From an uncultured Acidobacteriota bacterium (GTDB lineage Bacteria; Acidobacteriota; Thermoanaerobaculia; UBA5066), in NCBI GenBank assembly GCA_963779415.1, contig CAVZYA010000001.1, positions 1,344,001-1,408,000 of the forward strand: a stretch of 64,000 bases of DNA. The letters are read 5' to 3'. Of this stretch, positions 1-64,000 are shown one piece after another. The notes beneath the pieces are model-generated. The model was not told the origin of the DNA. It was given only the letters and a program-made list of their open reading frames with translations, and did no database searches. The stretch's first letter is position 1, and every line of letters starts with the position of its first letter. The translations under genes and the position numbers were made by a program.

Positions 1-348
1 GCCGCCTGCCGCGGCTCCTTCCTTGGACGCTCCCCCGTCCTTCTTCGAGCCTTCGTCCTTCTTCGAACCTTCGTCCTTCTTCGAACCTTCGTCCTTCTTC
101 GAACCTTCGTCCTTCTTCGAACCCTCGTCCTTCTTCGAACCCTCCGCGGTCTTTCCGCTCTCCCCGCCCGGGCGGCCGTAGTCGCTCACGTACCAGCCGG
201 TCCCTTTGAACTGGAAGGCAGGCGCAGAAAGGAGCTTCTTGAGCGGACCGCCACAGCGGTCGCACGTCGTGAGCGGCGCCTCGGAGTGGCTCTGAATGGC
301 TTCGAACGTCCTTCCACACGACTCGCACAGATACTCGAATAAAGGCAT
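1..348 (-). CDS. FmdB-family zinc-ribbon protein (3' end runs off the window)
   Basis: Hand translation from ATG 348: MPLFEYLCESCGRTFEAIQSHSEAPLTTCDRCGGPLKKLLSAPAFQFKGTGWYVSDY; CxxC...CxxC plus the FKGxGWYxxDY signature. Confidence 0.85.
   Translation of the reverse strand, partial: MPLFEYLCESCGRTFEAIQSHSEAPLTTCDRCGGPLKKLLSAPAFQFKGTGWYVSDYGRPGGESGKTAEGSKKDEGSKKDEGSKKDEGSKKDEGSKKDEGSKKDGGASKEGAAAGG
36..143. repeat. 18-bp tandem repeat x6 (cgtccttcttcgaacctt) encoding EGSKKD repeats in the FmdB tail
   Basis: Six near-identical units start at 36, 54, 72, 90, 108 and 126. Confidence 0.95.
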
Positions 349-380
349 CGTCTCATCCCCCGTCTCGAACCGTCCGGCCT

Positions 381-1178
381 TCAGCGCCCGTTGCGAACGG
401 CGGGAGCGTCGCCCGATCCGGTCCGCCACTGGAGCTTCCTGATGCCGCTCGCCCGCTCGCGGCGCAGGATCAGCTTCAGGACCGAGAAAGCGTACAGGAT
501 TCTCGCGTTCTGCGCGACATCCCCCGGGCCGAGGCCCACGAGATCCCGGAGCGAGCGAGCGCCGTCCGCCCGCGCGAGGAACTGCCGCTCCGCCGTCGAG
601 AGAGTCAGCTCGAGGCGTTCGGGCGTCTCGGGACCCGGCTCGAAGACCGACCACGAGGGACCGAGGCGGGCGACACAGCGCTTCGGATTCGTGATCCTCT
701 TGGCCCCGTCGAGGACGGCCTGCGGCGTCGGGATGTCGAGCTGGATCTCCTCGTCCGCGCGTGACGGTCCCGCCTCGAACGTGACGCACCCGGTCTCCCA
801 GTCGAAAACCGACCAGAGGATCGCCTTCACCTGGCTCTCGACCGTCGCGCGAAGCTCCTCGTCGGAGAGAACGCCGTGCTCGACGAGGATCTCGCCGTAA
901 CGGCGCCCTCCCCTGGATGCGAGAAGCTCCATTTCGCGAAGCCGGTGCTCGGCCGTCTGGATCCGGTGGATCCGTCTGAGGTAGCTCCCGAGCGAGTCCT
1001 CGCGATCCGAGGAGGTCGCGAAGACGACATGCCCGCCCTGGAGGAAGATCCGCTTCTCGACGTCGTCCTTCACCGCCGTCACGACGCCGGGGGCGCGGTA
1101 GCGGTAGACGGTCTGGAGGATCTCCGGGAGAGGCTGCTCCGCGAGGTCCCCGACGAACTGGAATCTCTTCGAGGACAT
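381..1178 (-). CDS. DUF4388/PATAN-like domain protein
   Basis: GDLAEQPLPEILQ..GVV..KRIFLQGGHVVFA..S; GEILVEHG; FDWETG; start taken at ATG 1178. Confidence 0.75.
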   Translation of the reverse strand: MSSKRFQFVGDLAEQPLPEILQTVYRYRAPGVVTAVKDDVEKRIFLQGGHVVFATSSDREDSLGSYLRRIHRIQTAEHRLREMELLASRGGRRYGEILVEHGVLSDEELRATVESQVKAILWSVFDWETGCVTFEAGPSRADEEIQLDIPTPQAVLDGAKRITNPKRCVARLGPSWSVFEPGPETPERLELTLSTAERQFLARADGARSLRDLVGLGPGDVAQNARILYAFSVLKLILRRERASGIRKLQWRTGSGDAPAVRNGR

Positions 1179-1248
1179 GGGCGCGATTCTAATCACCCGG
1201 CGGCGGGACGGGGCTCCTTCATCGCCCTCCCCTTGCTACGATGCCCAC

Positions 1249-2472
1249 GTGATCTCCTTCGAGCAGGCGCTCGAGCGCGTGCTCGAGGCGGTAACGCCGG
1301 CCGGCTCCGTGCGCGTTCCCGTCGCGTCCGCCGCGGGGCGCGTCCTCGCCGAGCCGGTCGTGGCCGACCTCGACCTCCCGCCGTTTCCGACGACGGCGAT
1401 GGACGGCTGGGCCGTGCGCGCCGCCGAGGCGAGACCGGCGCCGGCGCGGCTCCGGATCTCCGGGGCCTTCGGCGCGGGCGTGGCCGCCGGACCCCTTCCG
1501 GCCTCGAGCGCGATGAAGGTGATGACGGGAGCCCCGATCCCGCCCGGCGCCGATGCCATCGTTCCGGTCGAGGAGGCCCAGGAGCACGCGGACGGCACCG
1601 TGTCGCTCCGGACGGCCCCCGACGCCGGGGATCACGTCCGCAGACAGGGAGAAGTCTTCGCGGCCGGCGCGACCCTCCTTACGCCGGGATGCCGTCTCTC
1701 CCCCGCCGACCTCGTCCTCGCGGCCGCCGCGGGGCGCGACGTGATCGCCGTGGCTCGTTCGCTGCGAGCCGGCGTCCTCGTCACGGGCTCGGAGGTCGTC
1801 GGCACCGGCACGCGCCCCGGTCCCGCCCAGATCCGGAACACGAACGGACCGCTGCTCCTTGGCGCGCTCGCGCGCGCCGGCGCCGAGCCGCAGGATCTCG
1901 GATCGGCTCCCGACGACCCGAGAGCCCTGCGCGTCGCGATCGGAAGAGCACTCACCTCCGGACTCGACCTTCTCCTGACGACCGGCGGTGTCTCGGAGGG
2001 GGACTTCGATCTCATTCCGGAGGTTCTTTCCGGACTCGGAGCAAAGACGATCTTCCACAAGGTCTCGATCAAGCCCGGGAAGCCGGTTCTCTTCGCCGTG
2101 GCGGGCCAGACGCTCGTCTTCGGTGTCCCGGGGAACCCGGTCTCGGCCGCCGTCGTCTTCGATCTCTTCGTCCGGCCGCTCCTCCGCTCGGCGGCGGGCC
2201 TCTCCCCCGCTCTTCCGCCGCCGGTCGAGGCGACGCTCACGGCCTCCGCCTCGAACGGCGGACCGCGGCTCGCCTTCGTTCCGACCCGCCTCACCCGGCG
2301 CCGGAGCGCGATCGAGGCGGCGCCCGTCCCCTCCCGGGGAAGCCACGACGTCCTCGCCCACGCCCGGGCCGACGGGCTTCTCGTCCTCCCGCCGAGAGCC
2401 CGGCTCGCGCGGGGGGATCGCGCGAGCGTCTACGTCGGCACGGACGAGACGACTCTCGGAGCTTTCGAGTGA
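1249..2472 (+). CDS. moeA: Molybdopterin molybdotransferase
   Basis: PPFPTTAMDGWA, VMTGAPIPPGADAIVPVE, TGGVSEGDFD, IKPGKP, VPGNPVSA; GTG start at 1249. Confidence 0.93.
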   Translation: MISFEQALERVLEAVTPAGSVRVPVASAAGRVLAEPVVADLDLPPFPTTAMDGWAVRAAEARPAPARLRISGAFGAGVAAGPLPASSAMKVMTGAPIPPGADAIVPVEEAQEHADGTVSLRTAPDAGDHVRRQGEVFAAGATLLTPGCRLSPADLVLAAAAGRDVIAVARSLRAGVLVTGSEVVGTGTRPGPAQIRNTNGPLLLGALARAGAEPQDLGSAPDDPRALRVAIGRALTSGLDLLLTTGGVSEGDFDLIPEVLSGLGAKTIFHKVSIKPGKPVLFAVAGQTLVFGVPGNPVSAAVVFDLFVRPLLRSAAGLSPALPPPVEATLTASASNGGPRLAFVPTRLTRRRSAIEAAPVPSRGSHDVLAHARADGLLVLPPRARLARGDRASVYVGTDETTLGAFE

Positions 2473-3728
2473 CCCGCCGCCGGGTGGCGATCACGGGACT
2501 CGGCTGCCTCACACCGCTCGGAATCGGCCGCGAGGCTTTTGCGGAAGGCCTCTCGGCCGGCCGCTCCGGAGTCTCCCGGATCTCCCTCTTCGATCCCTCC
2601 GACCTCCCGGTCCCGATCGCGGCCGAGGTTCCTCTCTTCGATCCGTCGTCCGTCATGCCGCCTTCCGAGCTCCGGCACGTCGCCCGCGTGGTCCCCCTCT
2701 CGCTCGCCGCCGCCGCCGAGGCGCTGGCCGACGCGGGCCTCGAGCCCGGGAGCCTTTCTCTCGAGGAGCGGCGACGGATCGCCGTCGTCTTCGGCTCCGG
2801 GGGCGGACCGGTGGAGTTCTTCGAGCGGATGTACGGCCACTGGTACCGGGGAGACCTGAAGAAGGCCTCCGTCTACTCGATTCCGACGGGGACGATCGGG
2901 ACGCTCTCCTCGGAGATCTCGATGCGCTTCGGCCTGAAAGGGCCGTCGCACGTCGTCTCTACCGGCTGCACCTCCTCGGCGGACGCGATGGCGTACGCCG
3001 CGAAGGCGATCGCGTACGGCGAGCGGGACGTCGTCGTTTCCGGCGGCGCCGACGCCGTCATCACGCCCGGAATCATGACGGGCTTCGCCCTGATGAAGAT
3101 CCTCTCCACGGGGTTTCAGGACCGCCCCGTGAAGGCGAGCCGCCCGTTCGACGCCGGCCGCGACGGCTTCGTCCTCGGCGAAGGGGCGTGGATCTTCGTC
3201 CTCGAGGAGCTGGAGCGGGCCCGTGCCCGCGGCGCCCGGATCCGGGCCGAGGTGCTCGGCTACGGCGCCACCTGCGACGCGTTCCACCGCGTCCGGCTCG
3301 ACGAAACGGGGGAGGAGCCCGCCCGGGCGATGCGCGAGGCGCTCGAGGACGCCGGCCTCTCCGCCGCCGACGTCTCCTACGTCCAGTACCACGGCACCTC
3401 GACCGTTCTCAATGACCGGATCGAGACGCGTGCCACGAAGCTGGCGCTCGGCGAGCATGCCCGCCGCATCCCCGGATCGAGCGTGAAGAGCCAGATCGGG
3501 CACCCCCAGGGGGCTTCGGGCGCCGCGGGGATCGCGGCAACGCTCGTCGGGATGGAGGAGGGGTTTCTCCCCGCCACGATCAACCTCGAGACGCCCGACC
3601 CGGAGTGCGACCTCGACTACGTCCCGAACGCCGTCCGGAAGGGCGAGATCGAGATCGCTCTCTGCAACGGAATCGCCTTCGGGTCGAAGAACTCGGCCCT
3701 CGTCCTCCGGAACGGCCGCGCGCTCTAG
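2469..3728 (+). CDS. fabF: Beta-ketoacyl-ACP synthase II family
   Basis: RRVAITGLG, STGCTSS (catalytic Cys), SRPFDAGRDGFVLGEGA, HGTST, KSQIGH; GTGA overlap with moeA. Confidence 0.9.
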   Translation: MTRRRVAITGLGCLTPLGIGREAFAEGLSAGRSGVSRISLFDPSDLPVPIAAEVPLFDPSSVMPPSELRHVARVVPLSLAAAAEALADAGLEPGSLSLEERRRIAVVFGSGGGPVEFFERMYGHWYRGDLKKASVYSIPTGTIGTLSSEISMRFGLKGPSHVVSTGCTSSADAMAYAAKAIAYGERDVVVSGGADAVITPGIMTGFALMKILSTGFQDRPVKASRPFDAGRDGFVLGEGAWIFVLEELERARARGARIRAEVLGYGATCDAFHRVRLDETGEEPARAMREALEDAGLSAADVSYVQYHGTSTVLNDRIETRATKLALGEHARRIPGSSVKSQIGHPQGASGAAGIAATLVGMEEGFLPATINLETPDPECDLDYVPNAVRKGEIEIALCNGIAFGSKNSALVLRNGRAL

Positions 3729-3731
3729 ACG

Positions 3732-4424
3732 ATGAGCTTCTGGGTCCCCGGGCGCCATCGCGCCGACGAGATCCTCGACGGGAATCTCCCGGCGCACGAG
3801 GAGGAGGCGAGCCTCTCCGACATCGAGTGGGTCCACCGGAACCTCGGCGGGCGCGTCCTCCTCGCGCGCCGCCTCATCCCCCTGCTCGAAAGCCTCGCCG
3901 GCCCCGAGCGGCGCCCCCTCTCCCTCATCGACCTCGGCTGCGGCTCGGGGCACGTCGGACGCGACCTCGTGGACGCCTTCGCCCGGCGCGGCGGAGCGCT
4001 CACGGTCCTCGGCTGCGACCTGAAACTCTCCCATGCGCGCCTCGCGAAACGGAGGCGGAGCGCCGCCGGCGACGCGCTCCGTCTTCCCGTCGCCACGTCG
4101 AGCGTCGACATCGTCTTCTCGACGCTCCTCCTCCACCATTTCTCGGACGGGGAATGCCGCCGGATCCTCCTCGAGTCTCGCCGCGTCGCGCGGCGGGCCG
4201 TCATCGCCTTCGACCTCTCGCGCCACCGCGCCGCCTGGGCCCTCATCTCGGTGGTCGGGCCGCTGGCGTTCCGGACGCCCATCTCGACTCTCGACGGGAA
4301 GGCGAGCGTCCTCCAGGCTTGGACGCCCTCCGAGATCTCCGCCCTCGCCTCGGACGTCCTCCCCGGAGCGGCCGTCCGCCGGGCGGGGCCTTTCGTCTGG
4401 CAGCTCGTCTGGACGCGCCCGTGA
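3732..4424 (+). CDS. SAM-dependent methyltransferase
   Basis: LIDLGCGSG motif I, GDALRLP, FSTLLLHHF, DGKASV. Confidence 0.85.
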   Translation: MSFWVPGRHRADEILDGNLPAHEEEASLSDIEWVHRNLGGRVLLARRLIPLLESLAGPERRPLSLIDLGCGSGHVGRDLVDAFARRGGALTVLGCDLKLSHARLAKRRRSAAGDALRLPVATSSVDIVFSTLLLHHFSDGECRRILLESRRVARRAVIAFDLSRHRAAWALISVVGPLAFRTPISTLDGKASVLQAWTPSEISALASDVLPGAAVRRAGPFVWQLVWTRP

Positions 4425-5560
4425 GAGACCTCGCCTGCGACATCGCCGTCATCGGGGGCAGCCTCGCCGGGAGCGCGGCCGCCGGGGCGCTCGCCCGCGG
4501 CGGCGCCTCGGTCGTCGTCCTCGAGAAATCGATCTTTCCACGATCGAAGATCTGCGGCGGGTTCCTCTCGCACGAGGCCCTGCCGGTTCTCGAGCGACTC
4601 GGCGCGCTCGAAGCCGTCCGCGCGGCCGGACCCGAGACGATCACGCGATTCGCGCTCGTTCGGCCGGACGGACGCCGTGTCGAGGCCGACCTTCCCGCGC
4701 CGGTCCTCTCGCTTTCGCGTTCTCGCCTCGATTCGATCGCTGCGGCAGCGGCCTCTCGTCAGGGCGCCCGGATGCGCTTCGGCCAAGCCGTCAATTCCTT
4801 CGAAGGAAATCTCCGGGAGGGATTCCGGGTCAAGACCAACGACGAGGAGCTACGGGTCCGCGTCCTCGTGGGCGCCTGGGGTCGCTACAGCCCGCTCGAC
4901 GGCCAGCTCGAGCGGCCCCGCTACCGGCAGAAGGCCTCTCTGATCGGGTTTGGAAAGCGGCTCGTCGGAGACGGCTCCTCGTTGGCGGGGCGTGCCGTTC
5001 TCCACCTCTTCGAAGGAGGGTATCTTGGGCTCTCCCGCGTGGAGGAGGGGAGCGTCAACCTCGCGGCGCTCGCGACGCCGAAGCTCGCCGGGGAGGCTCA
5101 CCACGATCTCGATGAGCTTCTCGCGCGTCTGAAGCGCGGGAGCCCTTCGCTCGCGACGCAGCTCGAGGGCCTCTCCCCCGTCCCCGGCCCGGTTCTGGTC
5201 TCGGAGCCGGTTCATCTCGGACCTCACGGCTGCATCGCCCGCGACGTCCTCCTCGCGGGAGACGCCGCCGGCGTCATCGACCCCTTCACCGGAACCGGGA
5301 TGGCGCTCGCGCTCCTCTCGGGCGAGGCCTCGGCGGAGCCGATCCTCCGGTTCCTCGCCGGCCGGCTCGACGCGGAAGGGCTGAAACGGGAACACGAAAA
5401 GGCCTATGGAAGAATCGCCGGCCACCGCTTCGCCTTCTCGCGATTCTTCCGCTCCGTCTTCTACGGCGGGATCGCCTCGCGCCTCGTCGGCCCGGCCACG
5501 GCCCCGATCGCCCGCCTCGCCATCCGCCTCACCCGCGGCCCTGCGGCGGGGGTTCCCTAG
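4421..5560 (+). CDS. NAD(P)/FAD-dependent oxidoreductase (geranylgeranyl reductase/FixC-like)
   Basis: IGGSLAG, FPRSKICGGFLS, AGDAAGVIDPFTGTGMALA; GTGA overlap with the methyltransferase. Confidence 0.85.
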   Translation: MRDLACDIAVIGGSLAGSAAAGALARGGASVVVLEKSIFPRSKICGGFLSHEALPVLERLGALEAVRAAGPETITRFALVRPDGRRVEADLPAPVLSLSRSRLDSIAAAAASRQGARMRFGQAVNSFEGNLREGFRVKTNDEELRVRVLVGAWGRYSPLDGQLERPRYRQKASLIGFGKRLVGDGSSLAGRAVLHLFEGGYLGLSRVEEGSVNLAALATPKLAGEAHHDLDELLARLKRGSPSLATQLEGLSPVPGPVLVSEPVHLGPHGCIARDVLLAGDAAGVIDPFTGTGMALALLSGEASAEPILRFLAGRLDAEGLKREHEKAYGRIAGHRFAFSRFFRSVFYGGIASRLVGPATAPIARLAIRLTRGPAAGVP

Positions 5561-5937
5561 TTCATCGAGAAGCCGCCGACCCTCCCGTCCTTCAGGGCCA
5601 TCGTGACGAGGACGTCGTCCTTTCCGTCCTTGAACGCGAGCTTCCAGTAGGAGACCGAGAAGCCCCCCTTGTTCAGCGTCCCGAGGTAGGACGTCGTGTA
5701 GCCGCTCTTCATCCGGACATAGATCTTGACCGTGCCGCTGTCGAACTGCGTCTTCGGGAGAGCGGCCTTGAAGGCGGGCTCGGAGTTCTCGATGAAGGAG
5801 TCGTAATCCCCTTTCTCGACGGCCGTGATCATCTTCGTGAGCTGCGCCTTGGCCTCCGGCGACTGCGCGTGGGCAGGAAGAGAGAAAAGGAGACCCCCTG
5901 CAAAAAGCGCGGCCGCGACGGATTTCATCCGAGCCAT
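5557..5937 (-). CDS. Small secreted hypothetical protein
   Basis: Signal peptide ending AHA-Q; ATG 5937. Confidence 0.7.
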   Translation of the reverse strand: MARMKSVAAALFAGGLLFSLPAHAQSPEAKAQLTKMITAVEKGDYDSFIENSEPAFKAALPKTQFDSGTVKIYVRMKSGYTTSYLGTLNKGGFSVSYWKLAFKDGKDDVLVTMALKDGRVGGFSMN

Positions 5938-5941
5938 GTCG

Positions 5942-6520
5942 TCATCCCTTTCTGGTCGGACGCCGCCGGGGCGCCTTCGCCTTCGCTCTCGTCTTTCCGG
6001 CCTTCGGGAAGAGCCCGGTCCGGATCGTCTCGATCTGGCGGATATGGTGCCGGTCGTGCCCGGCGTACATGAAGACGATCTTCCGGATCGACTCCTCGCC
6101 CCGCTCGGCATGGATGCCGACGCGGTCCCAGTCCGGCTCGGCGAGCCGGTCGAGGAGCCCGAGGTTCACGGCGCGGGCCATCGCGAAGTCGTCGATCAGG
6201 TCGGCCGTCTTCGCATTCCCGGCCCCGAGCCTCTCCACGAAGGCGTCCTGGTCGTAACCGAGGATCGGCGGCCGGTCGTGCGCCGCGATGAAGCGGTAGC
6301 GGCTGCCGAGGATCACTTCGCCGTCCGACAGGTGCGCGACGATCTCCTTGATCGACCACTTCCCCGGTGCCGGTTTTTTCGAAAGCTGTCTCTCCGAGAG
6401 CCCGCGGACGAGGCGGCGAAGCCTGTCGGGGCTTTCCGCCATCACCTCGACCGGGTCGTCCCCGCCGAGGGCCTGCGCGTACTTTTCGGGAATCACGACT
6501 CCGGGTCTTCCAGCCACCAT
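5942..6520 (-). CDS. DinB-family protein
   Basis: PGKWSIKEIVAHL, YDQD, GHDRHH; ATG 6520. Confidence 0.85.
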   Translation of the reverse strand: MVAGRPGVVIPEKYAQALGGDDPVEVMAESPDRLRRLVRGLSERQLSKKPAPGKWSIKEIVAHLSDGEVILGSRYRFIAAHDRPPILGYDQDAFVERLGAGNAKTADLIDDFAMARAVNLGLLDRLAEPDWDRVGIHAERGEESIRKIVFMYAGHDRHHIRQIETIRTGLFPKAGKTRAKAKAPRRRPTRKG

Positions 6521-6534
6521 GGCGTCTCCTTTCG

Positions 6535-7359
6535 TCACCGTTTCGCCGGGAGCCCCCGCGAGAGGGCACCGAGGAAACCGAGATTCGTCCCCGTCAGCCA
6601 GTGCCCGCCGTCCACGGGAAGGCAGGAACCGGTTATGTACGCCGCGCGCGTCTCGTCGGCGAGGAAGGCGATCGACTCGGCGACCTCCTCGGCCGTCGTG
6701 AAGCGGCGCATCGGGATGGAATCGCGGATCTCGGCCGCGAGCGTCTCGTCGAGCCAGAGGTTCTTGTCGGTCCCTTCGGAGCGGAACGGGCCGGGAGAGA
6801 CCGCGTTGGCCCGGATCCCGAACCGCGCCCATTCCACGGCCAGCGTCCGGGTCATCGCGAGGACACCCGCTTTCGCCGAGGCGGAGTGGATCACCCCGGG
6901 CCCCGCGCCCCAGGCATAGTCGGCGACCACGTTCACGAAGGAGCGGGGCTTCCCGTCCTTCGCGTGCGCGTCGATCATCCCGAGCCCGAAGGCGCGGGAG
7001 ACGAAGAAGCTGCCGTTCAGGACGATCTCGATCACGGCCCGCCATCCGTTCGGGGAGAGCTTCTCGGCGGGGCAGACGAAGTTCCCGGCCGCGTTGTTCA
7101 CGACGACGTCGAACGGGCCCCATTCCGCGTGAAGCGACGAGGCCATCTTCGCGACGTCTTCCTCGAAGCGGACGTCGCACGTCGCCGTCTTCACGTCTGC
7201 GGCCCCCGCGGCGCGCGCGCGGCTCGCGGTCTCCCCGAGCGCTCCTTCGCGCCTCCCGCAGACGGCGACGCGCGCCCCCTCCCGGGCGAAGCGGACAGCC
7301 GTCGCGCGGCCGAGGCCGCTTCCCCCTCCGGTGACGAGAACGTTCCGCGCCCCGCTCAA
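6535..7359 (-). CDS. SDR oxidoreductase, 2,4-dienoyl-CoA reductase-like
   Basis: TGGGSGLG, NNAAGNF, HSASAKAGV, RTLAVEW. Confidence 0.88.
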   Translation of the reverse strand: MSGARNVLVTGGGSGLGRATAVRFAREGARVAVCGRREGALGETASRARAAGAADVKTATCDVRFEEDVAKMASSLHAEWGPFDVVVNNAAGNFVCPAEKLSPNGWRAVIEIVLNGSFFVSRAFGLGMIDAHAKDGKPRSFVNVVADYAWGAGPGVIHSASAKAGVLAMTRTLAVEWARFGIRANAVSPGPFRSEGTDKNLWLDETLAAEIRDSIPMRRFTTAEEVAESIAFLADETRAAYITGSCLPVDGGHWLTGTNLGFLGALSRGLPAKR

Positions 7360-7982
7360 TCCTGGAGGCCCGCTTCCCGGGCGATCTCCCCTTCCGTCAG
7401 CGGCTCATGGCCCCGACGGAGGATCTTCCCCGACGGCTCGTGGACGATCCAACAGGGGAGGCGGGAGATTCCGAGCGCGTTCGTCAGCGTCCCGTCCGGA
7501 TCGAGGAGGACCGGGCGGCGGAAGAGACGGGCCACGTGCGCGCAGTCCTTCAGTGGGGCGCCCGTCACGACGAAGCTCGTCTCGATGCCGCGTTTCTCGA
7601 GTGACTGCGCCAGCTCCGTGGCCGACTCGATCGACCCCTGTCCCTGCTCCTCCGTTCCGACGATCACGAGGAGACAGCCGCGACTCCGGCAGTCGAGGGG
7701 CGAGCCCTGCTCGAGGTTCGCGTCGAACGTGATGTATTTCGGGAGGGAGACGACCGGGATCCGCTTCGGGATCCGGAAGACGAGGAACGCGACGATGAAG
7801 ACGAGCGCGATCGAGCCGAAGATCGTGCTCAGGCGCGGGCCGAGAGGCATTCGCCTTTCGGGGAGCTTGAGCGGGCGCGTCGGCGCCGTCGGCGGCCCGT
7901 CGGGGGAGACGGTCTCGGGATCCGGTGAGACGGTCTTCGGGACTTCCGGCTTCGGAACACCCGGTGTACTGAGAGAGCCCAC
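7356..7982 (-). CDS. Membrane-anchored hypothetical protein, thioredoxin-like fold suspected (start uncertain, could be ATG 7850)
   Basis: One TM segment, then VLLDPDG..ALGISRLP..IV..SGKI pattern of TlpA-like folds; no CxxC. Confidence 0.55.
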   Translation of the reverse strand: MGSLSTPGVPKPEVPKTVSPDPETVSPDGPPTAPTRPLKLPERRMPLGPRLSTIFGSIALVFIVAFLVFRIPKRIPVVSLPKYITFDANLEQGSPLDCRSRGCLLVIVGTEEQGQGSIESATELAQSLEKRGIETSFVVTGAPLKDCAHVARLFRRPVLLDPDGTLTNALGISRLPCWIVHEPSGKILRRGHEPLTEGEIAREAGLQD

Positions 7983-8033
7983 GACCGATGATTATGGGGC
8001 GTCGCGGCCGGAGCGTGAAGGGGCGCCGTCCGG

Positions 8034-9932
8034 CTAAGGCGAAGGAGGGCCTTTCCTGATCCGGACGACGCCTGCCGTCGTCCGGACGGCGATCTTCGGC
8101 CCGCCCCCCCCGAGCTTCCCCTCGGCACGCTGAAGCGTCTCTCGCTTGACGACGGCCACCTCCGGGAACTGCGACACGATGTAGTCCTCGTCCGAGTCCA
8201 CGCCGGTAACCCGCACGTCCACGTCGCCCCGGTAGTTGGCCGGGAGGACGAGCGTCACGTCGCCTCCACCGGTCGTCACCTCGACGCCCGGCCGGACGGC
8301 GGAGACGATCTCGCAGAGGACCGATCCGCCGGAAGTCTGCGCCACCACGGGACCGCGGGTCTTTCGGAGCGTGATGTCTCCGGCCGTCGTCCGGGCAATG
8401 ACGGCGCCAGCGCACGACTTGACGACGACGTCGCCTCCCGACGTCTCGAGACGGGCGTCCCCGGAGACGTTTCCGGCTCGGACGTCTCCCGCGGCGGTCG
8501 TCGCCACGAGGTCCCCCGTGACGGCGTCCACTGTGATGTCGCCTCCGCCGGTCGAAAGCTCGGCCCCCTTGCCGGCCGAGACGACATGAATCTCTCCAAG
8601 GCTCGCGGAGACCCTGACCCTTCCGGCCACCCGCCCGAGCGAGACGCCACCTTCCAGGTCGGCCGCGACGAAATCGCCGGGGAGATCGCCGCGGACGAGC
8701 GTCCGGCCGAACTCCGGGGGCTCGGGCGGCACCGGGGCCCGAGCGAGGCGCGGCATCGGCGGAGGAGGAGACGCGGGAGGCGGCATCGGCGGAGGAGGGG
8801 ACACGGGACCAGGAGGTGCCGGCGGCGCGATCCCTTCCGCGATCCGCGGCGTCCGGAAGACGAGGAGGGGCCTGGCCTGCGCCTCCGTGCTCCCCTCGGA
8901 GAGAAGGACGATTCGCCCGCTCAGGTTGGACATCCGGATCACGGCCCCGCCCCCCCCGACCGTCCCTCCGACCGAGCGATGCAGGTTCATCGACACCTCG
9001 CGGGCGATCTCCGTGGAGAGCCGCGCCATTTCGTGGCTCATCTGGGCGATCTCCCGGTTCAGCTCCGAGAGATCCTCGTTCAGCGACTCGATCCGGATCG
9101 CCTCGCGCGCGTGCCGTTCGGCGGCCTCGGCGTGCTCCCGCTCGACGCGGGCGGCCTCCGCGCGCGGAGCCGGGGGTGCGGGGGTCGTCGCCGGGAACGG
9201 GAAGGTGGAGAGAATCTCCCCGCTCATCGTCCGCCCGTCGAACCGGAAACCGGCCGACGCGGGGAGGCGGAGGAGGAGGTTGCCGCTGACCGACTGAAGG
9301 CTCAGCCTCGCGTCCTTCGCGAGGTCGGCAGCCGACGCGTCGATGCTCCCGTTCACCGTCTCGAGCTTCAGGTTCCCGCGCGCGCCGGAGACCTCGATCT
9401 TTCCGTTCACCGTCGAGAGCTTCAGGTCCGCGGTGATTCCCTTCACGACGACGCGCCCCGAGACGGACGAGACGCTCACGGGAACCCCCGCGGGGAGCGT
9501 CACGACGTACCGGGCCTCGACGCGCCCTGGTTGCTCGTCCCGCACCCGGACCTTCCAGCCCCCTCCGGGAAGGTGCCGGGCCTTCGATCCCGCGGCTTCC
9601 GTCACGAGCGTGAGAGCCCCGTCCTCGTTCACGAGACGGCTCGTCGTCTCGTCGAGGATCCGGCGCGCTTCGCGCTCGCTCGGGGCGCGCGCCGCGAGAT
9701 CGACGGTCGCGTGGAAGGAAGGCCCCGCCGTGATCTCCACGCTCCCGAAGAGATTCTCGACCGCGAGAGAGCGGAGGGCGCCGGAGGCGTTGAACTCCTG
9801 CCGGCGCGTCGCGGTGGCGGACCCCTCGTCCGCGTCCGCCATGAGCGCCGCGGCGAACGACAGGAGAAGGAAGCCCGCGATCAGCGCCGCCCAGAGGAGG
9901 GAAAGGCGTGGGGCGATGTCGTGGCGTTTCAT
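8034..9932 (-). CDS. DUF4097 (beta-strand repeat) exported protein; two repeat blocks separated by a coiled coil and a Pro-rich linker
   Basis: Repeated TVNG/TSGG/TGGGD units; N-terminal signal/TM. Confidence 0.8.
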   Translation of the reverse strand: MKRHDIAPRLSLLWAALIAGFLLLSFAAALMADADEGSATATRRQEFNASGALRSLAVENLFGSVEITAGPSFHATVDLAARAPSEREARRILDETTSRLVNEDGALTLVTEAAGSKARHLPGGGWKVRVRDEQPGRVEARYVVTLPAGVPVSVSSVSGRVVVKGITADLKLSTVNGKIEVSGARGNLKLETVNGSIDASAADLAKDARLSLQSVSGNLLLRLPASAGFRFDGRTMSGEILSTFPFPATTPAPPAPRAEAARVEREHAEAAERHAREAIRIESLNEDLSELNREIAQMSHEMARLSTEIAREVSMNLHRSVGGTVGGGGAVIRMSNLSGRIVLLSEGSTEAQARPLLVFRTPRIAEGIAPPAPPGPVSPPPPMPPPASPPPPMPRLARAPVPPEPPEFGRTLVRGDLPGDFVAADLEGGVSLGRVAGRVRVSASLGEIHVVSAGKGAELSTGGGDITVDAVTGDLVATTAAGDVRAGNVSGDARLETSGGDVVVKSCAGAVIARTTAGDITLRKTRGPVVAQTSGGSVLCEIVSAVRPGVEVTTGGGDVTLVLPANYRGDVDVRVTGVDSDEDYIVSQFPEVAVVKRETLQRAEGKLGGGGPKIAVRTTAGVVRIRKGPPSP

Positions 9933-9940
9933 GTCCCTAG

Positions 9941-9966
9941 TGACGCGCCGGAGCGTGGAAGGTCAC
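9941..9966 (-). promoter_or_regulatory. ECF sigma promoter GTGAC-N16-CGTCA, 8 nt before ATG 9932
   Basis: Same spacing as the copies at 11567 and 12401. Confidence 0.6.
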
Positions 9967-9970
9967 GGCG

Positions 9971-10975
9971 CTACATCTCCATCTTCGAGAGAAACTTCGC
10001 GGCCTGGACTCGGACAAAGCCGTTCTCCCGCTCGTCGACGGCGCGGGCGCGCAGGGCGTCGAGCGCGGCCGGGTCCTTCAGCGCCGCCGCCGCCCGGGCC
10101 AGCCCCTCGACGGCCCGCATCCGGACGGCGGGGTTCTCGTCGGTCCGGAGGACGGCCACGAGCGCGTCGCGCGTCCCGGCGGTCGGCGGGAGCTGCGCGA
10201 GCGCCTCGACGGCCTTCTTCCGGACGCCCGGATTCCGGTCGTGCCGCGCCGACTCGGCGAGGGCCGCCACGATCTCCGGTGAGGGGGCCGCCGGCCCCTT
10301 CGAGACCTCGGAGACCATCTCGATCGCGCGCCCGCGCGCTCCCGCGGTATCGGACGCGCCCGACATCAGATAGACGAGGAGGTCGGCGATTCCCTTCTGA
10401 TCCGGGCGGCCGGTGACCGTGTAACGGGTCGTCACGTCGAACGCGACGCCCACCTTCCCGGCGGCGTCGGCGGGATGGAATGCGACATTCGCGAGGCGCG
10501 GCCGGTTCGAGAGATCGGGAACGGCCTGGGAGACGTCCACTGTCCGGTGCGACACGACGGGGATCGTTTCGGTGCCGGCACCCGCCGCCGGCAAGGCGGC
10601 CGGTCCGTAGCGGGCGAGAACCCATCCTCCCGCGGCCGCAAGAAGAAACGTCGCGGCCTGAAGCAGCGGGCGGACGCCGCGCGGGCGCGCCGGGCGGATC
10701 GGGACGACCGGAACGGGGGGCGGGGCCGAAGCGGCACGGCGTCTCACCTCGGCCTCGAGCAGGGCCTCGGTCCGTGCCCCGAACCAGGGCGAGGGCTCGG
10801 CGCCGGCGTCGGCTCCGAGCCGGTCCCACGTCGCCGAAAGCCGGCGCTCCTCCGCGTGACAGGCGGAGCAGGATGAGAGGTGGTCGGAGAGCCAGGCGGC
10901 CTCGGCCTCCGGCAGCTCGCCGGAGAGGCGGAGGATGGCGGCCTCACGGGTTCTTACGGCGTCGCGGCAGTCCAT
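9971..10975 (-). CDS. Anti-sigma factor (zf-HC2, TM, HEAT repeats)
   Basis: HLSSCSAC zinc motif, TM helix, NPGVRKKAVEAL and NPAVRMRAVEGL HEAT repeats; ATG 10975. Confidence 0.85.
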   Translation of the reverse strand: MDCRDAVRTREAAILRLSGELPEAEAAWLSDHLSSCSACHAEERRLSATWDRLGADAGAEPSPWFGARTEALLEAEVRRRAASAPPPVPVVPIRPARPRGVRPLLQAATFLLAAAGGWVLARYGPAALPAAGAGTETIPVVSHRTVDVSQAVPDLSNRPRLANVAFHPADAAGKVGVAFDVTTRYTVTGRPDQKGIADLLVYLMSGASDTAGARGRAIEMVSEVSKGPAAPSPEIVAALAESARHDRNPGVRKKAVEALAQLPPTAGTRDALVAVLRTDENPAVRMRAVEGLARAAAALKDPAALDALRARAVDERENGFVRVQAAKFLSKMEM

Positions 10976-11556
10976 GACGAGTCTCCCTCGGAAAAGACTT
11001 CCCTGAGCTTTTCCATAGCCCGGAAGATCCGGGTCTTCACCGCCCCTTCGCTGATCTCGAGGGTGCGGGCGATCTCGACGTAAGGCATCCCGTGAAAGCG
11101 GGCGAGGACGAGCGCCTCGCGCTGCTCGTCGGAAAGGGCGGCGAGGGCGCGCCGGACGAGAAGGCGCCGCTCGCTCTCGACGAGGACGCGGTCCGGGGTC
11201 GGACCGGGCGCCGCCGGCTCGGCCACCGATTCCAGAGGGACGGAGCTCCGGCGCCCGGCCCTTCGGAGGCGGTCGCGGCATGCGTTCGCCGCGATGGCGA
11301 AGAGCCACGAGGCGACGGGGGCCCGTCCGTCGTACTGCTCCACCCGGACTATCGCTTTCAGGAAGACCTCCTGCGTCACGTCCTCGGCTTCGGCCCGGCT
11401 CCCGAGAAGGCGGTCCGCGTAGCGGAGAATGGCTTCCGAGTAGCGGCGGAAAAGCTCCGTCGCCCCCTCCGGCTCTCCCCTCCGGACCCTCTCCAGCGAC
11501 GACCGGTCCTGGTCCGAGTCCAACCGCCCCTCCCTCGCCGGCCGGGCCGATGACAT
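10954..11556 (-). CDS. ECF RNA polymerase sigma factor
   Basis: AEDVTQEVFLK, SWLFAIAAN, YVEIARTLEISEGAVKTRIFRA. Confidence 0.93.
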   Translation of the reverse strand: MSSARPAREGRLDSDQDRSSLERVRRGEPEGATELFRRYSEAILRYADRLLGSRAEAEDVTQEVFLKAIVRVEQYDGRAPVASWLFAIAANACRDRLRRAGRRSSVPLESVAEPAAPGPTPDRVLVESERRLLVRRALAALSDEQREALVLARFHGMPYVEIARTLEISEGAVKTRIFRAMEKLREVFSEGDSSWTAATP

Positions 11557-11566
11557 GGCTTCCGGG

Positions 11567-11592
11567 AGACGTCCTTCCGTTGAAAAGGTTAC
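11567..11592 (-). promoter_or_regulatory. ECF autoregulatory promoter GTAAC-N16-CGTCT
   Basis: Matches the generic ECF AAC-N16-CGT consensus, 10 nt upstream of the sigma ATG. Confidence 0.7.
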
Positions 11593-11600
11593 GCGCCTCC

Positions 11601-12392
11601 TCAGCGGGCCACGACCTTCAAAGTCCCCTTGTAGGTGGAGAGCGCGAGCTTCGGTCCCCCGCCATTCAGGGTGGCGCTCATCCGCCGGCCCGACCGCGTC
11701 TGAACGCCGAAGTCGGACCGGAAGTCACCCCGCCGGCCGGTGTCCGCGTCGATCTCGAACGCCGCCGTCCTGGGGAGTGAGACCTCGATCTCCCCCTTGT
11801 ACGTCTCGAATCGGCTGTCCGAGCGGAGCTTCGCGAGGGCGACCGATGCATCCCCCTTGTAGGTCTCGAGACGGATCGAGCCGTCGAGATCCCGGACGAT
11901 CATCGTTCCCTTGTAGGAGTTGATCCGGAGGTCACCGGAGAGGCCGGCTACCGTCACCTTCGACTTGTAGTCCTTCACCTCGAGGTCGGCCGCTTTCGGC
12001 ATCCGGATCCGGTAGTCGACGAACGGCCGGGCCGTGCAGGACCCGAAGAACCACGTGTGGAACGACGAGAGAGAGTCGTAGTCCGACTCGATCCGGACCG
12101 TCTTCCCGTGGGCCTCGATCCGGATCTGCGTCTCTTCGACCCATTCGGCCTGAGACTTCGAGTCGCCGCAGTCGGTGTCGGCGGTGACTCGCGCCTCGAC
12201 CAGGACGTCGGGTCTCTCCTCGGCCGTCACCTCGACCGAGCCCTTGTACGTTTCGATATCGACCCGCCCTCCGGCCGGGAACGGAAGCGTCTTTCGAACC
12301 TCCTTCGACGGCTCGGCGGCCGGCGCCGGGAACGTCAGGACGAGACCCGCGAGCAGAAGGAAGGGAAAGAGAAAGCGGCGGCTTCGGCTCAT
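11601..12392 (-). CDS. DUF4097 exported protein
   Basis: Signal peptide; repeated TYKG/SYKG units; ATG 12392. Confidence 0.8.
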   Translation of the reverse strand: MSRSRRFLFPFLLLAGLVLTFPAPAAEPSKEVRKTLPFPAGGRVDIETYKGSVEVTAEERPDVLVEARVTADTDCGDSKSQAEWVEETQIRIEAHGKTVRIESDYDSLSSFHTWFFGSCTARPFVDYRIRMPKAADLEVKDYKSKVTVAGLSGDLRINSYKGTMIVRDLDGSIRLETYKGDASVALAKLRSDSRFETYKGEIEVSLPRTAAFEIDADTGRRGDFRSDFGVQTRSGRRMSATLNGGGPKLALSTYKGTLKVVAR

Positions 12393-12400
12393 GCCAATGA

Positions 12401-12426
12401 GAACGAAGAAACGGCCCAAAGGTTTC
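12401..12426 (-). promoter_or_regulatory. ECF promoter GAAAC-N16-CGTTC, 8 nt before ATG 12392
   Basis: Same architecture as the other two sites. Confidence 0.6.
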
Positions 12427-13738
12427 AGCCCTGGAAGATGAACTTCCGCTCCCGGGCCGACGCGAGGAGCTCCGCGCGGAAATCGGGGTGGGCGATGTCG
12501 ATGAGGGCCATCGAGCGCTGCCGGATGTTCTTTCCCCAGAGGTCCGCCACGCCGTATTCCGTCACGACGTAGCGGATGTCTCCGCGGCTCGTCACGACGC
12601 CGGCCCCTTCCTCGAGGACCGCGCAGATCCGGCTCACCTTCCCGTCCTTGGCCGACGACGGGAGGGCGATGATGGGCCGCCCCCCGTTGCTCCGCGCCGT
12701 GCCGCGGATGAAGTCGACCTGCCCGCCGATCCCCGAGAAGAAGCGGCCGCCGATGGTGTCGGCCGCGACCTGACCGGTCAGGTCGACGGCGAGAGCCGAG
12801 TTGATGGCCACCATGTGGTCGTTCCGGGCGATCTGGAACGGGTCGTTCGTGAAGCTCGAAGGGCGCATCTCGAGGGCCGGATTGTCGTGGACCCACTCGT
12901 AGAGCTTCTCAGACCCCATCAGGAACGACGTGACCATCTTGCCCGGCAGAAGCGTCTTCTTCTTCCCCGTGATGACGCCCGCCTGCCACAGGCGCATGAC
13001 GCCGTCCGAGAGCATCTCGGTATGGATGCCGAGGTCCCGCCGGCTGCCGAGGCACGCGAGGACGGCGTCGGGAATCCGGCCGATCCCCATCTGCAGCGTC
13101 GCGCCGTCGCCGATGAGGCCCGCCACGTGGAGGCCGATCTGCCGGCAGACGTCGTCGATCGGCTCGACCGGGAGCTCCGGCAGCGCGTAGTCCACCGGGA
13201 CGAGGTGGGCGATCTTCTCGACGTGGATGAACGAGTCGCCGTGCGTCCGCGGCATCCGCGGGTTCACCTCGGCGAGGATCAGCCCCGCGGAGTCGACCGC
13301 GGCCCGGACGATGTCGACCGAGACCCCGAGGCTCACGAAACCGTGCCGGTCGGGCGGGCTGACCTGTATCAGGGCGACGTCCACGGCGACTCGCCCGCTC
13401 GAGATGACGAGCGGGATCTCCGAGAGGAAGACGGGCATGAAGTCCGCCCGCCCCTCCTGGACGGCCTGCCGGACGTTCGCCCCGATGAAGAACGCGGTGT
13501 GCCGGAAGCGCTCCTGGAGGCCGGGGGCGACGTAGGGCGCCGGCCCCAGCGTCAGGAGATGGACGATCTCGTTCCCGAAGAGGTGGGTGCCGTGCTCGAC
13601 CATCGCCTCGACGAGCCGGGCGGGCTCGGCCGCGCCGGAGCCGATCAGGATCCGCCGGCCGGGCGGAATGGCGCGGATCGCCTCTTCGGGCGTCGAGACC
13701 TTCCAGCTGTAACGGGTCTGCCAGTCGTTCTCGCTCAT
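12425..13738 (-). CDS. Acetyl-CoA hydrolase/transferase (4-hydroxybutyrate CoA-transferase type)
   Basis: TLQMGIGRIPDAV, LGIHTEM, SGIGGQVDFIRG, VTEYG; ATG 13738. Confidence 0.9.
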   Translation of the reverse strand: MSENDWQTRYSWKVSTPEEAIRAIPPGRRILIGSGAAEPARLVEAMVEHGTHLFGNEIVHLLTLGPAPYVAPGLQERFRHTAFFIGANVRQAVQEGRADFMPVFLSEIPLVISSGRVAVDVALIQVSPPDRHGFVSLGVSVDIVRAAVDSAGLILAEVNPRMPRTHGDSFIHVEKIAHLVPVDYALPELPVEPIDDVCRQIGLHVAGLIGDGATLQMGIGRIPDAVLACLGSRRDLGIHTEMLSDGVMRLWQAGVITGKKKTLLPGKMVTSFLMGSEKLYEWVHDNPALEMRPSSFTNDPFQIARNDHMVAINSALAVDLTGQVAADTIGGRFFSGIGGQVDFIRGTARSNGGRPIIALPSSAKDGKVSRICAVLEEGAGVVTSRGDIRYVVTEYGVADLWGKNIRQRSMALIDIAHPDFRAELLASARERKFIFQG

Positions 13739-13841
13739 AGCATTCCCATTATTGGACGTTGCAGAATTCCGCGCGATGGTTCCTTTGCATCCCTCCGCTT
13801 CCCGGAACCGTAAGATCCTTCCGACGAGGAGCTTCACGCCG

Positions 13842-14972
13842 ATGACGTCCTCCTTCCGCGTGGCCCGGGTCGCCGGCATCGAAATCCGGGTGCACGTCAC
13901 CTTCGGATTCATCCTCCTGATCGGCGCCCTCCAGTGGGGGATCCCGCACGGAGCGGCCGGCGCCCTCTTCGGCGCCCTCCTGATGATTCTTCTCTTCGGC
14001 TGCGTCGTCCTCCACGAGCTGGGCCATTCGCTCGTCGCCCGCGCCTTCGGGATCGGCGTCCACGACATCACGCTCTACCCGATCGGCGGCATCGCGCGGA
14101 TGGAGCGGAATCCCGACAAGCCGCTGGACGAGTTCCTCATCGCCGCGGCCGGCCCCCTCGTGAACCTCGTCCTCGCCCTCATCCTCTGGGGCGTCACGGG
14201 AGTCGCCTCCTCGCTCGGAAAGCTGGACGCGGCGGCCGCCCTGAAGAACCTCGCGCCGGGACCCGAAACGGCCCTCGTCTGGCTCCTCCTCTCGAACCTC
14301 TTCCTCGCCCTCTTCAATCTGATCCCGGCCTTCCCGATGGACGGTGGCCGGATGCTCCGCGCCGTTCTCACGAAGATCTACGGGTTCCAGGAGGCGACCC
14401 GCATGGCCGCGGGCATCGGCCAGTTCCTCGCGATGGGGCTCGGCCTCTTCGGCGTCCTCTCCGGGAACTTCCTCCTCGCCCTCGTCGCCCTCTTCATCTT
14501 CATGGGGGCGTCGCAGGAGCGGGCCGCGGAGCGGGCGCGGGTCGTCCTCGGGACTCTGAAGGTCGGGGACGCCTACAACAAGAACGCCATCACCCTCGCC
14601 CCCGGCACGTACGTGAGCCAGGTCGTGGACCACATCCTGACGAGCTACCAGCCCGACTTCGCCGTGATGCAGGGGTCGGCGCTCCTCGGCGTCGTCACCC
14701 GCGACGACATCCTGAAGAACCTCGCGACCGAGCTGGGCGACGCGTGGGTGACGGGGATCATGAAGCGCGACGTCCCGAAGGTCGACGCGGGGCTGACCCT
14801 CGAGGAGGTCCGCGAGCAGCTCGCGGAGGCCGGGCAGCGCGTCGCCGCCGTCTACCGCGGGGAGACGTACCTCGGTCTCGTCTCGGCAGAGGACATCGCC
14901 GAGGCGCTCCTCGTCGTCGGCTTCCGGGCCGCCCACGACGCCCGCCGCGCCGCCGCCGAGCGGACGGAGTGA
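13842..14972 (+). CDS. Site-2 protease (M50) with CBS domains
   Basis: HELGH, AGPLVN, FNLIPAFPMDGGR, C-terminal CBS pair. Confidence 0.92.
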   Translation: MTSSFRVARVAGIEIRVHVTFGFILLIGALQWGIPHGAAGALFGALLMILLFGCVVLHELGHSLVARAFGIGVHDITLYPIGGIARMERNPDKPLDEFLIAAAGPLVNLVLALILWGVTGVASSLGKLDAAAALKNLAPGPETALVWLLLSNLFLALFNLIPAFPMDGGRMLRAVLTKIYGFQEATRMAAGIGQFLAMGLGLFGVLSGNFLLALVALFIFMGASQERAAERARVVLGTLKVGDAYNKNAITLAPGTYVSQVVDHILTSYQPDFAVMQGSALLGVVTRDDILKNLATELGDAWVTGIMKRDVPKVDAGLTLEEVREQLAEAGQRVAAVYRGETYLGLVSAEDIAEALLVVGFRAAHDARRAAAERTE

Positions 14973-15297
14973 CTTCCCCGCCAAGCCTCCGCCGTCTCCG
15001 GAACCCGCGCGACCGCGACGAGGTCCGGCGCCGCTTTCGCGCGTGGCTCGCATCGAACGAGCTGAACGCCCAGCGGAACGGGACGGGTCCTTCCCCCCGG
15101 CCGAGATTGTCTGGCTTTCCCGGGTCCTCGCCGGCGGGACCCTTCGTCCCCTCTTCCGCGAGGTCGGCCCCGACTCGCCTCCCCTGCTCGGCAGCCCGGA
15201 GGCCCAGCCTCTCACCGACTACTGCTTCCGCCTGAACAGGACGAAGCCCGGAAACGACGCCTTCCTCGGCGACTGCGCCTGCGGCGCGGCCCGTTGA
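14969..15297 (+). CDS. Hypothetical protein split by an apparent 1-nt deletion in the C6 run at 15093-15098
   Basis: GTGA overlap start; adding one C joins ...NGTGPS to PPAEIVWLSRV...DCACGAAR. Confidence 0.4.
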
Positions 15298-15497
15298 CGG
15301 CCCGGCCCGCCCTCCCTCCCCACGCGCTCGGACGGTCGTCTTCGATGACGAGGCCCTAGAGCTCCGGCTGAACGAGCGCATACGTCCACGACAGACGGCG
15401 AAAAAGTCCCTGCAAATAGATACCTTGAAGTCTCTACCTGCAGTAACTTCTGCTCCGTAGATCGAAAAAGCCTCTATTCGCAGTGACCTCCAACGCC

Positions 15498-15515
15498 GTC
15501 TAATATGGGTTAGGC
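15498..15515 (+). mobile_element. attI-like integron recombination site (GTCTAAT-atgg-GTTAGGC)
   Basis: Canonical GTTRRRY preceded by a degenerate inverted L box, with no attC hairpin upstream. GTTAGGCCGCAG matches the reverse complement of the first attC's left end (CTGCGGCCCAAC) at 11/12. The L-R spacer is 4 nt, versus 5 in attI1. Confidence 0.65.
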
Positions 15516-15561
15516 CGCAGAAGAAACATTCCTCTCACCACCACCGCGAATAGGAGGTCAC

Positions 15562-15948
15562 ATGAAACGAGTCACTGGCATCGGCGGCATCTTCTTCAAG
15601 GCCAAAGACGCTCCATCACTGCAGGCTTGGTACAAGCGGCACCTGGGAATCGATGTCCAAGTCTGGGGCGGAGCTGCCTTCGATTGGACCGACGCCGAGG
15701 GCAAGCCGGTTGCAGGCACAACTGCCTGGTGCATCGATCCGCAAGGGAGTGATCACTTTGCTCCGACCTCTGCTCCCTTCATGGTCAACTACCGAGTGGA
15801 AGACCTCCACGCCTTGGTCAAGGTCTTGAAGGAAGAAGGCTGCAAAGTGCTCGAGAAGATTGACGAATCCGAGTATGGGAAGTTTGCCTGGGTCATTGAT
15901 CCAGAGGGAAACAAGGTCGAGCTATGGCAGCCGCCTCAAGGCCAATGA
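15562..15948 (+). CDS. VOC/glyoxalase family protein (cassette 1)
   Basis: MKRVTGIGGIFFK, FMVNYRVEDL, YGKFAWVIDPEGNKVELWQP; SD GGAGG. Confidence 0.92.
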   Translation: MKRVTGIGGIFFKAKDAPSLQAWYKRHLGIDVQVWGGAAFDWTDAEGKPVAGTTAWCIDPQGSDHFAPTSAPFMVNYRVEDLHALVKVLKEEGCKVLEKIDESEYGKFAWVIDPEGNKVELWQPPQGQ

Positions 15949-15979
15949 GCAGGCCCGTTAGTCACGGCTGCGAACTGCG

Positions 15980-16058
15980 GCCCAACACCTTTTCAGCGGA
16001 CTCGGCATCCGTTGGCGGCGCTCCTTCCTTCTCTCCGCTGAACGCGATATCGCTAGCC
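15980..16058 (+). mobile_element. attC site 1
   Basis: R'' GCCCAAC; TTCAGCGGA pairs with TCCGCTGAA; R' GCTAGCC (non-canonical). Confidence 0.8.
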
Positions 16059-16110
16059 GGCCAGATGCTGACAAGCCGCGGTTCCTCGGAGAAACCTAAA
16101 GGAGGCAACG

Positions 16111-16503
16111 ATGACCACCAGCCGGCTTCTGTTCGTTCCGGTCTTTGTCGCCTTGGTGGCGCCGGTATCGGCGCAGGCGCCGACGCAGACGAAAGGCTTC
16201 ACGGAGAAGCTACTTGCCACAGTCGACCTTGGACCCGAGATCGAAGGCATGGCGGGGCGGCAGCTTCGGATGCGCCTGATAACGATCGAACCTGGAGGCG
16301 CCACTGTGATTCACAGCCATAAGGACAGGCCCGACACAGTTTACATCCTGCAGGGCAAGATCACCGATCATCGGGATGACGTCGCCACGGAGTATGGTCC
16401 AGGGGTCGGCTGGCCCGAGGACAACGCCACCACGCACTGGATCCAGAACGCGGGAACGATGCCGGCCGTGGAGATCTCGGTCGACATATTCAAGAAGCCG
16501 TAG
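16111..16503 (+). CDS. Exported cupin-domain protein (cassette)
   Basis: Signal peptide, HSHKDRP..YILQG, HW..N cupin motifs; SD AGGAGG. Confidence 0.85.
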   Translation: MTTSRLLFVPVFVALVAPVSAQAPTQTKGFTEKLLATVDLGPEIEGMAGRQLRMRLITIEPGGATVIHSHKDRPDTVYILQGKITDHRDDVATEYGPGVGWPEDNATTHWIQNAGTMPAVEISVDIFKKP

Positions 16504-16523
16504 CCTGAGGACCCGATATTCCG

Positions 16524-16583
16524 CCGCAACCACGCGTTGCGGCGGACTCGCTACGCTCACCGCTGAACGCGATATCCTTAGGC
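16524..16583 (+). mobile_element. attC site 2 (60 bp)
   Basis: CCGCAAC-cacgcgttgcggcggactcgctacgctcaccgctgaacgcgatatc-CTTAGGC. Confidence 0.85.
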
Positions 16584-16674
16584 GGCTCAGAGTACTAATG
16601 CGATGGCCGACCTCAGCCAGGCCGGCCCCGCGGTCCAAACTTTTGTTGACGGCTGCCCTAGCGGTGGAGTATTC

Positions 16675-17055
16675 ATGAGTCTCTTCGCCATGACTCGAGT
16701 CGGTCGGGTGGCATTAGACGCCGCTAATCGAACCCTCTCGCCGCCCCCCAACGCGTCGTCTCAGGAGGTTCGGAAGAACGGCCTGTTCTGCCTAGCTATC
16801 GGTATCGCGTGCTTTGCGCTCGGGGCTCTAGGAATGACCCTGAATCGGGACTGGATTGCCCTCGCAGAAATCCCTGCAATAGCCGGATACGCGTTCTTGA
16901 TCGTCGGCGGATACCGTGCGGTGTTTGGGAGAAGCCCTCGAGCCTCTTCGCCAGGCGAACTGTCTCTTCACAGGGCCAAATTCGCAGTCGTCTTCATCGT
17001 GCTTACGGTCGGAGCCTTCGTGATCCTGATGCTCACTATCGATGGTGTCATCTGA
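16675..17055 (+). CDS. Hypothetical membrane protein, 3 TM (cassette)
   Basis: ORF follows attC2 with a GGAG SD; three hydrophobic segments. Confidence 0.6.
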   Translation: MSLFAMTRVGRVALDAANRTLSPPPNASSQEVRKNGLFCLAIGIACFALGALGMTLNRDWIALAEIPAIAGYAFLIVGGYRAVFGRSPRASSPGELSLHRAKFAVVFIVLTVGAFVILMLTIDGVI

Positions 17056-17115
17056 CACCGTGGGGACGAGTCCCCGGGGCGGCGCTGGCTCGTCGGTAGA
17101 GAAAGGGGGGCCCTA

Positions 17116-17793
17116 ATGGGTGTCGAATACCGCCACTTTCTCGTAGCGGCCGAGCCAACCTGGCTTCCTCAGGCTGACACGCTTCCCAAGGTCGATGCGC
17201 TGCTCCGGAGATGGGCGCTCGTGACCAACGAGCCGCAGATCTATGACCTCACGGGCGGCAGAAAGAACCCGGTCGCCTCGTTTCCATCGACCGGTCCGGG
17301 TCCCGGTATCGCCGTCGTTTACCCAATGGTTCAGGGGCCAGTCGTGCCTACTCTCTTCGGCCCGTCCTATTACAAGGAAGACGTTGCTCCAGACGACCGG
17401 TATATTCAGGGACTCACGGTCGTCGTGGGTGCCGACTACCGTGTTCATTGGAGCAGCGAGGGCATCTGCTTCACCGTGGTCGAACCACCACGAGAGGCAG
17501 GCAGGGACGTCGAGCCCTACCATGCAGATCAACACCTCTACCTCTACTCTGAGTCGTACCCCGCAACGCCCGGTACCACGCCTCCCACGGTCAAGGTTGA
17601 AGTCGATCCCAGAGCGCACGGCAACGTAGCTTGGAAGACTACTCAGGGGTGTGGCGCGGCGCTATCGTTTTCGCCTGCGGCAAGGATATACCGGCCTCAT
17701 CGAGGGGCCTCATGCTCTCGCGTCCAGCTATTCGTAGCCGACGTCTGCCAAGCACTCGGCTCTCGTCTTCTCGAAGTCGGTGAAATATATTGA
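17116..17793 (+). CDS. Hypothetical protein (cassette); C-terminal part may contain compensating indels
   Basis: 225-aa ORF ending 20 bp before attC3; an alternative frame near 17640 reads DYSGVWRGAIVFACGKDIP. Confidence 0.65.
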   Translation: MGVEYRHFLVAAEPTWLPQADTLPKVDALLRRWALVTNEPQIYDLTGGRKNPVASFPSTGPGPGIAVVYPMVQGPVVPTLFGPSYYKEDVAPDDRYIQGLTVVVGADYRVHWSSEGICFTVVEPPREAGRDVEPYHADQHLYLYSESYPATPGTTPPTVKVEVDPRAHGNVAWKTTQGCGAALSFSPAARIYRPHRGASCSRVQLFVADVCQALGSRLLEVGEIY

Positions 17794-17812
17794 GCGGTCC
17801 GGGACCGGTGCC

Positions 17813-17873
17813 GTCTAACCCCGCGCTGCTGCGGACCCGCTTGCGCTCGCCGCTGAACGCGATATCGTCGGGC
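17813..17873 (+). mobile_element. attC site 3 (61 bp)
   Basis: GTCTAAC ... cgccgctgaacgcgatatc-GTCGGGC. Confidence 0.88.
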
Positions 17874-17904
17874 AACCGAAGGTCGAACGAGATGGAGGTA
17901 CCTC

Positions 17905-18345
17905 ATGGGATCGATTACGCCTCCTCCACCGCCTATTCCTGCCCGCGGCGTGGCGCCCGCATCGGCGCTCGCCTCCGCACCTTCTCGCGCGCGACAGGCG
18001 GCACGCGCCTCGTGATGGCTCCGCTCATACGACATCATCTTCAACTACACCATCAAGAACCTGGCCTTGGCGCTTACGGCCGCGGGCTGTCATTGCATCG
18101 TCAGTCTGATCCTCTATCTGGCCGGCCTAGTCCTCGCCGTCTACGCGCTCTCGCAGGTGCGGTCGGCTGGGCGCAAGGGGATTTTGGCGCCTGCAATCGT
18201 CGGGCTCGTTCTGAATGGCCTATTCCTCCTGCTTGTCGGTGGCGTGGCCGTATCCAGCTATCTCGACGCCAGAGCTCGGGCGTCTCAGCGTGAGTCGCTC
18301 GACCGGCCCCTTTCAGCCTCTTCCTTACATGCTGCCGTTGTCTGA
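17905..18345 (+). pseudogene. Interrupted membrane-protein cassette gene
   Basis: ATG 17905 after GGAGG; in-frame TGA at 18013; the frame continues through two TM helices to a stop inside attC4. Confidence 0.55.
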
Positions 18346-18399
18346 CCCCGCGTTGCGGCGGACTCGCTCCGCTCGTCGCGGAACGCGATATCGTTACGT
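18340..18399 (+). mobile_element. attC site 4 (60 bp)
   Basis: GTCTGAC-cccgcgttgcggcggactcgctccgctcgtcgcggaacgcgatatc-GTTACGT. Confidence 0.85.
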
Positions 18400-18409
18400 G
18401 GAACGTCGC

Positions 18410-18716
18410 CATAGCCGCGTATCTGGAAACGTACAGCCTGTTGGTCCTAACCGCGGTGATCGCATCGCGGTGATGATTTGGCAGTGCAGCCGAATCAACT
18501 CCATTCTTGAATCCTGGGCGAAGGCGAACAATATCGAGATTATGTCTCGTAGTCTCGGGCTCTTTAGACCTTGGCCCGTTCTTCTTCACCCTCGGACACA
18601 GGTGGTACATTTCCTGACGGTGCTTGCCGCCGGCATCGAACGAGCCGCAGGGGGAAGGGCGGAGGGTCTCGACGGCACACAGTAGCGACACCGTCGAGAC
18701 AAGATGGGAGCCATGA
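18410..18716 (+). pseudogene. Degraded small membrane-protein cassette gene
   Basis: Protein-like segments (SILESWAKANNIEIMS; GPFFFTLG; SDTVETRWEP*) lie in different frames; no clean start. Confidence 0.45.
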
Positions 18717-18752
18717 GAGCACCTCGAAGCTCCTTTCGCGGGGTCCGGTGCC

Positions 18753-18812
18753 ATCTAACCCTGTGTTGCAGCTGGCTCGCCCCACTCGCCGCTGAACGCG
18801 ATATCGTCAGGC
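18753..18812 (+). mobile_element. attC site 5 (60 bp)
   Basis: ATCTAAC-cctgtgttgcagctggctcgccccactcgccgctgaacgcgatatc-GTCAGGC. Confidence 0.88.
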
Positions 18813-18822
18813 GGATGCACCA

Positions 18823-19638
18823 ATGTTGAGGCTCGACCGAGCCGGCATCCTCGTGTCTGCGGCATGCTTTGTCGCTATCCTCGTTGGCTATCTGTGTCAA
18901 GTCCTCTTGGAGCGGCCGTACGAGGGGCTCGCGTTGGAATTGCCCCTGGCCCTCCTTCCGGTCGTCGGCGCGATCTCCCAGCGCAGGAAATGGGCCTTAT
19001 GGTTACTGGCTCGCTCTCCGGGGATCGCACTAACTCTCCTCGGCCCTGCCCTCGCGCTCTTCACACCCGTTCATTCGGTGAACCCCATATTTCAGGTCGC
19101 TCTCTGCACCCTCTTATTTGGCGTTGGAGCCATCCTGCTTACGCCACCACTCCTGAAGCGTCCCCGATACATCCTGGCGGGGGCGGTTCTTCTTTCACAG
19201 GTGGTCCTTCAGACCGGCGCCGTACGCGCAGCCTATACCGGCTACCTTGACACTACTCTTATCGTTCGCAACGCTTCGGCGGAGCCCCTCCTCGACCTAT
19301 CGCTCTCCGGAGCAGGGTTTTCCGCCTCGTGGCCAGTTCTTCTGCCAGGCCAGGCCGTACGCAAGTCAATTCATGTCACCACCCAGCAGAACCTCACCGT
19401 TCAGTTTCACACCGCTCATCGGTCACGTCACGTGCCCACGGCCGCGATCTTTGAACGCCGCGACGTAATCTCCTTGACCATCAAACCAGACCTCCTCCTC
19501 GACGCGACGGTTTATCCCGGAACCATAGTCCCGCCGCGGCGGTCTTCGACTCTCTGCCCGAGGGTGGAGCCTGGCGTGAGCCCCGTTGCGGCGGACCGGC
19601 AGTTACCCGATGAAAGGGGACACTCGGGCCTAACCTGA
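18823..19638 (+). CDS. Hypothetical multi-pass membrane protein (cassette)
   Basis: Starts 10 bp after attC5; about 5 TM segments then a beta-rich domain; the tail runs through attC-like remnants (CCCCGTTGCGGCGGAC ~19581, GCCTAAC ~19628). Confidence 0.6.
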   Translation: MLRLDRAGILVSAACFVAILVGYLCQVLLERPYEGLALELPLALLPVVGAISQRRKWALWLLARSPGIALTLLGPALALFTPVHSVNPIFQVALCTLLFGVGAILLTPPLLKRPRYILAGAVLLSQVVLQTGAVRAAYTGYLDTTLIVRNASAEPLLDLSLSGAGFSASWPVLLPGQAVRKSIHVTTQQNLTVQFHTAHRSRHVPTAAIFERRDVISLTIKPDLLLDATVYPGTIVPPRRSSTLCPRVEPGVSPVAADRQLPDERGHSGLT

Positions 19639-19779
19639 GGGGGGATGGCCAGATTCAAGAGTTCCAGAAAGGCCCATGGGCACGGCGCGGCGTTCAAGCT
19701 GAAGGCGGTATGGTCAGGTGGCGGCCAAGGCCGGTCGAGTGTGCCGGACACCCCGGCTCAATGGAAGAGGAGGTCTCCT

Positions 19780-20061
19780 GTGTCCGAAAGATTTCTTATC
19801 GAGGTTCCGCACGAAGCGACCGTGGCGGCGTGTGTTCAGGCGATCGAAGTCTTCCTCCAGGCCGGGTCTCATTTCCTGACCCATGCGGACTGGGGATGCA
19901 AGGACGGGGAGCACAAGGCATGGATCATCCTGGAGGTCGATAGCAAGGACGAGGCTCGATGCATCGTGCCACCTGCTTTTCGGTCGAAGGCGAAAATCGT
20001 ACAGCTCAACGCGTTCACGATGAAAGACATCGAGGGCACCTCTCACCGGCAAGAGCCCTAG
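19780..20061 (+). CDS. Small hypothetical protein
   Basis: GTG after GAGGAGG; FLIEVPH..C..HFLTHADWGCKDGEHKAW. Confidence 0.7.
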   Translation: MSERFLIEVPHEATVAACVQAIEVFLQAGSHFLTHADWGCKDGEHKAWIILEVDSKDEARCIVPPAFRSKAKIVQLNAFTMKDIEGTSHRQEP

Positions 20062-20086
20062 GTGCGCGCACGTCGCCGATACCCGG

Positions 20087-20153
20087 GGCCGACGTCCGCG
20101 AAACATTCGAGCGGACGCGCCACGCTCGCCGCTGAGACGCGGTATCATCAGGC
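20087..20153 (+). mobile_element. Degenerate attC site 6
   Basis: gagcggacgcgccacgctcgccgctgagacgcggtatc-ATCAGGC, same family as attC2-5; left end uncertain. Confidence 0.6.
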
Positions 20154-20184
20154 TCCTCAACCGTCATATCCGAAAGGAGCCGCA

Positions 20185-20607
20185 ATGGCGGAGAACAAGA
20201 CGAAGGCTACGAAAGCGAGCGTGGAGGGCTACCTCTCCCGCATCGAGGACGAGGCCAGGCGCAAAGACTGTGGAGCTTTGGCCAGGCTGATGACCAAGGC
20301 GACGAAACAGCGGCCGAAAATGTGGGGAACGAGCATCGTCGGGTTCGGCAGCTATCACTACAAGTACGAAAGCGGCCGCGAAGGCGACTCGTGCTTGACG
20401 GGCTTCTCCTCTCGGAAGGGCGCCATCAGCGTCTACCTCCTGGCGAGCTTCCCCGGACACGACGAACTCCTCGCCAGGCTCGGAAAGTACAAGATGGCGA
20501 AGGCCTGCCTCTACATCCACAAACTCAGCGACGTCGACCTCAAGACCCTGGAAGCGCTCGTCGCCGGTTCCGTCAAAGAAGTGAAGCGTCGCCATGGCGA
20601 AGGCTAA
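20185..20607 (+). CDS. DUF1801 (YdhG-like) protein
   Basis: MAENKTK, PKMWGTSIVGFGSYHYKYESGREGD, LGKYKMAKACLYI. Confidence 0.9.
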   Translation: MAENKTKATKASVEGYLSRIEDEARRKDCGALARLMTKATKQRPKMWGTSIVGFGSYHYKYESGREGDSCLTGFSSRKGAISVYLLASFPGHDELLARLGKYKMAKACLYIHKLSDVDLKTLEALVAGSVKEVKRRHGEG

Positions 20608-20618
20608 AGGAGATACAG

Positions 20619-21053
20619 ATGACGGATTCCTCGGTAATCAAAGTCGGTCAGCTCTCGATTCGGTATCTGTTGGACGGGGCGCGCACCGGTACGATGGGAA
20701 TGTTCGAGTTGTCCGTTCCGCCCGGATCAAACGTGCCTCCGCCTCATAGTCACTCCAACAACGAAGAATGTGTCTACGTCCTGGAGGGAATCTTGAGGTA
20801 CTCCGTAGGAGACGTGACGCGCGATCTCGGTCCCGGCGGGTCGATGTTCACGCCCAAAGGCACCGTCCACCAGTTCTCCAATCCGTTCTCCACGCCCGCC
20901 CGCGCCTTGATCGTCCTCTCCCCGGATATCGGGGCACAGTACTTCCTGGATGTCGGGAGTGTCGTCAACGCCGGGGCGCCGCCCGACAAGGCGGCTCTGA
21001 TCTCCGTGATGGCTCGTTATGGCCTGGTTCCGGCTCCCCCCAAAGGTATTTGA
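20619..21053 (+). CDS. Cupin-domain protein
   Basis: PPPHSH..EE..YVLEG; PKGTVHQFSN. Confidence 0.88.
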   Translation: MTDSSVIKVGQLSIRYLLDGARTGTMGMFELSVPPGSNVPPPHSHSNNEECVYVLEGILRYSVGDVTRDLGPGGSMFTPKGTVHQFSNPFSTPARALIVLSPDIGAQYFLDVGSVVNAGAPPDKAALISVMARYGLVPAPPKGI

Positions 21054-21105
21054 CCCGCGAATACACCAAACCGCCTTCGGCGGCCGGTGATCAGCAACGT
21101 GACAA
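21048..21105 (+). mobile_element. Degenerate attC site 7 (different attC family)
   Basis: Overlaps the cupin stop; ATTTGAC...CACC..CCGCCTTCGGCGG..GGTG...GTGACAA; 58-bp hairpin. Confidence 0.55.
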
Positions 21106-21124
21106 CCTCTCGGAAGGAGGCGAC

Positions 21125-21481
21125 GTGACTGTTCGGGAACTTCTGCGTTGGCAGTGGAGCGGCTATCCGAAGTATCACCGTTCCCGGGTGAACCTGCTCG
21201 TTCACATCGTCGCCGTGCCGCTTTTTCTCGCCGGCAACCTTGGACTTCTGGCCTCGCTCTTCGAGGGCTCCGCCGTCACGGGAGCCGTTTCGCTCGGCGT
21301 CATGGTGGTTTCTCTCGCCCTGCAGGGGCGTGGCCACCGCCGGGAAGAGGCTCCACCCGAGCCGTTCACCACCCCGATCAACGCGGTCTCGCGCATCTTT
21401 CTCGAGCAGTGGGTCACCTTTCCACGGTTCGTCGTCTCCGGAGGGTGGCTCCGTGCGCTGCGCCATCTCCCGCAGCCCTGA
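21125..21481 (+). CDS. DUF962/Mpo1-like membrane protein
   Basis: WQWSGYPKYH..NLLVHIVAVP; QGRGH..E; EQWVTFPRF; SD GGAGG. Confidence 0.8.
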   Translation: MTVRELLRWQWSGYPKYHRSRVNLLVHIVAVPLFLAGNLGLLASLFEGSAVTGAVSLGVMVVSLALQGRGHRREEAPPEPFTTPINAVSRIFLEQWVTFPRFVVSGGWLRALRHLPQP

Positions 21482-21626
21482 TCACGCGTTGCTTCCCCCA
21501 CCATGAGAACTGCTTCGCGACGAGGACTGAGCCGGACCGGTCTCCGCAACGTCCCGGAACCAGTTTCTCGGAATCTCATATCTGAGAGTAGGCGGGAGCA
21601 TCCAGAGAAACAGATAGGGGGAGACC

Positions 21627-21881
21627 ATGCGGCTTCGGAGTCTTGCGGCTTTGATTGCGGGCGCTCTGGCGGTGGCCGTCTCATCTGTTCACCCGGTGGA
21701 CGCCGAGCCGATGCCGGCGAGCGCCTTCATCCAGGATCTGACGTGGCTGCGCGACGTCTGGGCGGCGAAGGAGAAGAGTTTCTCGCCGGAGACCTTGGCG
21801 CGGAGCGCCGGCCTCCGCCGCTCGACCTTCTGCGACGTCTCACGCGATCCGCAGCTAAGATCTACGAGAGGTGCCGAATGA
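21627..21881 (+). pseudogene. Probable N-terminal fragment of an exported protein
   Basis: Signal peptide and a short helical start (QDLTWLRD..KEKSFS), then degenerate sequence. Confidence 0.4.
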
Positions 21882-22369
21882 TGACGCGCAAAATCACGCG
21901 GTTTTTCGCGTGCGCTCTGCTGACGCTGGTGGTTTCGCCGCCCGATTTCGCCACCGCACAATCAGCCTCCTGGCAGCGTAACTGGAAGGACTTCGTCAAG
22001 GCGTTCAACACATGCATCACCCAGAAGTCGTGCGACCCCGCATCCCATTTCTACGGCAAGGTCGTGATCTGGGAGGGAACGGTCGAGAAGTCGGGGGACG
22101 TCGTCACTATCGACATGGGTCCACTTCGTCTGAAAGACCGAAAGGGAGTGGCCAGCGATTCCGTGACCGCCCTTCTCTTCCCGGTCAAGGGGAAAGGCAG
22201 CAGCTGGAGCCGAGCCACCCCCGGGAGCACGATCGCGTTCAAGGGAATGCTGCCAGCGAAGGGTTCGGAGTTGGCGGCCGTGGAGCTGAATTCCATGGGC
22301 AGCAAGAAGTTCGCGTTCGTGCAGCTCGTGGATGCCGAGCTCCTGACACGGCCGGTCCCAGCCAGGTAA
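21878..22369 (+). CDS. Exported hypothetical protein
   Basis: Signal peptide ATA-Q, GAGG SD. Confidence 0.7.
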   Translation: MMTRKITRFFACALLTLVVSPPDFATAQSASWQRNWKDFVKAFNTCITQKSCDPASHFYGKVVIWEGTVEKSGDVVTIDMGPLRLKDRKGVASDSVTALLFPVKGKGSSWSRATPGSTIAFKGMLPAKGSELAAVELNSMGSKKFAFVQLVDAELLTRPVPAR

Positions 22370-22428
22370 TGCCACTGCAGGGTGCGACACATTCGGCTTC
22401 GTCTAACACGAGATGAAGGGAAACGCGC

Positions 22429-23049
22429 ATGAGACACCTCTCCGAGAGTCTTCTTCTGATCCTCCCCCTCCTTCTTGGGGCGGTGGATCCCGCGAACGCT
22501 CCGAAGAACCGTGATCTCGTACTTGGCTTCGCGGATTGCGAGCCGGCCATCTTCACCATGCTGACCGCTCCTGTCACGGTTCGATTGACGAACATCACGT
22601 ATGCGCCGACCAGCCGTCTGGCTGGCTTCAAACAGGAAGTCGTCGGCGCTGCCGGTCAAGCCCAGGCGGTGACGGTCAGAATCGACGGCGAAAAGTGGAA
22701 CGGGCGGTGCGAAAGCCTCCTGTACGCGGCGGAACTCGCGGGCGGCCGGAAAAGCAGTCCCAGTTACCCGTCCTGGTCGGGAAAAGATGCCGAAGGCATG
22801 ATCGCCTTCAGTCCGGTGGAGCCGGGTGGCGTCGTCCTTGGTGGCAGCGGCACCCTCGAGGGGGGCGTGGAAACCCGGTTCAAGTATGACGAGTCAGGCC
22901 GCCGTCTTCTCGACACACAGTCCTTCGTGCTCCGCGGAACGTCGTATGTGATCAAGTACTCCGACTACCAGTACGGCGTCGTGCAAGTAGGACAGCACAA
23001 GATCAAGAAACTTCGCGGATACACGGCGTCACTAACCGTCAAACGCTGA
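22429..23049 (+). CDS. Exported hypothetical protein
   Basis: 206-aa ORF with signal peptide; preceded by a lone attC left arm GTCTAACACGAGATGAAG (22401-22418). Confidence 0.7.
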   Translation: MRHLSESLLLILPLLLGAVDPANAPKNRDLVLGFADCEPAIFTMLTAPVTVRLTNITYAPTSRLAGFKQEVVGAAGQAQAVTVRIDGEKWNGRCESLLYAAELAGGRKSSPSYPSWSGKDAEGMIAFSPVEPGGVVLGGSGTLEGGVETRFKYDESGRRLLDTQSFVLRGTSYVIKYSDYQYGVVQVGQHKIKKLRGYTASLTVKR

Positions 23050-23083
23050 ATCAACTCCCCGTTCCGGTATAGGCTCCCGCGCC

Positions 23084-24127
23084 GTGAGAGCGAACTTCGG
23101 CCGTCCCCTCGCGGGGACTCGGATCGTCGACGCGACGTCGCTCCTGCCGGGCGGCTTCGCGACGCGCCTTCTGGCCGACCTCGGCGCCGAGGTCGTGAAG
23201 GTGGAGCCGCCGGGGGGCGAGTCGGGACGCCGCTTTCCGCCGCTCGACGGCGGCCTCAGCGTCTACTACCGCCTGACGGCGGCCGGAAAGAAGGTGCGCT
23301 TCCTCGACCTGAAGACGCCGAAGGGACAGGCCGCGCTGGAAGCTCTTCTTTCGCGCGCCGACGTCCTGATCCACTCGCTCCGGAGCGGCGCCGCCGCGAG
23401 GCTCTCGCTTTCGCAGGCCGACGTGGCCGCCCGCCATCCCCGCCTCGTCCAGGTGCGGATCGCGGGCTTTCGTCGTTCGGAGAAGGCCGCTCACGACCTG
23501 AACTTCCTCGCGGCGTCGGGCCTCCTCGACCTGAACCGTGACGCGCGCGGCCGGCCGGTGATCCCCGGGTTCCAGATCCCGGACGTTGCCGGCGGGGGGT
23601 GGCCCGCCGTGGCGGCCATCCTCACGGGGCTCCTCGAGCGGGAGCGGACGGGGCGGGCGCCCGCGACGACGGTCTCGGTTCACGAGGGGAGCCTCGCGCT
23701 CCTCTCGTTCGGCGCCGCGGAGTACCTCGCGACGGGCCGGGTGGTGAGCGACGGCGCCCTCGTGACGCACGAACTCCATCCCTGCTACGGCCTCTACCCG
23801 ACGAAGGACGGTCGCCTCCTCGCCGTCGCCTGCATCGAGTCGAAATTCTGGACGGGCTTCTGCGAAGCCGTCGGCCTTCCGGACCTCGTTCCGCTCCAAT
23901 ACGCCTCGGGCGCGGCGGGGCGAAAGGCACGGCGGCGCCTCTCGGCGGCGACGCGGCGGAGGACTTTCGCCGAATGGGCCCGGTTCCTCTCGGCGCTCGA
24001 CGTCTGCGTGACGCCCGTGGCGACGCTCGCCGAGGCCGTGAACGCGGAGCGCCGAGCCGAGAAGGGGCGCGGCGTCTTCCGCCGCGGCAGGGACGGAAGG
24101 TACGGGATCGTCCCGAGGATCCGCTGA
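23084..24127 (+). CDS. Family III CoA-transferase (CaiB/BaiF)
   Basis: LADLGAEVVKVEPP, AHDLNF (catalytic Asp), YPTKDGR. Confidence 0.88.
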   Translation: MRANFGRPLAGTRIVDATSLLPGGFATRLLADLGAEVVKVEPPGGESGRRFPPLDGGLSVYYRLTAAGKKVRFLDLKTPKGQAALEALLSRADVLIHSLRSGAAARLSLSQADVAARHPRLVQVRIAGFRRSEKAAHDLNFLAASGLLDLNRDARGRPVIPGFQIPDVAGGGWPAVAAILTGLLERERTGRAPATTVSVHEGSLALLSFGAAEYLATGRVVSDGALVTHELHPCYGLYPTKDGRLLAVACIESKFWTGFCEAVGLPDLVPLQYASGAAGRKARRRLSAATRRRTFAEWARFLSALDVCVTPVATLAEAVNAERRAEKGRGVFRRGRDGRYGIVPRIR

Positions 24128-24162
24128 ATGAACCCCCACGAAGCCCGCGGAAGGGAGCCTGA

Positions 24163-25782
24163 ATGCGCGGACGGATGCAGCACGACCCGCTGATCGTCAA
24201 CCGGATCTTCGAACGGGCCGTGACGCTCTTCCCGCAGCAGGAGATCGTCACCTGGACGAAGGAGGGCCTCCACCGCGAGACGTTCGCCGCGTTCGGAGAG
24301 CGGGTCGGGCGCCTCGCGTCCGCGCTCGCGGCGCTCGGCGTGGAGCCGGGGGACCGCGTCGCCACCTTCGCCTTCAACGCGTTCCGCCACCAGGAGCTCT
24401 ACTTCGCCGTGCCGTGCATGGGGGCCGTCCTCCACACGCTGAACATCCGGCTCCACGCCGATCAGATCGTCTGGATCGCGAACCACGCCGAGGACCGCGT
24501 CCTCTTCGTCGACGCGCCGCTCCTTCCGGTGCTGGCCCCGCTCGTGCCGCGCCTCGCGTCGGTGGAGGTCGTCGTCGTGATGGGAGAGGCCGACCGGAGC
24601 GCGCTCCCCACGAGCCGCGACTACGAGGAGCTCCTCGCGAAGGCCGCCCCGGACTTCCCGTGGCCCGAGCCCGACGAGGACGACGCGGCCGCGATGTGCT
24701 ACACGAGCGGCACGACGGGCCACCCGAAGGGGGTCGTCTATTCGCACCGGTCGACGGTGCTGCACGCGACGATGATGAATCTCGCGAGCACCGTAGGCCT
24801 GACGGACCGGGACGCCATCCTCCCGGTCGTCCCGATGTTCCATGCGAATGCGTGGGGGATCCCGTACGCCGCGCCGATGGCGGGCGCCAAGCTCGTCCTC
24901 GCCGGCGCCGCCAGCGCCGACCCTTCGGCCCTCGTCGGACTGATCCGGGGAGAGCGGGTGACGGTGACGGCCGGCGTCCCGAGCGTCTGGACCGCGCTTC
25001 TCCACCACCTCGAAGGGACACCGAGCGATCTGAAGTCCCTCCGGCTCGTCACCGTCGGCGGCGCCGCGACCTCCGTCTCGATGATCGAGCGGTTCAAGAG
25101 CCTCGCGGGCGTCGACGCCGTCCAGGGGTGGGGCATGACCGAGACCGGGCCGGTCGCTTCGCTCTCCTTCCCGACGGCCGGAATGGAGGCGCTTCCCGAG
25201 CCCGAGCGGGTCCGGGCGCGGGCCCGGCAGGGGCGGGTCGTGCCGGGTGTCCGGTTCCGGGTGGTCTCCCCCGACGGCCGCATCGCCCCGTGGGACGACC
25301 GGACGAAGGGAGAGCTCGAGGTCAAGGGAAACTGGGTCGCCGACTCGTACTACAACGATGAAAAGTCGTCGGAGCGGTTCGACGACGGCTGGCTTCGAAC
25401 CGGGGACATCGCCGTCGTCGACCTCCACGGGTCGATCCGGATCGTCGATCGCGCGAAGGACCTCGTGAAATCCGGGGGGGAGTGGATCTCGAGCGTCGAC
25501 CTCGAGCTGGAGCTGATGGGACATCCTTCCGTTCTCGAGGCGGCGGTGATCGGCGTACCCGACGAGAAGTGGGACGAGCGTCCGCTCGCCTGCGTCGTCG
25601 TGAAGCCGGGGAAGAGCGCGACGCCGGACGAGCTGCGGGCATTTCTGGCCCCGAGGGTGCCGAAATGGTGGTTGCCCGAAGAGATCGTCTTCCTGGCGGA
25701 GCTGCCGAAGACGAGCGTCGGCAAGCTCGACAAGAAGGTGCTGCGGCAGCGGTTCCGGGTGAAGCCGCCGCAGGAGGCGTGA
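24163..25782 (+). CDS. Long-chain fatty acid-CoA ligase (AMP-binding)
   Basis: YTSGTTGHPKG, GWGMTE, LRTGD, KSGGEWISS, LPKTSVGK. Confidence 0.93.
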   Translation: MRGRMQHDPLIVNRIFERAVTLFPQQEIVTWTKEGLHRETFAAFGERVGRLASALAALGVEPGDRVATFAFNAFRHQELYFAVPCMGAVLHTLNIRLHADQIVWIANHAEDRVLFVDAPLLPVLAPLVPRLASVEVVVVMGEADRSALPTSRDYEELLAKAAPDFPWPEPDEDDAAAMCYTSGTTGHPKGVVYSHRSTVLHATMMNLASTVGLTDRDAILPVVPMFHANAWGIPYAAPMAGAKLVLAGAASADPSALVGLIRGERVTVTAGVPSVWTALLHHLEGTPSDLKSLRLVTVGGAATSVSMIERFKSLAGVDAVQGWGMTETGPVASLSFPTAGMEALPEPERVRARARQGRVVPGVRFRVVSPDGRIAPWDDRTKGELEVKGNWVADSYYNDEKSSERFDDGWLRTGDIAVVDLHGSIRIVDRAKDLVKSGGEWISSVDLELELMGHPSVLEAAVIGVPDEKWDERPLACVVVKPGKSATPDELRAFLAPRVPKWWLPEEIVFLAELPKTSVGKLDKKVLRQRFRVKPPQEA

Positions 25783-25786
25783 CCCG

Positions 25787-27121
25787 ATGAGTGCGACTTC
25801 CGGGGCGTTCCCCTCCGAGGTGGACGCCGTCGTCTGCGGCGGCGGACCGGGGGGCTCGACGTTCGCGACGTTGATGGCCCTGAAGGGCTACCGGACCGTC
25901 GTCTTCGAGCGCGAGAGGTTTCCCCGCTTCCACATCGGCGAGTCACTCCTCCCCTGGAACGTGCCGCTCTTCGAGCGCATCGGGGTGCTTTCGAAGCTGA
26001 AGGAGGCGAAACCGCAGCTGAAGCTCGGGGCCCGCTTCTACCACCAGGGCTCGGACTTCACGCGCCCGGTGCTCTTCGCAAACGGCATCGACCGCGACCA
26101 CCCGAGCGCGTTCCAGGTGAAGCGGGCCGAGTTCGACGCCCTTCTCCTCGGCCACGCCCGGGAGTCGGGCGCGACCGTCATCGAAGGGGCGCGGGTGACG
26201 GAAGCGCTCTTCAGCGAGGACGGCGTGAGGGCACACGGCGTGAAGGTGCTCCTCGAGGGAGAGAGCGAGCCGCGCTCCGTGGAGGCGAAGGTGGTCGTGG
26301 ACGCCACCGGCCGCGACGCCCTCCTCTCCCGCCGCCTCGGCGGGCGGAGGCGCGATCCCCTTCTCGACCGCTCGGCCGCGTTCGCGCACTACGACACCTT
26401 CCGGCGTGCGGAGGGACCCACCGGCGGGGACATCGTCGTCATCACGACGCCGGACGGCTGGTGGTGGCTGATCCCCTTCTCCGACGGCTCCGTCTCGGTC
26501 GGCATCGTCATGCCGTCGCGGCGGTTCAAGGAGCGCCCCGGCACCGTGGAACGGCTCTTCGAGGAGTCGGTGGCGGGGACACCGGAGGTGCGAGACCTCC
26601 TTGCGGGCTCGAAGCGGACGATGGACGTGCAGGCCATCGCGGACTACTCGTACTCGACGCCCCGCATCTCCGGCGACGGCTTCTGTCTCGTGGGAGACGC
26701 GGCCTGCTTCCTCGATCCCGTCTTCTCGAGCGGCGTCCTCCTCGCGATGGAGTCGGCCGAGCTGGCGGCTTCCTCGGTCGACCGCGCTCTCCGCAGCAAG
26801 GGGCGCGTCGACGCGGCGGACTTCAGGGAATTCGAGAAGATCTACCGGCGCGCCGTCCGGCGATTTGCGGGCCTGGTCCACGGCTTCTACCAGCCTCATG
26901 TGCTCGAGACCTTCTACGCGCCCGCCCCGAATCCCTGGATCGAGCGCGGGGTCACGACGGTGCTCAGTGGCGGGGTGTTCTTCCCGGACTTCAAGGCCCG
27001 ACTTTCCATGGCCGCTTTCCATTTCTTCACGGCCGTGACGCGCATCGTCCAGGCGATCCGCGGCCGCGGCGCCTTCGAGCGGGCGACGGGACTGACGGAA
27101 GGTGGCCGGGATCGCCGATGA
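25787..27121 (+). CDS. Flavin-dependent halogenase-like oxidoreductase
   Basis: GGGPGG, FPRFHIGESLLP, WWWLIP (WxWxIP), GDAACFLDPVFSSG. Confidence 0.85.
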   Translation: MSATSGAFPSEVDAVVCGGGPGGSTFATLMALKGYRTVVFERERFPRFHIGESLLPWNVPLFERIGVLSKLKEAKPQLKLGARFYHQGSDFTRPVLFANGIDRDHPSAFQVKRAEFDALLLGHARESGATVIEGARVTEALFSEDGVRAHGVKVLLEGESEPRSVEAKVVVDATGRDALLSRRLGGRRRDPLLDRSAAFAHYDTFRRAEGPTGGDIVVITTPDGWWWLIPFSDGSVSVGIVMPSRRFKERPGTVERLFEESVAGTPEVRDLLAGSKRTMDVQAIADYSYSTPRISGDGFCLVGDAACFLDPVFSSGVLLAMESAELAASSVDRALRSKGRVDAADFREFEKIYRRAVRRFAGLVHGFYQPHVLETFYAPAPNPWIERGVTTVLSGGVFFPDFKARLSMAAFHFFTAVTRIVQAIRGRGAFERATGLTEGGRDRR

Positions 27122-27191
27122 ATGAGCCGAAATAGGGCCGAGTTGAGGTAAAGTCGGGTTTCATTTCCATTTCTTCAAGAAAGGAAGATTC

Positions 27192-27632
27192 ATGAGACGT
27201 TTCCTCAATCTCACCCTCGCCGCGCTCTTCGTGGCCGCGGCCATTCCCGTTGCTGCCGCCAACCCGCCGAAGGGCGGAGAGGATGCGGCCAAGAGCCCGC
27301 AAGCGAAGGTCTACCTCGCCTGGGCCAAGGCCGTGAAGGCGGGGGACGTCGAGGCGTGGAAGAAGCTCGTTCCGACCGAGGCGTCAACGCAGATCGAAGC
27401 CCAGGCCAAGGAGATGAAGAAGACGCCCAAGGACGTGCTCGAGTTCCTCGGGGCGATGACCCCGGACGAGAACAAGTTCACGGGCCTCAAGGTCGACGGG
27501 AGCAAGGCCACGCTCTCGGTCACCGGGAAGACGAAGGGCGAGCCCAAGCCCTCCTACGGGAAAGTCGAGATGATCCTCGAGGGGGGCGCCTGGAAAGTCG
27601 GCAAGCAGAGCTGGAGCGACAAGCCGGAATAG
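27192..27632 (+). CDS. Exported hypothetical protein
   Basis: Signal peptide; YGKVEMILEGGAWKV ending typical of NTF2-like/DUF4878 folds. Confidence 0.75.
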   Translation: MRRFLNLTLAALFVAAAIPVAAANPPKGGEDAAKSPQAKVYLAWAKAVKAGDVEAWKKLVPTEASTQIEAQAKEMKKTPKDVLEFLGAMTPDENKFTGLKVDGSKATLSVTGKTKGEPKPSYGKVEMILEGGAWKVGKQSWSDKPE

Positions 27633-27666
27633 CCCGGATCGGAAGCGAGCCCGCCGGCTCTCCCTA

Positions 27667-29537
27667 TCAGACCAGGTTCTTCAGCACGAGCGTGACGTCG
27701 CGCTTCCCGTCGCCCGAATTCACGCTCAGATGGATCTTCGTGCCGGCCGGCTCGGCGCGAAACCGCTTGCGCAGGGCAACCAGGGTCGCGTCGTCCACGG
27801 GGACGCCCTCCACGGCGACGATCGAATCGCCGGCCCGCAGGCCCGCCGCCTCGGCCGCTCCGCCGACGGTGACGTCGACCACCTTCAGGGCCGCGCCGGC
27901 GCGGTTGATCCACATTCCCGAACGGTCGTAGACGTCGGGGAGCGCGTTCCCCGCGTTCGGCTCGAAGATGATCCGCTTTCCCGCGTAGTCGAAGACGAGG
28001 TTGAAGCGCTTGAGCACTCCCGCGCCGACGTTTCCCGCCACGTACGGGTCGGTGAATCCCCCCTTCTGCTGCAGGCTCAGCTCCGTCACCGGCGAAGAGA
28101 TCGAGACGTCGGCCAGGCGCAGCTCCCCCGCCCGGACGATCAGTCCGCGCGCCGGCCCGCCGACGCCCCAGCCCGTGACGGCTTCGTAACGCGCCCCGAG
28201 CTTCTTCTTCAAGTCGTTCTTCTCGGCGAAGGGCTTCAGGAGGGAGAGCGACGCGCGGCTTCCGGTGTCGATGTCGAACTTGCCGGGGATGCCGTCGATG
28301 CTCCCGTCGACCTGCGGGATCTGGTCGTTGAACCGGAAGGGGACGATGATGCCGTGACCCTGGTAGGCGAATGCCGACGGCACGGTCAGCGTGAGCTGGC
28401 CGTGCTCGTAGTCGATCCGAACCACGAAGCGCTTGAAGACCTCGTAGCCGATCAGCCCCGCCTGCGGGACTCCCTCGACGTCGGCGAAGCTCTCCAGCGG
28501 GAAGACGGCGAATAGCTGTTTCCTGAGCGTCACGTCGCCCACCGAGAGCGACTCGAGGTTCACCAGCCCCACGTCCTCGGATTTTTCCCCCACGCCGCGT
28601 CCCTGAAGCGCCCCTTCGGGCTTCACGCCCAGCCTGGCCGCCAGCGTCGGAGTGATGACGTTGGACCCGCCCGTGTCGCAGAGGAACGTGAAGGGTCCCT
28701 GGCCATTGAGCTTCACCTTCACGTAGATGTGATTGTTGATCAGGTCGAACGGCAGGGTCGTGGCGGTCTTCCCCCCGGCAAACGCGAAATCGGGGGGCGG
28801 AGGAACGGGCATCCGGAACTTCGATTCGTCCAGGGGGACGTCGAACTCGACGCTGTCGATGGCGAAGATCTGGTCGTACTTCGTCTCGCCGTTCGTGGAG
28901 CGCCAGGCGAACGCGATCTTCTTGCCGTCGATCGCCCGGTAGTCGGAAAAGAACGTGGTCCGGGTCTCGATCGCCTGCTTCTCGACGATGTGGTCCACCA
29001 GCCATGTGGCGGTGTCGATCCAGATCTCGAAGAGCCGGCCCCCCTTCGGCGTGATCTTCACGGCCTGGAAGCTGCGGCCGCCCACCTCGTGTGTGCCGCC
29101 GTCCTCGACCGCCGCGGGCCAGCGATCCGGATACCAGTAGGCGAGGCAGCGGCGGTACGCCTCGTCGACCGCTCCCTCGACCTCGTCGCCTCCCTCCATC
29201 CGCTTGGACTGGCCTGAGTTGTCCTGCGTCCATCCCGACTGGCCGTCCCACCCCTCAGCTCCGGTGATGGGACCCAGCTTCAAGGATTCGTAGTGGCGGC
29301 CGGTCAAGAGGTCGTTGAACCTTTCGTCGATCCCCTTGAGCCCCCCGTCTCGATCCGGACGCGGCTGTGGGCCGAGTGCACCCCGTCCCAGGCGGAGCCG
29401 CCCATGGCCTCCTTCGACTTTGCCAGTGCGGCCGCGGGCGTCACCCCGGCCACGGCCGGGGCAGCCGTCAGAGCGAGGGCGAGGACGGCCCCGGCCAGCT
29501 CCATCTTCTGCAGCAACGACACCTCGACGATCGACAT
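27667..29537 (-). CDS. Exported aspartyl protease (two DTG domains) plus PDZ; frameshifted at the C6 run 29341-29346
   Basis: FLCDTGGS and IDTGSRAS, C-terminal PDZ (AGLRAGD); one extra G joins the signal-peptide ORF (ATG 29537) to LKGIDERFNDLLTGR. Confidence 0.85.
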
Positions 29538-29683
29538 CGCACGCCCTCCCTCACGGACGGAACTCTTCCTCCAGATCAACTCACCCACCCGTACGGGTTT
29601 TTCGGCCCGTCGGTTCTCCGCTTCGCGGACGGACCCGCCGCTTCTTGAGAGGCCTGGCCCGCTTCGAAGTTGGCAAGCTCGTT

Positions 29684-29790
29684 TTATCCACGCCTGTAGA
29701 GGTCGGTGCTCTGGTACTTCAGACCGGAGTCGGCCATAAGTGTCACGACCGTGGCACCGGGCCCCAGTCGTTCCGCCACTCGAATCACGG
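29684..29790 (-). pseudogene. C-terminal fragment of a cysteine synthase-family PLP enzyme
   Basis: IRVAERLGPGATVVTLMADSGLKYQSTDLY* is the CysK/CysM C-terminus; the rest of the gene is absent. Confidence 0.75.
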
Positions 29791-29852
29791 CCTCTGCCAT
29801 CCGGACCTTGACGCAGCCGGTTGAGTTCTCCTTCCCGGTCTTTCTCGTCTCC

Positions 29853-30656
29853 TCACCGGCCCAGGGTCGAACAGGCCTCTTCGGCGGCGGCCAGGAGGTC
29901 CTTGGCGGCGCCGGGGTCGATGCATCGGCGCGCGCAAATGGCAATGAGATCCCCCGCAAGCTCCACGCGAAGGAGCCCGCTCTGATGGGCTGCCTTCAGC
30001 ACCAGACGCAGAGCGGGTGTGTCGGCTCGGCGCTCGATCTCCCGGCACTGTCTCGCCAGCCGTACGAGTCCGGCACGCGCTTCCGCCGCCAATGACGTCA
30101 GGGCCGCGTCCAGACGGGGCCCTTCGGCTTGAAACGTCCGGTCGAAGTCAGCGTCCGACGGGTCCACGCTTCCGCTCCCCCGCGCCACTCCACCCTTCCG
30201 TTCCCAGAGACTCAGCCCTGGCCAATCGGCCCCGGGCACGCGGAGGACGGTCGCGGTCCGCATCAGCGTCTGCTTGCCGGACCGGCGGTTGAAGTCGGCC
30301 AGCCACACCTCTCTTCCGCCCGAGGAACCCTCGCAGCCCCAGAGCGTCTCGACGTCGGAGTTCGCGGGATCCGCAAAGACCGACAGGTGGGGAAAGAGGG
30401 CGGTCAGCGACGCGTTGTCGTCCAGGAGCGTGAACCCCGAAAGCTTCGCATACTGCTCCCACCGCGCCCTCCGGCCGAACCACCAGCGCAGGTAGACAAA
30501 CCCGAACAGCGCCGCCGGCGCAAGCAAGACCGCAATCCACAGCCATCCCGGCAGGGTGGAGACGAATTCGAATACGGGATCGACGATCTTCATCACCGCA
30601 CCGAAGAATCTCTCCACCCAGTCGATGAACCGCGCGAGCGCGTCAGGGAGTCTCAT
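29853..30656 (-). CDS. Hypothetical membrane-anchored protein
   Basis: 267-aa ORF, one TM, DADFDRTF motif. Confidence 0.65.
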   Translation of the reverse strand: MRLPDALARFIDWVERFFGAVMKIVDPVFEFVSTLPGWLWIAVLLAPAALFGFVYLRWWFGRRARWEQYAKLSGFTLLDDNASLTALFPHLSVFADPANSDVETLWGCEGSSGGREVWLADFNRRSGKQTLMRTATVLRVPGADWPGLSLWERKGGVARGSGSVDPSDADFDRTFQAEGPRLDAALTSLAAEARAGLVRLARQCREIERRADTPALRLVLKAAHQSGLLRVELAGDLIAICARRCIDPGAAKDLLAAAEEACSTLGR

Positions 30657-30698
30657 TCGACTGAGGCCCGATTCTGACCCTTCTCGCCCTTCAGCGCG

Positions 30699-31055
30699 TC
30701 ACGCCTTCGGCTCGGGCTCGGGGGATTCCGTCCTGCCCCACCGGTTGTTCAGGGCCTTGACGAACGCTTCCCGCTCCTCGGGAGTCATCCTTCCCCAGCG
30801 CCGTCGCATGTCGTACCGCCACGAGCCGCGACCGGAGCCGTGTCCGCGCAATCCTCCGAAGAGAATCCAGCTCAGCGCCATCAGGCCGAGGGCCTGCCAG
30901 TAGCTGATCTCATGCAGCCCGAAGATGCTCGGCATCAGCCAGTTCCAGAGCCCGTAGACCGCCCAGACCAGCCCGGCGAACACCATCAGGAAAACCGGCA
31001 GCAGCGCCACAAGTTTCGCGACGCGATGCACTCTCCTCGTATCCATGGTCTTCAT
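30699..31055 (-). CDS. Small membrane protein co-encoded with the ECF sigma
   Basis: LWNWLMPSIFGL..ISYWQALGL..LSWILFGG; MTPEERE; ATGA overlap with the sigma stop. Confidence 0.85.
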   Translation of the reverse strand: MKTMDTRRVHRVAKLVALLPVFLMVFAGLVWAVYGLWNWLMPSIFGLHEISYWQALGLMALSWILFGGLRGHGSGRGSWRYDMRRRWGRMTPEEREAFVKALNNRWGRTESPEPEPKA

Positions 31056-31621
31056 CCTCCTTTCTCCTTGAACTCGTCGTAAATCCTCTGGAGCCTGCGG
31101 CGCAGATGAAGCACCGCGTAGTGCTTTCGCGAGAGAAGCGTGTTCACGCCGACGCCGGTCTCCGACGCCAGCTCGCGGAAGCTCTTCCCTTCGATCTCGT
31201 GCGCGACGAAGACGTGGCGCTGTTCCTCCGGAAGCTCCGCCAGGGCGGCTTCCAGCTCGTCCAGGAGCACCCCACGCGCATAGGCGGCCTCCGGCCCGGC
31301 GTCCGGCGAAGGGAGCAGCTCTTCGAGCGAACCGATCTCCTCCTCTTCGTCATCCGAAGTGACCCGCGCCAGGGTCGACGACTCCGGCCGCTTCCTGCGG
31401 AACCGGTCGATGATCCGGTTACGCGCCACCCGGAACAGCCAGGCACCGACCTCCTCGATCGGCTTCAACAGGCGGTACGCCTCCACGAGTTCGAAGAAGA
31501 CGTCCTGCAGCAGGTCCTCCACGTCCTCGCGGTCGGGCACGCGCCTGCGGATGAAGTTCCGCAGCCGGCCCTGCTCGCGTTCGATCGCTTCGGCGATTCG
31601 CCGGTCCTGCTCGCTCATCAC
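31052..31621 (-). CDS. ECF RNA polymerase sigma factor
   Basis: EDLLQDVF, AWLFRVARNRIID, SFRELA..TGV..NTLLSRKHYAV. Confidence 0.92.
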   Translation of the reverse strand: MMSEQDRRIAEAIEREQGRLRNFIRRRVPDREDVEDLLQDVFFELVEAYRLLKPIEEVGAWLFRVARNRIIDRFRRKRPESSTLARVTSDDEEEEIGSLEELLPSPDAGPEAAYARGVLLDELEAALAELPEEQRHVFVAHEIEGKSFRELASETGVGVNTLLSRKHYAVLHLRRRLQRIYDEFKEKGG

Positions 31622-31657
31622 CCGCTCGAGGATCAGATCTTCCTCCTCTCATCGATG

Positions 31658-31683
31658 TAGACGGATGAGAAGGCTGGATATTG
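31658..31683 (-). promoter_or_regulatory. Putative ECF autoregulatory promoter CAAT-N16-CGTCTA
   Basis: ECF-like spacing directly upstream of the sigma gene. Confidence 0.45.
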
Positions 31684-31778
31684 TGAAAGGTGGCGCGCGG
31701 ACCACTCAGGGCGTCGCAAGAAGAATCGATGGGGTCCGACGCGGCCGCTGCCCGTGATCAGTCACCTGGCACCTGAAT

Positions 31779-31852
31779 CGCAACTTATCAGACCTGACCC
31801 CATCTGCTTCACTATCTAACCTGCGCACCGCAATCTAGCGGACCTGACCCCA
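31779..31852 (+). repeat. Two tandem transposon-end-like motifs CGCAA-N7-GACCTGACCCCA, 50 bp apart
   Basis: Copies at 31779-31802 and 31829-31852; the core equals the end of the Y1 element at 46485/47491. Confidence 0.8.
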
Positions 31853-31916
31853 CACCTCGCCGCTTTGACCTCGGGGAGGCTGGTGTTAGATTTCACGCTC
31901 AAGGGGGGACTTCTTC

Positions 31917-32624
31917 ATGAAGCGGTTGCCGTTCGCCGTCGGAGTTTCGATACTCGTGTTCGCGATTCCTGCCGCTGCGCAGACGGCCCGGGATGCCGCG
32001 CCTGTCACCGCCGTCCAGACGAAGGAGTCGCAGTCGGCGCTGAAGCCTGCCGACGCGCTGAAGATGCTGAGAGACGGCAACCAGCGCTTCGCGACGGGCC
32101 ATAGCCTCGGGCGGGACCTCACCTCGCAGGTGAAAGGGACCGCGAAGGGCCAGTATCCATTCGCGGCGATCCTGAGCTGCATGGACTCGCGCGCGCCCGC
32201 GGAGCTTGTGTTCGACCAGGGAATCGGCGATGTCTTCTCCATTCGGGTGGCGGGAAACGTCGTGGACGGGGACGACCTCGGAAGCCTGGAATATGCCGCG
32301 AAGGTGGCCGGCGTGAAGCTGATTGTCGTGATGGGCCACTCGAGTTGCGGAGCCGTCAAGGGCGCGATCGAAGACGTCAAGCTCGGCAACCTCACGGCGC
32401 TCCTCGCGAAGATCCGTCCGTCCGTCAAGAGCACGGGCGGGAAGGCGGATGCGAAAAACGACGCATTCGTGACGAAGGTGGCCGAGGCTAACGTTCGCCA
32501 CTCCATGAAGGAGATTCGGGAAAAGAGCCCGGTCCTCAAGGCGCTCATCGACTCCGGCGCCATCGGGCTCGTAGGCGCGATGTACGACGTCGAGACCGGC
32601 AAGGTGACGTTCTACTCGGACTGA
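31917..32624 (+). CDS. Exported beta-carbonic anhydrase
   Basis: LSCMDSR, RVAGN, GHSSCGA; signal peptide. Confidence 0.93.
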   Translation: MKRLPFAVGVSILVFAIPAAAQTARDAAPVTAVQTKESQSALKPADALKMLRDGNQRFATGHSLGRDLTSQVKGTAKGQYPFAAILSCMDSRAPAELVFDQGIGDVFSIRVAGNVVDGDDLGSLEYAAKVAGVKLIVVMGHSSCGAVKGAIEDVKLGNLTALLAKIRPSVKSTGGKADAKNDAFVTKVAEANVRHSMKEIREKSPVLKALIDSGAIGLVGAMYDVETGKVTFYSD

Positions 32625-33194
32625 GAGGCCGCACGGCAGCGGTTCGGCCCGGCCAAGATCGCAGGGCTCTTCGTCGGCTTCGCCGGGGCGGTCCTGGTGG
32701 TCACACGCGGCAAGCTCGGCGCGGGCCTGCTGGCGCTCCCGGCGACCCGCGGCGACCTCCTGATCCTCGCCAGCACGGTCAACTGGGCGCTCTACACCGT
32801 CCTCGGCCACTCGACCATCCGCCGTCTCGGCCCCACGCGGGCCACCGCCGGGACCATGCTCCTCGGCTGGCTGATGCTGGTGCCGCCGTTCGTCGCGGGC
32901 GCGGGCTGGAAAGACTACGCGCGCCTCTCGCCGGCCAGGTGGCTGGCGGTCATCTTCCTCGGCCTCGCCTGCTCGGGCCTGGGCTACCTGTTCTGGTACG
33001 GCGCCCTGGAGCGCGTCGAGGCCTCGCGCGTGGCCGCGCTGCTCTACCTCGAGCCCCTGGTCACCCTGGCCGCAGCGGTCGTGCTCCTGGGAGAGCCAGT
33101 CCCGATCACCACAGTGGCCGGCGGCCTGCTGGTGGTCGGGGGCGTGTTGCTTGTCCAGACCGCCCGGAACGCGAGCCCGCCCGTGTCCCCCTGA
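32625..33194 (+). pseudogene. 5'-truncated EamA/DMT transporter
   Basis: Begins mid-domain (RFGPAKIAGLFVGFAGAVLVV) directly after the carbonic anhydrase stop; YLEPLV, LLGE; its stop lies in CCTGACCCC. Confidence 0.75.
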
Positions 33195-33243
33195 CCCCGT
33201 TCCGACTCGAGGCGAGCCGTATCATCGGGCCGGGGCAGATCAA

Positions 33244-35112
33244 ATGAAGCGCCTCATCCCAGCAATCGCGGCCTTGACGGCTTCGCTCGCGCTCGCGCAG
33301 ACGACGGACATCAGCTCGTACCGCTTCGACTTCTCCCGCCTTTTCCCGACGCCCGAGGCGGAGAAGGCAGACCGGCACTCCCTCGAAAAGACGCTCGGAG
33401 CGCTGGAGGAGCTGCGGGGAAAGGTCGGAAGCAGCTCGCAGAATCTGGCCCGGGCGCTCGAGCTGCGCGACCTCGCGAGGACGCAGTTCTTCCGGCACTA
33501 CATCTATCTGAACCTGCGCGATTCGGTCGATACGTCGAACGCGTCGTGGCAGAGCGAGGCTGAGTCGCTCGACGACGAGGTCAAGGAGAGGACGGCGTTC
33601 CTCGATGACGAGCTTCAAGGGCTGTCGGACGATCTGCTGACGCGATTGGAGCGGGAAAGGCCGGAGCTGGCGCGGTACCGATTCGCCATCGAATCACTTC
33701 GACGCTACCGCGACCATCACCTCTCGGCCGCAGAGGAGAAGGTCTTCATCGCGACCGCGCCGCTCGGCCGCGACTGGCAGTGGGACCTGCACGAGCTGCT
33801 CGTCGCGCGAACGGATTTCGGCACGGTCAACGTGGGCGGAAAGCCCCTCGACGTGCTGCGCGACCGCCTGGCCATCGCGGCGGCCCCCGATCGCTCCGCG
33901 CGCGAGGAGGGATTCCGGAAGCGTTACGCCGGATTCGCCGCACAGCGCGACCTCTACGCGTTCGTTCTCAGGAGCCTGGCGGCATCGCGCAACGCACTGG
34001 CCAAGGTCCACCGCTTCGAGGACGACGCCGCGTGCCGGTACTTCGCCCGGTACTGGACGAAGTCCGATGTGACCAGCCTGCTCGAACGGGTCGCAGAGCG
34101 CGCCGAGGTCTACAAGGGCTACCAGAGGCTGCGCGCCGAGCACATCCGGAGAACGATGAGGTACGAAGAGGTCAACGCTTGGGACATGGAGGCGCGCCCT
34201 TCCGACGTGCTGGTGCCCTGGTTCGGCATCGACGAGGCCCGCGACATCCTCCTGGCGGCGACCGGGCCGCTCGGCACCGACTACCACGGCGAGCTCGCCG
34301 GGCTCCTCGATCCGGCCAGCGGCCGGATGGACATCGTTCCCGGTCCTCACCGCAGATCCGGAGGTTTCAGCCAGGGTTATGTCGGTACAGACAGTCTCTT
34401 CTTCAGCGGCGGCTTTACGGGCTCGTACAACGACGTTCGCGTCCTCATGCACGAGTCGACGCATGCAGTGCAGCGCCAACTAATGAACGCCCATCACGTC
34501 CTGCCATCCTATTTCGACGGTCCGCACTACCTCGCGGAAGCGTACGCGATCTTCAATGAGCTGCTCCTTGCCGACTACCTCTACGCGCGCGAGAAGGACC
34601 CTCTGCGACGCGTCTTCTATGCCGAGCAGTTTCTCGACGGGAAGGGAATGGCGGCCTTCGTCGTGGCGCCGGAGGCGGAGCTGGAGCAGGCCGTCTACGA
34701 CGGCGTCACACGCGGGACCATCCGGAACGCCGACGATCTCGACGCGCTGACGAAACGCGTCTACGGCCGCTACTCGATCTGGCCGGCGAGGCACGATGAG
34801 CTGAAGTCGCAGTGGGCGATCGTGCCGTTGATGTACGAAGACCCTTTCTACGACGTCAACTACGTGTACGGCGCGCTGATCGGTCTGCGCCTCTATGCGA
34901 TGTACGCCAAGGACCCGGTGGCGTTCGCCCCACGCTATGTCGCTGCGCTCCGAGAGGGCTACGACGCGCCGCCGGCGACCTTGCTGCTTCGCAATTTCGG
35001 AATCGACCTGAAAGGGCCGGGCCTCGTCGGCGATGCGGTCACGATTCTGGAGGCCAGGGTCGACGCTCTCGCCCGTGACTACGGCATCGACGTCCGCCCG
35101 CAGAAGCGGTAA
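33244..35112 (+). CDS. Exported M3B oligoendopeptidase F-family peptidase
   Basis: RSGGFS, HESTH (HExxH), AE..AIFNE, YVYG; signal peptide. Confidence 0.88.
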   Translation: MKRLIPAIAALTASLALAQTTDISSYRFDFSRLFPTPEAEKADRHSLEKTLGALEELRGKVGSSSQNLARALELRDLARTQFFRHYIYLNLRDSVDTSNASWQSEAESLDDEVKERTAFLDDELQGLSDDLLTRLERERPELARYRFAIESLRRYRDHHLSAAEEKVFIATAPLGRDWQWDLHELLVARTDFGTVNVGGKPLDVLRDRLAIAAAPDRSAREEGFRKRYAGFAAQRDLYAFVLRSLAASRNALAKVHRFEDDAACRYFARYWTKSDVTSLLERVAERAEVYKGYQRLRAEHIRRTMRYEEVNAWDMEARPSDVLVPWFGIDEARDILLAATGPLGTDYHGELAGLLDPASGRMDIVPGPHRRSGGFSQGYVGTDSLFFSGGFTGSYNDVRVLMHESTHAVQRQLMNAHHVLPSYFDGPHYLAEAYAIFNELLLADYLYAREKDPLRRVFYAEQFLDGKGMAAFVVAPEAELEQAVYDGVTRGTIRNADDLDALTKRVYGRYSIWPARHDELKSQWAIVPLMYEDPFYDVNYVYGALIGLRLYAMYAKDPVAFAPRYVAALREGYDAPPATLLLRNFGIDLKGPGLVGDAVTILEARVDALARDYGIDVRPQKR

Positions 35113-35308
35113 ACCGGCTCCGACCTCCCAGAGCCGACCGCAGAATCGGGCCGCGGAAGATGCCAAAGAGCTCCTCGCCGCCGGAGGTCTCGGTCAGGAC
35201 GTGGTCGTCCTCCGTCGGCTCCTCCTCCACGGCGATGACGGATTCCTCGAAGCGGTCCTTGAATCCCCGGAGCGTCGCCATGAGTTCCCCGGGCGGGTCC
35301 CGTGCCAC
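35113..35308 (-). pseudogene. Fragment of a zincin-like (DUF1025) metallopeptidase
   Basis: IAVEEEP......EELFGIFRG pattern; the HExxH half is missing. Confidence 0.55.
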
Positions 35309-35333
35309 TCAGTATCGCGACGCTCCAGTAGAA

Positions 35334-35479
35334 GGGGTCTGAACGCTATGTAAGCATACTGCAGAAATGGGACCTGACCCCAACGCCACTTGACCCCAAC
35401 GCCACTCGCATCTTCGACGAGAGTAATCCGCCGGCCGGAACACACGAGGCGTCGCTCAGCATCATTGGGGTCTGACCCC
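35334..35479. repeat. Cluster of GGGGTC/TGACCCC motifs: mini-element 35334-35381, 16-bp tandem duplication 35375-35406, palindrome GGGGTCTGACCCC 35467-35479
   Basis: Read directly from the sequence. Confidence 0.85.
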
Positions 35480-35487
35480 GCTTCCAC

Positions 35488-36462
35488 TTACACGTCATGG
35501 TGTTCGATGGTTATTACGACCTTACCTTTGGCATGTCCATCTTCGAGATAGCGGACCGCTTCAGCCACGTCGCCGAGCGGGTAGCGTCTGTCGATGACGG
35601 GAGCGACCTTTCCGGCCGCAAGAAGGTCGCCCAGAAAATCCAAGTCTTCCCTGGTTATCTTCGCGATGAAGAACGTCATCTTCCTGCTGTCGATCCATGA
35701 CAGCAGGGGTCCCAGGACCATTCCCTGAAGAATCTGGGGCCAGCCGCCTCCGACCATGACGTACGTCCCGTCCCGACCGAGAGCACGCCTGTAATCGAAG
35801 ATCGAGCGATGCGAGTTCGCGCCGATGATCAGGTCGTAACGAAGGCCGCTTCGCGTGAAGTCTTCCCGGGTGTAATCGATGACCTGATCAGCGCCGAGCG
35901 ATCGCGCCCTGTCCACGTTCCCCGTGCTGCAGACGGCCGTGACGTCGGCTCCGAACGATTTCGCGATCTGGACCGCGAACGTGCCCACGCCGCCGGACGC
36001 CCCCTCGATCAGGACCTTCTGGCCGGGATGGATGCCTCCCTTGTCACGCAGAGCCTGCAGCGCGCTCATGGCCGCCACGGGGACCGCAGCCGCCTCCTCG
36101 AACGAGAGGTTGGCGGGCTTCAGGGCCAGTTTGTCCTCGGCGGCACACGCATACTCGGCGAAGGCCCCCCGACATACGCCGAAGACCTCATCGCCCGGCT
36201 TGAACCCGGTTACGGACGGGTCAACCGCTTCAACCCGGCCTGCGACATCCACGCCCGGTCGTGTGATCTTCGGCCTGCGAAGTCCCCCGATCATCAGGCG
36301 GGTGAACGCGGGCTTGCCTCTCAGGAGGCGCCAGTCGAGCGGATTCACGGAGGCCGCCCGAATCCTTATCAGGACTTCGTGCTCCTTTGGGGTCGGTTCT
36401 TCGACCTCCGTGAGTTTCAGGACGTCCGAGGAACCGTATTCCGTATTTATGATCGCTTTCAT
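35488..36462 (-). CDS. NAD(P)-dependent MDR alcohol dehydrogenase/quinone oxidoreductase
   Basis: AASVNPLDW, GASGGVGTFAVQIAK, GHAKGKVVI. Confidence 0.92.
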   Translation of the reverse strand: MKAIINTEYGSSDVLKLTEVEEPTPKEHEVLIRIRAASVNPLDWRLLRGKPAFTRLMIGGLRRPKITRPGVDVAGRVEAVDPSVTGFKPGDEVFGVCRGAFAEYACAAEDKLALKPANLSFEEAAAVPVAAMSALQALRDKGGIHPGQKVLIEGASGGVGTFAVQIAKSFGADVTAVCSTGNVDRARSLGADQVIDYTREDFTRSGLRYDLIIGANSHRSIFDYRRALGRDGTYVMVGGGWPQILQGMVLGPLLSWIDSRKMTFFIAKITREDLDFLGDLLAAGKVAPVIDRRYPLGDVAEAVRYLEDGHAKGKVVITIEHHDV

Positions 36463-36544
36463 AAGCCGTTGTTCCTGCCATCTCTACTTCGTCTTAGGTA
36501 TAGCAGCAGTCTGACCCTACTTCTACGCTGTAATCTCGGCCGGG

Positions 36545-37741
36545 ATGCAGCCAGAGCCGATGGACGCGCACGCTTCTGGACCGCAGGGATGGGTGCTCTA
36601 CGACGGCGGCTGCGGCGTCTGCGCGAGGTGGGTTCCGTTCTGGGGGCCCACGCTGGGACGGCTCGGCCTCGCCGTCGCGCCGCTCCAGGAGCCGTGGGTG
36701 GCCGCCCGGGTCGGCGTCCCGCCCGACGCCCTGCTGACAGACATCCGGCTCCTGTTCCGCGATGGTCGGCAGCTCGCGGGCGCCGATGTCTATCGGTACG
36801 TGATGCGGCGACTCTGGTGGGCCACACCGCTCTACCTCCTGGCCGCCGCGCCCTGCCTCCGCCAGCTCTTCGACGGCGCGTACCGGGCCTTCGCCGACCA
36901 CCGGCACCGGATTTCCAGGGCCTGCGGCCTGGGTCCGGAGGCGCACGAAGCGTCGGATTCGCCGGTCCGTGGTGTCGTTTCCTTACCGTATCGAAGGGCA
37001 TTTCTCACCGCCGAGTGGCGCTACCTCGTCATGCTGAACTACGAGGTGGATCCCCGAATTCTCGAGCCGCTCGTCCCGATTGGCACTGTGCTCGACCTGT
37101 GGCAGGGGCGGGCGCTCGTCAGCGTAGTGGGATTCAGGTTTCTGAGGGCGCGCCTTTTCGGTGTCGCGGTTCCTTTTCACCGGAGTTTCGACGAGGTAAA
37201 CCTCCGTTTCTACGTCCGGCGCCATCTCATGGAGGACGAAGTGCGCCGCGGCGTCGTCTTCGTGCGCGAGTTCGTGCCGCGCTCGGCCGTCGCGCTCCTC
37301 GCGCGGCTCGCCTACAACGAGCCGTATCGTGTCGTCCCGATGCGAAGCACGCTTCCGGAAGCGACGGTCGAAGCCTCTGGGCGGATCGCTTATGAATGGC
37401 GGACCGGGGAGAGCTGGGAACGCCTCGGCGCGGTCGCCACAGGTGCGGGCACGGTTCCGGCGCCGGAGTCGGAGGCGGCTTTCATTACCGGACACTATTG
37501 GGGCTACACGCGGCAGCGCGACGGGGGGACCGTCGAGTACGAAGTGGCGCATCCCGCATGGCGCGTCTGGAAGGCGGAGCGTCCGGAGCTTTCCGCCGAG
37601 CACCTCGGGCTTTTTGGCGACCCCTTCGCCCGGTCCCTCTCAGGGCCGCCAGTCTCGGCTTTCGTCGCCGACGGCTCGGCCGTCGTCGTCTATCCGCCGC
37701 GACGGTTGACATGCGGCGTGGATCGCACTGGCCGAACCTGA
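36545..37741 (+). CDS. DCC1-like thiol-disulfide oxidoreductase fused to DUF2071 (YqjF)
   Basis: YDGGCGVC (DxxCxxC); then FLTAEWRYL, FDEVNLRFYVR, FITGHYWGY, YEVAHP. Confidence 0.8.
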   Translation: MQPEPMDAHASGPQGWVLYDGGCGVCARWVPFWGPTLGRLGLAVAPLQEPWVAARVGVPPDALLTDIRLLFRDGRQLAGADVYRYVMRRLWWATPLYLLAAAPCLRQLFDGAYRAFADHRHRISRACGLGPEAHEASDSPVRGVVSLPYRRAFLTAEWRYLVMLNYEVDPRILEPLVPIGTVLDLWQGRALVSVVGFRFLRARLFGVAVPFHRSFDEVNLRFYVRRHLMEDEVRRGVVFVREFVPRSAVALLARLAYNEPYRVVPMRSTLPEATVEASGRIAYEWRTGESWERLGAVATGAGTVPAPESEAAFITGHYWGYTRQRDGGTVEYEVAHPAWRVWKAERPELSAEHLGLFGDPFARSLSGPPVSAFVADGSAVVVYPPRRLTCGVDRTGRT

Positions 37742-37777
37742 CGCCGTGGCCAGGTCGCGTCCGTTCTCTTCGCCGCG

Positions 37778-38485
37778 TCACAACCCCAGGTAAGCCTCGC
37801 GGACGCGCTGGTTTTCGAGAAGCTCCGCGCCGGTGCCGGAGAGGACGACGCGCCCCGACTCGAGGACGAAGCCCCGGTGGGCGATGCGGAGGGCATGCTC
37901 GGTGTTCTGCTCCACGAGAAGCACCGTCACCCCCTGGCGGTTGATCTCCTCCACGACCTGGAACATCTCCTCTACGAGCACCGGCGCCAGCCCCAGGCTC
38001 GGCTCGTCGAGCATCAGGATCCGGGGCCCCGCCATCAGGCCGCGGCCGATGGCCACCATCTGCTGCTCGCCCCCCGAGAGGGTCCCGGCCATCTGCCCCT
38101 GCCGCTCGCGGAGCTTCGGGAAGATGCCGAAGACAGTCTCCAGCCGCTCCGCCTGACGGGTCCGCGCCGAGGCGTGGAAGCCCCCGAGGAGGAGGTTGTC
38201 CCGCACCGTCATCTCGGGAAAGAGCTTTCTCCCCTCGGGAACGTGGATGACGCCCCGCTCGACGATCTCCATCGTGGAGCGGCTCTCCAGCGGATCTCCT
38301 TCCAGCCGGATCGTCCCGCCCTCGGGTTTGAGGAGCCCCGAAATCGCCTTCAGCGTCGTCGTCTTCCCCGCTCCGTTCGCGCCGACGAGCGCCACGATCT
38401 CGCCGGGCTGGACATCGAAGCCGACGTCCCAGAGGGCGGTGACCTGCCCGTAGCGGACCTTCAGCCCCTCGACGTGCAGCATCAC
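37778..38485 (-). CDS. livF: Branched-chain amino acid ABC transporter ATPase
   Basis: GANGAGKT, LSGGEQQM, LDEPSLGLAP, VEQN. Confidence 0.9.
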   Translation of the reverse strand: MMLHVEGLKVRYGQVTALWDVGFDVQPGEIVALVGANGAGKTTTLKAISGLLKPEGGTIRLEGDPLESRSTMEIVERGVIHVPEGRKLFPEMTVRDNLLLGGFHASARTRQAERLETVFGIFPKLRERQGQMAGTLSGGEQQMVAIGRGLMAGPRILMLDEPSLGLAPVLVEEMFQVVEEINRQGVTVLLVEQNTEHALRIAHRGFVLESGRVVLSGTGAELLENQRVREAYLGL

Positions 38486-40164
38486 GCCACCCGTTTCCCG
38501 AAGTAGGCGGCCAGGACCGCGGGCTCCTCCACGACGCGAGCCGGGAGCCCCTCCGCGATCTTCTCCCCCTGGTTGATCACGACCACGCGGTCGCTGATCC
38601 GCATGATCGCCTTCATGACGTGCTCCACCAGGACGATCGTCACGCCCGATGCGCGGATCCGATTGACGAGATCCGAGGCCACGTCGACTTCCGTGGCGTT
38701 CAGCCCCCCCATCGGCTCGTCCAGGAGCAGGAGGCGGGGCCCCGTGGCCAGCGCCTTGGCCATCTCGAGGCGTTTCTGGTCCATCAGCGTCAGCCGGCTC
38801 GCGATCTCGTCCGATCGGTCCGCGAGGCCGACCCGAGCCAGCACCGCCGTGGCGGCCGCTTCGGCGTCACTTCGAGCCGGGTGGCGAAGAAAGGCGGCCA
38901 GCGTCACGTTCTCCAGCGCCGAAAGGCCGGGGAACGGCTGGACGATCTGGAACGTCCGGGCGATTCCCCTCCGCGCCACCGCGTGAGGCCGCATCCCCAC
39001 GACGCTCTGCCCGTCGAGCCGGATCGCTCCCGCGTGGGGGCGGATGAAGCCGGTGACGAGGTTGAAGACCGTCGTCTTCCCGGAGCCGTTCGGCCCGATG
39101 AGCCCCAGGATCTCCCCGTCGGTCACCAAGAAAGAGAGATCGGAGACGGCGCGTACGCCGCCGAAGTGTCGGGTCAGGCCCTGAACCTCGAGCAGCGCCA
39201 CGTCAGGCTCCCGCCTCGGAAGGCCGGTGGCGAGCCGGCGGACGCGGCCCCAGATCCCTTCCGGCATGAACCGGATCACCAGCATCATGAAGAGGCCATA
39301 GAGGATGAGATGGCCCATCGGGAAGCGGTCCCGGACCAGCTCGGCGACCGTCGTGAGGAAGACGGCGCCGACCAGCGGGCCGCCCACCGTTCCGAGCCCC
39401 CCGACGACCGCGATGAAGACCATCTCCATCGAGAGCCCGATGCCGGCGACGGCGTCCGGGTCGACGTACCGGAAGTAGAACGCGTAGAAGCCGCCCCCCA
39501 TGCCGGCAAGGAAAGCGGAAAGCGCCAGCGTGACGACCTTGGCACGGACCGTGTCGATCCCCACCGCCTCGGCGGCGTCCTCGTTCTCGCGGATGGCGAC
39601 GAGGTACGCGCCGAGCCGCGAGCGGCGCAGCCATCCGGTCGCGAGGAGGGCCACGACCGCGAGGAGCGCGGCCGCCACGTAAAAGGGGGTCTGCCCCTCC
39701 CAGTTCACCGCCAGGCCGAAGAGACGCACCGGCGGAAGCGTCGTGATGAGGTAGCCGACGGACCCAGCCGTGACGGATTCCCAGTTCAACGCCACGAGCT
39801 TGACGATCTCCGCCACCGCCAGAGTGGCGAGAGCGAAGTACGGGCCGCGCAGCCGGAAACAGAGGAGGCCGATCGGGACCGAGACGAGGGCCGCCATGAG
39901 GCCCCCGAGGGGAATTCCCCACCACGGCGCGAGGCCGCCCTTCAGGAAAAGGATGATCGTCGTGTAGGCACCTACCGCGAAGAGCGCGGCGTGCCCGAAC
40001 GAGACCTGTCCGGCGAAACCGCCGAGGACGTTCCAGGCCGCGCCGAGGAGCGTCCACATCAGGATGAGGATGCAGACGTGAAGGAAGAACGAGTTCCGGA
40101 TGGAAAGTGGAATGGCGACGAGGACGGCGACGCCCGCGAGCGCGGGCAGGAACCGGCGCGTCAC
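38482..40164 (-). CDS. LivM permease and LivG ATPase in one reading frame (possible internal GTG start near 39202)
   Basis: GQVSFGHA, RLRGPYFALATL, AIRENE; then GPNGSGKT, LLLDEP, VEH. Confidence 0.85.
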   Translation of the reverse strand: MTRRFLPALAGVAVLVAIPLSIRNSFFLHVCILILMWTLLGAAWNVLGGFAGQVSFGHAALFAVGAYTTIILFLKGGLAPWWGIPLGGLMAALVSVPIGLLCFRLRGPYFALATLAVAEIVKLVALNWESVTAGSVGYLITTLPPVRLFGLAVNWEGQTPFYVAAALLAVVALLATGWLRRSRLGAYLVAIRENEDAAEAVGIDTVRAKVVTLALSAFLAGMGGGFYAFYFRYVDPDAVAGIGLSMEMVFIAVVGGLGTVGGPLVGAVFLTTVAELVRDRFPMGHLILYGLFMMLVIRFMPEGIWGRVRRLATGLPRREPDVALLEVQGLTRHFGGVRAVSDLSFLVTDGEILGLIGPNGSGKTTVFNLVTGFIRPHAGAIRLDGQSVVGMRPHAVARRGIARTFQIVQPFPGLSALENVTLAAFLRHPARSDAEAAATAVLARVGLADRSDEIASRLTLMDQKRLEMAKALATGPRLLLLDEPMGGLNATEVDVASDLVNRIRASGVTIVLVEHVMKAIMRISDRVVVINQGEKIAEGLPARVVEEPAVLAAYFGKRVA

Positions 40165-41024
40165 TTCCCCGTCCCAAAGAGCCCCGACGGCCGGTAGAGG
40201 AGGACGGCCAGGAAGAGAACGAAGCCGATCCCGTCCTTGTAGGTGCCGGAAACGTAGACCGCGCCGAGCGACTCGACGACGCCGAGGAGGATCCCTCCCG
40301 CGATGGCTCCCGGGACCGATCCGAGACCCCCGAGCACCACGATGACGAAGCACTTGACGATGAGCAGCTCCCCCACCGTCGGGTAGAGGTAGAGCGACGG
40401 GGCGAGAAGAACGCCTGCGGCGCCCGCCAGCGCCGTCCCGAGGCCGAACGTGACCATCGACACGCGCTCCACGTCGATTCCCATCAGGACGGCCGCCTCG
40501 GCGCTCTGGCTCGTGGCGCGGATGGCACGTCCCAGATCGGTCCGCGAAAGGAAGAGCCAGAGCGCCACCGTGACGAGGATGGCCAGGACGAACGCGATGG
40601 CGAGCGGAACGGCGATAACGATCCCCAGCGGGCGGAGCGGTGTGATCCCGTACGACAGGGAGATCGTCCGGTAGTCGCCGGTCCAGACGAAGAGGGCGAG
40701 GTTGGCGATGAGAAGCGACAGGCCGGCCGTGTAGAGGAGGGTGTTCAGCTCTCCGCCGGGAATGATCTTCCGGAGGAGAAACCGGTAGACGAGAGTCCCG
40801 AGAAGGAACATGAGAGGGGTCCAGACGAGGATCGAGACGAAGGGGTCCAACTTCCAGAGCGCCTGGCCCCAGAAGGCCCCGAACATCCCCAGCATCACCA
40901 TCTCGCCGTGGGCGAGGTTGATGATCCGCATCACCCCGAAGACCACGGTGAGCCCGATGCCGATCATGGCGTAGAGGGCCCCCGTCAGGACCCCGCTCAC
41001 CAGGCTCTGGGCAAACGTCTCCAT
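40161..41024 (-). CDS. livH: Branched-chain amino acid ABC transporter permease
   Basis: GVMRIINLAHGE, GRAIRA, VLGGLGS. Confidence 0.9.
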   Translation of the reverse strand: METFAQSLVSGVLTGALYAMIGIGLTVVFGVMRIINLAHGEMVMLGMFGAFWGQALWKLDPFVSILVWTPLMFLLGTLVYRFLLRKIIPGGELNTLLYTAGLSLLIANLALFVWTGDYRTISLSYGITPLRPLGIVIAVPLAIAFVLAILVTVALWLFLSRTDLGRAIRATSQSAEAAVLMGIDVERVSMVTFGLGTALAGAAGVLLAPSLYLYPTVGELLIVKCFVIVVLGGLGSVPGAIAGGILLGVVESLGAVYVSGTYKDGIGFVLFLAVLLYRPSGLFGTGK

Positions 41025-41073
41025 CAGGTCAGGGTCGCCGGCCCGTCCCGCCGAAGACCGGCGGGCCCTGCCG

Positions 41074-42300
41074 CTACTTCTTCACCGGCTCGGGAAAGAC
41101 GAGCGCCGTTTCGGCGTAAGCCTTGGGCCAGACGTTCAGAAGCTGGCCACCTCTCCACTGGGCCATGACCGTCTGCCCCGGCGAGTAGATGTTCTGGTTC
41201 GTGTAGGCGTCGCCCATCGGGCCGGTCCAGTTTCCGAACTTCACCTTGCCGAAGACGGTCGTCATGTCGGTGGCGAGAAGGGCCTTGCGAATCGCCTCGC
41301 GGTCGGCGTCGAGATTGCCGGTCAGCTTTGCCCGCTTGATCGCGTCGGCCAGGATGTAGATGGCCGAGTACCCCTCCACCTCGTGCTCGTGCGGCCAGAT
41401 GTTGTACTTGGCATGGAACTTCTCGTAGAAGGCCTTCGTTCTCGGATCGTTCGGATTCCCGGACCAGGCGGCCGAGGAGAAGACGTTCTCGGCCTGGGGG
41501 CCGAGCTGGGAGGCGAAATCGGAGACGCCGAAGCCGCCGCCGAAGCCGACGAAAGCGCGCGGGGTGAGCCCCATCTCCTTGGCGTGGCGGGTGAGAAGGA
41601 TGGCGTCGGTGGTGGCCACCGCCACCATCAGGACGTAGTCCGGATTCGTCGCTTTCACCTTCGTCATGGTCGGCTTGAAGTCGAGCGTGTTGACCGGATA
41701 GGCCTCATCGGCCACGACGGGGACGTTCTTCGACTTCAGGATCTGGATCACCGCGCCGCCGATCGTCTTCCCGAAGAGCGTGTTGTCGTAGATGACGGCC
41801 GCCGACTTCGGCAACGCGCCCGGGTAGTTCGAGATGAAGTCCGAGAACGCCGCCGGGTAGATCGACCCGGTCGGGTTGTTGCGGAAGACCCATTCGAACC
41901 CCTTGGCCGTGATCATGTCGGCGGACGGGTGGTCGACGAGGTACGGGGTCTTGAGGCGCTGGCAGACGGAGGCGACCTCCATCGCCTGGCCGGACCCGCG
42001 CCCACCGGTCATCGCCAAGACCTTCTCCTGGGTGATCAGCTTCTCAGCCACCGTGGCCGCGAGCTGGTTCTTGGCCTGGTGGTCCTCGATGAGGATCTCC
42101 AGCTTCCGGCCGTTGATCCCTCCGGCCGCGTTGATCTCCTCCAGGGCCATCGTGTAGGCCTTCTTGAACTTGTCGCCGAACGGGGCGTCGGGCCCGGTCA
42201 TCGGCTGGGGGGCTCCGATCTTGATCGGCTGCGCCAGCAGGGACGTCGACGCCAGGACACCCAGGAACGTCAGAGCCGAGGACACGAGTCTGCGCATCAC
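41074..42300 (-). CDS. ABC substrate-binding protein (LivK/PBP1 type)
   Basis: Signal peptide, IKIGAPQPMTG, EINAAGGINGR. Confidence 0.9.
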   Translation of the reverse strand: MMRRLVSSALTFLGVLASTSLLAQPIKIGAPQPMTGPDAPFGDKFKKAYTMALEEINAAGGINGRKLEILIEDHQAKNQLAATVAEKLITQEKVLAMTGGRGSGQAMEVASVCQRLKTPYLVDHPSADMITAKGFEWVFRNNPTGSIYPAAFSDFISNYPGALPKSAAVIYDNTLFGKTIGGAVIQILKSKNVPVVADEAYPVNTLDFKPTMTKVKATNPDYVLMVAVATTDAILLTRHAKEMGLTPRAFVGFGGGFGVSDFASQLGPQAENVFSSAAWSGNPNDPRTKAFYEKFHAKYNIWPHEHEVEGYSAIYILADAIKRAKLTGNLDADREAIRKALLATDMTTVFGKVKFGNWTGPMGDAYTNQNIYSPGQTVMAQWRGGQLLNVWPKAYAETALVFPEPVKK

Positions 42301-42336
42301 GTTCTCCCTCTCCCTTTATTCGATTTCGCCGCCGCT

Positions 42337-43848
42337 TCAGCCGAGCGTCGGCATGGTGAAGCCGGCCTTCCCCTTCTCCTCGGGCTCGGGCCAGCGTGTG
42401 GTGACGGCCTTCGTTCGCGTGTAGAACTTGACCCCTTCCCTGCCATGGACGTGGAGATCACCAAAGAGAGACTGCTTCCACCCGCCGAACGAGTAGAAAG
42501 CCATCGGGACGGGGATCGGGACGTTGATCCCCACCATCCCGACCTCGACCTCGTGCTCGAAGGTCCGGGCGGCATGGCCGGAATTCGTGAAGATCGCCGT
42601 CCCGTTGCCGTAGGGGTTTCCATTCACGATGGCGATTGCCTCATCCAGCGTGCGTGCCCGGAGGACCACGAGCACCGGCCCGAAGATCTCCTCACGGTAG
42701 ACGGTCATCGACGGCGTCACCTGGTCGAAGAGCGTCGGCCCGAGGAAGAAGCCTTTCTCCGAGCCGGGGACCTTCAGGCCACGCCCGTCGAGGACCGGCT
42801 TCGCCCCCTCGAGGACCCCTTTCTCGATCAGCCCGCGGACCCGGTCGCGGTGAGCGGGGGTGACGAGAGGCCCCATCTCCACGCCCGCCTCGGTGCCGGG
42901 GCCGACCTTCAGGGCTTCTGCTTTCTGTTTCAGCCGATCCACGAGGCGGTCGCCGATCTCTCCCACCGCCACCACCGCCGAGATCGCCATGCAGCGCTCC
43001 CCGGCGGAGCCGTACGCCGCGCCGATGAGCGCGTTGACCGTGAACTCCAGCTCGCAGTCCGGCAGGACGACGGCGTGATTCTTCGCCCCCGCGAGGGCCT
43101 GAACGCGCTTGCCCGAGCGGGCGGACGTCTCGTAGACGTGTCGCGCGATCGGCGTCGAGCCGACGAACGACACCGCATTCACGCCGGGGTGGCCGAGGAG
43201 GGCGTTCACCGTCTCGCCGTCCCCCATCAGGACGTTCAGAACGCCGTCCGGCAGGCCCGCTTCGTGGAAGAGCTTCGCGAGGAGAAGCGAACAGGACGGA
43301 TCCTTCTCCGAGGGCTTCAGGACGAAGGTGTTCCCGCAGGCGACGGCCACCGGGAACATCCACATCGGCACCATCGCCGGGAAGTTGAAGGGGGTGATGC
43401 CGGCGCAGACGCCGACGGGCTGGAGGACCGAGTGGCTGTCGACACCGCCGGCCACGTCCTCGGACTGCTCCCCTTTCAGGAGGTGCGGGATACCCTCGGC
43501 GAACTCCACCACCTCGATTCCGCGCTGAAGGGAGCCGGCCGCGTCGGGGAGCGTCTTGCCGTGCTCCTCGGTGATCAGGCTCGTCAGCTCCGACCGGTGC
43601 GCCTCGAGCAGCTCGCGGTAACGGGCCAAGATCCGGGCGCGGCGAAGGGGCGGCGTCCCTCTCCAGCCGGGAAGCGCCGCATGGGCCGCGGCCACGGCGC
43701 GATCGACGTCGGTGGGGCCGGCGAAGAAGACGCGGCGGATGACCTGGCCCCGCGCCGGGTCGAAGACGTCGCCGATCCGGCCGCTCGTCCCTGAGACCTC
43801 TTTGCCGCCGATCCAGAACGGAAGGACGGGTGCGGTCATTACGCTCAT
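42337..43848 (-). CDS. mmsA: CoA-acylating methylmalonate-semialdehyde dehydrogenase
   Basis: ITPFNFPAMVPMW, SFVGST, GAKNH, GSAGERCMA, FGGWKQSLFGD. Confidence 0.92.
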   Translation of the reverse strand: MSVMTAPVLPFWIGGKEVSGTSGRIGDVFDPARGQVIRRVFFAGPTDVDRAVAAAHAALPGWRGTPPLRRARILARYRELLEAHRSELTSLITEEHGKTLPDAAGSLQRGIEVVEFAEGIPHLLKGEQSEDVAGGVDSHSVLQPVGVCAGITPFNFPAMVPMWMFPVAVACGNTFVLKPSEKDPSCSLLLAKLFHEAGLPDGVLNVLMGDGETVNALLGHPGVNAVSFVGSTPIARHVYETSARSGKRVQALAGAKNHAVVLPDCELEFTVNALIGAAYGSAGERCMAISAVVAVGEIGDRLVDRLKQKAEALKVGPGTEAGVEMGPLVTPAHRDRVRGLIEKGVLEGAKPVLDGRGLKVPGSEKGFFLGPTLFDQVTPSMTVYREEIFGPVLVVLRARTLDEAIAIVNGNPYGNGTAIFTNSGHAARTFEHEVEVGMVGINVPIPVPMAFYSFGGWKQSLFGDLHVHGREGVKFYTRTKAVTTRWPEPEEKGKAGFTMPTLG

Positions 43849-43953
43849 GACGCTCTCCCCATTTCAGGCCCTGTCAGCGGCGATCCCCGGTCGGAATGTT
43901 CGCTGCGCGTAATCCCGGGCCGCCGTGATCGTTTCGATGCCAAAGCGGAGCGC

Positions 43954-43980
43954 ATTCTACCCCGCCCGATGGAGGGTCAA
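43954..43980 (-). promoter_or_regulatory. Possible sigma-70 promoter TTGACC-N15-TAGAAT for the mmsA-liv operon
   Basis: Good hexamers but a short 15-nt spacer. Confidence 0.35.
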
Positions 43981-44011
43981 TCCCGGCCCACACGGCCACG
44001 TCGCCCACGGT

Positions 44012-44040
44012 GGGGTCGCGTCTCAATTATCTATTATAGT
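44012..44040 (+). repeat. Variant transposon end GGGGTCGCGTCT followed by an AT-rich tract
   Basis: 10/12 match to GGGGTCAGGTCT at 46485, same orientation, just past the kinase stop. Confidence 0.6.
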
Positions 44041-44054
44041 CACGTCGCAGGAAG

Positions 44055-46463
44055 CTATCGAGACGCGGCGCGGCGCTCCAGAAACGCCTTCTGCTTCCGG
44101 ATCGCCTCGGCCCGGATCGCCGCGAACTCGGGGGCCTTCCGGATGCCGTCGAAGAGCGGGTCGTTGTCCATGGCCGGATGGCAGAGATAGTTGCCTTCTA
44201 CGGCCCTGTTCAGCAAGCGCAGGGCCGCCTCGCCGTAGCCGCCGACGGCGAGGAAGCTCGCGCCGAAGTAATTCGGCTCCGGATCACGAATGGCGCTGAA
44301 CTGCGTCTCGACGCTCTCGGCCACGCGGTCTCGATCGGATCGAGAGCCGGTCCCGAGGATCAGCGTGGAGAATTCAAAGAAAGTGAACTCCGTTCCCTTT
44401 CCCTTACCCCTGGCGACCGCCTCGGCGATCCGGCCCTCCCTGAGCAGCAGATCCGCCTCGGCGCTTGCGGACCAGTCGGATCCGGCGTCGGGACGGAGAA
44501 AATCCCGGGCCCGGTCGTATCTGTTCAATTGCATGAACGTGATGTAACAGCCGCGGTAGTCGCGGCTCCGGGGGTCCACGGCGAGGGCCGCGTCACATTC
44601 CCGCGCGGACTCATCGAGCAGGCCGGCGTAGCGCAACACGTAGCCGAGCGTGAAGTGGGCATGCGCGCTCTCTGGACGCCGGCGGACGAGGTCGGCGGCG
44701 CGGGTATAAGCGTCCGAAAGCTCTCCCCCCTCGACCTGATCGATCGCGAGGTTGTCCGCGGCAGTGACGAGATTCGGATCGAGCGAGAGAGCCCGTTCCA
44801 ATGCCTCCCGGGAACGCTGCCGGGCGGCAGCGCCGCCTTTTCCGTAGTCCGCGTCGAGGAAATAGCGATACCCGAGCTCGTTCCAGGCTGGAGCGTACGT
44901 CGCGTCGAGCGCCACGGACTTTTCGAGAAGGGAGATGGCCTCCTTGTTGGGGAGGGGATCCCGCCCGATCGCGGTGCCCCGGAGATAGAGTTCGTAGGCT
45001 TCCGGGTTCCTGGGGCGTGTGGCCGCCTCCACCCCCCCGCCGGTGGCGCCGAGCAGCGGGAAGAGCCCCGACCTGAGCCGTTGTGAGATCTGCTCCTTGA
45101 GGGCGATCAGGTCGGTCGCGGCCGCGTTCGACGTGTCGCGCCAGAGGAGGCGGTTCGATTCGGTGTCCACGACCTCGAGGGTCACCTGCAGCTGGTCCCC
45201 CTCCCTGAGGAAGTGCCCGGTCAGAACGTCGGCGACCTGAAGCTCCCGCCCGGCCGCCTGCGGATCGACGTCGGGCTTCGCGTATTTCCGGCTGGAGGCG
45301 AAGGGGCGGATCGCGAGCTTCGGAATGTACGAGAGCGTGGTCGCGACCTCGTCGGCAAGGGCGAGGCGGAGATAGTCGGTCGAGGCGTCGGCGCTCAGGT
45401 TCTGGAACGGGAGGACGGCCAAGGTGACCTGACCGCGAGGGGCGGGAACGCTCCCTCGCCGATGGGCGAACCACCAGCCGGCGATGGCCGAAAGGCCGAG
45501 GATCACGACGCCGGCGAGGGCCGGCCGCACCCATGGGCGACGACGAACGGCAACTTCCGGAGCGGCGATTTTCTGGGCGGCGCTCGCACGGCCCGATTCG
45601 GAGTCGCGCTTCAGGCGCTTCAGGTCTTTCCTGATCTCGGACGCGCTCTGGTACCGCAGCTCCCGGTCCTTCTCGAGGGCCGTGCTCACGATTCTCGAAA
45701 ACTCCTCCGGAAGCTCGGGGTTCAGCCGCACGGGCGGCGTCGGGGCGCGGTTGAGAATCGCATCGAAGATGACGGCGGAAGCGTGGCCGGGGAACGGCTG
45801 CCGGCCGGTTGCCATCTCGTAGAGGACGGCGCCGAAAGAGAAGAGGTCGGTCCGCGGATCGAGCGCCTCTCCGCGCGCCTGCTCGGGGGACATGTAGGCC
45901 ACGGTGCCGAGGGTCGTGCCCGGGCTCGTGAGGTGCACTTCGGCGGCGGCGGTCGCGAGTGCCGAGGCCACGGGGGCCGGGGCGGCCTCGGCCGCGGAGA
46001 GCTTCGCCAGGCCGAAGTCGAGGAGCTTCGCCTCGCCGCGCCGCGTCACGAAGACGTTCGCCGGCTTGATGTCGCGGTGCACGATGTTGCGATCGTGCGC
46101 GGCCTGGAGCGCGTCGGCGATCTGGATCGCGAGATCGAGCAGGACGCCGGGCGGGAGCGCCCCCGCGGCGAGGCGGTCGCGAAGCGTCTCTCCCTCGAGG
46201 AGCTCCATGGCAATGAAAGGACGCCCTTCGTGCTCGTCGACGTCGAAAATCGTGCAGATGTTCGGGTGCGAAAGGGACGAGGCGGCACGCGCCTCCCTCC
46301 GCATCCGTTCCAGCGCCTGCGGTTCGTGCGGGAGGTCATCCGGGAGGAACTTCAACGCGACGCGACGGCCGAGCTTCTGATCCTCCGCCGCGTAGACCAC
46401 CCCCATGCCGCCTCCTCCGAGCTTCTCCAGGATGCGGTAATGGGAAATCGTCTTACCGGTCAT
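44055..46463 (-). CDS. Ser/Thr protein kinase with TM, TolB_N-like and TPR domains
   Basis: [49 protein letters not shown]. Confidence 0.95.
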
Positions 46464-46484
46464 GAAGACGATCCCTTGGCTACA

Positions 46485-47506
46485 GGGGTCAGGTCTTGCA
46501 CCTGTAGTCTACTCGCCGACGCCATCCGTCAGATCCCTGAGCCGCCCCTTCAGCTCCGCGTTCTTCCGAAGGACGGCCTCCCCTTCGGCGGCGAGCCGCG
46601 AGGCCTGCGCCTCTCCCACACCAAGGAGAGCCCCGATCTCCGCCAGCCTGACGAGACCCCGCCTCCGAAGTATCAGCGCCACGGCCTTCCGCTCACCGGA
46701 GAGCAGGCGCGTGCGGCTCGCCAGGCTCTTGCCGTCACATCCGAGGGCCTCGAGGCACTCCTCGAACAGCTCGCCCTTGGGCCGAGGTGCGCTCTGGCCC
46801 TGGGGCCTTGGCACCTCCCGCCCCTTTCGTCCGGTGGCCCCCCGCCGGAGGGACTCCTTTCGAAACTCCTCCGATCCGAGGTAGATCTGACCCTGGACCT
46901 CTTTCCACGGCTCGTAGCCCCCGGCCGCCCCTTCCGCCACGAAACGCCGATAGGCCACCACCGCCTTGGCCCGCGTCCTGCCGAACTGATCGAGCGTCCA
47001 GGCCGTCTCGAGCCACTCCGGGGCTTCCGTCAGCCCCGCCGTCGCGCGGTAGCTGCTCCAGCGCCACTCCTTCGCCCCCCGCACGACTCCGGCCCGGACG
47101 GGGTTGAGGACGACATACCGGCAGAGCTCGAGAAGGTGGGCTTCCTTCTCGACGAGGATGGCCTTGAAGCGCCCCTGGAAGAGATGACCGGCGCGCCTGT
47201 GGGAACGATTGAAGCCCTGCGTATAGATACCGTTGAGCTGCCGCATTCCACGGGAGAGGGTCGGCTCCGGCGTTTCGAGCAGCAGGTGATAGTGGTTTCC
47301 CATCAACACGTATGCATGGAGCCGCCAGCGGAAGAGGGAGACGGTCCGGCAGAGGACGGCGAGAAACCGATGCCGGTCGCCGTCGTCGCGAAAGACGTCC
47401 CGCCGCTCGTTCCCGCGGCAGGTGACGTGCCAGACGGCTCCCGGAAATTCCAGTCGAAGAGGTCGGCTCATGCCATGAGCATACTATAGCTGCAAGACCT
47501 GACCCT
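46485..47506. mobile_element. Y1/HUH transposase element with ~23-bp terminal inverted repeats
   Basis: GGGTCAGGTCTTGCACCTGTAGT (46486-46508) versus ACTATAGCTGCAAGACCTGACCC (47483-47505): 21/23 inverted match, outer 15 bp perfect. Confidence 0.88.
46509..47471 (-). CDS. REP-associated/IS200-like Y1 tyrosine transposase (RAYT-like) with C-terminal HTH
   Basis: RPLRLEFPGAVWHVTCRGN, YVLMGNHYHLL (HUH), GHLFQGRF, RYVVLNPVRAG, WSSY. Confidence 0.92.
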   Translation of the reverse strand: MSRPLRLEFPGAVWHVTCRGNERRDVFRDDGDRHRFLAVLCRTVSLFRWRLHAYVLMGNHYHLLLETPEPTLSRGMRQLNGIYTQGFNRSHRRAGHLFQGRFKAILVEKEAHLLELCRYVVLNPVRAGVVRGAKEWRWSSYRATAGLTEAPEWLETAWTLDQFGRTRAKAVVAYRRFVAEGAAGGYEPWKEVQGQIYLGSEEFRKESLRRGATGRKGREVPRPQGQSAPRPKGELFEECLEALGCDGKSLASRTRLLSGERKAVALILRRRGLVRLAEIGALLGVGEAQASRLAAEGEAVLRKNAELKGRLRDLTDGVGE

Positions 47507-47540
47507 GGCGCGCTTTGGCGCGCTTGACCCTGGCGCGCTT
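47500..47540 (+). repeat. 16-bp duplication TGACCCTGGCGCGCTT (47500, 47525) with an intervening 9-bp partial copy
   Basis: Read directly; overlaps the right end of the element. Confidence 0.9.
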
Positions 47541-47572
47541 CACCGGGGGCCGACCGCCCCCGCCTAGGGCGG

Positions 47573-47719
47573 TCAGCATCCGGTATCGACGTCCGCCGTT
47601 CGGAAGCCCTTTTCGAGGAAGGCATTCAAGGCCTCGAACCAGCGCCGCCAGGTCGCTCCCCACCGCTCCATGCGACTGCTCGCGCGGCCATCGTCGCCCC
47701 CGACCCTGGATTCCCGCAT
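47573..47719 (-). CDS. Putative 48-aa small protein
   Basis: MRESRVGGDDGRASSRMERWGATWRRWFEALNAFLEKGFRTADVDTGC; G-rich SD; followed by hairpin GACCGCCC-N7-GGGCGGTC. Confidence 0.4.
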   Translation of the reverse strand: MRESRVGGDDGRASSRMERWGATWRRWFEALNAFLEKGFRTADVDTGC

Positions 47720-47811
47720 GGCGTTATTCCCCCCGGAGAAAGAATACAGGCGTTCGGGACTCGCGTGCCAACGCGTCGTTCACCCGGCGGTCGGTGAATG
47801 CCGCCGTCCCG

Positions 47812-48465
47812 TCAGAGCTTCAGGCCGAGGAGAAGGCCGTCGGGAGTCGGAATGCAGGCGGTAGCGAAGGCGCGGGCGGACTCTTCGTGGAAGCGGCGCA
47901 TCGCGGCCGCCTCGGCGCTCTTTCCCATCAGCTTGCCGAAGAGGTAGACGTTGTCGGCGAGGAGGAGGCCGCCGGGCCGGAGGGCCTTCGCGGCCCACCG
48001 GCCGTAGGCGTCGTAGTTCCCCTTGTCGGCGTCGATGAAGACGGCGTCGAACGGCGCGTGACGATCGAGCGACGGGAGGACGGCGAGGGCCGCCCCTTCG
48101 AGAACCGTGGCACGGTCGGAGAGGCCCGCCGATTCGAGGCTTTCGCGCGCCACGGCCGCATGCTTCGGATCGGCCTCGATCGTCCAGAGCCGGCCCTCGA
48201 CGGGGAGCGCCCGCGCAATCCGGATCGCGGAGTAGCCGGCCAGGGTTCCAATCTCCACGACGCGCCGCGCTCCGGCGAGCCCGAGGAGCAGCTCGAGCAG
48301 CCGCGCCTCGGAGACGCCGAGATGGATCGGCGGCATCCGATGCCGCCCCGGGGCGTCGAACGCACTCTGGAGCGCCGCGTCGTGCGGCGCGTGAAGCTCC
48401 TCCAGCCAGCGGAGGATCGGCGGCGTGGCGTACGCCTCCCCGCCGCGTGAGCGGGGGTTAGCCAT
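47812..48465 (-). CDS. O-methyltransferase (caffeoyl-CoA/YrrM family)
   Basis: VEIGTLAGYS, FDAVFIDADK, LRPGGLLLADNV. Confidence 0.92.
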   Translation of the reverse strand: MANPRSRGGEAYATPPILRWLEELHAPHDAALQSAFDAPGRHRMPPIHLGVSEARLLELLLGLAGARRVVEIGTLAGYSAIRIARALPVEGRLWTIEADPKHAAVARESLESAGLSDRATVLEGAALAVLPSLDRHAPFDAVFIDADKGNYDAYGRWAAKALRPGGLLLADNVYLFGKLMGKSAEAAAMRRFHEESARAFATACIPTPDGLLLGLKL

Positions 48466-48555
48466 TCTCGGCGCGGGATCCGGTCTTCCAGGTCGCGATC
48501 TTCAGCGATCGATTCTGGTCCCTGACGGCCGGCGCCGCTTCATGCAGAGCGCCGG

Positions 48556-49521
48556 TCATTCCTCTTCGACCGGGCTCCAGCTCTTGTCGGGGTTGAAGAG
48601 CTCCATGGTCTTGAAGTTCTCGAGCGTCTTCTTGGCGAAGTCCTTCTCCCAGACGACGCCGTCATTGGAGACCATGAAAGTCTTCACGCCGGTCACCCGG
48701 TAGTCGGCTGGCGCCGCGACGAGGGCGAAGCCGCCGATCATCGCGCCCTCCACGACGAAGTCCATCTGCCCCATCGGCGCCGCCGGGCCCTGCCCCTTCA
48801 GGACCTTGAAGTAGTAGCCGTGGTACGGCTCCATCTTGCTGTGGTACCCCTCGGCGATCACGCGCGCGATGTTCTCGCCGACCGGCCCTTCCCACTTCCC
48901 ATCGGCCGCCTGCCACGCGAGGCCGTCCTGTTTTCCCGGCGTCGAGATGATCCGCTGCGCGTACTGGTTCACGCGCGCGCCGTCGTGCTTCTTCGAGGCG
49001 TAGTCGTCCTGCGCCTCGACGTATCCCCGGCAGATCTGGATGGCGTCCAGCTCGTTCCGGCCGATCCGGCGAAAGAGGATCTCCTGGCGCCCCTTCTTCG
49101 AGTCGAACCGCCAGCCCGCCGCCGTCTTGACGATCGGGATCGGAAGGGGCCAGTCGTTCTCGCCGACGACGAGGGTCGCGGAGTTCGGATGCTTCGGGTC
49201 GATGACGACCGTTTTCTTCGTACGGGCCCGGGCCGCGAAATCCACGGCGTATTTCCTGTCCTGGACCGCGTCTTCGGAGGTGACGAGGCTGACGCCGTCC
49301 GGACCGAGGATCCCCTTCAGGGCGGCGACGTCGAACGACTCGGCCGCGGAGACCAGCGCGTCGGCCGCCGTCTCCGGGGTCAGGAAGAATTTCTGCTTCG
49401 CCAAAGGAACGGTGGCCGGTTTCACGGCATTCGCCGGAGCGGCGCCGGCGGCGAACGTGAAGGAGAGCGCGCACGCGAGCGCGCCGAGGAATTTCATCGT
49501 CTTCGAAGTCATGGCGCTCAC
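48556..49521 (-). CDS. DUF2950 protein
   Basis: WPLPIPIVK, RRIGRNEL, STPGKQDGLAW, PYHGYYFK, YRVTGVKTF. Confidence 0.9.
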   Translation of the reverse strand: MSAMTSKTMKFLGALACALSFTFAAGAAPANAVKPATVPLAKQKFFLTPETAADALVSAAESFDVAALKGILGPDGVSLVTSEDAVQDRKYAVDFAARARTKKTVVIDPKHPNSATLVVGENDWPLPIPIVKTAAGWRFDSKKGRQEILFRRIGRNELDAIQICRGYVEAQDDYASKKHDGARVNQYAQRIISTPGKQDGLAWQAADGKWEGPVGENIARVIAEGYHSKMEPYHGYYFKVLKGQGPAAPMGQMDFVVEGAMIGGFALVAAPADYRVTGVKTFMVSNDGVVWEKDFAKKTLENFKTMELFNPDKSWSPVEEE

Positions 49522-50947
49522 CTCCGTCCCCCGCGGCCGCCACCACCGCCGCGGCTTCCGCCGCCGCCGCGCGAGCCCATGCTGGAGGCCCCGCGCGAGC
49601 TGCTCGCCGAGGCGCTGCGCCCACTGTAGCCTCCGGATCCACCGCTGAATCCGCTGCCGCCGCCCCGGGAGCCGCCTCCGGACGACATGTCGCGGCTGCC
49701 GACACGGTCGGCGCCGCCGCCTCCTCCTCCGAAGCCTCCACCTCCGGCGGAGCGATCACTCACGCCGGCCCCGCTGCGGCTGCCCGAGCCTCCCGCGGAA
49801 CGGTCGCTGACTCCCGCCCCGCCCCGGTTCCCGCCGCTGCTTCCGAGGCTTCCCCCGCCGAGCGCCGCCTGGCCTCCGCCGCCGCGCGATCCCGCGCCTT
49901 GCTGCCGGGCGCTCGCCTGCTGCCGGCTGGAGAGAGAGTCGCCCCGGGCCGAGCCGCCGTACTTGTTCGCCGTGGCCTTGTTGGAGTAAGGCGTGCCGCC
50001 CCGGTGCGAGGGGTTGTGCGACCAGTTGTTTCCCCCCTGGCCCCGGCCGCCCTGGCCCCGATGCCCTGGCCCCGGTCGCCCTGGCCCCGGTCGCCGCGGT
50101 TGATGTCGGTGTTCCGGTTGAAGTTGTTGTTGTGGTTGATGTAGACGTTGTTCCCGCCGCCGCCCCAGCCGCAGCCGCAGCACGACCCGCCCCAGATCGC
50201 CGCGCCCCACGCCATGCCGATGCCGAAGGAGATCAGGGCGGTGCCGGGGTAGTACGGCGGGTAGTAGATGGGCGGATACGGGTAGTACGACGCGCCGTAG
50301 ACGACCGTCGGGCTATAGGAAGGGACGTAGACGACCTCGGGGTTCGCCGGCTGGATGATGATCGTCTCCTTTTGCTCGATGACCTTCGTCTCGACCTTCT
50401 GCTGCTCGTTCGAGGCGAGGCTCCCCTTGTCCTTCGCCTTCTTCCGCATCCGCTGGCAGGCGTCCATGACGTCCTGCTGCTGGTCGAGGAAGGCGTTTCC
50501 GAGGTCTGTCGTCCACTGGATGTCGTCCGTCAGCCGCTTCAAGGCCTCCGGAATCGCGGCCATCGACTGGACGGACGGATCCCACGGCTGCTTGGCCACG
50601 GCATCCGCGAGGGCCTTGTCCTTCAGCTCCTTGTGCTTCGCCAGCCACTGCTGAAGCTGCATCAGCTCGAGCGGGTAGGTCGATGCGGCGAGCACCTGCG
50701 CGAGGAGGTCGTCCGGGTAGAGCGCCACCGGCGCGACGAGGGAGTCGAGCTGGTCGGGCGGGAGCTTCGCGACCTCCTCGGCAGGTCCCCCTGCGGCCGC
50801 GACCGCCGCCGCGGCGGACGCCGTGGTCGGCACCTGTTGGGCCAGGAGGACGGCGTCCCCCGGCCCGAGGAGTGCGGCGCAGAGGACCGCGAGGGCGCCC
50901 CGAATCGTGGAGCCGAAGGCCCGTGGACGAAGGGTGAAGGGCTTCAT
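49518..50947 (-). CDS. DUF3300 protein with Gly-rich tail; 1-nt frameshift near 50071
   Basis: LDSLVAPVALYPD.LLAQVLAASTYP, WDPSV, VYVPSY; one unit of the 15-bp GDRGQ repeat is 14 bp. Confidence 0.85.
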
Positions 50948-50961
50948 GGCGATCTTCTCCG

Positions 50962-51864
50962 TCAGCCCGGGATCAGGACGATGAGATAGCGACTCCCCTT
51001 CCAGAACGCCGCGGTGTCCTTCACCTTCAGCAGGCTCCAGCTCGGGGCCTGCGGGGAGACCTCGAAGCTCTCCTTCGGGTGGTCGGTCAGGATCCGGATC
51101 TTGTTCGGCGGCGCCGGGATCGTGATCTCGGTGTCGGTCCTGACGTCGATCTTCCGGAAGAGGGTCTCGTCGAAACGGCCGGTCTGCTTCCAGCTCCCGC
51201 CGAGGCCGAGGACGCTCCCCTTCTTCTCGATGAGGCCCGCCTTCTCCAGCTCGGCCTTCGTCCCGACGACGACGTACGCGATGGCGAGCTTCTGGTCGCG
51301 GTCGACGATCTCCGCTTCCTTCTGCGCCACGGTCGTCTTCAGCTCCTCGGTCACCTTCTGAAGCTCGAGGACCCGCTGCTCCAGCTCGGCGAGGGTCGCT
51401 TCCTTCTCTTCCAGGGAGCGCTTCAGCTCGCCGACGAGCCGCTCGAGGGCCGTCACCTGCGTCGTGAGGATGCCGGCCTTCTTCTCGGCCTCGTTTCTCT
51501 GGCGGGTGACCTGCGCGAGCTTGTCGAGGTTCGCCCGGACGGCCTTTCGGATCTCGTCGATCTCGGCCTTCAGCTCCTCGCGCTTGCCGGAAGTCTTCCC
51601 CTCCTGCATGACGACGAGGGAGGTCCGGATCGCCTGCAGCTCCTTGGAGCGCAGCTCCACGAGCGACCGCTGGACCTCGTCGATCGTGGCCTGGGCCTCG
51701 TCGCTGGCGGCCCCCGCGGCCATCGCCTGCGCCTTCAGCGTCTCGGCCTCCTTCTTCAACTGCTCGTTCTGCTTCTGGGACTCGTCGAGCTTGCTCTTGG
51801 CGACGCAGCCGGAGAGGGCGAGAAGGATCGCGAGGGAGCCGGCGACTGAAGATGAAACGCGCAT
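50962..51864 (-). CDS. Coiled-coil lipoprotein (C-terminus resembles Cbp1-family adhesins)
   Basis: Lipobox LSGC; long heptad region; AYVVVGT..EL..G....G..LG, F.KID, LTDHP..S, FW..S.YL. Confidence 0.7.
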   Translation of the reverse strand: MRVSSSVAGSLAILLALSGCVAKSKLDESQKQNEQLKKEAETLKAQAMAAGAASDEAQATIDEVQRSLVELRSKELQAIRTSLVVMQEGKTSGKREELKAEIDEIRKAVRANLDKLAQVTRQRNEAEKKAGILTTQVTALERLVGELKRSLEEKEATLAELEQRVLELQKVTEELKTTVAQKEAEIVDRDQKLAIAYVVVGTKAELEKAGLIEKKGSVLGLGGSWKQTGRFDETLFRKIDVRTDTEITIPAPPNKIRILTDHPKESFEVSPQAPSWSLLKVKDTAAFWKGSRYLIVLIPG

Positions 51865-51875
51865 CGTCTTCCCTT

Positions 51876-52964
51876 TCATCGGACGGCCGGCTCCAGGAGC
51901 GTGAGCGTTCCCGCGTCGCCGTCCAGCTCGGCCATCGCTCCGATCGGGAGCGTGGCGTTTTCCGGAACATGCCCGAAGCTGAAGCCCGCGACGACCGGGA
52001 TGCCGAGCTTCCCGAACCGGTCCGCGCAGACTTCCTGCCAGGTCCAGGTGCCGAGGCCGCTAAAGGAGGGCTTGTAGAGCCCCGGGCGGCACCCCGCGAA
52101 TTTTCCGAGCGCGACGCCCGCGAGCGTCGAGAGCTTTCCCGAGAGGAGGAATCCCGTCAGCCACCGGTCCAGCCGGTAGGGGTCTTCCTCCACCTCCTCG
52201 AGGAAGAGGATCCGCCCGGCGAGCGGCGGCTCGTACGGCGTCCCGAAGAGAGGCGCCAGAACGCTGATGTTCCCGCCGACGAGGCGCCCTTTTCCTTTTC
52301 CCGGAGCCAGCTTGTAGATCCGGGTGTCCCGCTCGCCGCCGCTGCGCCGGCCCGGCTCTCCGGTGGCGTTCTCGGCGAGCTTCCCGGTCTCGCCGTTCAT
52401 GACGACGCGGCGGAGATTCTCCAGCGCGTACTCGTTCTGCGCCCCGGCCATCGGGCCATGGAACGTGACGAGGCCCGTAATCCGGTGGATCGCGTTGTGG
52501 GTCGCCGTGATGTCGGAAAAGCCGATGTAGGGCTTCGGGTTCTTCCGGATCGTCTGGTAGTCGAGGTACGGAAGGATCCGGGAGGAACCGTAGCCGCCGC
52601 TGATGCACCAGACGCCGGTGACGGCAGGGTCGGCGAAGGCGGCGTTCACGTCGGCCGCGCGGTCGGCGTCTCCGCCGGCCAGGTAGTAGGTCTTCTTCGC
52701 CGCGTTCGGCATCACCTTCGGGACGAAGCCCATCGCGGCCACCGCTTCGGCGGCGATCTCGTTCGACTCGTACTCGTACGACGGCGACGCGGGGCGGACG
52801 AGGGCGACCGTGTCTCCCTTCTTCAGCGCCTTCGGGAAGATCGGTTCGGGTGCGGACCCGGCAGGGGCGGCGGGCGCGGCGGACGAGGCGCGCGAAAGCC
52901 CGAGGAGCGAAGAGACGGAGGCGACTGAGACTCCCCCAAGAAACGAGCGCCTGCTGGTCGCCAT
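51876..52964 (-). CDS. Tat-exported S66 LD-carboxypeptidase
   Basis: SRRSFL Tat motif; GGYG, GFSDIT, GGN, LEEVEE, FGH. Confidence 0.9.
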   Translation of the reverse strand: MATSRRSFLGGVSVASVSSLLGLSRASSAAPAAPAGSAPEPIFPKALKKGDTVALVRPASPSYEYESNEIAAEAVAAMGFVPKVMPNAAKKTYYLAGGDADRAADVNAAFADPAVTGVWCISGGYGSSRILPYLDYQTIRKNPKPYIGFSDITATHNAIHRITGLVTFHGPMAGAQNEYALENLRRVVMNGETGKLAENATGEPGRRSGGERDTRIYKLAPGKGKGRLVGGNISVLAPLFGTPYEPPLAGRILFLEEVEEDPYRLDRWLTGFLLSGKLSTLAGVALGKFAGCRPGLYKPSFSGLGTWTWQEVCADRFGKLGIPVVAGFSFGHVPENATLPIGAMAELDGDAGTLTLLEPAVR

Positions 52965-53067
52965 GCGGTGGATTCTAACCGCCGCCCGGTGCGTCCCCCA
53001 TCGAAGGCGGGCCGAAACGGAAGGGCGGCGAAGGGGATTCCGACTGGTCGTATCCCGGTCGCTCCCT

Positions 53068-53601
53068 TCAGTCGTCGGCGCCGGCCGGCGTCGGCGCGGC
53101 GGACGCCCCGGACGCCGCCATCGCGTGGACACCGAACGCATGGACGAGCTGCCCTCCCTGGTGGGCCGTGTTGGTCAGGACGGCCGCCCCGGCCCCGTAG
53201 AAGATCAGAAACGCGACGTGAAGGGCGACCATCGAACGCCGCTCGAGCTCCTTCCTGAAGACGAGGGGACCGAAGACGATGACGCCGAAGATGACCGTCA
53301 GCGCCGTGAAGAGTACGCGCGTCGCCTCGGCGAGCGCTTCATGGCGCTCCAGGGCCTGGTTGATCTGGGGGCTCCGCTCGGCCAGACGCCCCGCGGCCTC
53401 GCCCGTCGGCACGGCGACGTAGATCGCGATCGTGCCGAGGAGCATCAGGAGAAGCGCGGCCCGGAGAAAGGCGGGACCCGAGGCGCGGCGGACGAGCCCC
53501 AGGACGACAAACAGGGGGGCCACGAGGAGGAGCGCGATCGGGAAGTGGGTCACGAGCGGGTGGAGGCCATCCCAGGTCGGAAGCGGCGGCAGTGCGAGCA
53601 T
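53068..53601 (-). CDS. DUF2231 membrane protein
   Basis: LHPLVTHFPIALL, TG..A, HE..A, GGQLVH..G. Confidence 0.85.
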   Translation of the reverse strand: MLALPPLPTWDGLHPLVTHFPIALLLVAPLFVVLGLVRRASGPAFLRAALLLMLLGTIAIYVAVPTGEAAGRLAERSPQINQALERHEALAEATRVLFTALTVIFGVIVFGPLVFRKELERRSMVALHVAFLIFYGAGAAVLTNTAHQGGQLVHAFGVHAMAASGASAAPTPAGADD

Positions 53602-53694
53602 CTTTCGTCTCTCCGTCAGGTTGAGAGCCCGCCCCGGCCCCTTCCGGGCCGGGGCGTCTCGGGCTCCCGGGGATCGTCCGGCACGTGGCCGGGG

Positions 53695-54330
53695 CTATCC
53701 GACGAGGACGTACTTGTCCTTCGGGTTGAAGCAGGAGATGCACTTCTCGAAGTTCAGGTTCGTCGTGGTGTAGCCGCAGACCGTGCAGACGTAGAAGGTC
53801 TTCTTCGCCGTCTTCCAGGATTCGAGGTTCTGGGACGCGTCGCCGTAGAGCGCGGCGTGCTCGGCCTCGGCCGTCTTCGCGTAAGTGAAGGTCTGCAGGG
53901 CGTCGCGGTTGTTCTCGGCGCGAGCCTGCTTGATGAAATCGGGGTACATCGTGTCGCGCTCGTAGGTCTCGCCCGCGATCGCCGCCTTCAGGTTCTCCTG
54001 CGTCGACTTCACCTCGGGAGTCTTGATGTCGGCCTTCGGGACCGCGTTGAGCTTCTTGATGACGGCCGCATGGCTCGCGGCGTGGATCTCCTCCGCCCGG
54101 GCCGCGGCCCGGAAGAGCCCGGCGACGGCAGGGTACCCGTCCTGGTCGGCCTTCTTGGCGAACGCCAGGTACCGGGCGTGTGCGTTGCTCTCCCCGTCGT
54201 AGGCCGCCTGAAGGTTCGTCAGCGACTTGGTTTCCGGGGCTGGTTTCGTCATCTCGGCGGACGCGCTGAACCCGAGCCCCATGGCGAGGGCGAGGGCGGC
54301 GCCGATGAACGGGAGTTGCGGATACCGCAT
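53695..54330 (-). CDS. rbr: Rubrerythrin with N-terminal signal peptide
   Basis: GESNA..RY..FA, AEEIHA, GETYE..MYP.F, AEAEHA, CTVCGY...CISC; leader ending ASA-E. Confidence 0.9.
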   Translation of the reverse strand: MRYPQLPFIGAALALAMGLGFSASAEMTKPAPETKSLTNLQAAYDGESNAHARYLAFAKKADQDGYPAVAGLFRAAARAEEIHAASHAAVIKKLNAVPKADIKTPEVKSTQENLKAAIAGETYERDTMYPDFIKQARAENNRDALQTFTYAKTAEAEHAALYGDASQNLESWKTAKKTFYVCTVCGYTTTNLNFEKCISCFNPKDKYVLVG

Positions 54331-54374
54331 TGAAGATTTCCTCCTTCAGGCCGGACTGGCCTCGCCTCACGGGG

Positions 54375-54390
54375 AGCAACAGCGATGCCT
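54375..54390 (-). promoter_or_regulatory. Sigma-54 promoter AGGCATCGCTGTTGCT (-24/-12)
   Basis: GG-N10-GC with TTGC, 45 bp upstream of rbr and next to an NtrC-family activator. Confidence 0.8.
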
Positions 54391-54463
54391 CGCACCCGCG
54401 GCTCCCCAAGTGTTTGCCGCGGAGCCGCTTCCTATCGCGTCGAAAGCCCCAGCCCCCTCGGAC

Positions 54464-54512
54464 GTTCGAGAATTTCGACAGCCGGCCACCGTATCGTCGA
54501 AGGATTTCGACG
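54464..54512. promoter_or_regulatory. Paired palindromic enhancer (UAS) sites
   Basis: GTTCGAGAATTTCGAC (54464-54479) and CGTCGAAGGATTTCGACG (54495-54512), about 75-120 bp upstream of the -24 box. Confidence 0.6.
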
Positions 54513-54528
54513 TCCCGGGGCGATCCGG

Positions 54529-55929
54529 TCAATTCGGGGAGCGAGGCCCGAGACCGTGCTTGCGGATCTTGTAGGCGATGTCGCTTCGGGAGATTCCCAG
54601 ACGGCGCGCCGCCTCGGCCTGGATCCCGGAGGCCGACTCGAGGGCGCGCCCCACCAGGCCCTTCTCCACCTCATCCAGCATCCGCCTCAGATCGACGGAG
54701 GGCGGAAGGGAGGAGAGCCACGCCTCGGCGCCCGCAGGAGACGGGACGCCGCTTCGGCCCGAAGCCCCGAGCGCGATCGGGAAGTCATCCGGCTGAAGCT
54801 CCGGCCCCGACGCGAGGATGCAGGCCCGCTCGACGATGTTCCGGAGCTCCCGCACGTTTCCGGGGAAATCGTAGTTCGAGAGGGCTTCGAGCGCGGCGGG
54901 CGAGATCCGCCGCGCCGGAGCCTTCAGCGCGAGAGCCACGCGCGCCAGAAGGCGGTCGACGAGGAGCGGGAGGTCCTCGAGCCGCTCGCGCAGCGGCGGA
55001 ACGAGCAGCGGGACGACGGCGATCCGGTAGTAGAGGTCCTCCCGGAAAAGTCCGTCGCGGACGCGCCCGGACAGGTCCCGGTGCGTCGCGACGAGAAGGC
55101 GCACGTCGACCTTTCTCGGAACGGTCGTGCCGACCCGTACGACCTCTCCGTCCACGAGGACCCTCAGGAGGCGCGCCTGCATCGCCGGGGCCATCTCACC
55201 CACCTCGTCGAGGAAGAGCGTTCCGCGGTGGGCCGCTTCGAAGAGTCCCTGCCGCGGCCGGTCCGCTCCGGTGAAGGCTCCCCGCTCGTGTCCGAAGAGC
55301 TCGCTCTCGAGCAGCGTCTCCGTGAAGGCGGCGCAGTTCACGGGGACGAACGGATGGAGTGCGCGCGGGCTGATCTCGTGGAGGGCCCGGGCGACGAGCT
55401 CCTTCCCGACACCCGTCTCGCCCGTGATCAGGACCGTGGCGCCGGTCGGACCGACGCGCGCGATCATCTCGCGGACCCGCCGCATCGCGGGACTCTCGCC
55501 GACGAGCTCGGTCCCCACCCTGAGTTGCCGGACGGCGCCTTTCAGGTTCTCGTTCTCGCGGACGAGGGCGCTCCGCTCCGACGCGCGACGTACGACCGCG
55601 CGGACGGTCTCCGCGACGAACGGCTTCGTGATGAAGTCGAACGCCCCCTCCTTGAGCGCCGCCACGGCGAGCTCCAAGGTGGCGAAGGCCGTGACGATGA
55701 CGACGGGGAGCGCCGGGTCGGCCTCGCGCGCGGCCGCGACGAGCGACAGCCCTTCGCCGTCGGGCATCTTCTGGTCGGTGATGACGAGGTCGAAGGGCCT
55801 CGTCTCGAGGAGTCGCCGCGCCTCCGCGACGCCGCCTGCCTCCACGGCGACGTGGCCGTCCTCGCCAAGGATCGCCGCGAGGATACGGCGCACGGAGACT
55901 TCGTCGTCGACGAGAAGGACTTGCGCCAT
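54529..55929 (-). CDS. Sigma-54-dependent response regulator (NtrC/AtoC family)
   Basis: REC domain, GETGVGKE, GAFTGA, LDEV, FREDLYYR, PGNVREL, HTH. Confidence 0.95.
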   Translation of the reverse strand: MAQVLLVDDEVSVRRILAAILGEDGHVAVEAGGVAEARRLLETRPFDLVITDQKMPDGEGLSLVAAAREADPALPVVIVTAFATLELAVAALKEGAFDFITKPFVAETVRAVVRRASERSALVRENENLKGAVRQLRVGTELVGESPAMRRVREMIARVGPTGATVLITGETGVGKELVARALHEISPRALHPFVPVNCAAFTETLLESELFGHERGAFTGADRPRQGLFEAAHRGTLFLDEVGEMAPAMQARLLRVLVDGEVVRVGTTVPRKVDVRLLVATHRDLSGRVRDGLFREDLYYRIAVVPLLVPPLRERLEDLPLLVDRLLARVALALKAPARRISPAALEALSNYDFPGNVRELRNIVERACILASGPELQPDDFPIALGASGRSGVPSPAGAEAWLSSLPPSVDLRRMLDEVEKGLVGRALESASGIQAEAARRLGISRSDIAYKIRKHGLGPRSPN

Positions 55930-55932
55930 CCG

Positions 55933-57219
55933 TCATCCCGCCGGACCGGGCAGGGCAAGCTCGAAGCGGATCCGCCCGGATTCGTTGGAGCCGAGCTTCA
56001 CGTCGCCGCCGTGCGCTCGCGCGATGCTCCGCGCCACGGCCAGCCCGAGGCCGGTCCCCCGGGGCTTCGTCGTGAAGAAAGGCTCGAAGAGATGGGCCCT
56101 CGTCTCCGGAGGAATCGGATCGCCTCCGTTTTCGACGCAGAGAATCGCGCGGCCCGCCTCGCCTCTCGCCCCGAGGGTCACGACGCCTCCTTCGGGGCTC
56201 GCCTCGAGGCCATTGACGACGAGATCGAGGAGAGCCTGGTAGAGCTGGAACGGATCGGCGAAGAGCGCTCCGTCGGCCGGGGCGTCGACCCGGAGGGTCC
56301 GCCCGAGCTCCGACGCGCGCGCCCGCGCCACGTCCGCGACGTACGAGAGGCAGTCCGCGATCGAAAGCTCCTTCTTCTCCGGCTCCCGCACGTGCGCGTA
56401 GGCGAGGAAGTCGGTCGTCAGCTTCTCCAGCCGCGCGGCCTCCGAGAGGACGATCTCCCGCATCTCCCCGGCCACGGGGTCTTCAGGCGGGCGCTCCTTC
56501 ATCAGCCTCGTCGAGCTGGCGATCATGGCCACGGGATTCCGGATCTCGTGGGCGATCGCAGACGACAGCCGACCGAGCGCGGCGAGCTTTTCCTCGCGCA
56601 CGAGGAGGTCCTTGGTCCTCTCCAGGGCGTCGAGGCTCTCCTGGACTCGCGCCCGCTCGCGCCGGATCTGGCCGGCCAGGGCCGCCACGACGATCGCGAT
56701 CACGAAGTAAGTCAGGGCGAGGGTGGCCGCCTCGTAGAACTCCAGCATCCTCGGGGGCGGGTGCTGCCGGTAGTAGAGCCAGAGCTCGACGAAGGTCAGC
56801 GCGACGGCCGCGCCCGCGACGGAGAGGACGCCGGCGAGCCGGAACCGGAAGGCGGCGGCCGCGATCGGAAGGACCATCAGCACCGTGTAGTGGCTGTCCT
56901 CGAACCCCCCCAGAAGCGCCACCCCGAAGGCGAGGAGAAGCTTGACCCAGACCGAGGCCCACCCGAAGAGCCGCACCCGCAGCCCGCTCAGCGGGCCCTT
57001 GAGCCCCTGGAGGGCGAGAAGCTCGAGCGTCTGGAGAAGGAAAAACGCCCCGATCGCCCAGAGCATCCGCCGGGAGGGGACGCCGAGCATCGGGCTGAAG
57101 CCCACGTGGATGACGAGCAGCGCCGCGAGGACCCCGAGGCCGAGGATCGTCAACGTCGACTCCTGGCGGCGGAACGAGAGAACGTCTGCGTCGGAGGAGG
57201 TCTCGAACGTCGGGAGCAT
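55933..57219 (-). CDS. Membrane sensor histidine kinase
   Basis: About 6 TM helices, AHEIRNP, FEPFFTTK, GTGLGL. Confidence 0.93.
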   Translation of the reverse strand: MLPTFETSSDADVLSFRRQESTLTILGLGVLAALLVIHVGFSPMLGVPSRRMLWAIGAFFLLQTLELLALQGLKGPLSGLRVRLFGWASVWVKLLLAFGVALLGGFEDSHYTVLMVLPIAAAAFRFRLAGVLSVAGAAVALTFVELWLYYRQHPPPRMLEFYEAATLALTYFVIAIVVAALAGQIRRERARVQESLDALERTKDLLVREEKLAALGRLSSAIAHEIRNPVAMIASSTRLMKERPPEDPVAGEMREIVLSEAARLEKLTTDFLAYAHVREPEKKELSIADCLSYVADVARARASELGRTLRVDAPADGALFADPFQLYQALLDLVVNGLEASPEGGVVTLGARGEAGRAILCVENGGDPIPPETRAHLFEPFFTTKPRGTGLGLAVARSIARAHGGDVKLGSNESGRIRFELALPGPAG

Positions 57220-57274
57220 TCGTGGATCCTCCCGCGATTCTAGCGACCGAACGCGACGACCTGCCGGGAGCGCC

Positions 57275-59905
57275 TCAGGGAGGAAACGGGGACGGCGGAA
57301 GTGGGATGACCATCGGCAGGTAGCTCCCGTCGCCCGTCCCCTCCCCGGGCACGGCCCCGTCGTTGACGACGCCGTAGACGAAGATGGGCATCACGCCGAA
57401 GGACCCCGAACCAGAAGTGACCCTGACACGGACATAACCGCTGCTCACCCCGAAGCCCGCAAGGATCGAACTAAACTGAACCCAGTCGGGCAGCATTGGG
57501 TCCAGCGAGCAGGTCCGGGTGCCTACGAGTGTCCCGAAATGGCCGTCGAAGACGTCCAGCGAGAGATCCAGAAGTTGGTAGACGCCCGAAGGTATTCCTC
57601 CAGTGGGTGGGTCTATGACGCCAACGGCCAGATTCGAGCGGCTCAGATCATCCTGCCGGAGTCCGAAGATCCAGGCCTCCGGAAGGGGGGACTGCCCCGG
57701 AGTGAGCGCCGGGTATGCGACCCCGAAGCTCCCCCCGGAGGGCGGCGCGGACCACGTGCGAGCTCCCGCATGGAGCTCGGCCGTGTAGATGTTCGAAAAG
57801 ATCTGAAGCGGGCCTGACGCCGGCGCCGTCACGAGATATGAGACGACGTCGGGGATGAACCTCTGCTCGTGGGGCTGGAGAACGACGTCTTTGTCGGAAC
57901 TCGCATCTCGAAATGACACCGTGATTGCTTCCTCGCCCGAATTCGTCAGAACGAGATCCGTCACGAACCCGGCCGTGTGCGCCGCGACCGGCACCATCAG
58001 TCCCGAGACGGCCGGACCGGAGGAGGTGGGAGCGACGAACGACCCATCGTTCGTCACGTTGTCGTTGACGACGGCGTAAGCGTAGAAGGGGTCGACGCCG
58101 CCGATTCGTTCGATAGTCGCCCAGCCGTTCGACATCCCGGCCTGTGAGAGGACGTGGTTGAGCTGGAGCCACTGGCCGGGCCCGAGGCTCACGGGCGCGA
58201 GTTCGGCCGTCCGGGAATCGCCCGGGTCGCCGCTCGTCAAGGTCACCTTCAGCGTGATGGTCGACGTCCCCGCCGGATCGCCGGCGCTGAGAAGGGCGAG
58301 GTTGGTCCGGAAGGCGGCGTTCTCGCGAAGGCCGAAGAGGCGGACGGAAGACTCCGGCATCTCGTTTGGTCCGACGGCCGGATACGCGAGTCCCGCCTGT
58401 CCGGGTCCCGAAGGGGCGGTCGTCCTCGCCGCGGCGTAGACGACGTCTGAGTTCGAGGCGCCGGTGGCCCGGATCCGGAGCGTTCCCCCCTGCTGTCCCG
58501 ATGTCGGGATCGGAATCCCTTTCTGGCGAAGGTACGCGATGGCGTCCGGAATCGTCTTCTGCAGCCCCGCACCGAGCGCGTCCGACACGGTCCCGCCGCC
58601 AGACGCCCCGATCGACTCCGCCGGCGTGTAGGTCAGGTCGAGCGATACCGGGGTGGTGCCACGGTTAGCGAGTGTCAAGTCGGTCGTGTATCGGGCTCCG
58701 CCGCTGCCGGCCACGTCGACGACGGCGGGAACGGTCAGAACGCTGCTCGGCCCGGCGGCGTCGGCAACCTGGTAGAGAACGCCGCCACCGTAGTCGAGAA
58801 GATAGAGTTCCCCTGCTTCGTCCTCTCCGAAGCTCGAGATCGCGAAGCCCGCGTCGAGAAGCACGCGGCTCTCCCAGCCCGCCGCGGTCCGTCGAAGGCC
58901 CCGGATCCGGCCGGTGCAATAGTCACCGTAGAAGTAGATTCCCTCGAGTCCTGCGTACGAGAGGCCGCGGTAGACGAAGCCGCCCGTCACTGCGCAGTCG
59001 CCACCTGAATGCGTGTATTCAGTGACGGGCAGGACGAGACCGGTCGGATCGCAGTTCGGCGGGTCGTAGCAGGCGGTCCCCTCCATGATTCGCCAGCCGT
59101 AGTTCTCGCCTCCCGCGCTCGATGCCGGCTGGAAGTCGACCTCCTCGCGGGAATCCTGTCCGACGTCGGCGATGTAGAGGTCTCCCGTCTTCCGGTCGAA
59201 GGAGAAGCGCCACGGGTTCCGAAGCCCCAGCGCCCAGATTTCGGGCCGATACGCTGCATTCGAGACGAAAGGATTCGACGGCGGGACGCCGTACGTCGGC
59301 CACGCCCAAGGATCGATCCGCAGCATCTTCCCGAGGAGGCTCGCCGGGTTCTGGGCGTAGTTCTCGGGGTCCCCCTCCGAACCTCCATCCCCCATCCCGA
59401 TGTAGAGGAAACCGTCGGGGCCAAAGGCGATCTGGCCTCCGTTGTGGTTGGCGTAGGGCTGAGCAATTCTGAGAATGATCTGTTCGCTTCCAGGGTCGAC
59501 CAGATCGGGGGTCCGCCAGTCAACGTAGAACTGTGAGATCTTCGTGTCGCCGTTCAGGTCGGTGTAATCGACTAAGAAATACCCTGGCGTGCGGAAGCCG
59601 GGGGGGAAGGCGACGGAGAGAAGTCCCCTCTCGCCGCAGCAGCTCACGCGGTCCGTGATGTCGAGGAACGGCGTAGAAACGAGCGTTCCGTTCTTCACGA
59701 TCCGGATCCGGCCCTGCTGCTCCACGACGAAGAGCCGACCGCTCCGGTCGCCCGCGTTCGTCACGTGGACCGGTTTCGAGAAGCCCGAGAGCTTCGGGAC
59801 GAGAGCGATCTGAGGCCACCCCTGCGAGGTCGCGCTTCCGGCGGCCCCGAGCAGTACGCCGATGAGCGCGGCCTGGGAGAGGCGCGACCCGTGGTTCGAC
59901 GTCAT
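57275..59905 (-). CDS. Exported PQQ-dependent sugar dehydrogenase (GSDH) with two repeated C-terminal beta-rich modules
   Basis: ERGLLS, HNGGQIAFGPDG, GLRNPWRFSFD, DVGQ..EE, SSFGED. Confidence 0.9.
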   Translation of the reverse strand: MTSNHGSRLSQAALIGVLLGAAGSATSQGWPQIALVPKLSGFSKPVHVTNAGDRSGRLFVVEQQGRIRIVKNGTLVSTPFLDITDRVSCCGERGLLSVAFPPGFRTPGYFLVDYTDLNGDTKISQFYVDWRTPDLVDPGSEQIILRIAQPYANHNGGQIAFGPDGFLYIGMGDGGSEGDPENYAQNPASLLGKMLRIDPWAWPTYGVPPSNPFVSNAAYRPEIWALGLRNPWRFSFDRKTGDLYIADVGQDSREEVDFQPASSAGGENYGWRIMEGTACYDPPNCDPTGLVLPVTEYTHSGGDCAVTGGFVYRGLSYAGLEGIYFYGDYCTGRIRGLRRTAAGWESRVLLDAGFAISSFGEDEAGELYLLDYGGGVLYQVADAAGPSSVLTVPAVVDVAGSGGARYTTDLTLANRGTTPVSLDLTYTPAESIGASGGGTVSDALGAGLQKTIPDAIAYLRQKGIPIPTSGQQGGTLRIRATGASNSDVVYAAARTTAPSGPGQAGLAYPAVGPNEMPESSVRLFGLRENAAFRTNLALLSAGDPAGTSTITLKVTLTSGDPGDSRTAELAPVSLGPGQWLQLNHVLSQAGMSNGWATIERIGGVDPFYAYAVVNDNVTNDGSFVAPTSSGPAVSGLMVPVAAHTAGFVTDLVLTNSGEEAITVSFRDASSDKDVVLQPHEQRFIPDVVSYLVTAPASGPLQIFSNIYTAELHAGARTWSAPPSGGSFGVAYPALTPGQSPLPEAWIFGLRQDDLSRSNLAVGVIDPPTGGIPSGVYQLLDLSLDVFDGHFGTLVGTRTCSLDPMLPDWVQFSSILAGFGVSSGYVRVRVTSGSGSFGVMPIFVYGVVNDGAVPGEGTGDGSYLPMVIPLPPSPFPP

Positions 59906-59963
59906 CGCGGAGTCCTCCCGGACGGAGTGTCTCGAGCCACGGACTATCTTTCGACGTGGGCCG

Positions 59964-60323
59964 TCAGCGGCCGGAGCCGACGGAGGCCCGGAACGACTTC
60001 AGGGCTTCCTTCTCCTCGTCGTGGACGTGGAAGACGGGGAGGAGCTGGGCGAGGTGGAGGCTCTTCTTGACCCGGTCGTGGAGGTTCAGGAGCTTCAGGT
60101 CCGCGTCGAACTTCTTCGCGACCCGGAGGCTCTGGACCAGCTCGCCGATGCCCGAGCTGTCGATCGACGTCACCTTCGAAAGGTTCAGGAGGATCTTCTT
60201 CCACCCTTCGGCGAGAAGCTCGTTGACGACGCCCCGGAGGATCTCGTCGCCGAGGCCGCAGTGAAGCGGGCCGTTCAGAACGACGATGACGACGTCCCCT
60301 GCCTTCCGGACCGTGACGTGCAT
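59964..60323 (-). CDS. STAS anti-sigma factor antagonist
   Basis: ILLNLSKVTSIDSSGIGEL. Confidence 0.9.
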   Translation of the reverse strand: MHVTVRKAGDVVIVVLNGPLHCGLGDEILRGVVNELLAEGWKKILLNLSKVTSIDSSGIGELVQSLRVAKKFDADLKLLNLHDRVKKSLHLAQLLPVFHVHDEEKEALKSFRASVGSGR

Positions 60324-60416
60324 GGCCCCTCCATCCTAGCGCCGTCGGGCCGCGAGCGCACGCTGCGTCCTTTCCGGCTTTACGGGGCGGGAGCGGGCCC
60401 GCAGAATAGCGGCCCA

Positions 60417-61737
60417 GTGACCGACACGGAAATCTCGTTCCCCGACGCGCTTCGCGCCGCGCGCGCGAATCGCGCCGGCGAGGCGCCCGTCGCCCGCGCG
60501 CTCGCCCGGCTCGCCGACGACGTTCGGGACGCCCCTCTACGTCTACGACCGGAGGGAGATCGAGGAGCGGGCCGACACCCTCAAGCGCGCCTTCTCCGCC
60601 CGCTTCCCGCGCCTCCGGATCCAATACGCCGTGAAGGCGAACACGAACGTCGCCCTCATCAGGCTCCTTTACGCGCGGGGAATCGGGGCGGAGGTCGTCT
60701 CGGAGGGGGAGGTGTTCCTCGCGAGGAGGGCGGGGGTCCCGCCCGGCGAGATCCTCTTCACCTCCTCGTCGAAAGGGCCCGGAGAGATCGCCGGGGCGGT
60801 GGCGGACGGCATTCTCCTCAACATCGACTCCGAGGACGAGCTTTCGCAGGTCTCCGCCGAGGCCGTCCGCCAGAAGACGACCGCCCGGATCTCGTTCCGT
60901 GTGAACCCCGGCGTCGACCCCGTCACGTTTCACAAGGTCAACACCGGCATCTCGGAGTCGAAGTTCGGCGTCCACCTCGAAGGGGGGATCGCGCTTTCGG
61001 CCTACCGCCGCGCCTCCTCGCTTCCGGGCCTCGCCGTCGTCGGCCTGCACGCCCACATCGGGTCGCAGATCGTCGACCCGGCCGGCCACGTGGAGACGCT
61101 CCGCCGGCTTCTCGCCTTCGCCCTCGAGCTGAAGCGGTCGCTCGGGATCGTTCTCGAATTCGTCGACGCCGGAGGCGGGATCGGGATCCCGTACGAGGAC
61201 GGCCAGAGCGTGATGTCCCCCGACGGCCTCGCTTCGGCCCTCGCGCCCGTCTGGGCGGAAGGGACCCGGGCCCTCGGCTACGAGCCCGAGCTCCGGGTCG
61301 AGCCGGGGCGCTGGTTCGTCGGGCCGGCCGGGTATCTCCTCGCCCGCGTCAACACCGTCAAGCGGACCCCCGTCCGGCTCTTCCTCAACGTCGACGCCGG
61401 ATTCAACACGCTCATGCGCCCCTCGATGTACGGCGCCTATCACCGCGTCCGCGTCGTCGGACGGACGGATCACGGCGAGACGGTGGACGTGGCCGGCGAC
61501 GTCTGCGAGACGGGAGACCTCCTCGCCGAGGAGCGGCGGCTCCCCCGCGCAAAAGCCGGCGACCTTCTCGTCTTCCTCGACGCGGGGGCCTACGGATTCT
61601 CGATGACGAGCGAGTACAACGCCCGGCCCCTGCCGGCCGAAGTCCTCGTCGACGGCGACGACGCTTTCCTGATCCGCCGCCGCGGCACGTTCGACGAACT
61701 CCTCCGCAGCCAGATCGTTCCAGAGAGGATTCCATGA
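60417..61737 (+). CDS. lysA: Diaminopimelate decarboxylase; frameshift near 60515-60522
   Basis: FGTPLYVYD, YAVKAN (PLP Lys), HAHIGSQI, EPGR, CETGD, GAYG..M.SEYN; the GTG 60417 leader is in a different frame. Confidence 0.9.
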
Positions 61738-63581
61738 GAAACAGCCGTTTCGCCCTCCTTCTCGCCGCCGCCGTCACCGCTTCCGCGTGCAGCTCGAGCG
61801 GGGGCGGGTTCGAGCCGATCGTCATCGACCTGACGAAGAAGAAGACGGAAGAGCCGCCGCCCGCTCCGGTGCCGGAGAAGGTGAAGGGCCTGACGCTCGA
61901 GGAGAAGGTGGGCCAGCTCTTCGTCGTCTCCGGGCGCGGAATCTTCCTGAACGAGGAGGCCCCGGCCTTCAAGGAGCTGGCCCGTCAGGTGACGCAGAAC
62001 AAGGTGGGAGGCGTCCTCTGGATGCGGTCGAACGTCTACGAGACCGCCCTCCTCAACCAGAGGCTCCAGCGGCTCGCGAAGATCCCGCTCCTCGTCTCGG
62101 CGGACCTCGAGGCCGGAGCCGGGATGCGCTTCGACGACGTGACCATGGGGCCGTGGGCGATGGCCGTCGGCGCCACCGGGGATCCTTCGCTCGAGGAGCG
62201 GCGCTCGCGCCTGACGGCGATGGCCGCCCGGGCCATCGGCATCCACCAGATCTACGCGCCGGTGGCCGACGTGAACGTCAACCCCGACAACCCGGTCATC
62301 AACGTCCGGAGCTACGGCGAGGAGCCGGCCGACGTCTCCCGTTTCGTGATCGCCGCAGTCAAGGGGTTCCAGGAGGGAGGGGTCCTCGCCACGCTGAAGC
62401 ATTTCCCCGGCCACGGGGACACCGCGGTGGACTCCCACCGCACACTTCCGGTCCTCGCCGTGGGACGCCAGCGCCTCGACGCCGTCGAGCTCGTTCCGTT
62501 CGTGGCGGGAATCAAGGCGGGGGCCCGGTCCGTCATGGTGGCGCACATCGCCCTCCCCGCAATCGACCCGACCCCGGCGCCGCCGCTCCGGGAAGGGGCG
62601 AAGGACGTCGAGTACGCCGCCACGCCGAAAGAGGTCTCCGCGGAGCCCACCGTTCCGGCGACGCTTTCGGCGCCGGTCGTGACCGAGCTCCTTCGCAACC
62701 AGCTCGGGTTCACCGGCCTCGTCGTCACGGACGCGATGTGGATGAATGGCGTCGCGGCTTACTACGAGCCGGGCGAGGCGGCCGTCCGCGCGATCCTGGC
62801 CGGCGACGACATGGTCCTGATCAAGAGTGACGCCGACGTGGCCGTGAAGGCCGTCATCGCCGCCGTGAAGTCGGGACGGATCTCCGAGAAGAAGATCAAC
62901 GACGCCGTCGAGCGGATCCTCGCCGAGAAGAAGGCCCTCGAGATTTCCGCCAAGCCCGGCCCCGACATGGCCGCCATTCCGAAGCTCGTCGGCTCCCCCG
63001 GGGAAGAGGCGCTGGAGGAGGAGATCGCCCGCCGCGCTCTCACGCTCGTCCGGGAGGAAGCGGGGGCGCTCCCGATCCGGAAGGAGGCGAAGCTCCTCTC
63101 CCTCGTCGTGGCGGACGAGGCGACGCTCACCGGGCCGGCCGGCCCGCTCACGGCCGAGCTGAAAGGGCGCTTCCCCGCCCTGAAGAGCGTCCGTCTCGAC
63201 CCGCGTTCCACTCCCGACGAGGTGAAGGCCGCCGTCGACGCCGCGCGGGAGTCGGACGCCGTCCTCGTCTCCCTCTTCGTCCGCGCCCGCTCCGGTCAGG
63301 GGCCCATCTCCGTCCCGGAGAGCGCGAAGGCCGCGGTCCCGCAGATCCTCGCGCTCGGAAAGCCCGTCTCCGCGGTCGCGTTCGGGAGTCCCTACCTCCT
63401 CCGCGACTTCCCCGACCTCAAGACGTACGTCTGCGCCTGGGGAGTGCAGGACGTCATCCAGAAGGCGGCGGCGAGAGCGCTCGCCGGCGAGGCGGGCTTC
63501 GAAGGAAAGCTCCCCGTCTCGATCCCCGGCCTCGCGAAGCGGGGCGACGGGATCGCGAAGGCCGCCTCGCCCGCGAGGTGA
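61734..63581 (+). CDS. GH3 glycoside hydrolase lipoprotein (beta-N-acetylglucosaminidase-like)
   Basis: Lipobox ASAC, APVADVN, KHFPGHG.T.VDSH, VTDA. Confidence 0.92.
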   Translation: MRNSRFALLLAAAVTASACSSSGGGFEPIVIDLTKKKTEEPPPAPVPEKVKGLTLEEKVGQLFVVSGRGIFLNEEAPAFKELARQVTQNKVGGVLWMRSNVYETALLNQRLQRLAKIPLLVSADLEAGAGMRFDDVTMGPWAMAVGATGDPSLEERRSRLTAMAARAIGIHQIYAPVADVNVNPDNPVINVRSYGEEPADVSRFVIAAVKGFQEGGVLATLKHFPGHGDTAVDSHRTLPVLAVGRQRLDAVELVPFVAGIKAGARSVMVAHIALPAIDPTPAPPLREGAKDVEYAATPKEVSAEPTVPATLSAPVVTELLRNQLGFTGLVVTDAMWMNGVAAYYEPGEAAVRAILAGDDMVLIKSDADVAVKAVIAAVKSGRISEKKINDAVERILAEKKALEISAKPGPDMAAIPKLVGSPGEEALEEEIARRALTLVREEAGALPIRKEAKLLSLVVADEATLTGPAGPLTAELKGRFPALKSVRLDPRSTPDEVKAAVDAARESDAVLVSLFVRARSGQGPISVPESAKAAVPQILALGKPVSAVAFGSPYLLRDFPDLKTYVCAWGVQDVIQKAAARALAGEAGFEGKLPVSIPGLAKRGDGIAKAASPAR

Positions 63582-63585
63582 CGCG

Positions 63586-64000
63586 ATGAAGAGCCTGACG
63601 GCGCTCCTCCTCGCGGTCTCGACTCTCGCCTTCCCTCTCCGCGCCTCCGAGGCGGCGGACGTCGCCGAGGCGCGCGCCCTCTTCGAGCGGAACCTCGCGG
63701 CGATCCAGAAGCGCGACAAGGCCGCGTACCTCGCCTGCTACCTCGACGCGAAGAACCTCGTCCGTACGTCGCCCGAAGGGCCCGTCCTCGGATTCGAGGA
63801 GTTCGCCAGGCAGGCCGGCGACCGGTGGCCCGACGTTCTCGAACCGCAGGACCTCGAGCTGGTCCCCGTCCGCGACGGCGTCGTCTATGGCACGTACCGC
63901 TACCGCGTCCGCTACGGCGGCGACGAGCGCTTCGGGATCTCCGAGCGGCTCTTCGTGAAGACTCCGGCCGGCTGGAGGATCGCCGTCACCTCGGCGTTCG
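63586..64000 (+). CDS. Exported protein with N-terminal NTF2-like domain (runs off the window)
   Basis: MKSLTALLLAV.. signal; LFERNLAAI..D..AY, ERLFVKT..GWRI. Confidence 0.65.
   Translation, partial: MKSLTALLLAVSTLAFPLRASEAADVAEARALFERNLAAIQKRDKAAYLACYLDAKNLVRTSPEGPVLGFEEFARQAGDRWPDVLEPQDLELVPVRDGVVYGTYRYRVRYGGDERFGISERLFVKTPAGWRIAVTSAF

Follow-up and report, generated by a model that had tools for sequence, protein, structure and literature searches.

By their sequence, the TGACCCC strings that recur through a patchwork of genes in the window (the whole 64,000-nucleotide stretch of DNA analysed here) are the outward ends of a family of terminal inverted repeats (TIRs), 27–35 nt long, that end in GACCTGACCCY. 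These repeats appear to belong to the genes of TIRYTs (TIR-associated tyrosine transposases), RAYT-like enzymes of the Y1/HUH type that have a C-terminal extension. We think it fairly likely that the arrangement reflects TIRYT-linked scatter and decay of TIRs in an integration hotspot, and not an organised capture device.

The TIRtron of the window is the Y1 element located at 46485–47506 by an earlier, sequence-only reading of this DNA, with its gene placed between inverted copies of the motif:

46485..46519, minus strand: 3'-end TIR of the TIRtron, containing the transposase stop codon (nhmmer E 2.5e-5)
46509..47471, minus strand: TIRYT / RAYT-like Y1 (HUH) transposase gene, 320 aa (Pfam Y1_Tnp, E 6e-11)
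47472..47506, plus strand: 5'-end TIR of the TIRtron (nhmmer E 1.8e-4)
47507..47540, plus strand: flank-word stutter with one extra TGACCCT; homology to the congener G003 restarts at 47540

The flanking inverted TIRs confirm that the motif is the end sequence of this nearby Y1 (RAYT-like) element, as had been proposed. The protein contains the HYH and RYVVLNP motifs and scores 82.5 bits against NCBIfam NF047646, "REP-associated tyrosine transposase" (cutoff 80). It has at least 7982 homologues, many of them named RayT or transposase, and the names among them include Acidobacteriota and Thermoanaerobaculia. Four TIRYT paralogues (100, 73, 59 and 69% identity) and two fragments were found in this genome by tblastn; inverted TIRs bracket each of the four, every one with its own TIR subtype. 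The same search found no near-identical TIRYT copies in the genome, and the paralogues, being just 59–73% identical, therefore give no pointer to recent activity.

A TIR profile (nhmmer) detects 39 copies in this genome at E<1, of which 36 lie outside gene calls that are crude and leave about 25% of the genome uncalled. Four further copies were seen when stutters were counted, bringing the total to around 40 (about 43). The copies start with GGGGTCAG and occur solo or in tandem; folding of single copies revealed no significant hairpin, and copy-to-copy comparison found no near-identical TIRs in the genome, apart from local overlaps. Conservation of the terminal 12-mer extends to 32 of 41 related genomes, in three families. 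At least six copies of AGACCTGACCCY are present in 18 of the 41 relatives, all 18 of which have a TIRYT match, and the ten genomes without a TIRYT match have 0–3 copies each (tallies that include the unpublished G025 and G030); the reversed-pattern control gives 0–3 per genome, both strands summed. The earlier caveat that bare TGACCC is common is correct, with 1668 occurrences in the genome, but CTGACCCY is still enriched in the window, where 14 sites compare with 5.09 ± 2.32 expected and none of 100 shuffles reaches that number. The plus strand holds seven of these 14 between 30674 and 36518, an interval in which about 0.3 would be expected from the density across the genome (313 sites in 4.36 Mb, counting both strands).

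Direct reading of the sequence recovered all ten cited motif strings at their coordinates. The TIR profile recognises three of them (31768–31801, 31830–31851 and 35347–35381), and from sequence likeness we count three to five as members of the family. The TIR-related features of the region and its right side are as follows:

31768..31801, plus strand: solo TIR, subtype of the contig-2 paralogue at 1273696–1274388 (nhmmer E 0.047; alignment)
31830..31851, plus strand: partial TIR in tandem to the 31768 copy, with the exact 12-mer GGACCTGACCCC (weak, nhmmer E 0.87 and 5.3)
33179..33198, plus strand: 3' end of a transporter fragment, with what is probably a degenerate G035-subtype TIR (13 of 20 positions match)
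35324..35381, plus strand: TIRtron 5'-end stump, a TIR with about 25 nt of its inner side (nhmmer E 2.7e-4 at 35347–35381)
35375..35406, plus strand: stutter, TGACCCC with 9 nt of flank, twice in tandem (sequence read)
35467..35479, no strand assigned: GGGGTCTGACCCC, ambiguous, beside the MDR stop codon (partial alignment with the repeat-free ancestral flank of G003 and G005)
36499..36518, plus strand: degenerate motif in the MDR–DCC divergent intergenic region (same unbroken junction in G003)
44020..44046, minus strand: degenerate TIR between aldehyde dehydrogenase and kinase genes (nhmmer E 7.1)

The stump matches the 5' end of the contig-2 paralogue at 77% over 79 nt, and bare heptamers are found at 35391–35397 and 35473–35479. 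Site 33190 is probably a degenerate copy of the subtype found 3' of the homologous transporter gene in G035. Site 36499–36518, which the nhmmer profile does not find, is a plausible degenerate look-alike or copy of the TIR. On inspection, 30673, 31731, 35334 and 37736 display only a short match with no further TIR likeness, and these four could be chance matches. The degenerate TIR at 44020–44046 is absent from the matching place in G003. Most motif copies had been described as facing the same way, and all five TIR-like copies of the region do share one direction. Counted against scatter are four non-family CTGACCCY sites in the region, versus about 0.25 expected.

Between 29.6 and 35.5 kb the window contains a hypervariable slot bounded by two core genes. 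The description of the region as unrelated genes and gene pieces is upheld by domain searches and comparison with relatives:

27667..29621, minus strand: core gene, left slot anchor (no Pfam family; 86–87% DNA identity in G003 and G006)
29687..29821, minus strand: short C-terminal gene fragment (97 nt match another place in G003 at 80% DNA identity)
29853..30656, minus strand: 267-aa ORF (no Pfam family; 82% identical copy elsewhere in G003)
30699..31621, minus strand: small membrane protein and ECF sigma factor pair (Sigma70_r2 and r4 domains)
31917..32624, plus strand: beta-carbonic anhydrase (CA) gene (Pro_CA, E 1.4e-42)
32625..33194, plus strand: 5'-truncated DMT (EamA) transporter gene (one EamA domain)
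33244..35112, plus strand: M3-family peptidase gene (Peptidase_M3 and M3_N domains)
35145..35267, minus strand: zincin-like N-terminal fragment (86% DNA identity to contig 3, 257525–257647)
35488..36462, minus strand: MDR zinc-dehydrogenase gene, right slot anchor (ADH_N and ADH_zinc_N_2 domains)
36545..37741, plus strand: DCC1-like and DUF2071 fusion gene (domain search)

The slot content here is a 5.85 kb mosaic of gene stumps and genes of different ancestry, together with the TIRtron-end remnant, the tandem TIR pair and one or two TIRs that have degenerated. In G003 the slot is empty, window positions 29550 and 35493 lying about 100 bp apart so that the anchor adjoins MDR; in G005 a different gene is found beside MDR, and in G006 the slot holds another gene and the ECF pair. 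The MDR gene is 84–85% identical in G003 and G005, and the ECF block (window 30687–31695) is 88% identical in G006, near the same left anchor. The fragment at 29687–29821, labelled "cysteine synthase" in the sequence-only reading, has no Pfam match. For the carbonic anhydrase gene, all DNA matches (68–74%) come from a different family of the same order. The frame of the DMT fragment is open immediately after the CA stop codon; it is indeed half a transporter, covering residues 111–291 of the 298-aa homologue of G035 with 70% amino-acid identity, and its subfamily is present in just two of 41 genomes. The M3 peptidase has no orthologue in 40 relatives, the best matches being 23–24% identical in two genomes. 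The zincin piece, also correctly named, is a paralogue of the 127-aa Zincin_1 gene on contig 3 (E 2e-25), cut off after its first ~41 codons. The DCC–DUF2071 gene is represented by DCC only in G003, and in G005 it stands on the far side of the ABC cluster.

That most junctions carry the motif is true for a minority of those defined by comparison with relatives. This comparison found no recognised TIR at ~29621–29640, 29851, 31695, 32624/32625, 37773 or 43870, and junction 30656/30687 has the bare 30673 nonamer alone beside it. In the relatives, TIRs are likewise missing from the module borders of the ECF pair (G006), the ABC cluster (G002, G004, G005) and the 267-aa ORF (G003). The proposed integron-like capture array finds no good support here. 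The ABC cluster (37773–43870) is 90% identical in G002, G004 and G005, where it lies beside different neighbours, and no TIR was found in the 48.7 kb of its loci there; the relatives' matching loci contain one TIR in 219 kb. TIR-free control regions (80 kb) show four indels of 0.4–15.7 kb versus G003. Gene flux does not need TIRs, and repeat-free indels are common. Site 36499 lies at a conserved, unbroken junction. Around long inserts, flank-word recurrence shows no excess, with eight cases downstream versus 14 in the upstream control.

A link of the motif with breakpoints was borne out in that TIRs are tied to lineage-specific DNA above random. Compared with genus mates, all seven other TIR loci lie within or edge segments of 0.45 to more than 4 kb that relatives lack or have in another form; lineage-specific DNA makes up about a third of the control sequence, so chance alone is unlikely. 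The junction falls within 18 nt of the TIR end at one locus (L038) and 11–16 nt from it at another (L040), and 2 nt separate a TIR end from the start of a 4.2 kb insertion in G044. G035, G050 and G044 have a full-length DMT gene between inverted tandem TIRs. In G035 tandem TIRs lie 3' of the gene, and the window's truncated homologue has retained a degenerate TIR at the corresponding end. Within the genus of G035, this TIR-DMT-TIR unit alternates with a DUF962-like replacement whose junction is at most 8 nt from the TIR end; it occupies one syntenic locus and is therefore old and vertically inherited there.

TIR ends also display a stutter, a 14–16 nt tandem duplication of the last seven TIR bases and 7–9 flank bases. 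Its pattern has 64 matches in 16 of 41 genomes, versus none for the reversed control. In this genome it is found at no fewer than 11 of about 43 family copies versus one of about 272 other CTGACCCY sites, and is thus specific to the TIR family.

With integrons and IS91/ISCR the region shares an outward look only, a run of unrelated genes with a recurring short motif in one orientation. Unlike in those systems, most junctions are motif-free and the modules do not each consist of a single gene and a single site; a domain search of 22 ORFs revealed neither an IntI-type recombinase nor a Y2 rolling-circle transposase. The HUH/Y1 catalytic core is that of IS200/IS605 elements (IS608, ISDra2), and both would be expected to nick single strands at a short site that the end of the element specifies. 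IS200/IS605 elements have subterminal hairpins, no inverted repeats, near-identical multiple copies and no target duplication, whereas the paralogues here are 59–73% identical, with tandem duplication at their ends. REP and REPIN–RAYT systems were reportedly described by Nunvar in 2010 and by Bertels and Rainey in 2011. As in these systems (Bertels 2017, PMC5581495), a Y1 gene is flanked by a short repeat presumably spread by the enzyme, the repeats are intergenic, their subtype matches the enzyme paralogue, and repeat and enzyme co-occur across genomes; inverted TIR doublets 45–80 bp apart in G031 resemble REPINs. Unlike REPs, single TIRs lack a significant hairpin and a GTAG tag, paralogues number four and not one, and TIR copy number is low (~40). 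The parts of Di Nocera et al. (2013, PMC3733652) available to us state that TIRs of TIRtrons/TIRYTs share GGGGWSAS, that TIR families occur as singles, dimers and clusters, and that one TIRYT group is specific to Acidobacteria. The TnpA-Y1 subclass 2.1, whose proteins have a C-terminal HTH according to the available parts of Quentin et al. (2018, PMC6006769), is probably the same as TIRYT. The proposal of a new system does not hold, since the arrangement, four paralogues with inverted TIRs and GGGGWSAS-type ends, is this published one: a RAYT-like Y1/HUH gene encoding a C-terminally extended protein of ~320 aa, long inverted repeats instead of hairpin REPs flanking the gene, an outer repeat end that fits GGGGWSAS, TIRs elsewhere in the genome as singles, dimers and clusters, and several distinct genes per genome with TIRs differing by gene. 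The stutter, the order-wide conservation of the terminal 12-mer and the TIR-bracketed passenger genes go unmentioned in those parts of the two papers.

A Y1 enzyme nicking at TGACCCC could instead stack passengers at TIR ends by one-ended or surrogate-end transposition, without attC or IntI. The TIR-DMT-TIR units of three relatives and their truncated counterpart here, the G044 insertion, the common orientation of the five copies and the association of all seven loci with lineage-specific DNA would favour it, as would the stutter, which shows something acting exactly at the heptamer. We nevertheless consider it unlikely, because recognised TIRs are missing from most junctions of the region and from the borders of shared modules in relatives, the TIR-DMT-TIR unit is old and vertical, flank words do not recur above the control, and TIRYT and TIR copies are never near-identical, local TIR overlaps aside. 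Rather unlikely, too, is that TIRs serve as passive portable homology. The 11–30 nt TIR end is conserved across the order, so TIR-bearing DNA of relatives could recombine at a resident TIR, its other end joining illegitimately, and TIRs already in place could also favour deletions and replacements. The prediction is that a TIR marks one of the two junctions while the other is motif-free; the slot has TIR copies near its right edge and none at its left, and one border coincides with a TIR in each of L038, L040 and G044. The retention of the 12-mer in three families and the resemblance of the slot CA and DMT genes to those of another family of the order also agree with it. However, subtypes share just 27–35 nt, with imperfect identity, a short stretch for anchoring by RecA, and the stutter is left unexplained.

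It is very improbable that the motif acts in regulation, as an outward promoter or leader reading into adjacent genes, with a −10-like hexamer ~13 nt before the end. TATAAT, TAGACT or CATACT hexamers are found within TIRs and start codons lie 1–22 nt from some TIR ends (that of the kinase at 46463, and others in G035 and G044), but no conserved −35 was found, a same-direction gene start lies within ~120 nt of just ~10 of 39 copies, and copies facing a gene end are comparable or larger in number. Moreover, inverted copies flank transposase genes, and copy number tracks transposase presence. Chance matching in high-GC DNA is barely credible: the bare hexamer is abundant and four of the ten cited sites have nothing past a 6–10 nt match, but for the TIR family as a whole the shuffles, the 27–35 nt family alignment and the reversed control refute it.

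Under TIRYT-linked scatter and decay, which we prefer, TIRYT enzymes would nick single-stranded DNA at TIR ends, and this nicking would spread TIR copies. The 14–16 nt tandem duplication may be the trace left by nicking at the TIR end, and nicking probably renders TIR ends prone to local rearrangement. The preference of TIRs for lineage-specific DNA and the family-specific stutter therefore leave room for enzyme-driven rearrangement at TIR ends. Dispensable, recently gained DNA would be where TIRs build up and persist.

The Y1 transposase gene of the window occupies positions 46509-47471 on the minus strand and encodes a protein of 320 residues, which, in a scan of 22 open reading frames between 27.5 and 49.5 kb, matched Pfam Y1_Tnp (E 6.2e-11). 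It also scores 82.5 bits (cutoff 80) against NCBIfam NF047646, "REP-associated tyrosine transposase". The catalytic motifs are found in the translation, HUH as HYH and the tyrosine within RYVVLNP, while the C-terminal half gives a match to the AbiEi_4 HTH below the threshold (E 9e-4, 19.7 bits, cutoff 25). Its homologues number at least 7982 at E ≤ 1e-20, many of them named RayT or transposase; some come from Acidobacteriota and Thermoanaerobaculia, and the full-length ones are conserved at 55–87% identity. Four paralogues (100, 73, 59, and 69% identity) and two fragments were found in the genome by tblastn. Inverted copies of a 27–35 nt repeat bracket the window gene, at 46485-46519 (minus strand) and 47472-47506 (plus strand), which bears out the proposal, made in the sequence-only reading, that the motif is the end of this Y1 element. 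All four paralogues are bracketed by inverted repeats of their own subtype, with the outer ends directed away from the gene, and in two of them the stop codon lies within the 3' copy. The whole unit, 46485-47506, is missing from the matching site in the complete genome of a genus mate, G003.

This element belongs to a published, little-studied class. RAYT-like genes with long terminal inverted repeats (TIRs) were named TIRtrons, and their enzyme TIRYT, by Di Nocera et al. (2013; PMC3733652). According to the accessible text of that paper, TIR families are moderately abundant and occur as singles, dimers, and clusters, some genomes hold several TIRYT genes, each with different TIRs, and the Acidobacteria TIRYT group is sharply delimited. 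Here too a gene for a RAYT-like Y1/HUH enzyme lies between long inverted repeats, without palindromic REPs; the repeat family is likewise moderately abundant, with 39–43 copies including tandem pairs; and the outer end, GGGGTCAG, agrees with the GGGGWSAS that the published TIRs are described as having in common (accessible text of PMC3733652 and PMC6006769). Quentin et al. (2018; PMC6006769, accessible text) regard the TIRYTs as probably subclass 2.1 of the TnpA-Y1 family, that is, long proteins whose C-terminus has a conserved HTH-like domain (Bac_DnaA_C, HTH_23, or HTH_28). The accessible part of the TIRYT/TIRtron literature contains no biochemical characterization of any TIRYT.

The neighboring classes differ in defined ways. 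The repeat of the classical REP/RAYT systems (REPtron, REPIN) is a palindrome of 20–40 nt with a GTAG or CGTC tag, whereas neither tag occurs in our repeat alignment and single copies show no hairpin beyond shuffled sequences (six copies folded as DNA, z −1.6 to +0.5), so that the repeat is not palindromic and not a classical REP. Classical RAYTs are single-copy and vertically inherited, in contrast to the four diverged paralogues and two fragments found here and to a window copy that is not at the G003 site. IS200/IS605 elements lack TIRs and occur as near-identical multiple copies with subterminal hairpins, whereas here TIRs are present and paralogues are 59–73% identical. Unlike integrons, in which IntI lies beside attC-bounded cassettes, and unlike IS91/ISCR, in which a Y2 rolling-circle HUH enzyme acts with ori and ter ends, the 22 reading frames of 27.5-49.5 kb include no integrase and no Y2 rolling-circle transposase, the sole HUH protein being the Y1-type TIRYT. 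A scan of the whole window with Rfam gave no family at gathering score.

The genome comprises 4.36 Mb in three contigs, and the window, at 1344001-1408000 of contig 1, has a GC content of 68%. The window has 14 occurrences of the octamer CTGACCCY (5.09 ± 2.32 in shuffled sequences, none of 100 shuffles reaching 14), and seven of these sites lie on the plus strand between 30674 and 36518, where about 0.3 would be expected from the genome-wide density, by our own arithmetic from 313 sites on both strands of the genome. The longer string ACCTGACCCC is present in 32 copies, most of which are alike for a further 15–25 nt upstream, and a profile built from them recovers 39 copies in the genome at E<1; four further copies, outside these 39, belong to a variant subtype. 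Three repeat subtypes are found, differing in the inner part and having the end GACCTGACCCY in common. Of the 39 copies, 36 are intergenic by a crude gene call based on GC3, in which about 25% of the genome stays uncalled; 11 lie in contig 1 at 1375–1437 kb, a stretch that takes in the right half of the window. A promoter reading was discarded, as the orientation of the profile copies towards gene starts was inconsistent in our own tally. The only longer elements common to the surroundings of solo TIRs were remnants of TIRYT ends and one unrelated repeat of 63–150 bp. The latter has five copies in this genome (83–95% identity), three of them 50–400 nt past TIR ends and each directly downstream of a different small minus-strand gene.

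Copies of the second small repeat
contig 1, 690361-690443
contig 1, 691422-691524
contig 2, 131539-131893
contig 2, 288044-288106
contig 3, 301263-301410

A stutter follows roughly a quarter to a third of the TIR copies: the last 7 bases of the repeat and 7–9 flank bases are duplicated in tandem, with a period of 14–16 nt. The pattern GACCTGACCCY-N8-11-TGACCCY has 64 matches in 16 of 41 genomes, and its reversed control none; in this genome, the stutter is found at no fewer than 11 of ~43 family copies, as against 1 of ~272 other CTGACCCY sites (counts partly from our own reading of the output). Both ends of the TIRtrons carry one, independently and with different flank words, so the stutter does not represent a target duplication of the entire element. 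We infer that it is left by the enzyme acting between GACC and TGACCCy as well as a few bases past the end; a tandem duplication so specific to the family points to the site at which the enzyme acts. The accessible text of the TIRYT/TIRtron and RAYT/REPIN papers (PMC3733652, PMC6006769) holds no mention of it.

Enzyme and repeat were then tallied in 41 relatives from three families, the unpublished genomes G025 and G030 included. The pattern AGACCTGACCCY occurs in 0–128 copies per genome (reversed control 0–3, both strands summed). A TIRYT match is present in all 18 genomes with six or more copies, and the ten genomes without such a match hold 0–3 copies each; this co-occurrence is only descriptive, because kin are not independent. 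The copies are arranged differently among genomes, the majority in G031 forming inverted pairs spaced 45–80 bp apart and those of G035, a member of another family, being arrayed in tandem every 27 nt. Three families of an order have the terminal 12-mer in common, whereas the inner repeat sequence co-varies with the enzyme paralogue, a finding that is usable in REP/RAYT biology.

Several TIR ends lie close to start codons. At two loci of relatives, L088 (G035 C47 28801-29830) and L104 (G044 C33), they are 1–2 nt ahead of the start codon of the neighboring gene, and the repeat subtype there has a GGAG some 12 nt upstream. For the kinase gene of the window, the distance between the ATG at 46463 and a TIR end is 21 nt.

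The stretch at ~29.6-35.5 kb, between a core gene (27667-29621, minus strand) and an MDR dehydrogenase gene (35488-36462, minus strand), was compared with five genus mates; these are 75–90% identical in DNA, so that intergenic homology is lost quickly. In G003, 27667-29550 and 35493-36928 are only ~100 bp apart, and the 5.85 kb between them is thus an indel. In G005 the MDR gene is adjoined by a different gene, and in G006 the same left anchor is followed by another gene and an ECF pair (membrane protein and sigma factor genes; 88% identity to 30687-31695). The slot is therefore a hypervariable site between two core genes, an ordinary gene-content hotspot. Its content, the mosaic of unrelated genes and pieces that the sequence-only reading had described, is of mixed ancestry: the ECF pair is common to G006, a 267-aa ORF is found at another place in G003, the only DNA matches of the carbonic anhydrase gene (68–74%) are in another family of the order, the M3 peptidase matches nothing in 40 relatives better than 23–24% identity, the zincin stump duplicates the beginning of a gene on contig 3, and the 45-aa "cysteine synthase" stump has no Pfam match. 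Contigs from two runs of one public soil study contain 9% of the sampled window words, and some short ones are identical to the window over 30562-30712, 36498-36674, and 37623-37800; no joints appeared among them, and these matches have no bearing on excision.

Repeat copies and look-alikes in and beside the slot
31768-31851, tandem TIR pair, clear copies
33179-33198, probable degenerate repeat, 13/20 match to the subtype at the DMT locus of G035
35324-35381, TIRtron 5'-end stump with stutter, clear copy
36499-36518, degenerate look-alike, also in G003 at the same unbroken MDR-DCC junction

All ten motif strings cited by the sequence-only reading are where it had placed them. Its statement that they mark most junctions holds for a minority of those defined against relatives; no recognized copy is found at the junctions ~29621-29640, 29851, 31695, 32624/32625, 37773, and 43870, and junction 30656/30687 has beside it only the bare nonamer at 30673. 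The string GGGGTCTGACCCC beside the MDR stop can be aligned in part to the flank in G003 and G005, which is free of repeats. In G002, G004, and G005, the ABC/aldehyde-dehydrogenase cluster (37773-43870) is conserved at 90% identity with different neighbors, and no repeat occurs in their loci, which speaks against modules being gained or lost exactly at the motif. The junction-by-junction comparison thus does not support an organized capture array, and with an element that fits the TIRtron/TIRYT class in an ordinary hotspot, the proposal of a new integron-like system was abandoned.

Other features of the region were noted. The GC content is 0.61 at 15001-23000 and ~0.69 on either side, and this segment may be foreign. 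The fusion of DCC1-like and DUF2071 domains (36545-37741) is also found in G005, whereas the G003 gene ends after the DCC domain. The MDR C-terminus (35488-35497) reads ...NTMTC* here and ...NTL* in G003, the change falling exactly at the slot border. After the TIRtron stutter there is a 144 bp block with a GC-rich hairpin (47540-47683), which in G003 lies downstream of the DCC gene; the order of this block and the kinase is swapped between the two genomes. G003 has its own degenerate repeat with a flank-word stutter (L014 10359-10383, C1), beside the homologue of window 27667 and at the point where synteny with this genome is lost.

At all seven other repeat loci compared, the repeat lies within or borders a segment (0.45 to >4 kb) that genus mates lack or have in a different form, and the relatives' matching places hold one repeat match in 219 kb. 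At one of them (L039), four relatives have an empty site of 14–20 bp between convergent genes, and this genome has 778 bp that include a repeat along with a short ORF and the gene of a small lipoprotein. Four repeat-free control regions of 20 kb, compared with G003, contained four indels (0.4, 2.0, 7.7, and 15.7 kb), with ~25 of the 80 kb specific to this genome. On this small basis, and with crude gene calls, the repeats are over-represented in lineage-specific DNA (7/7, where the base rate is about one third); the indels in repeat-free regions indicate, however, that most gene flux proceeds without repeats. A target-duplication model, with a flank word bracketing long inserts, was rejected (8 recurrences downstream and 14 in the upstream control, for 43 copies); its one suggestive case, L038, is best taken as chance. 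A 15.7 kb segment of contig 3 (L109, 100001-115686) has only paralogue-level matches in G003 (67–70%) and no repeat copy, and this contig is perhaps accessory-rich.

Certain observations favor the idea of the sequence-only reading, several of them at the DMT (EamA-type) transporter gene. In G035, and likewise in G050 and G044, a full-length DMT gene lies between inverted tandem repeat pairs. Six genomes of the G035 genus have the gene in that slot, the pairs being seen in these three and no exact repeat match beside the gene in G047, G045, and G042; three other genomes of the genus have a DUF962-like gene there and no repeats, the right border being within 8 nt of the repeat end. The 5'-truncated DMT stump of the window (32625-33194, plus strand), the sole other member of that subfamily found in the 41 genomes, is 70% identical to residues 111-291 of the G035 gene, and the 13/20 match to its repeat subtype lies at the 3' end. 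In G044, a 4.2 kb insertion starts 2 nt from a repeat end. Rearrangement induced by nicking, passive recombination at shared repeats, and true mobilization fit the DMT structures and the G044 insertion equally well.

The repeat ends may take an active part in local rearrangement, but that they truly capture DNA is considered unlikely. An equally doubtful extension would have TIRYTs cut at GACC/TGACCCy and a few bases beyond and sometimes move or admit much longer DNA, the TIR-DMT-TIR structures and the insertions at 0–2 nt being products and hotspots such as 29.6-35.5 kb graveyards. The stutter and the border footprints supply concrete substrates and predictions for TIRYT biochemistry, and the TIR ends that border lineage-specific DNA, among them those bracketing a transporter gene, can likewise be used in REP/RAYT biology. 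If the extended scheme were true, gene gain would be driven by a Y1 enzyme needing neither an integrase nor attC, and TIRYTs would be more than domesticated repeat-spreaders.
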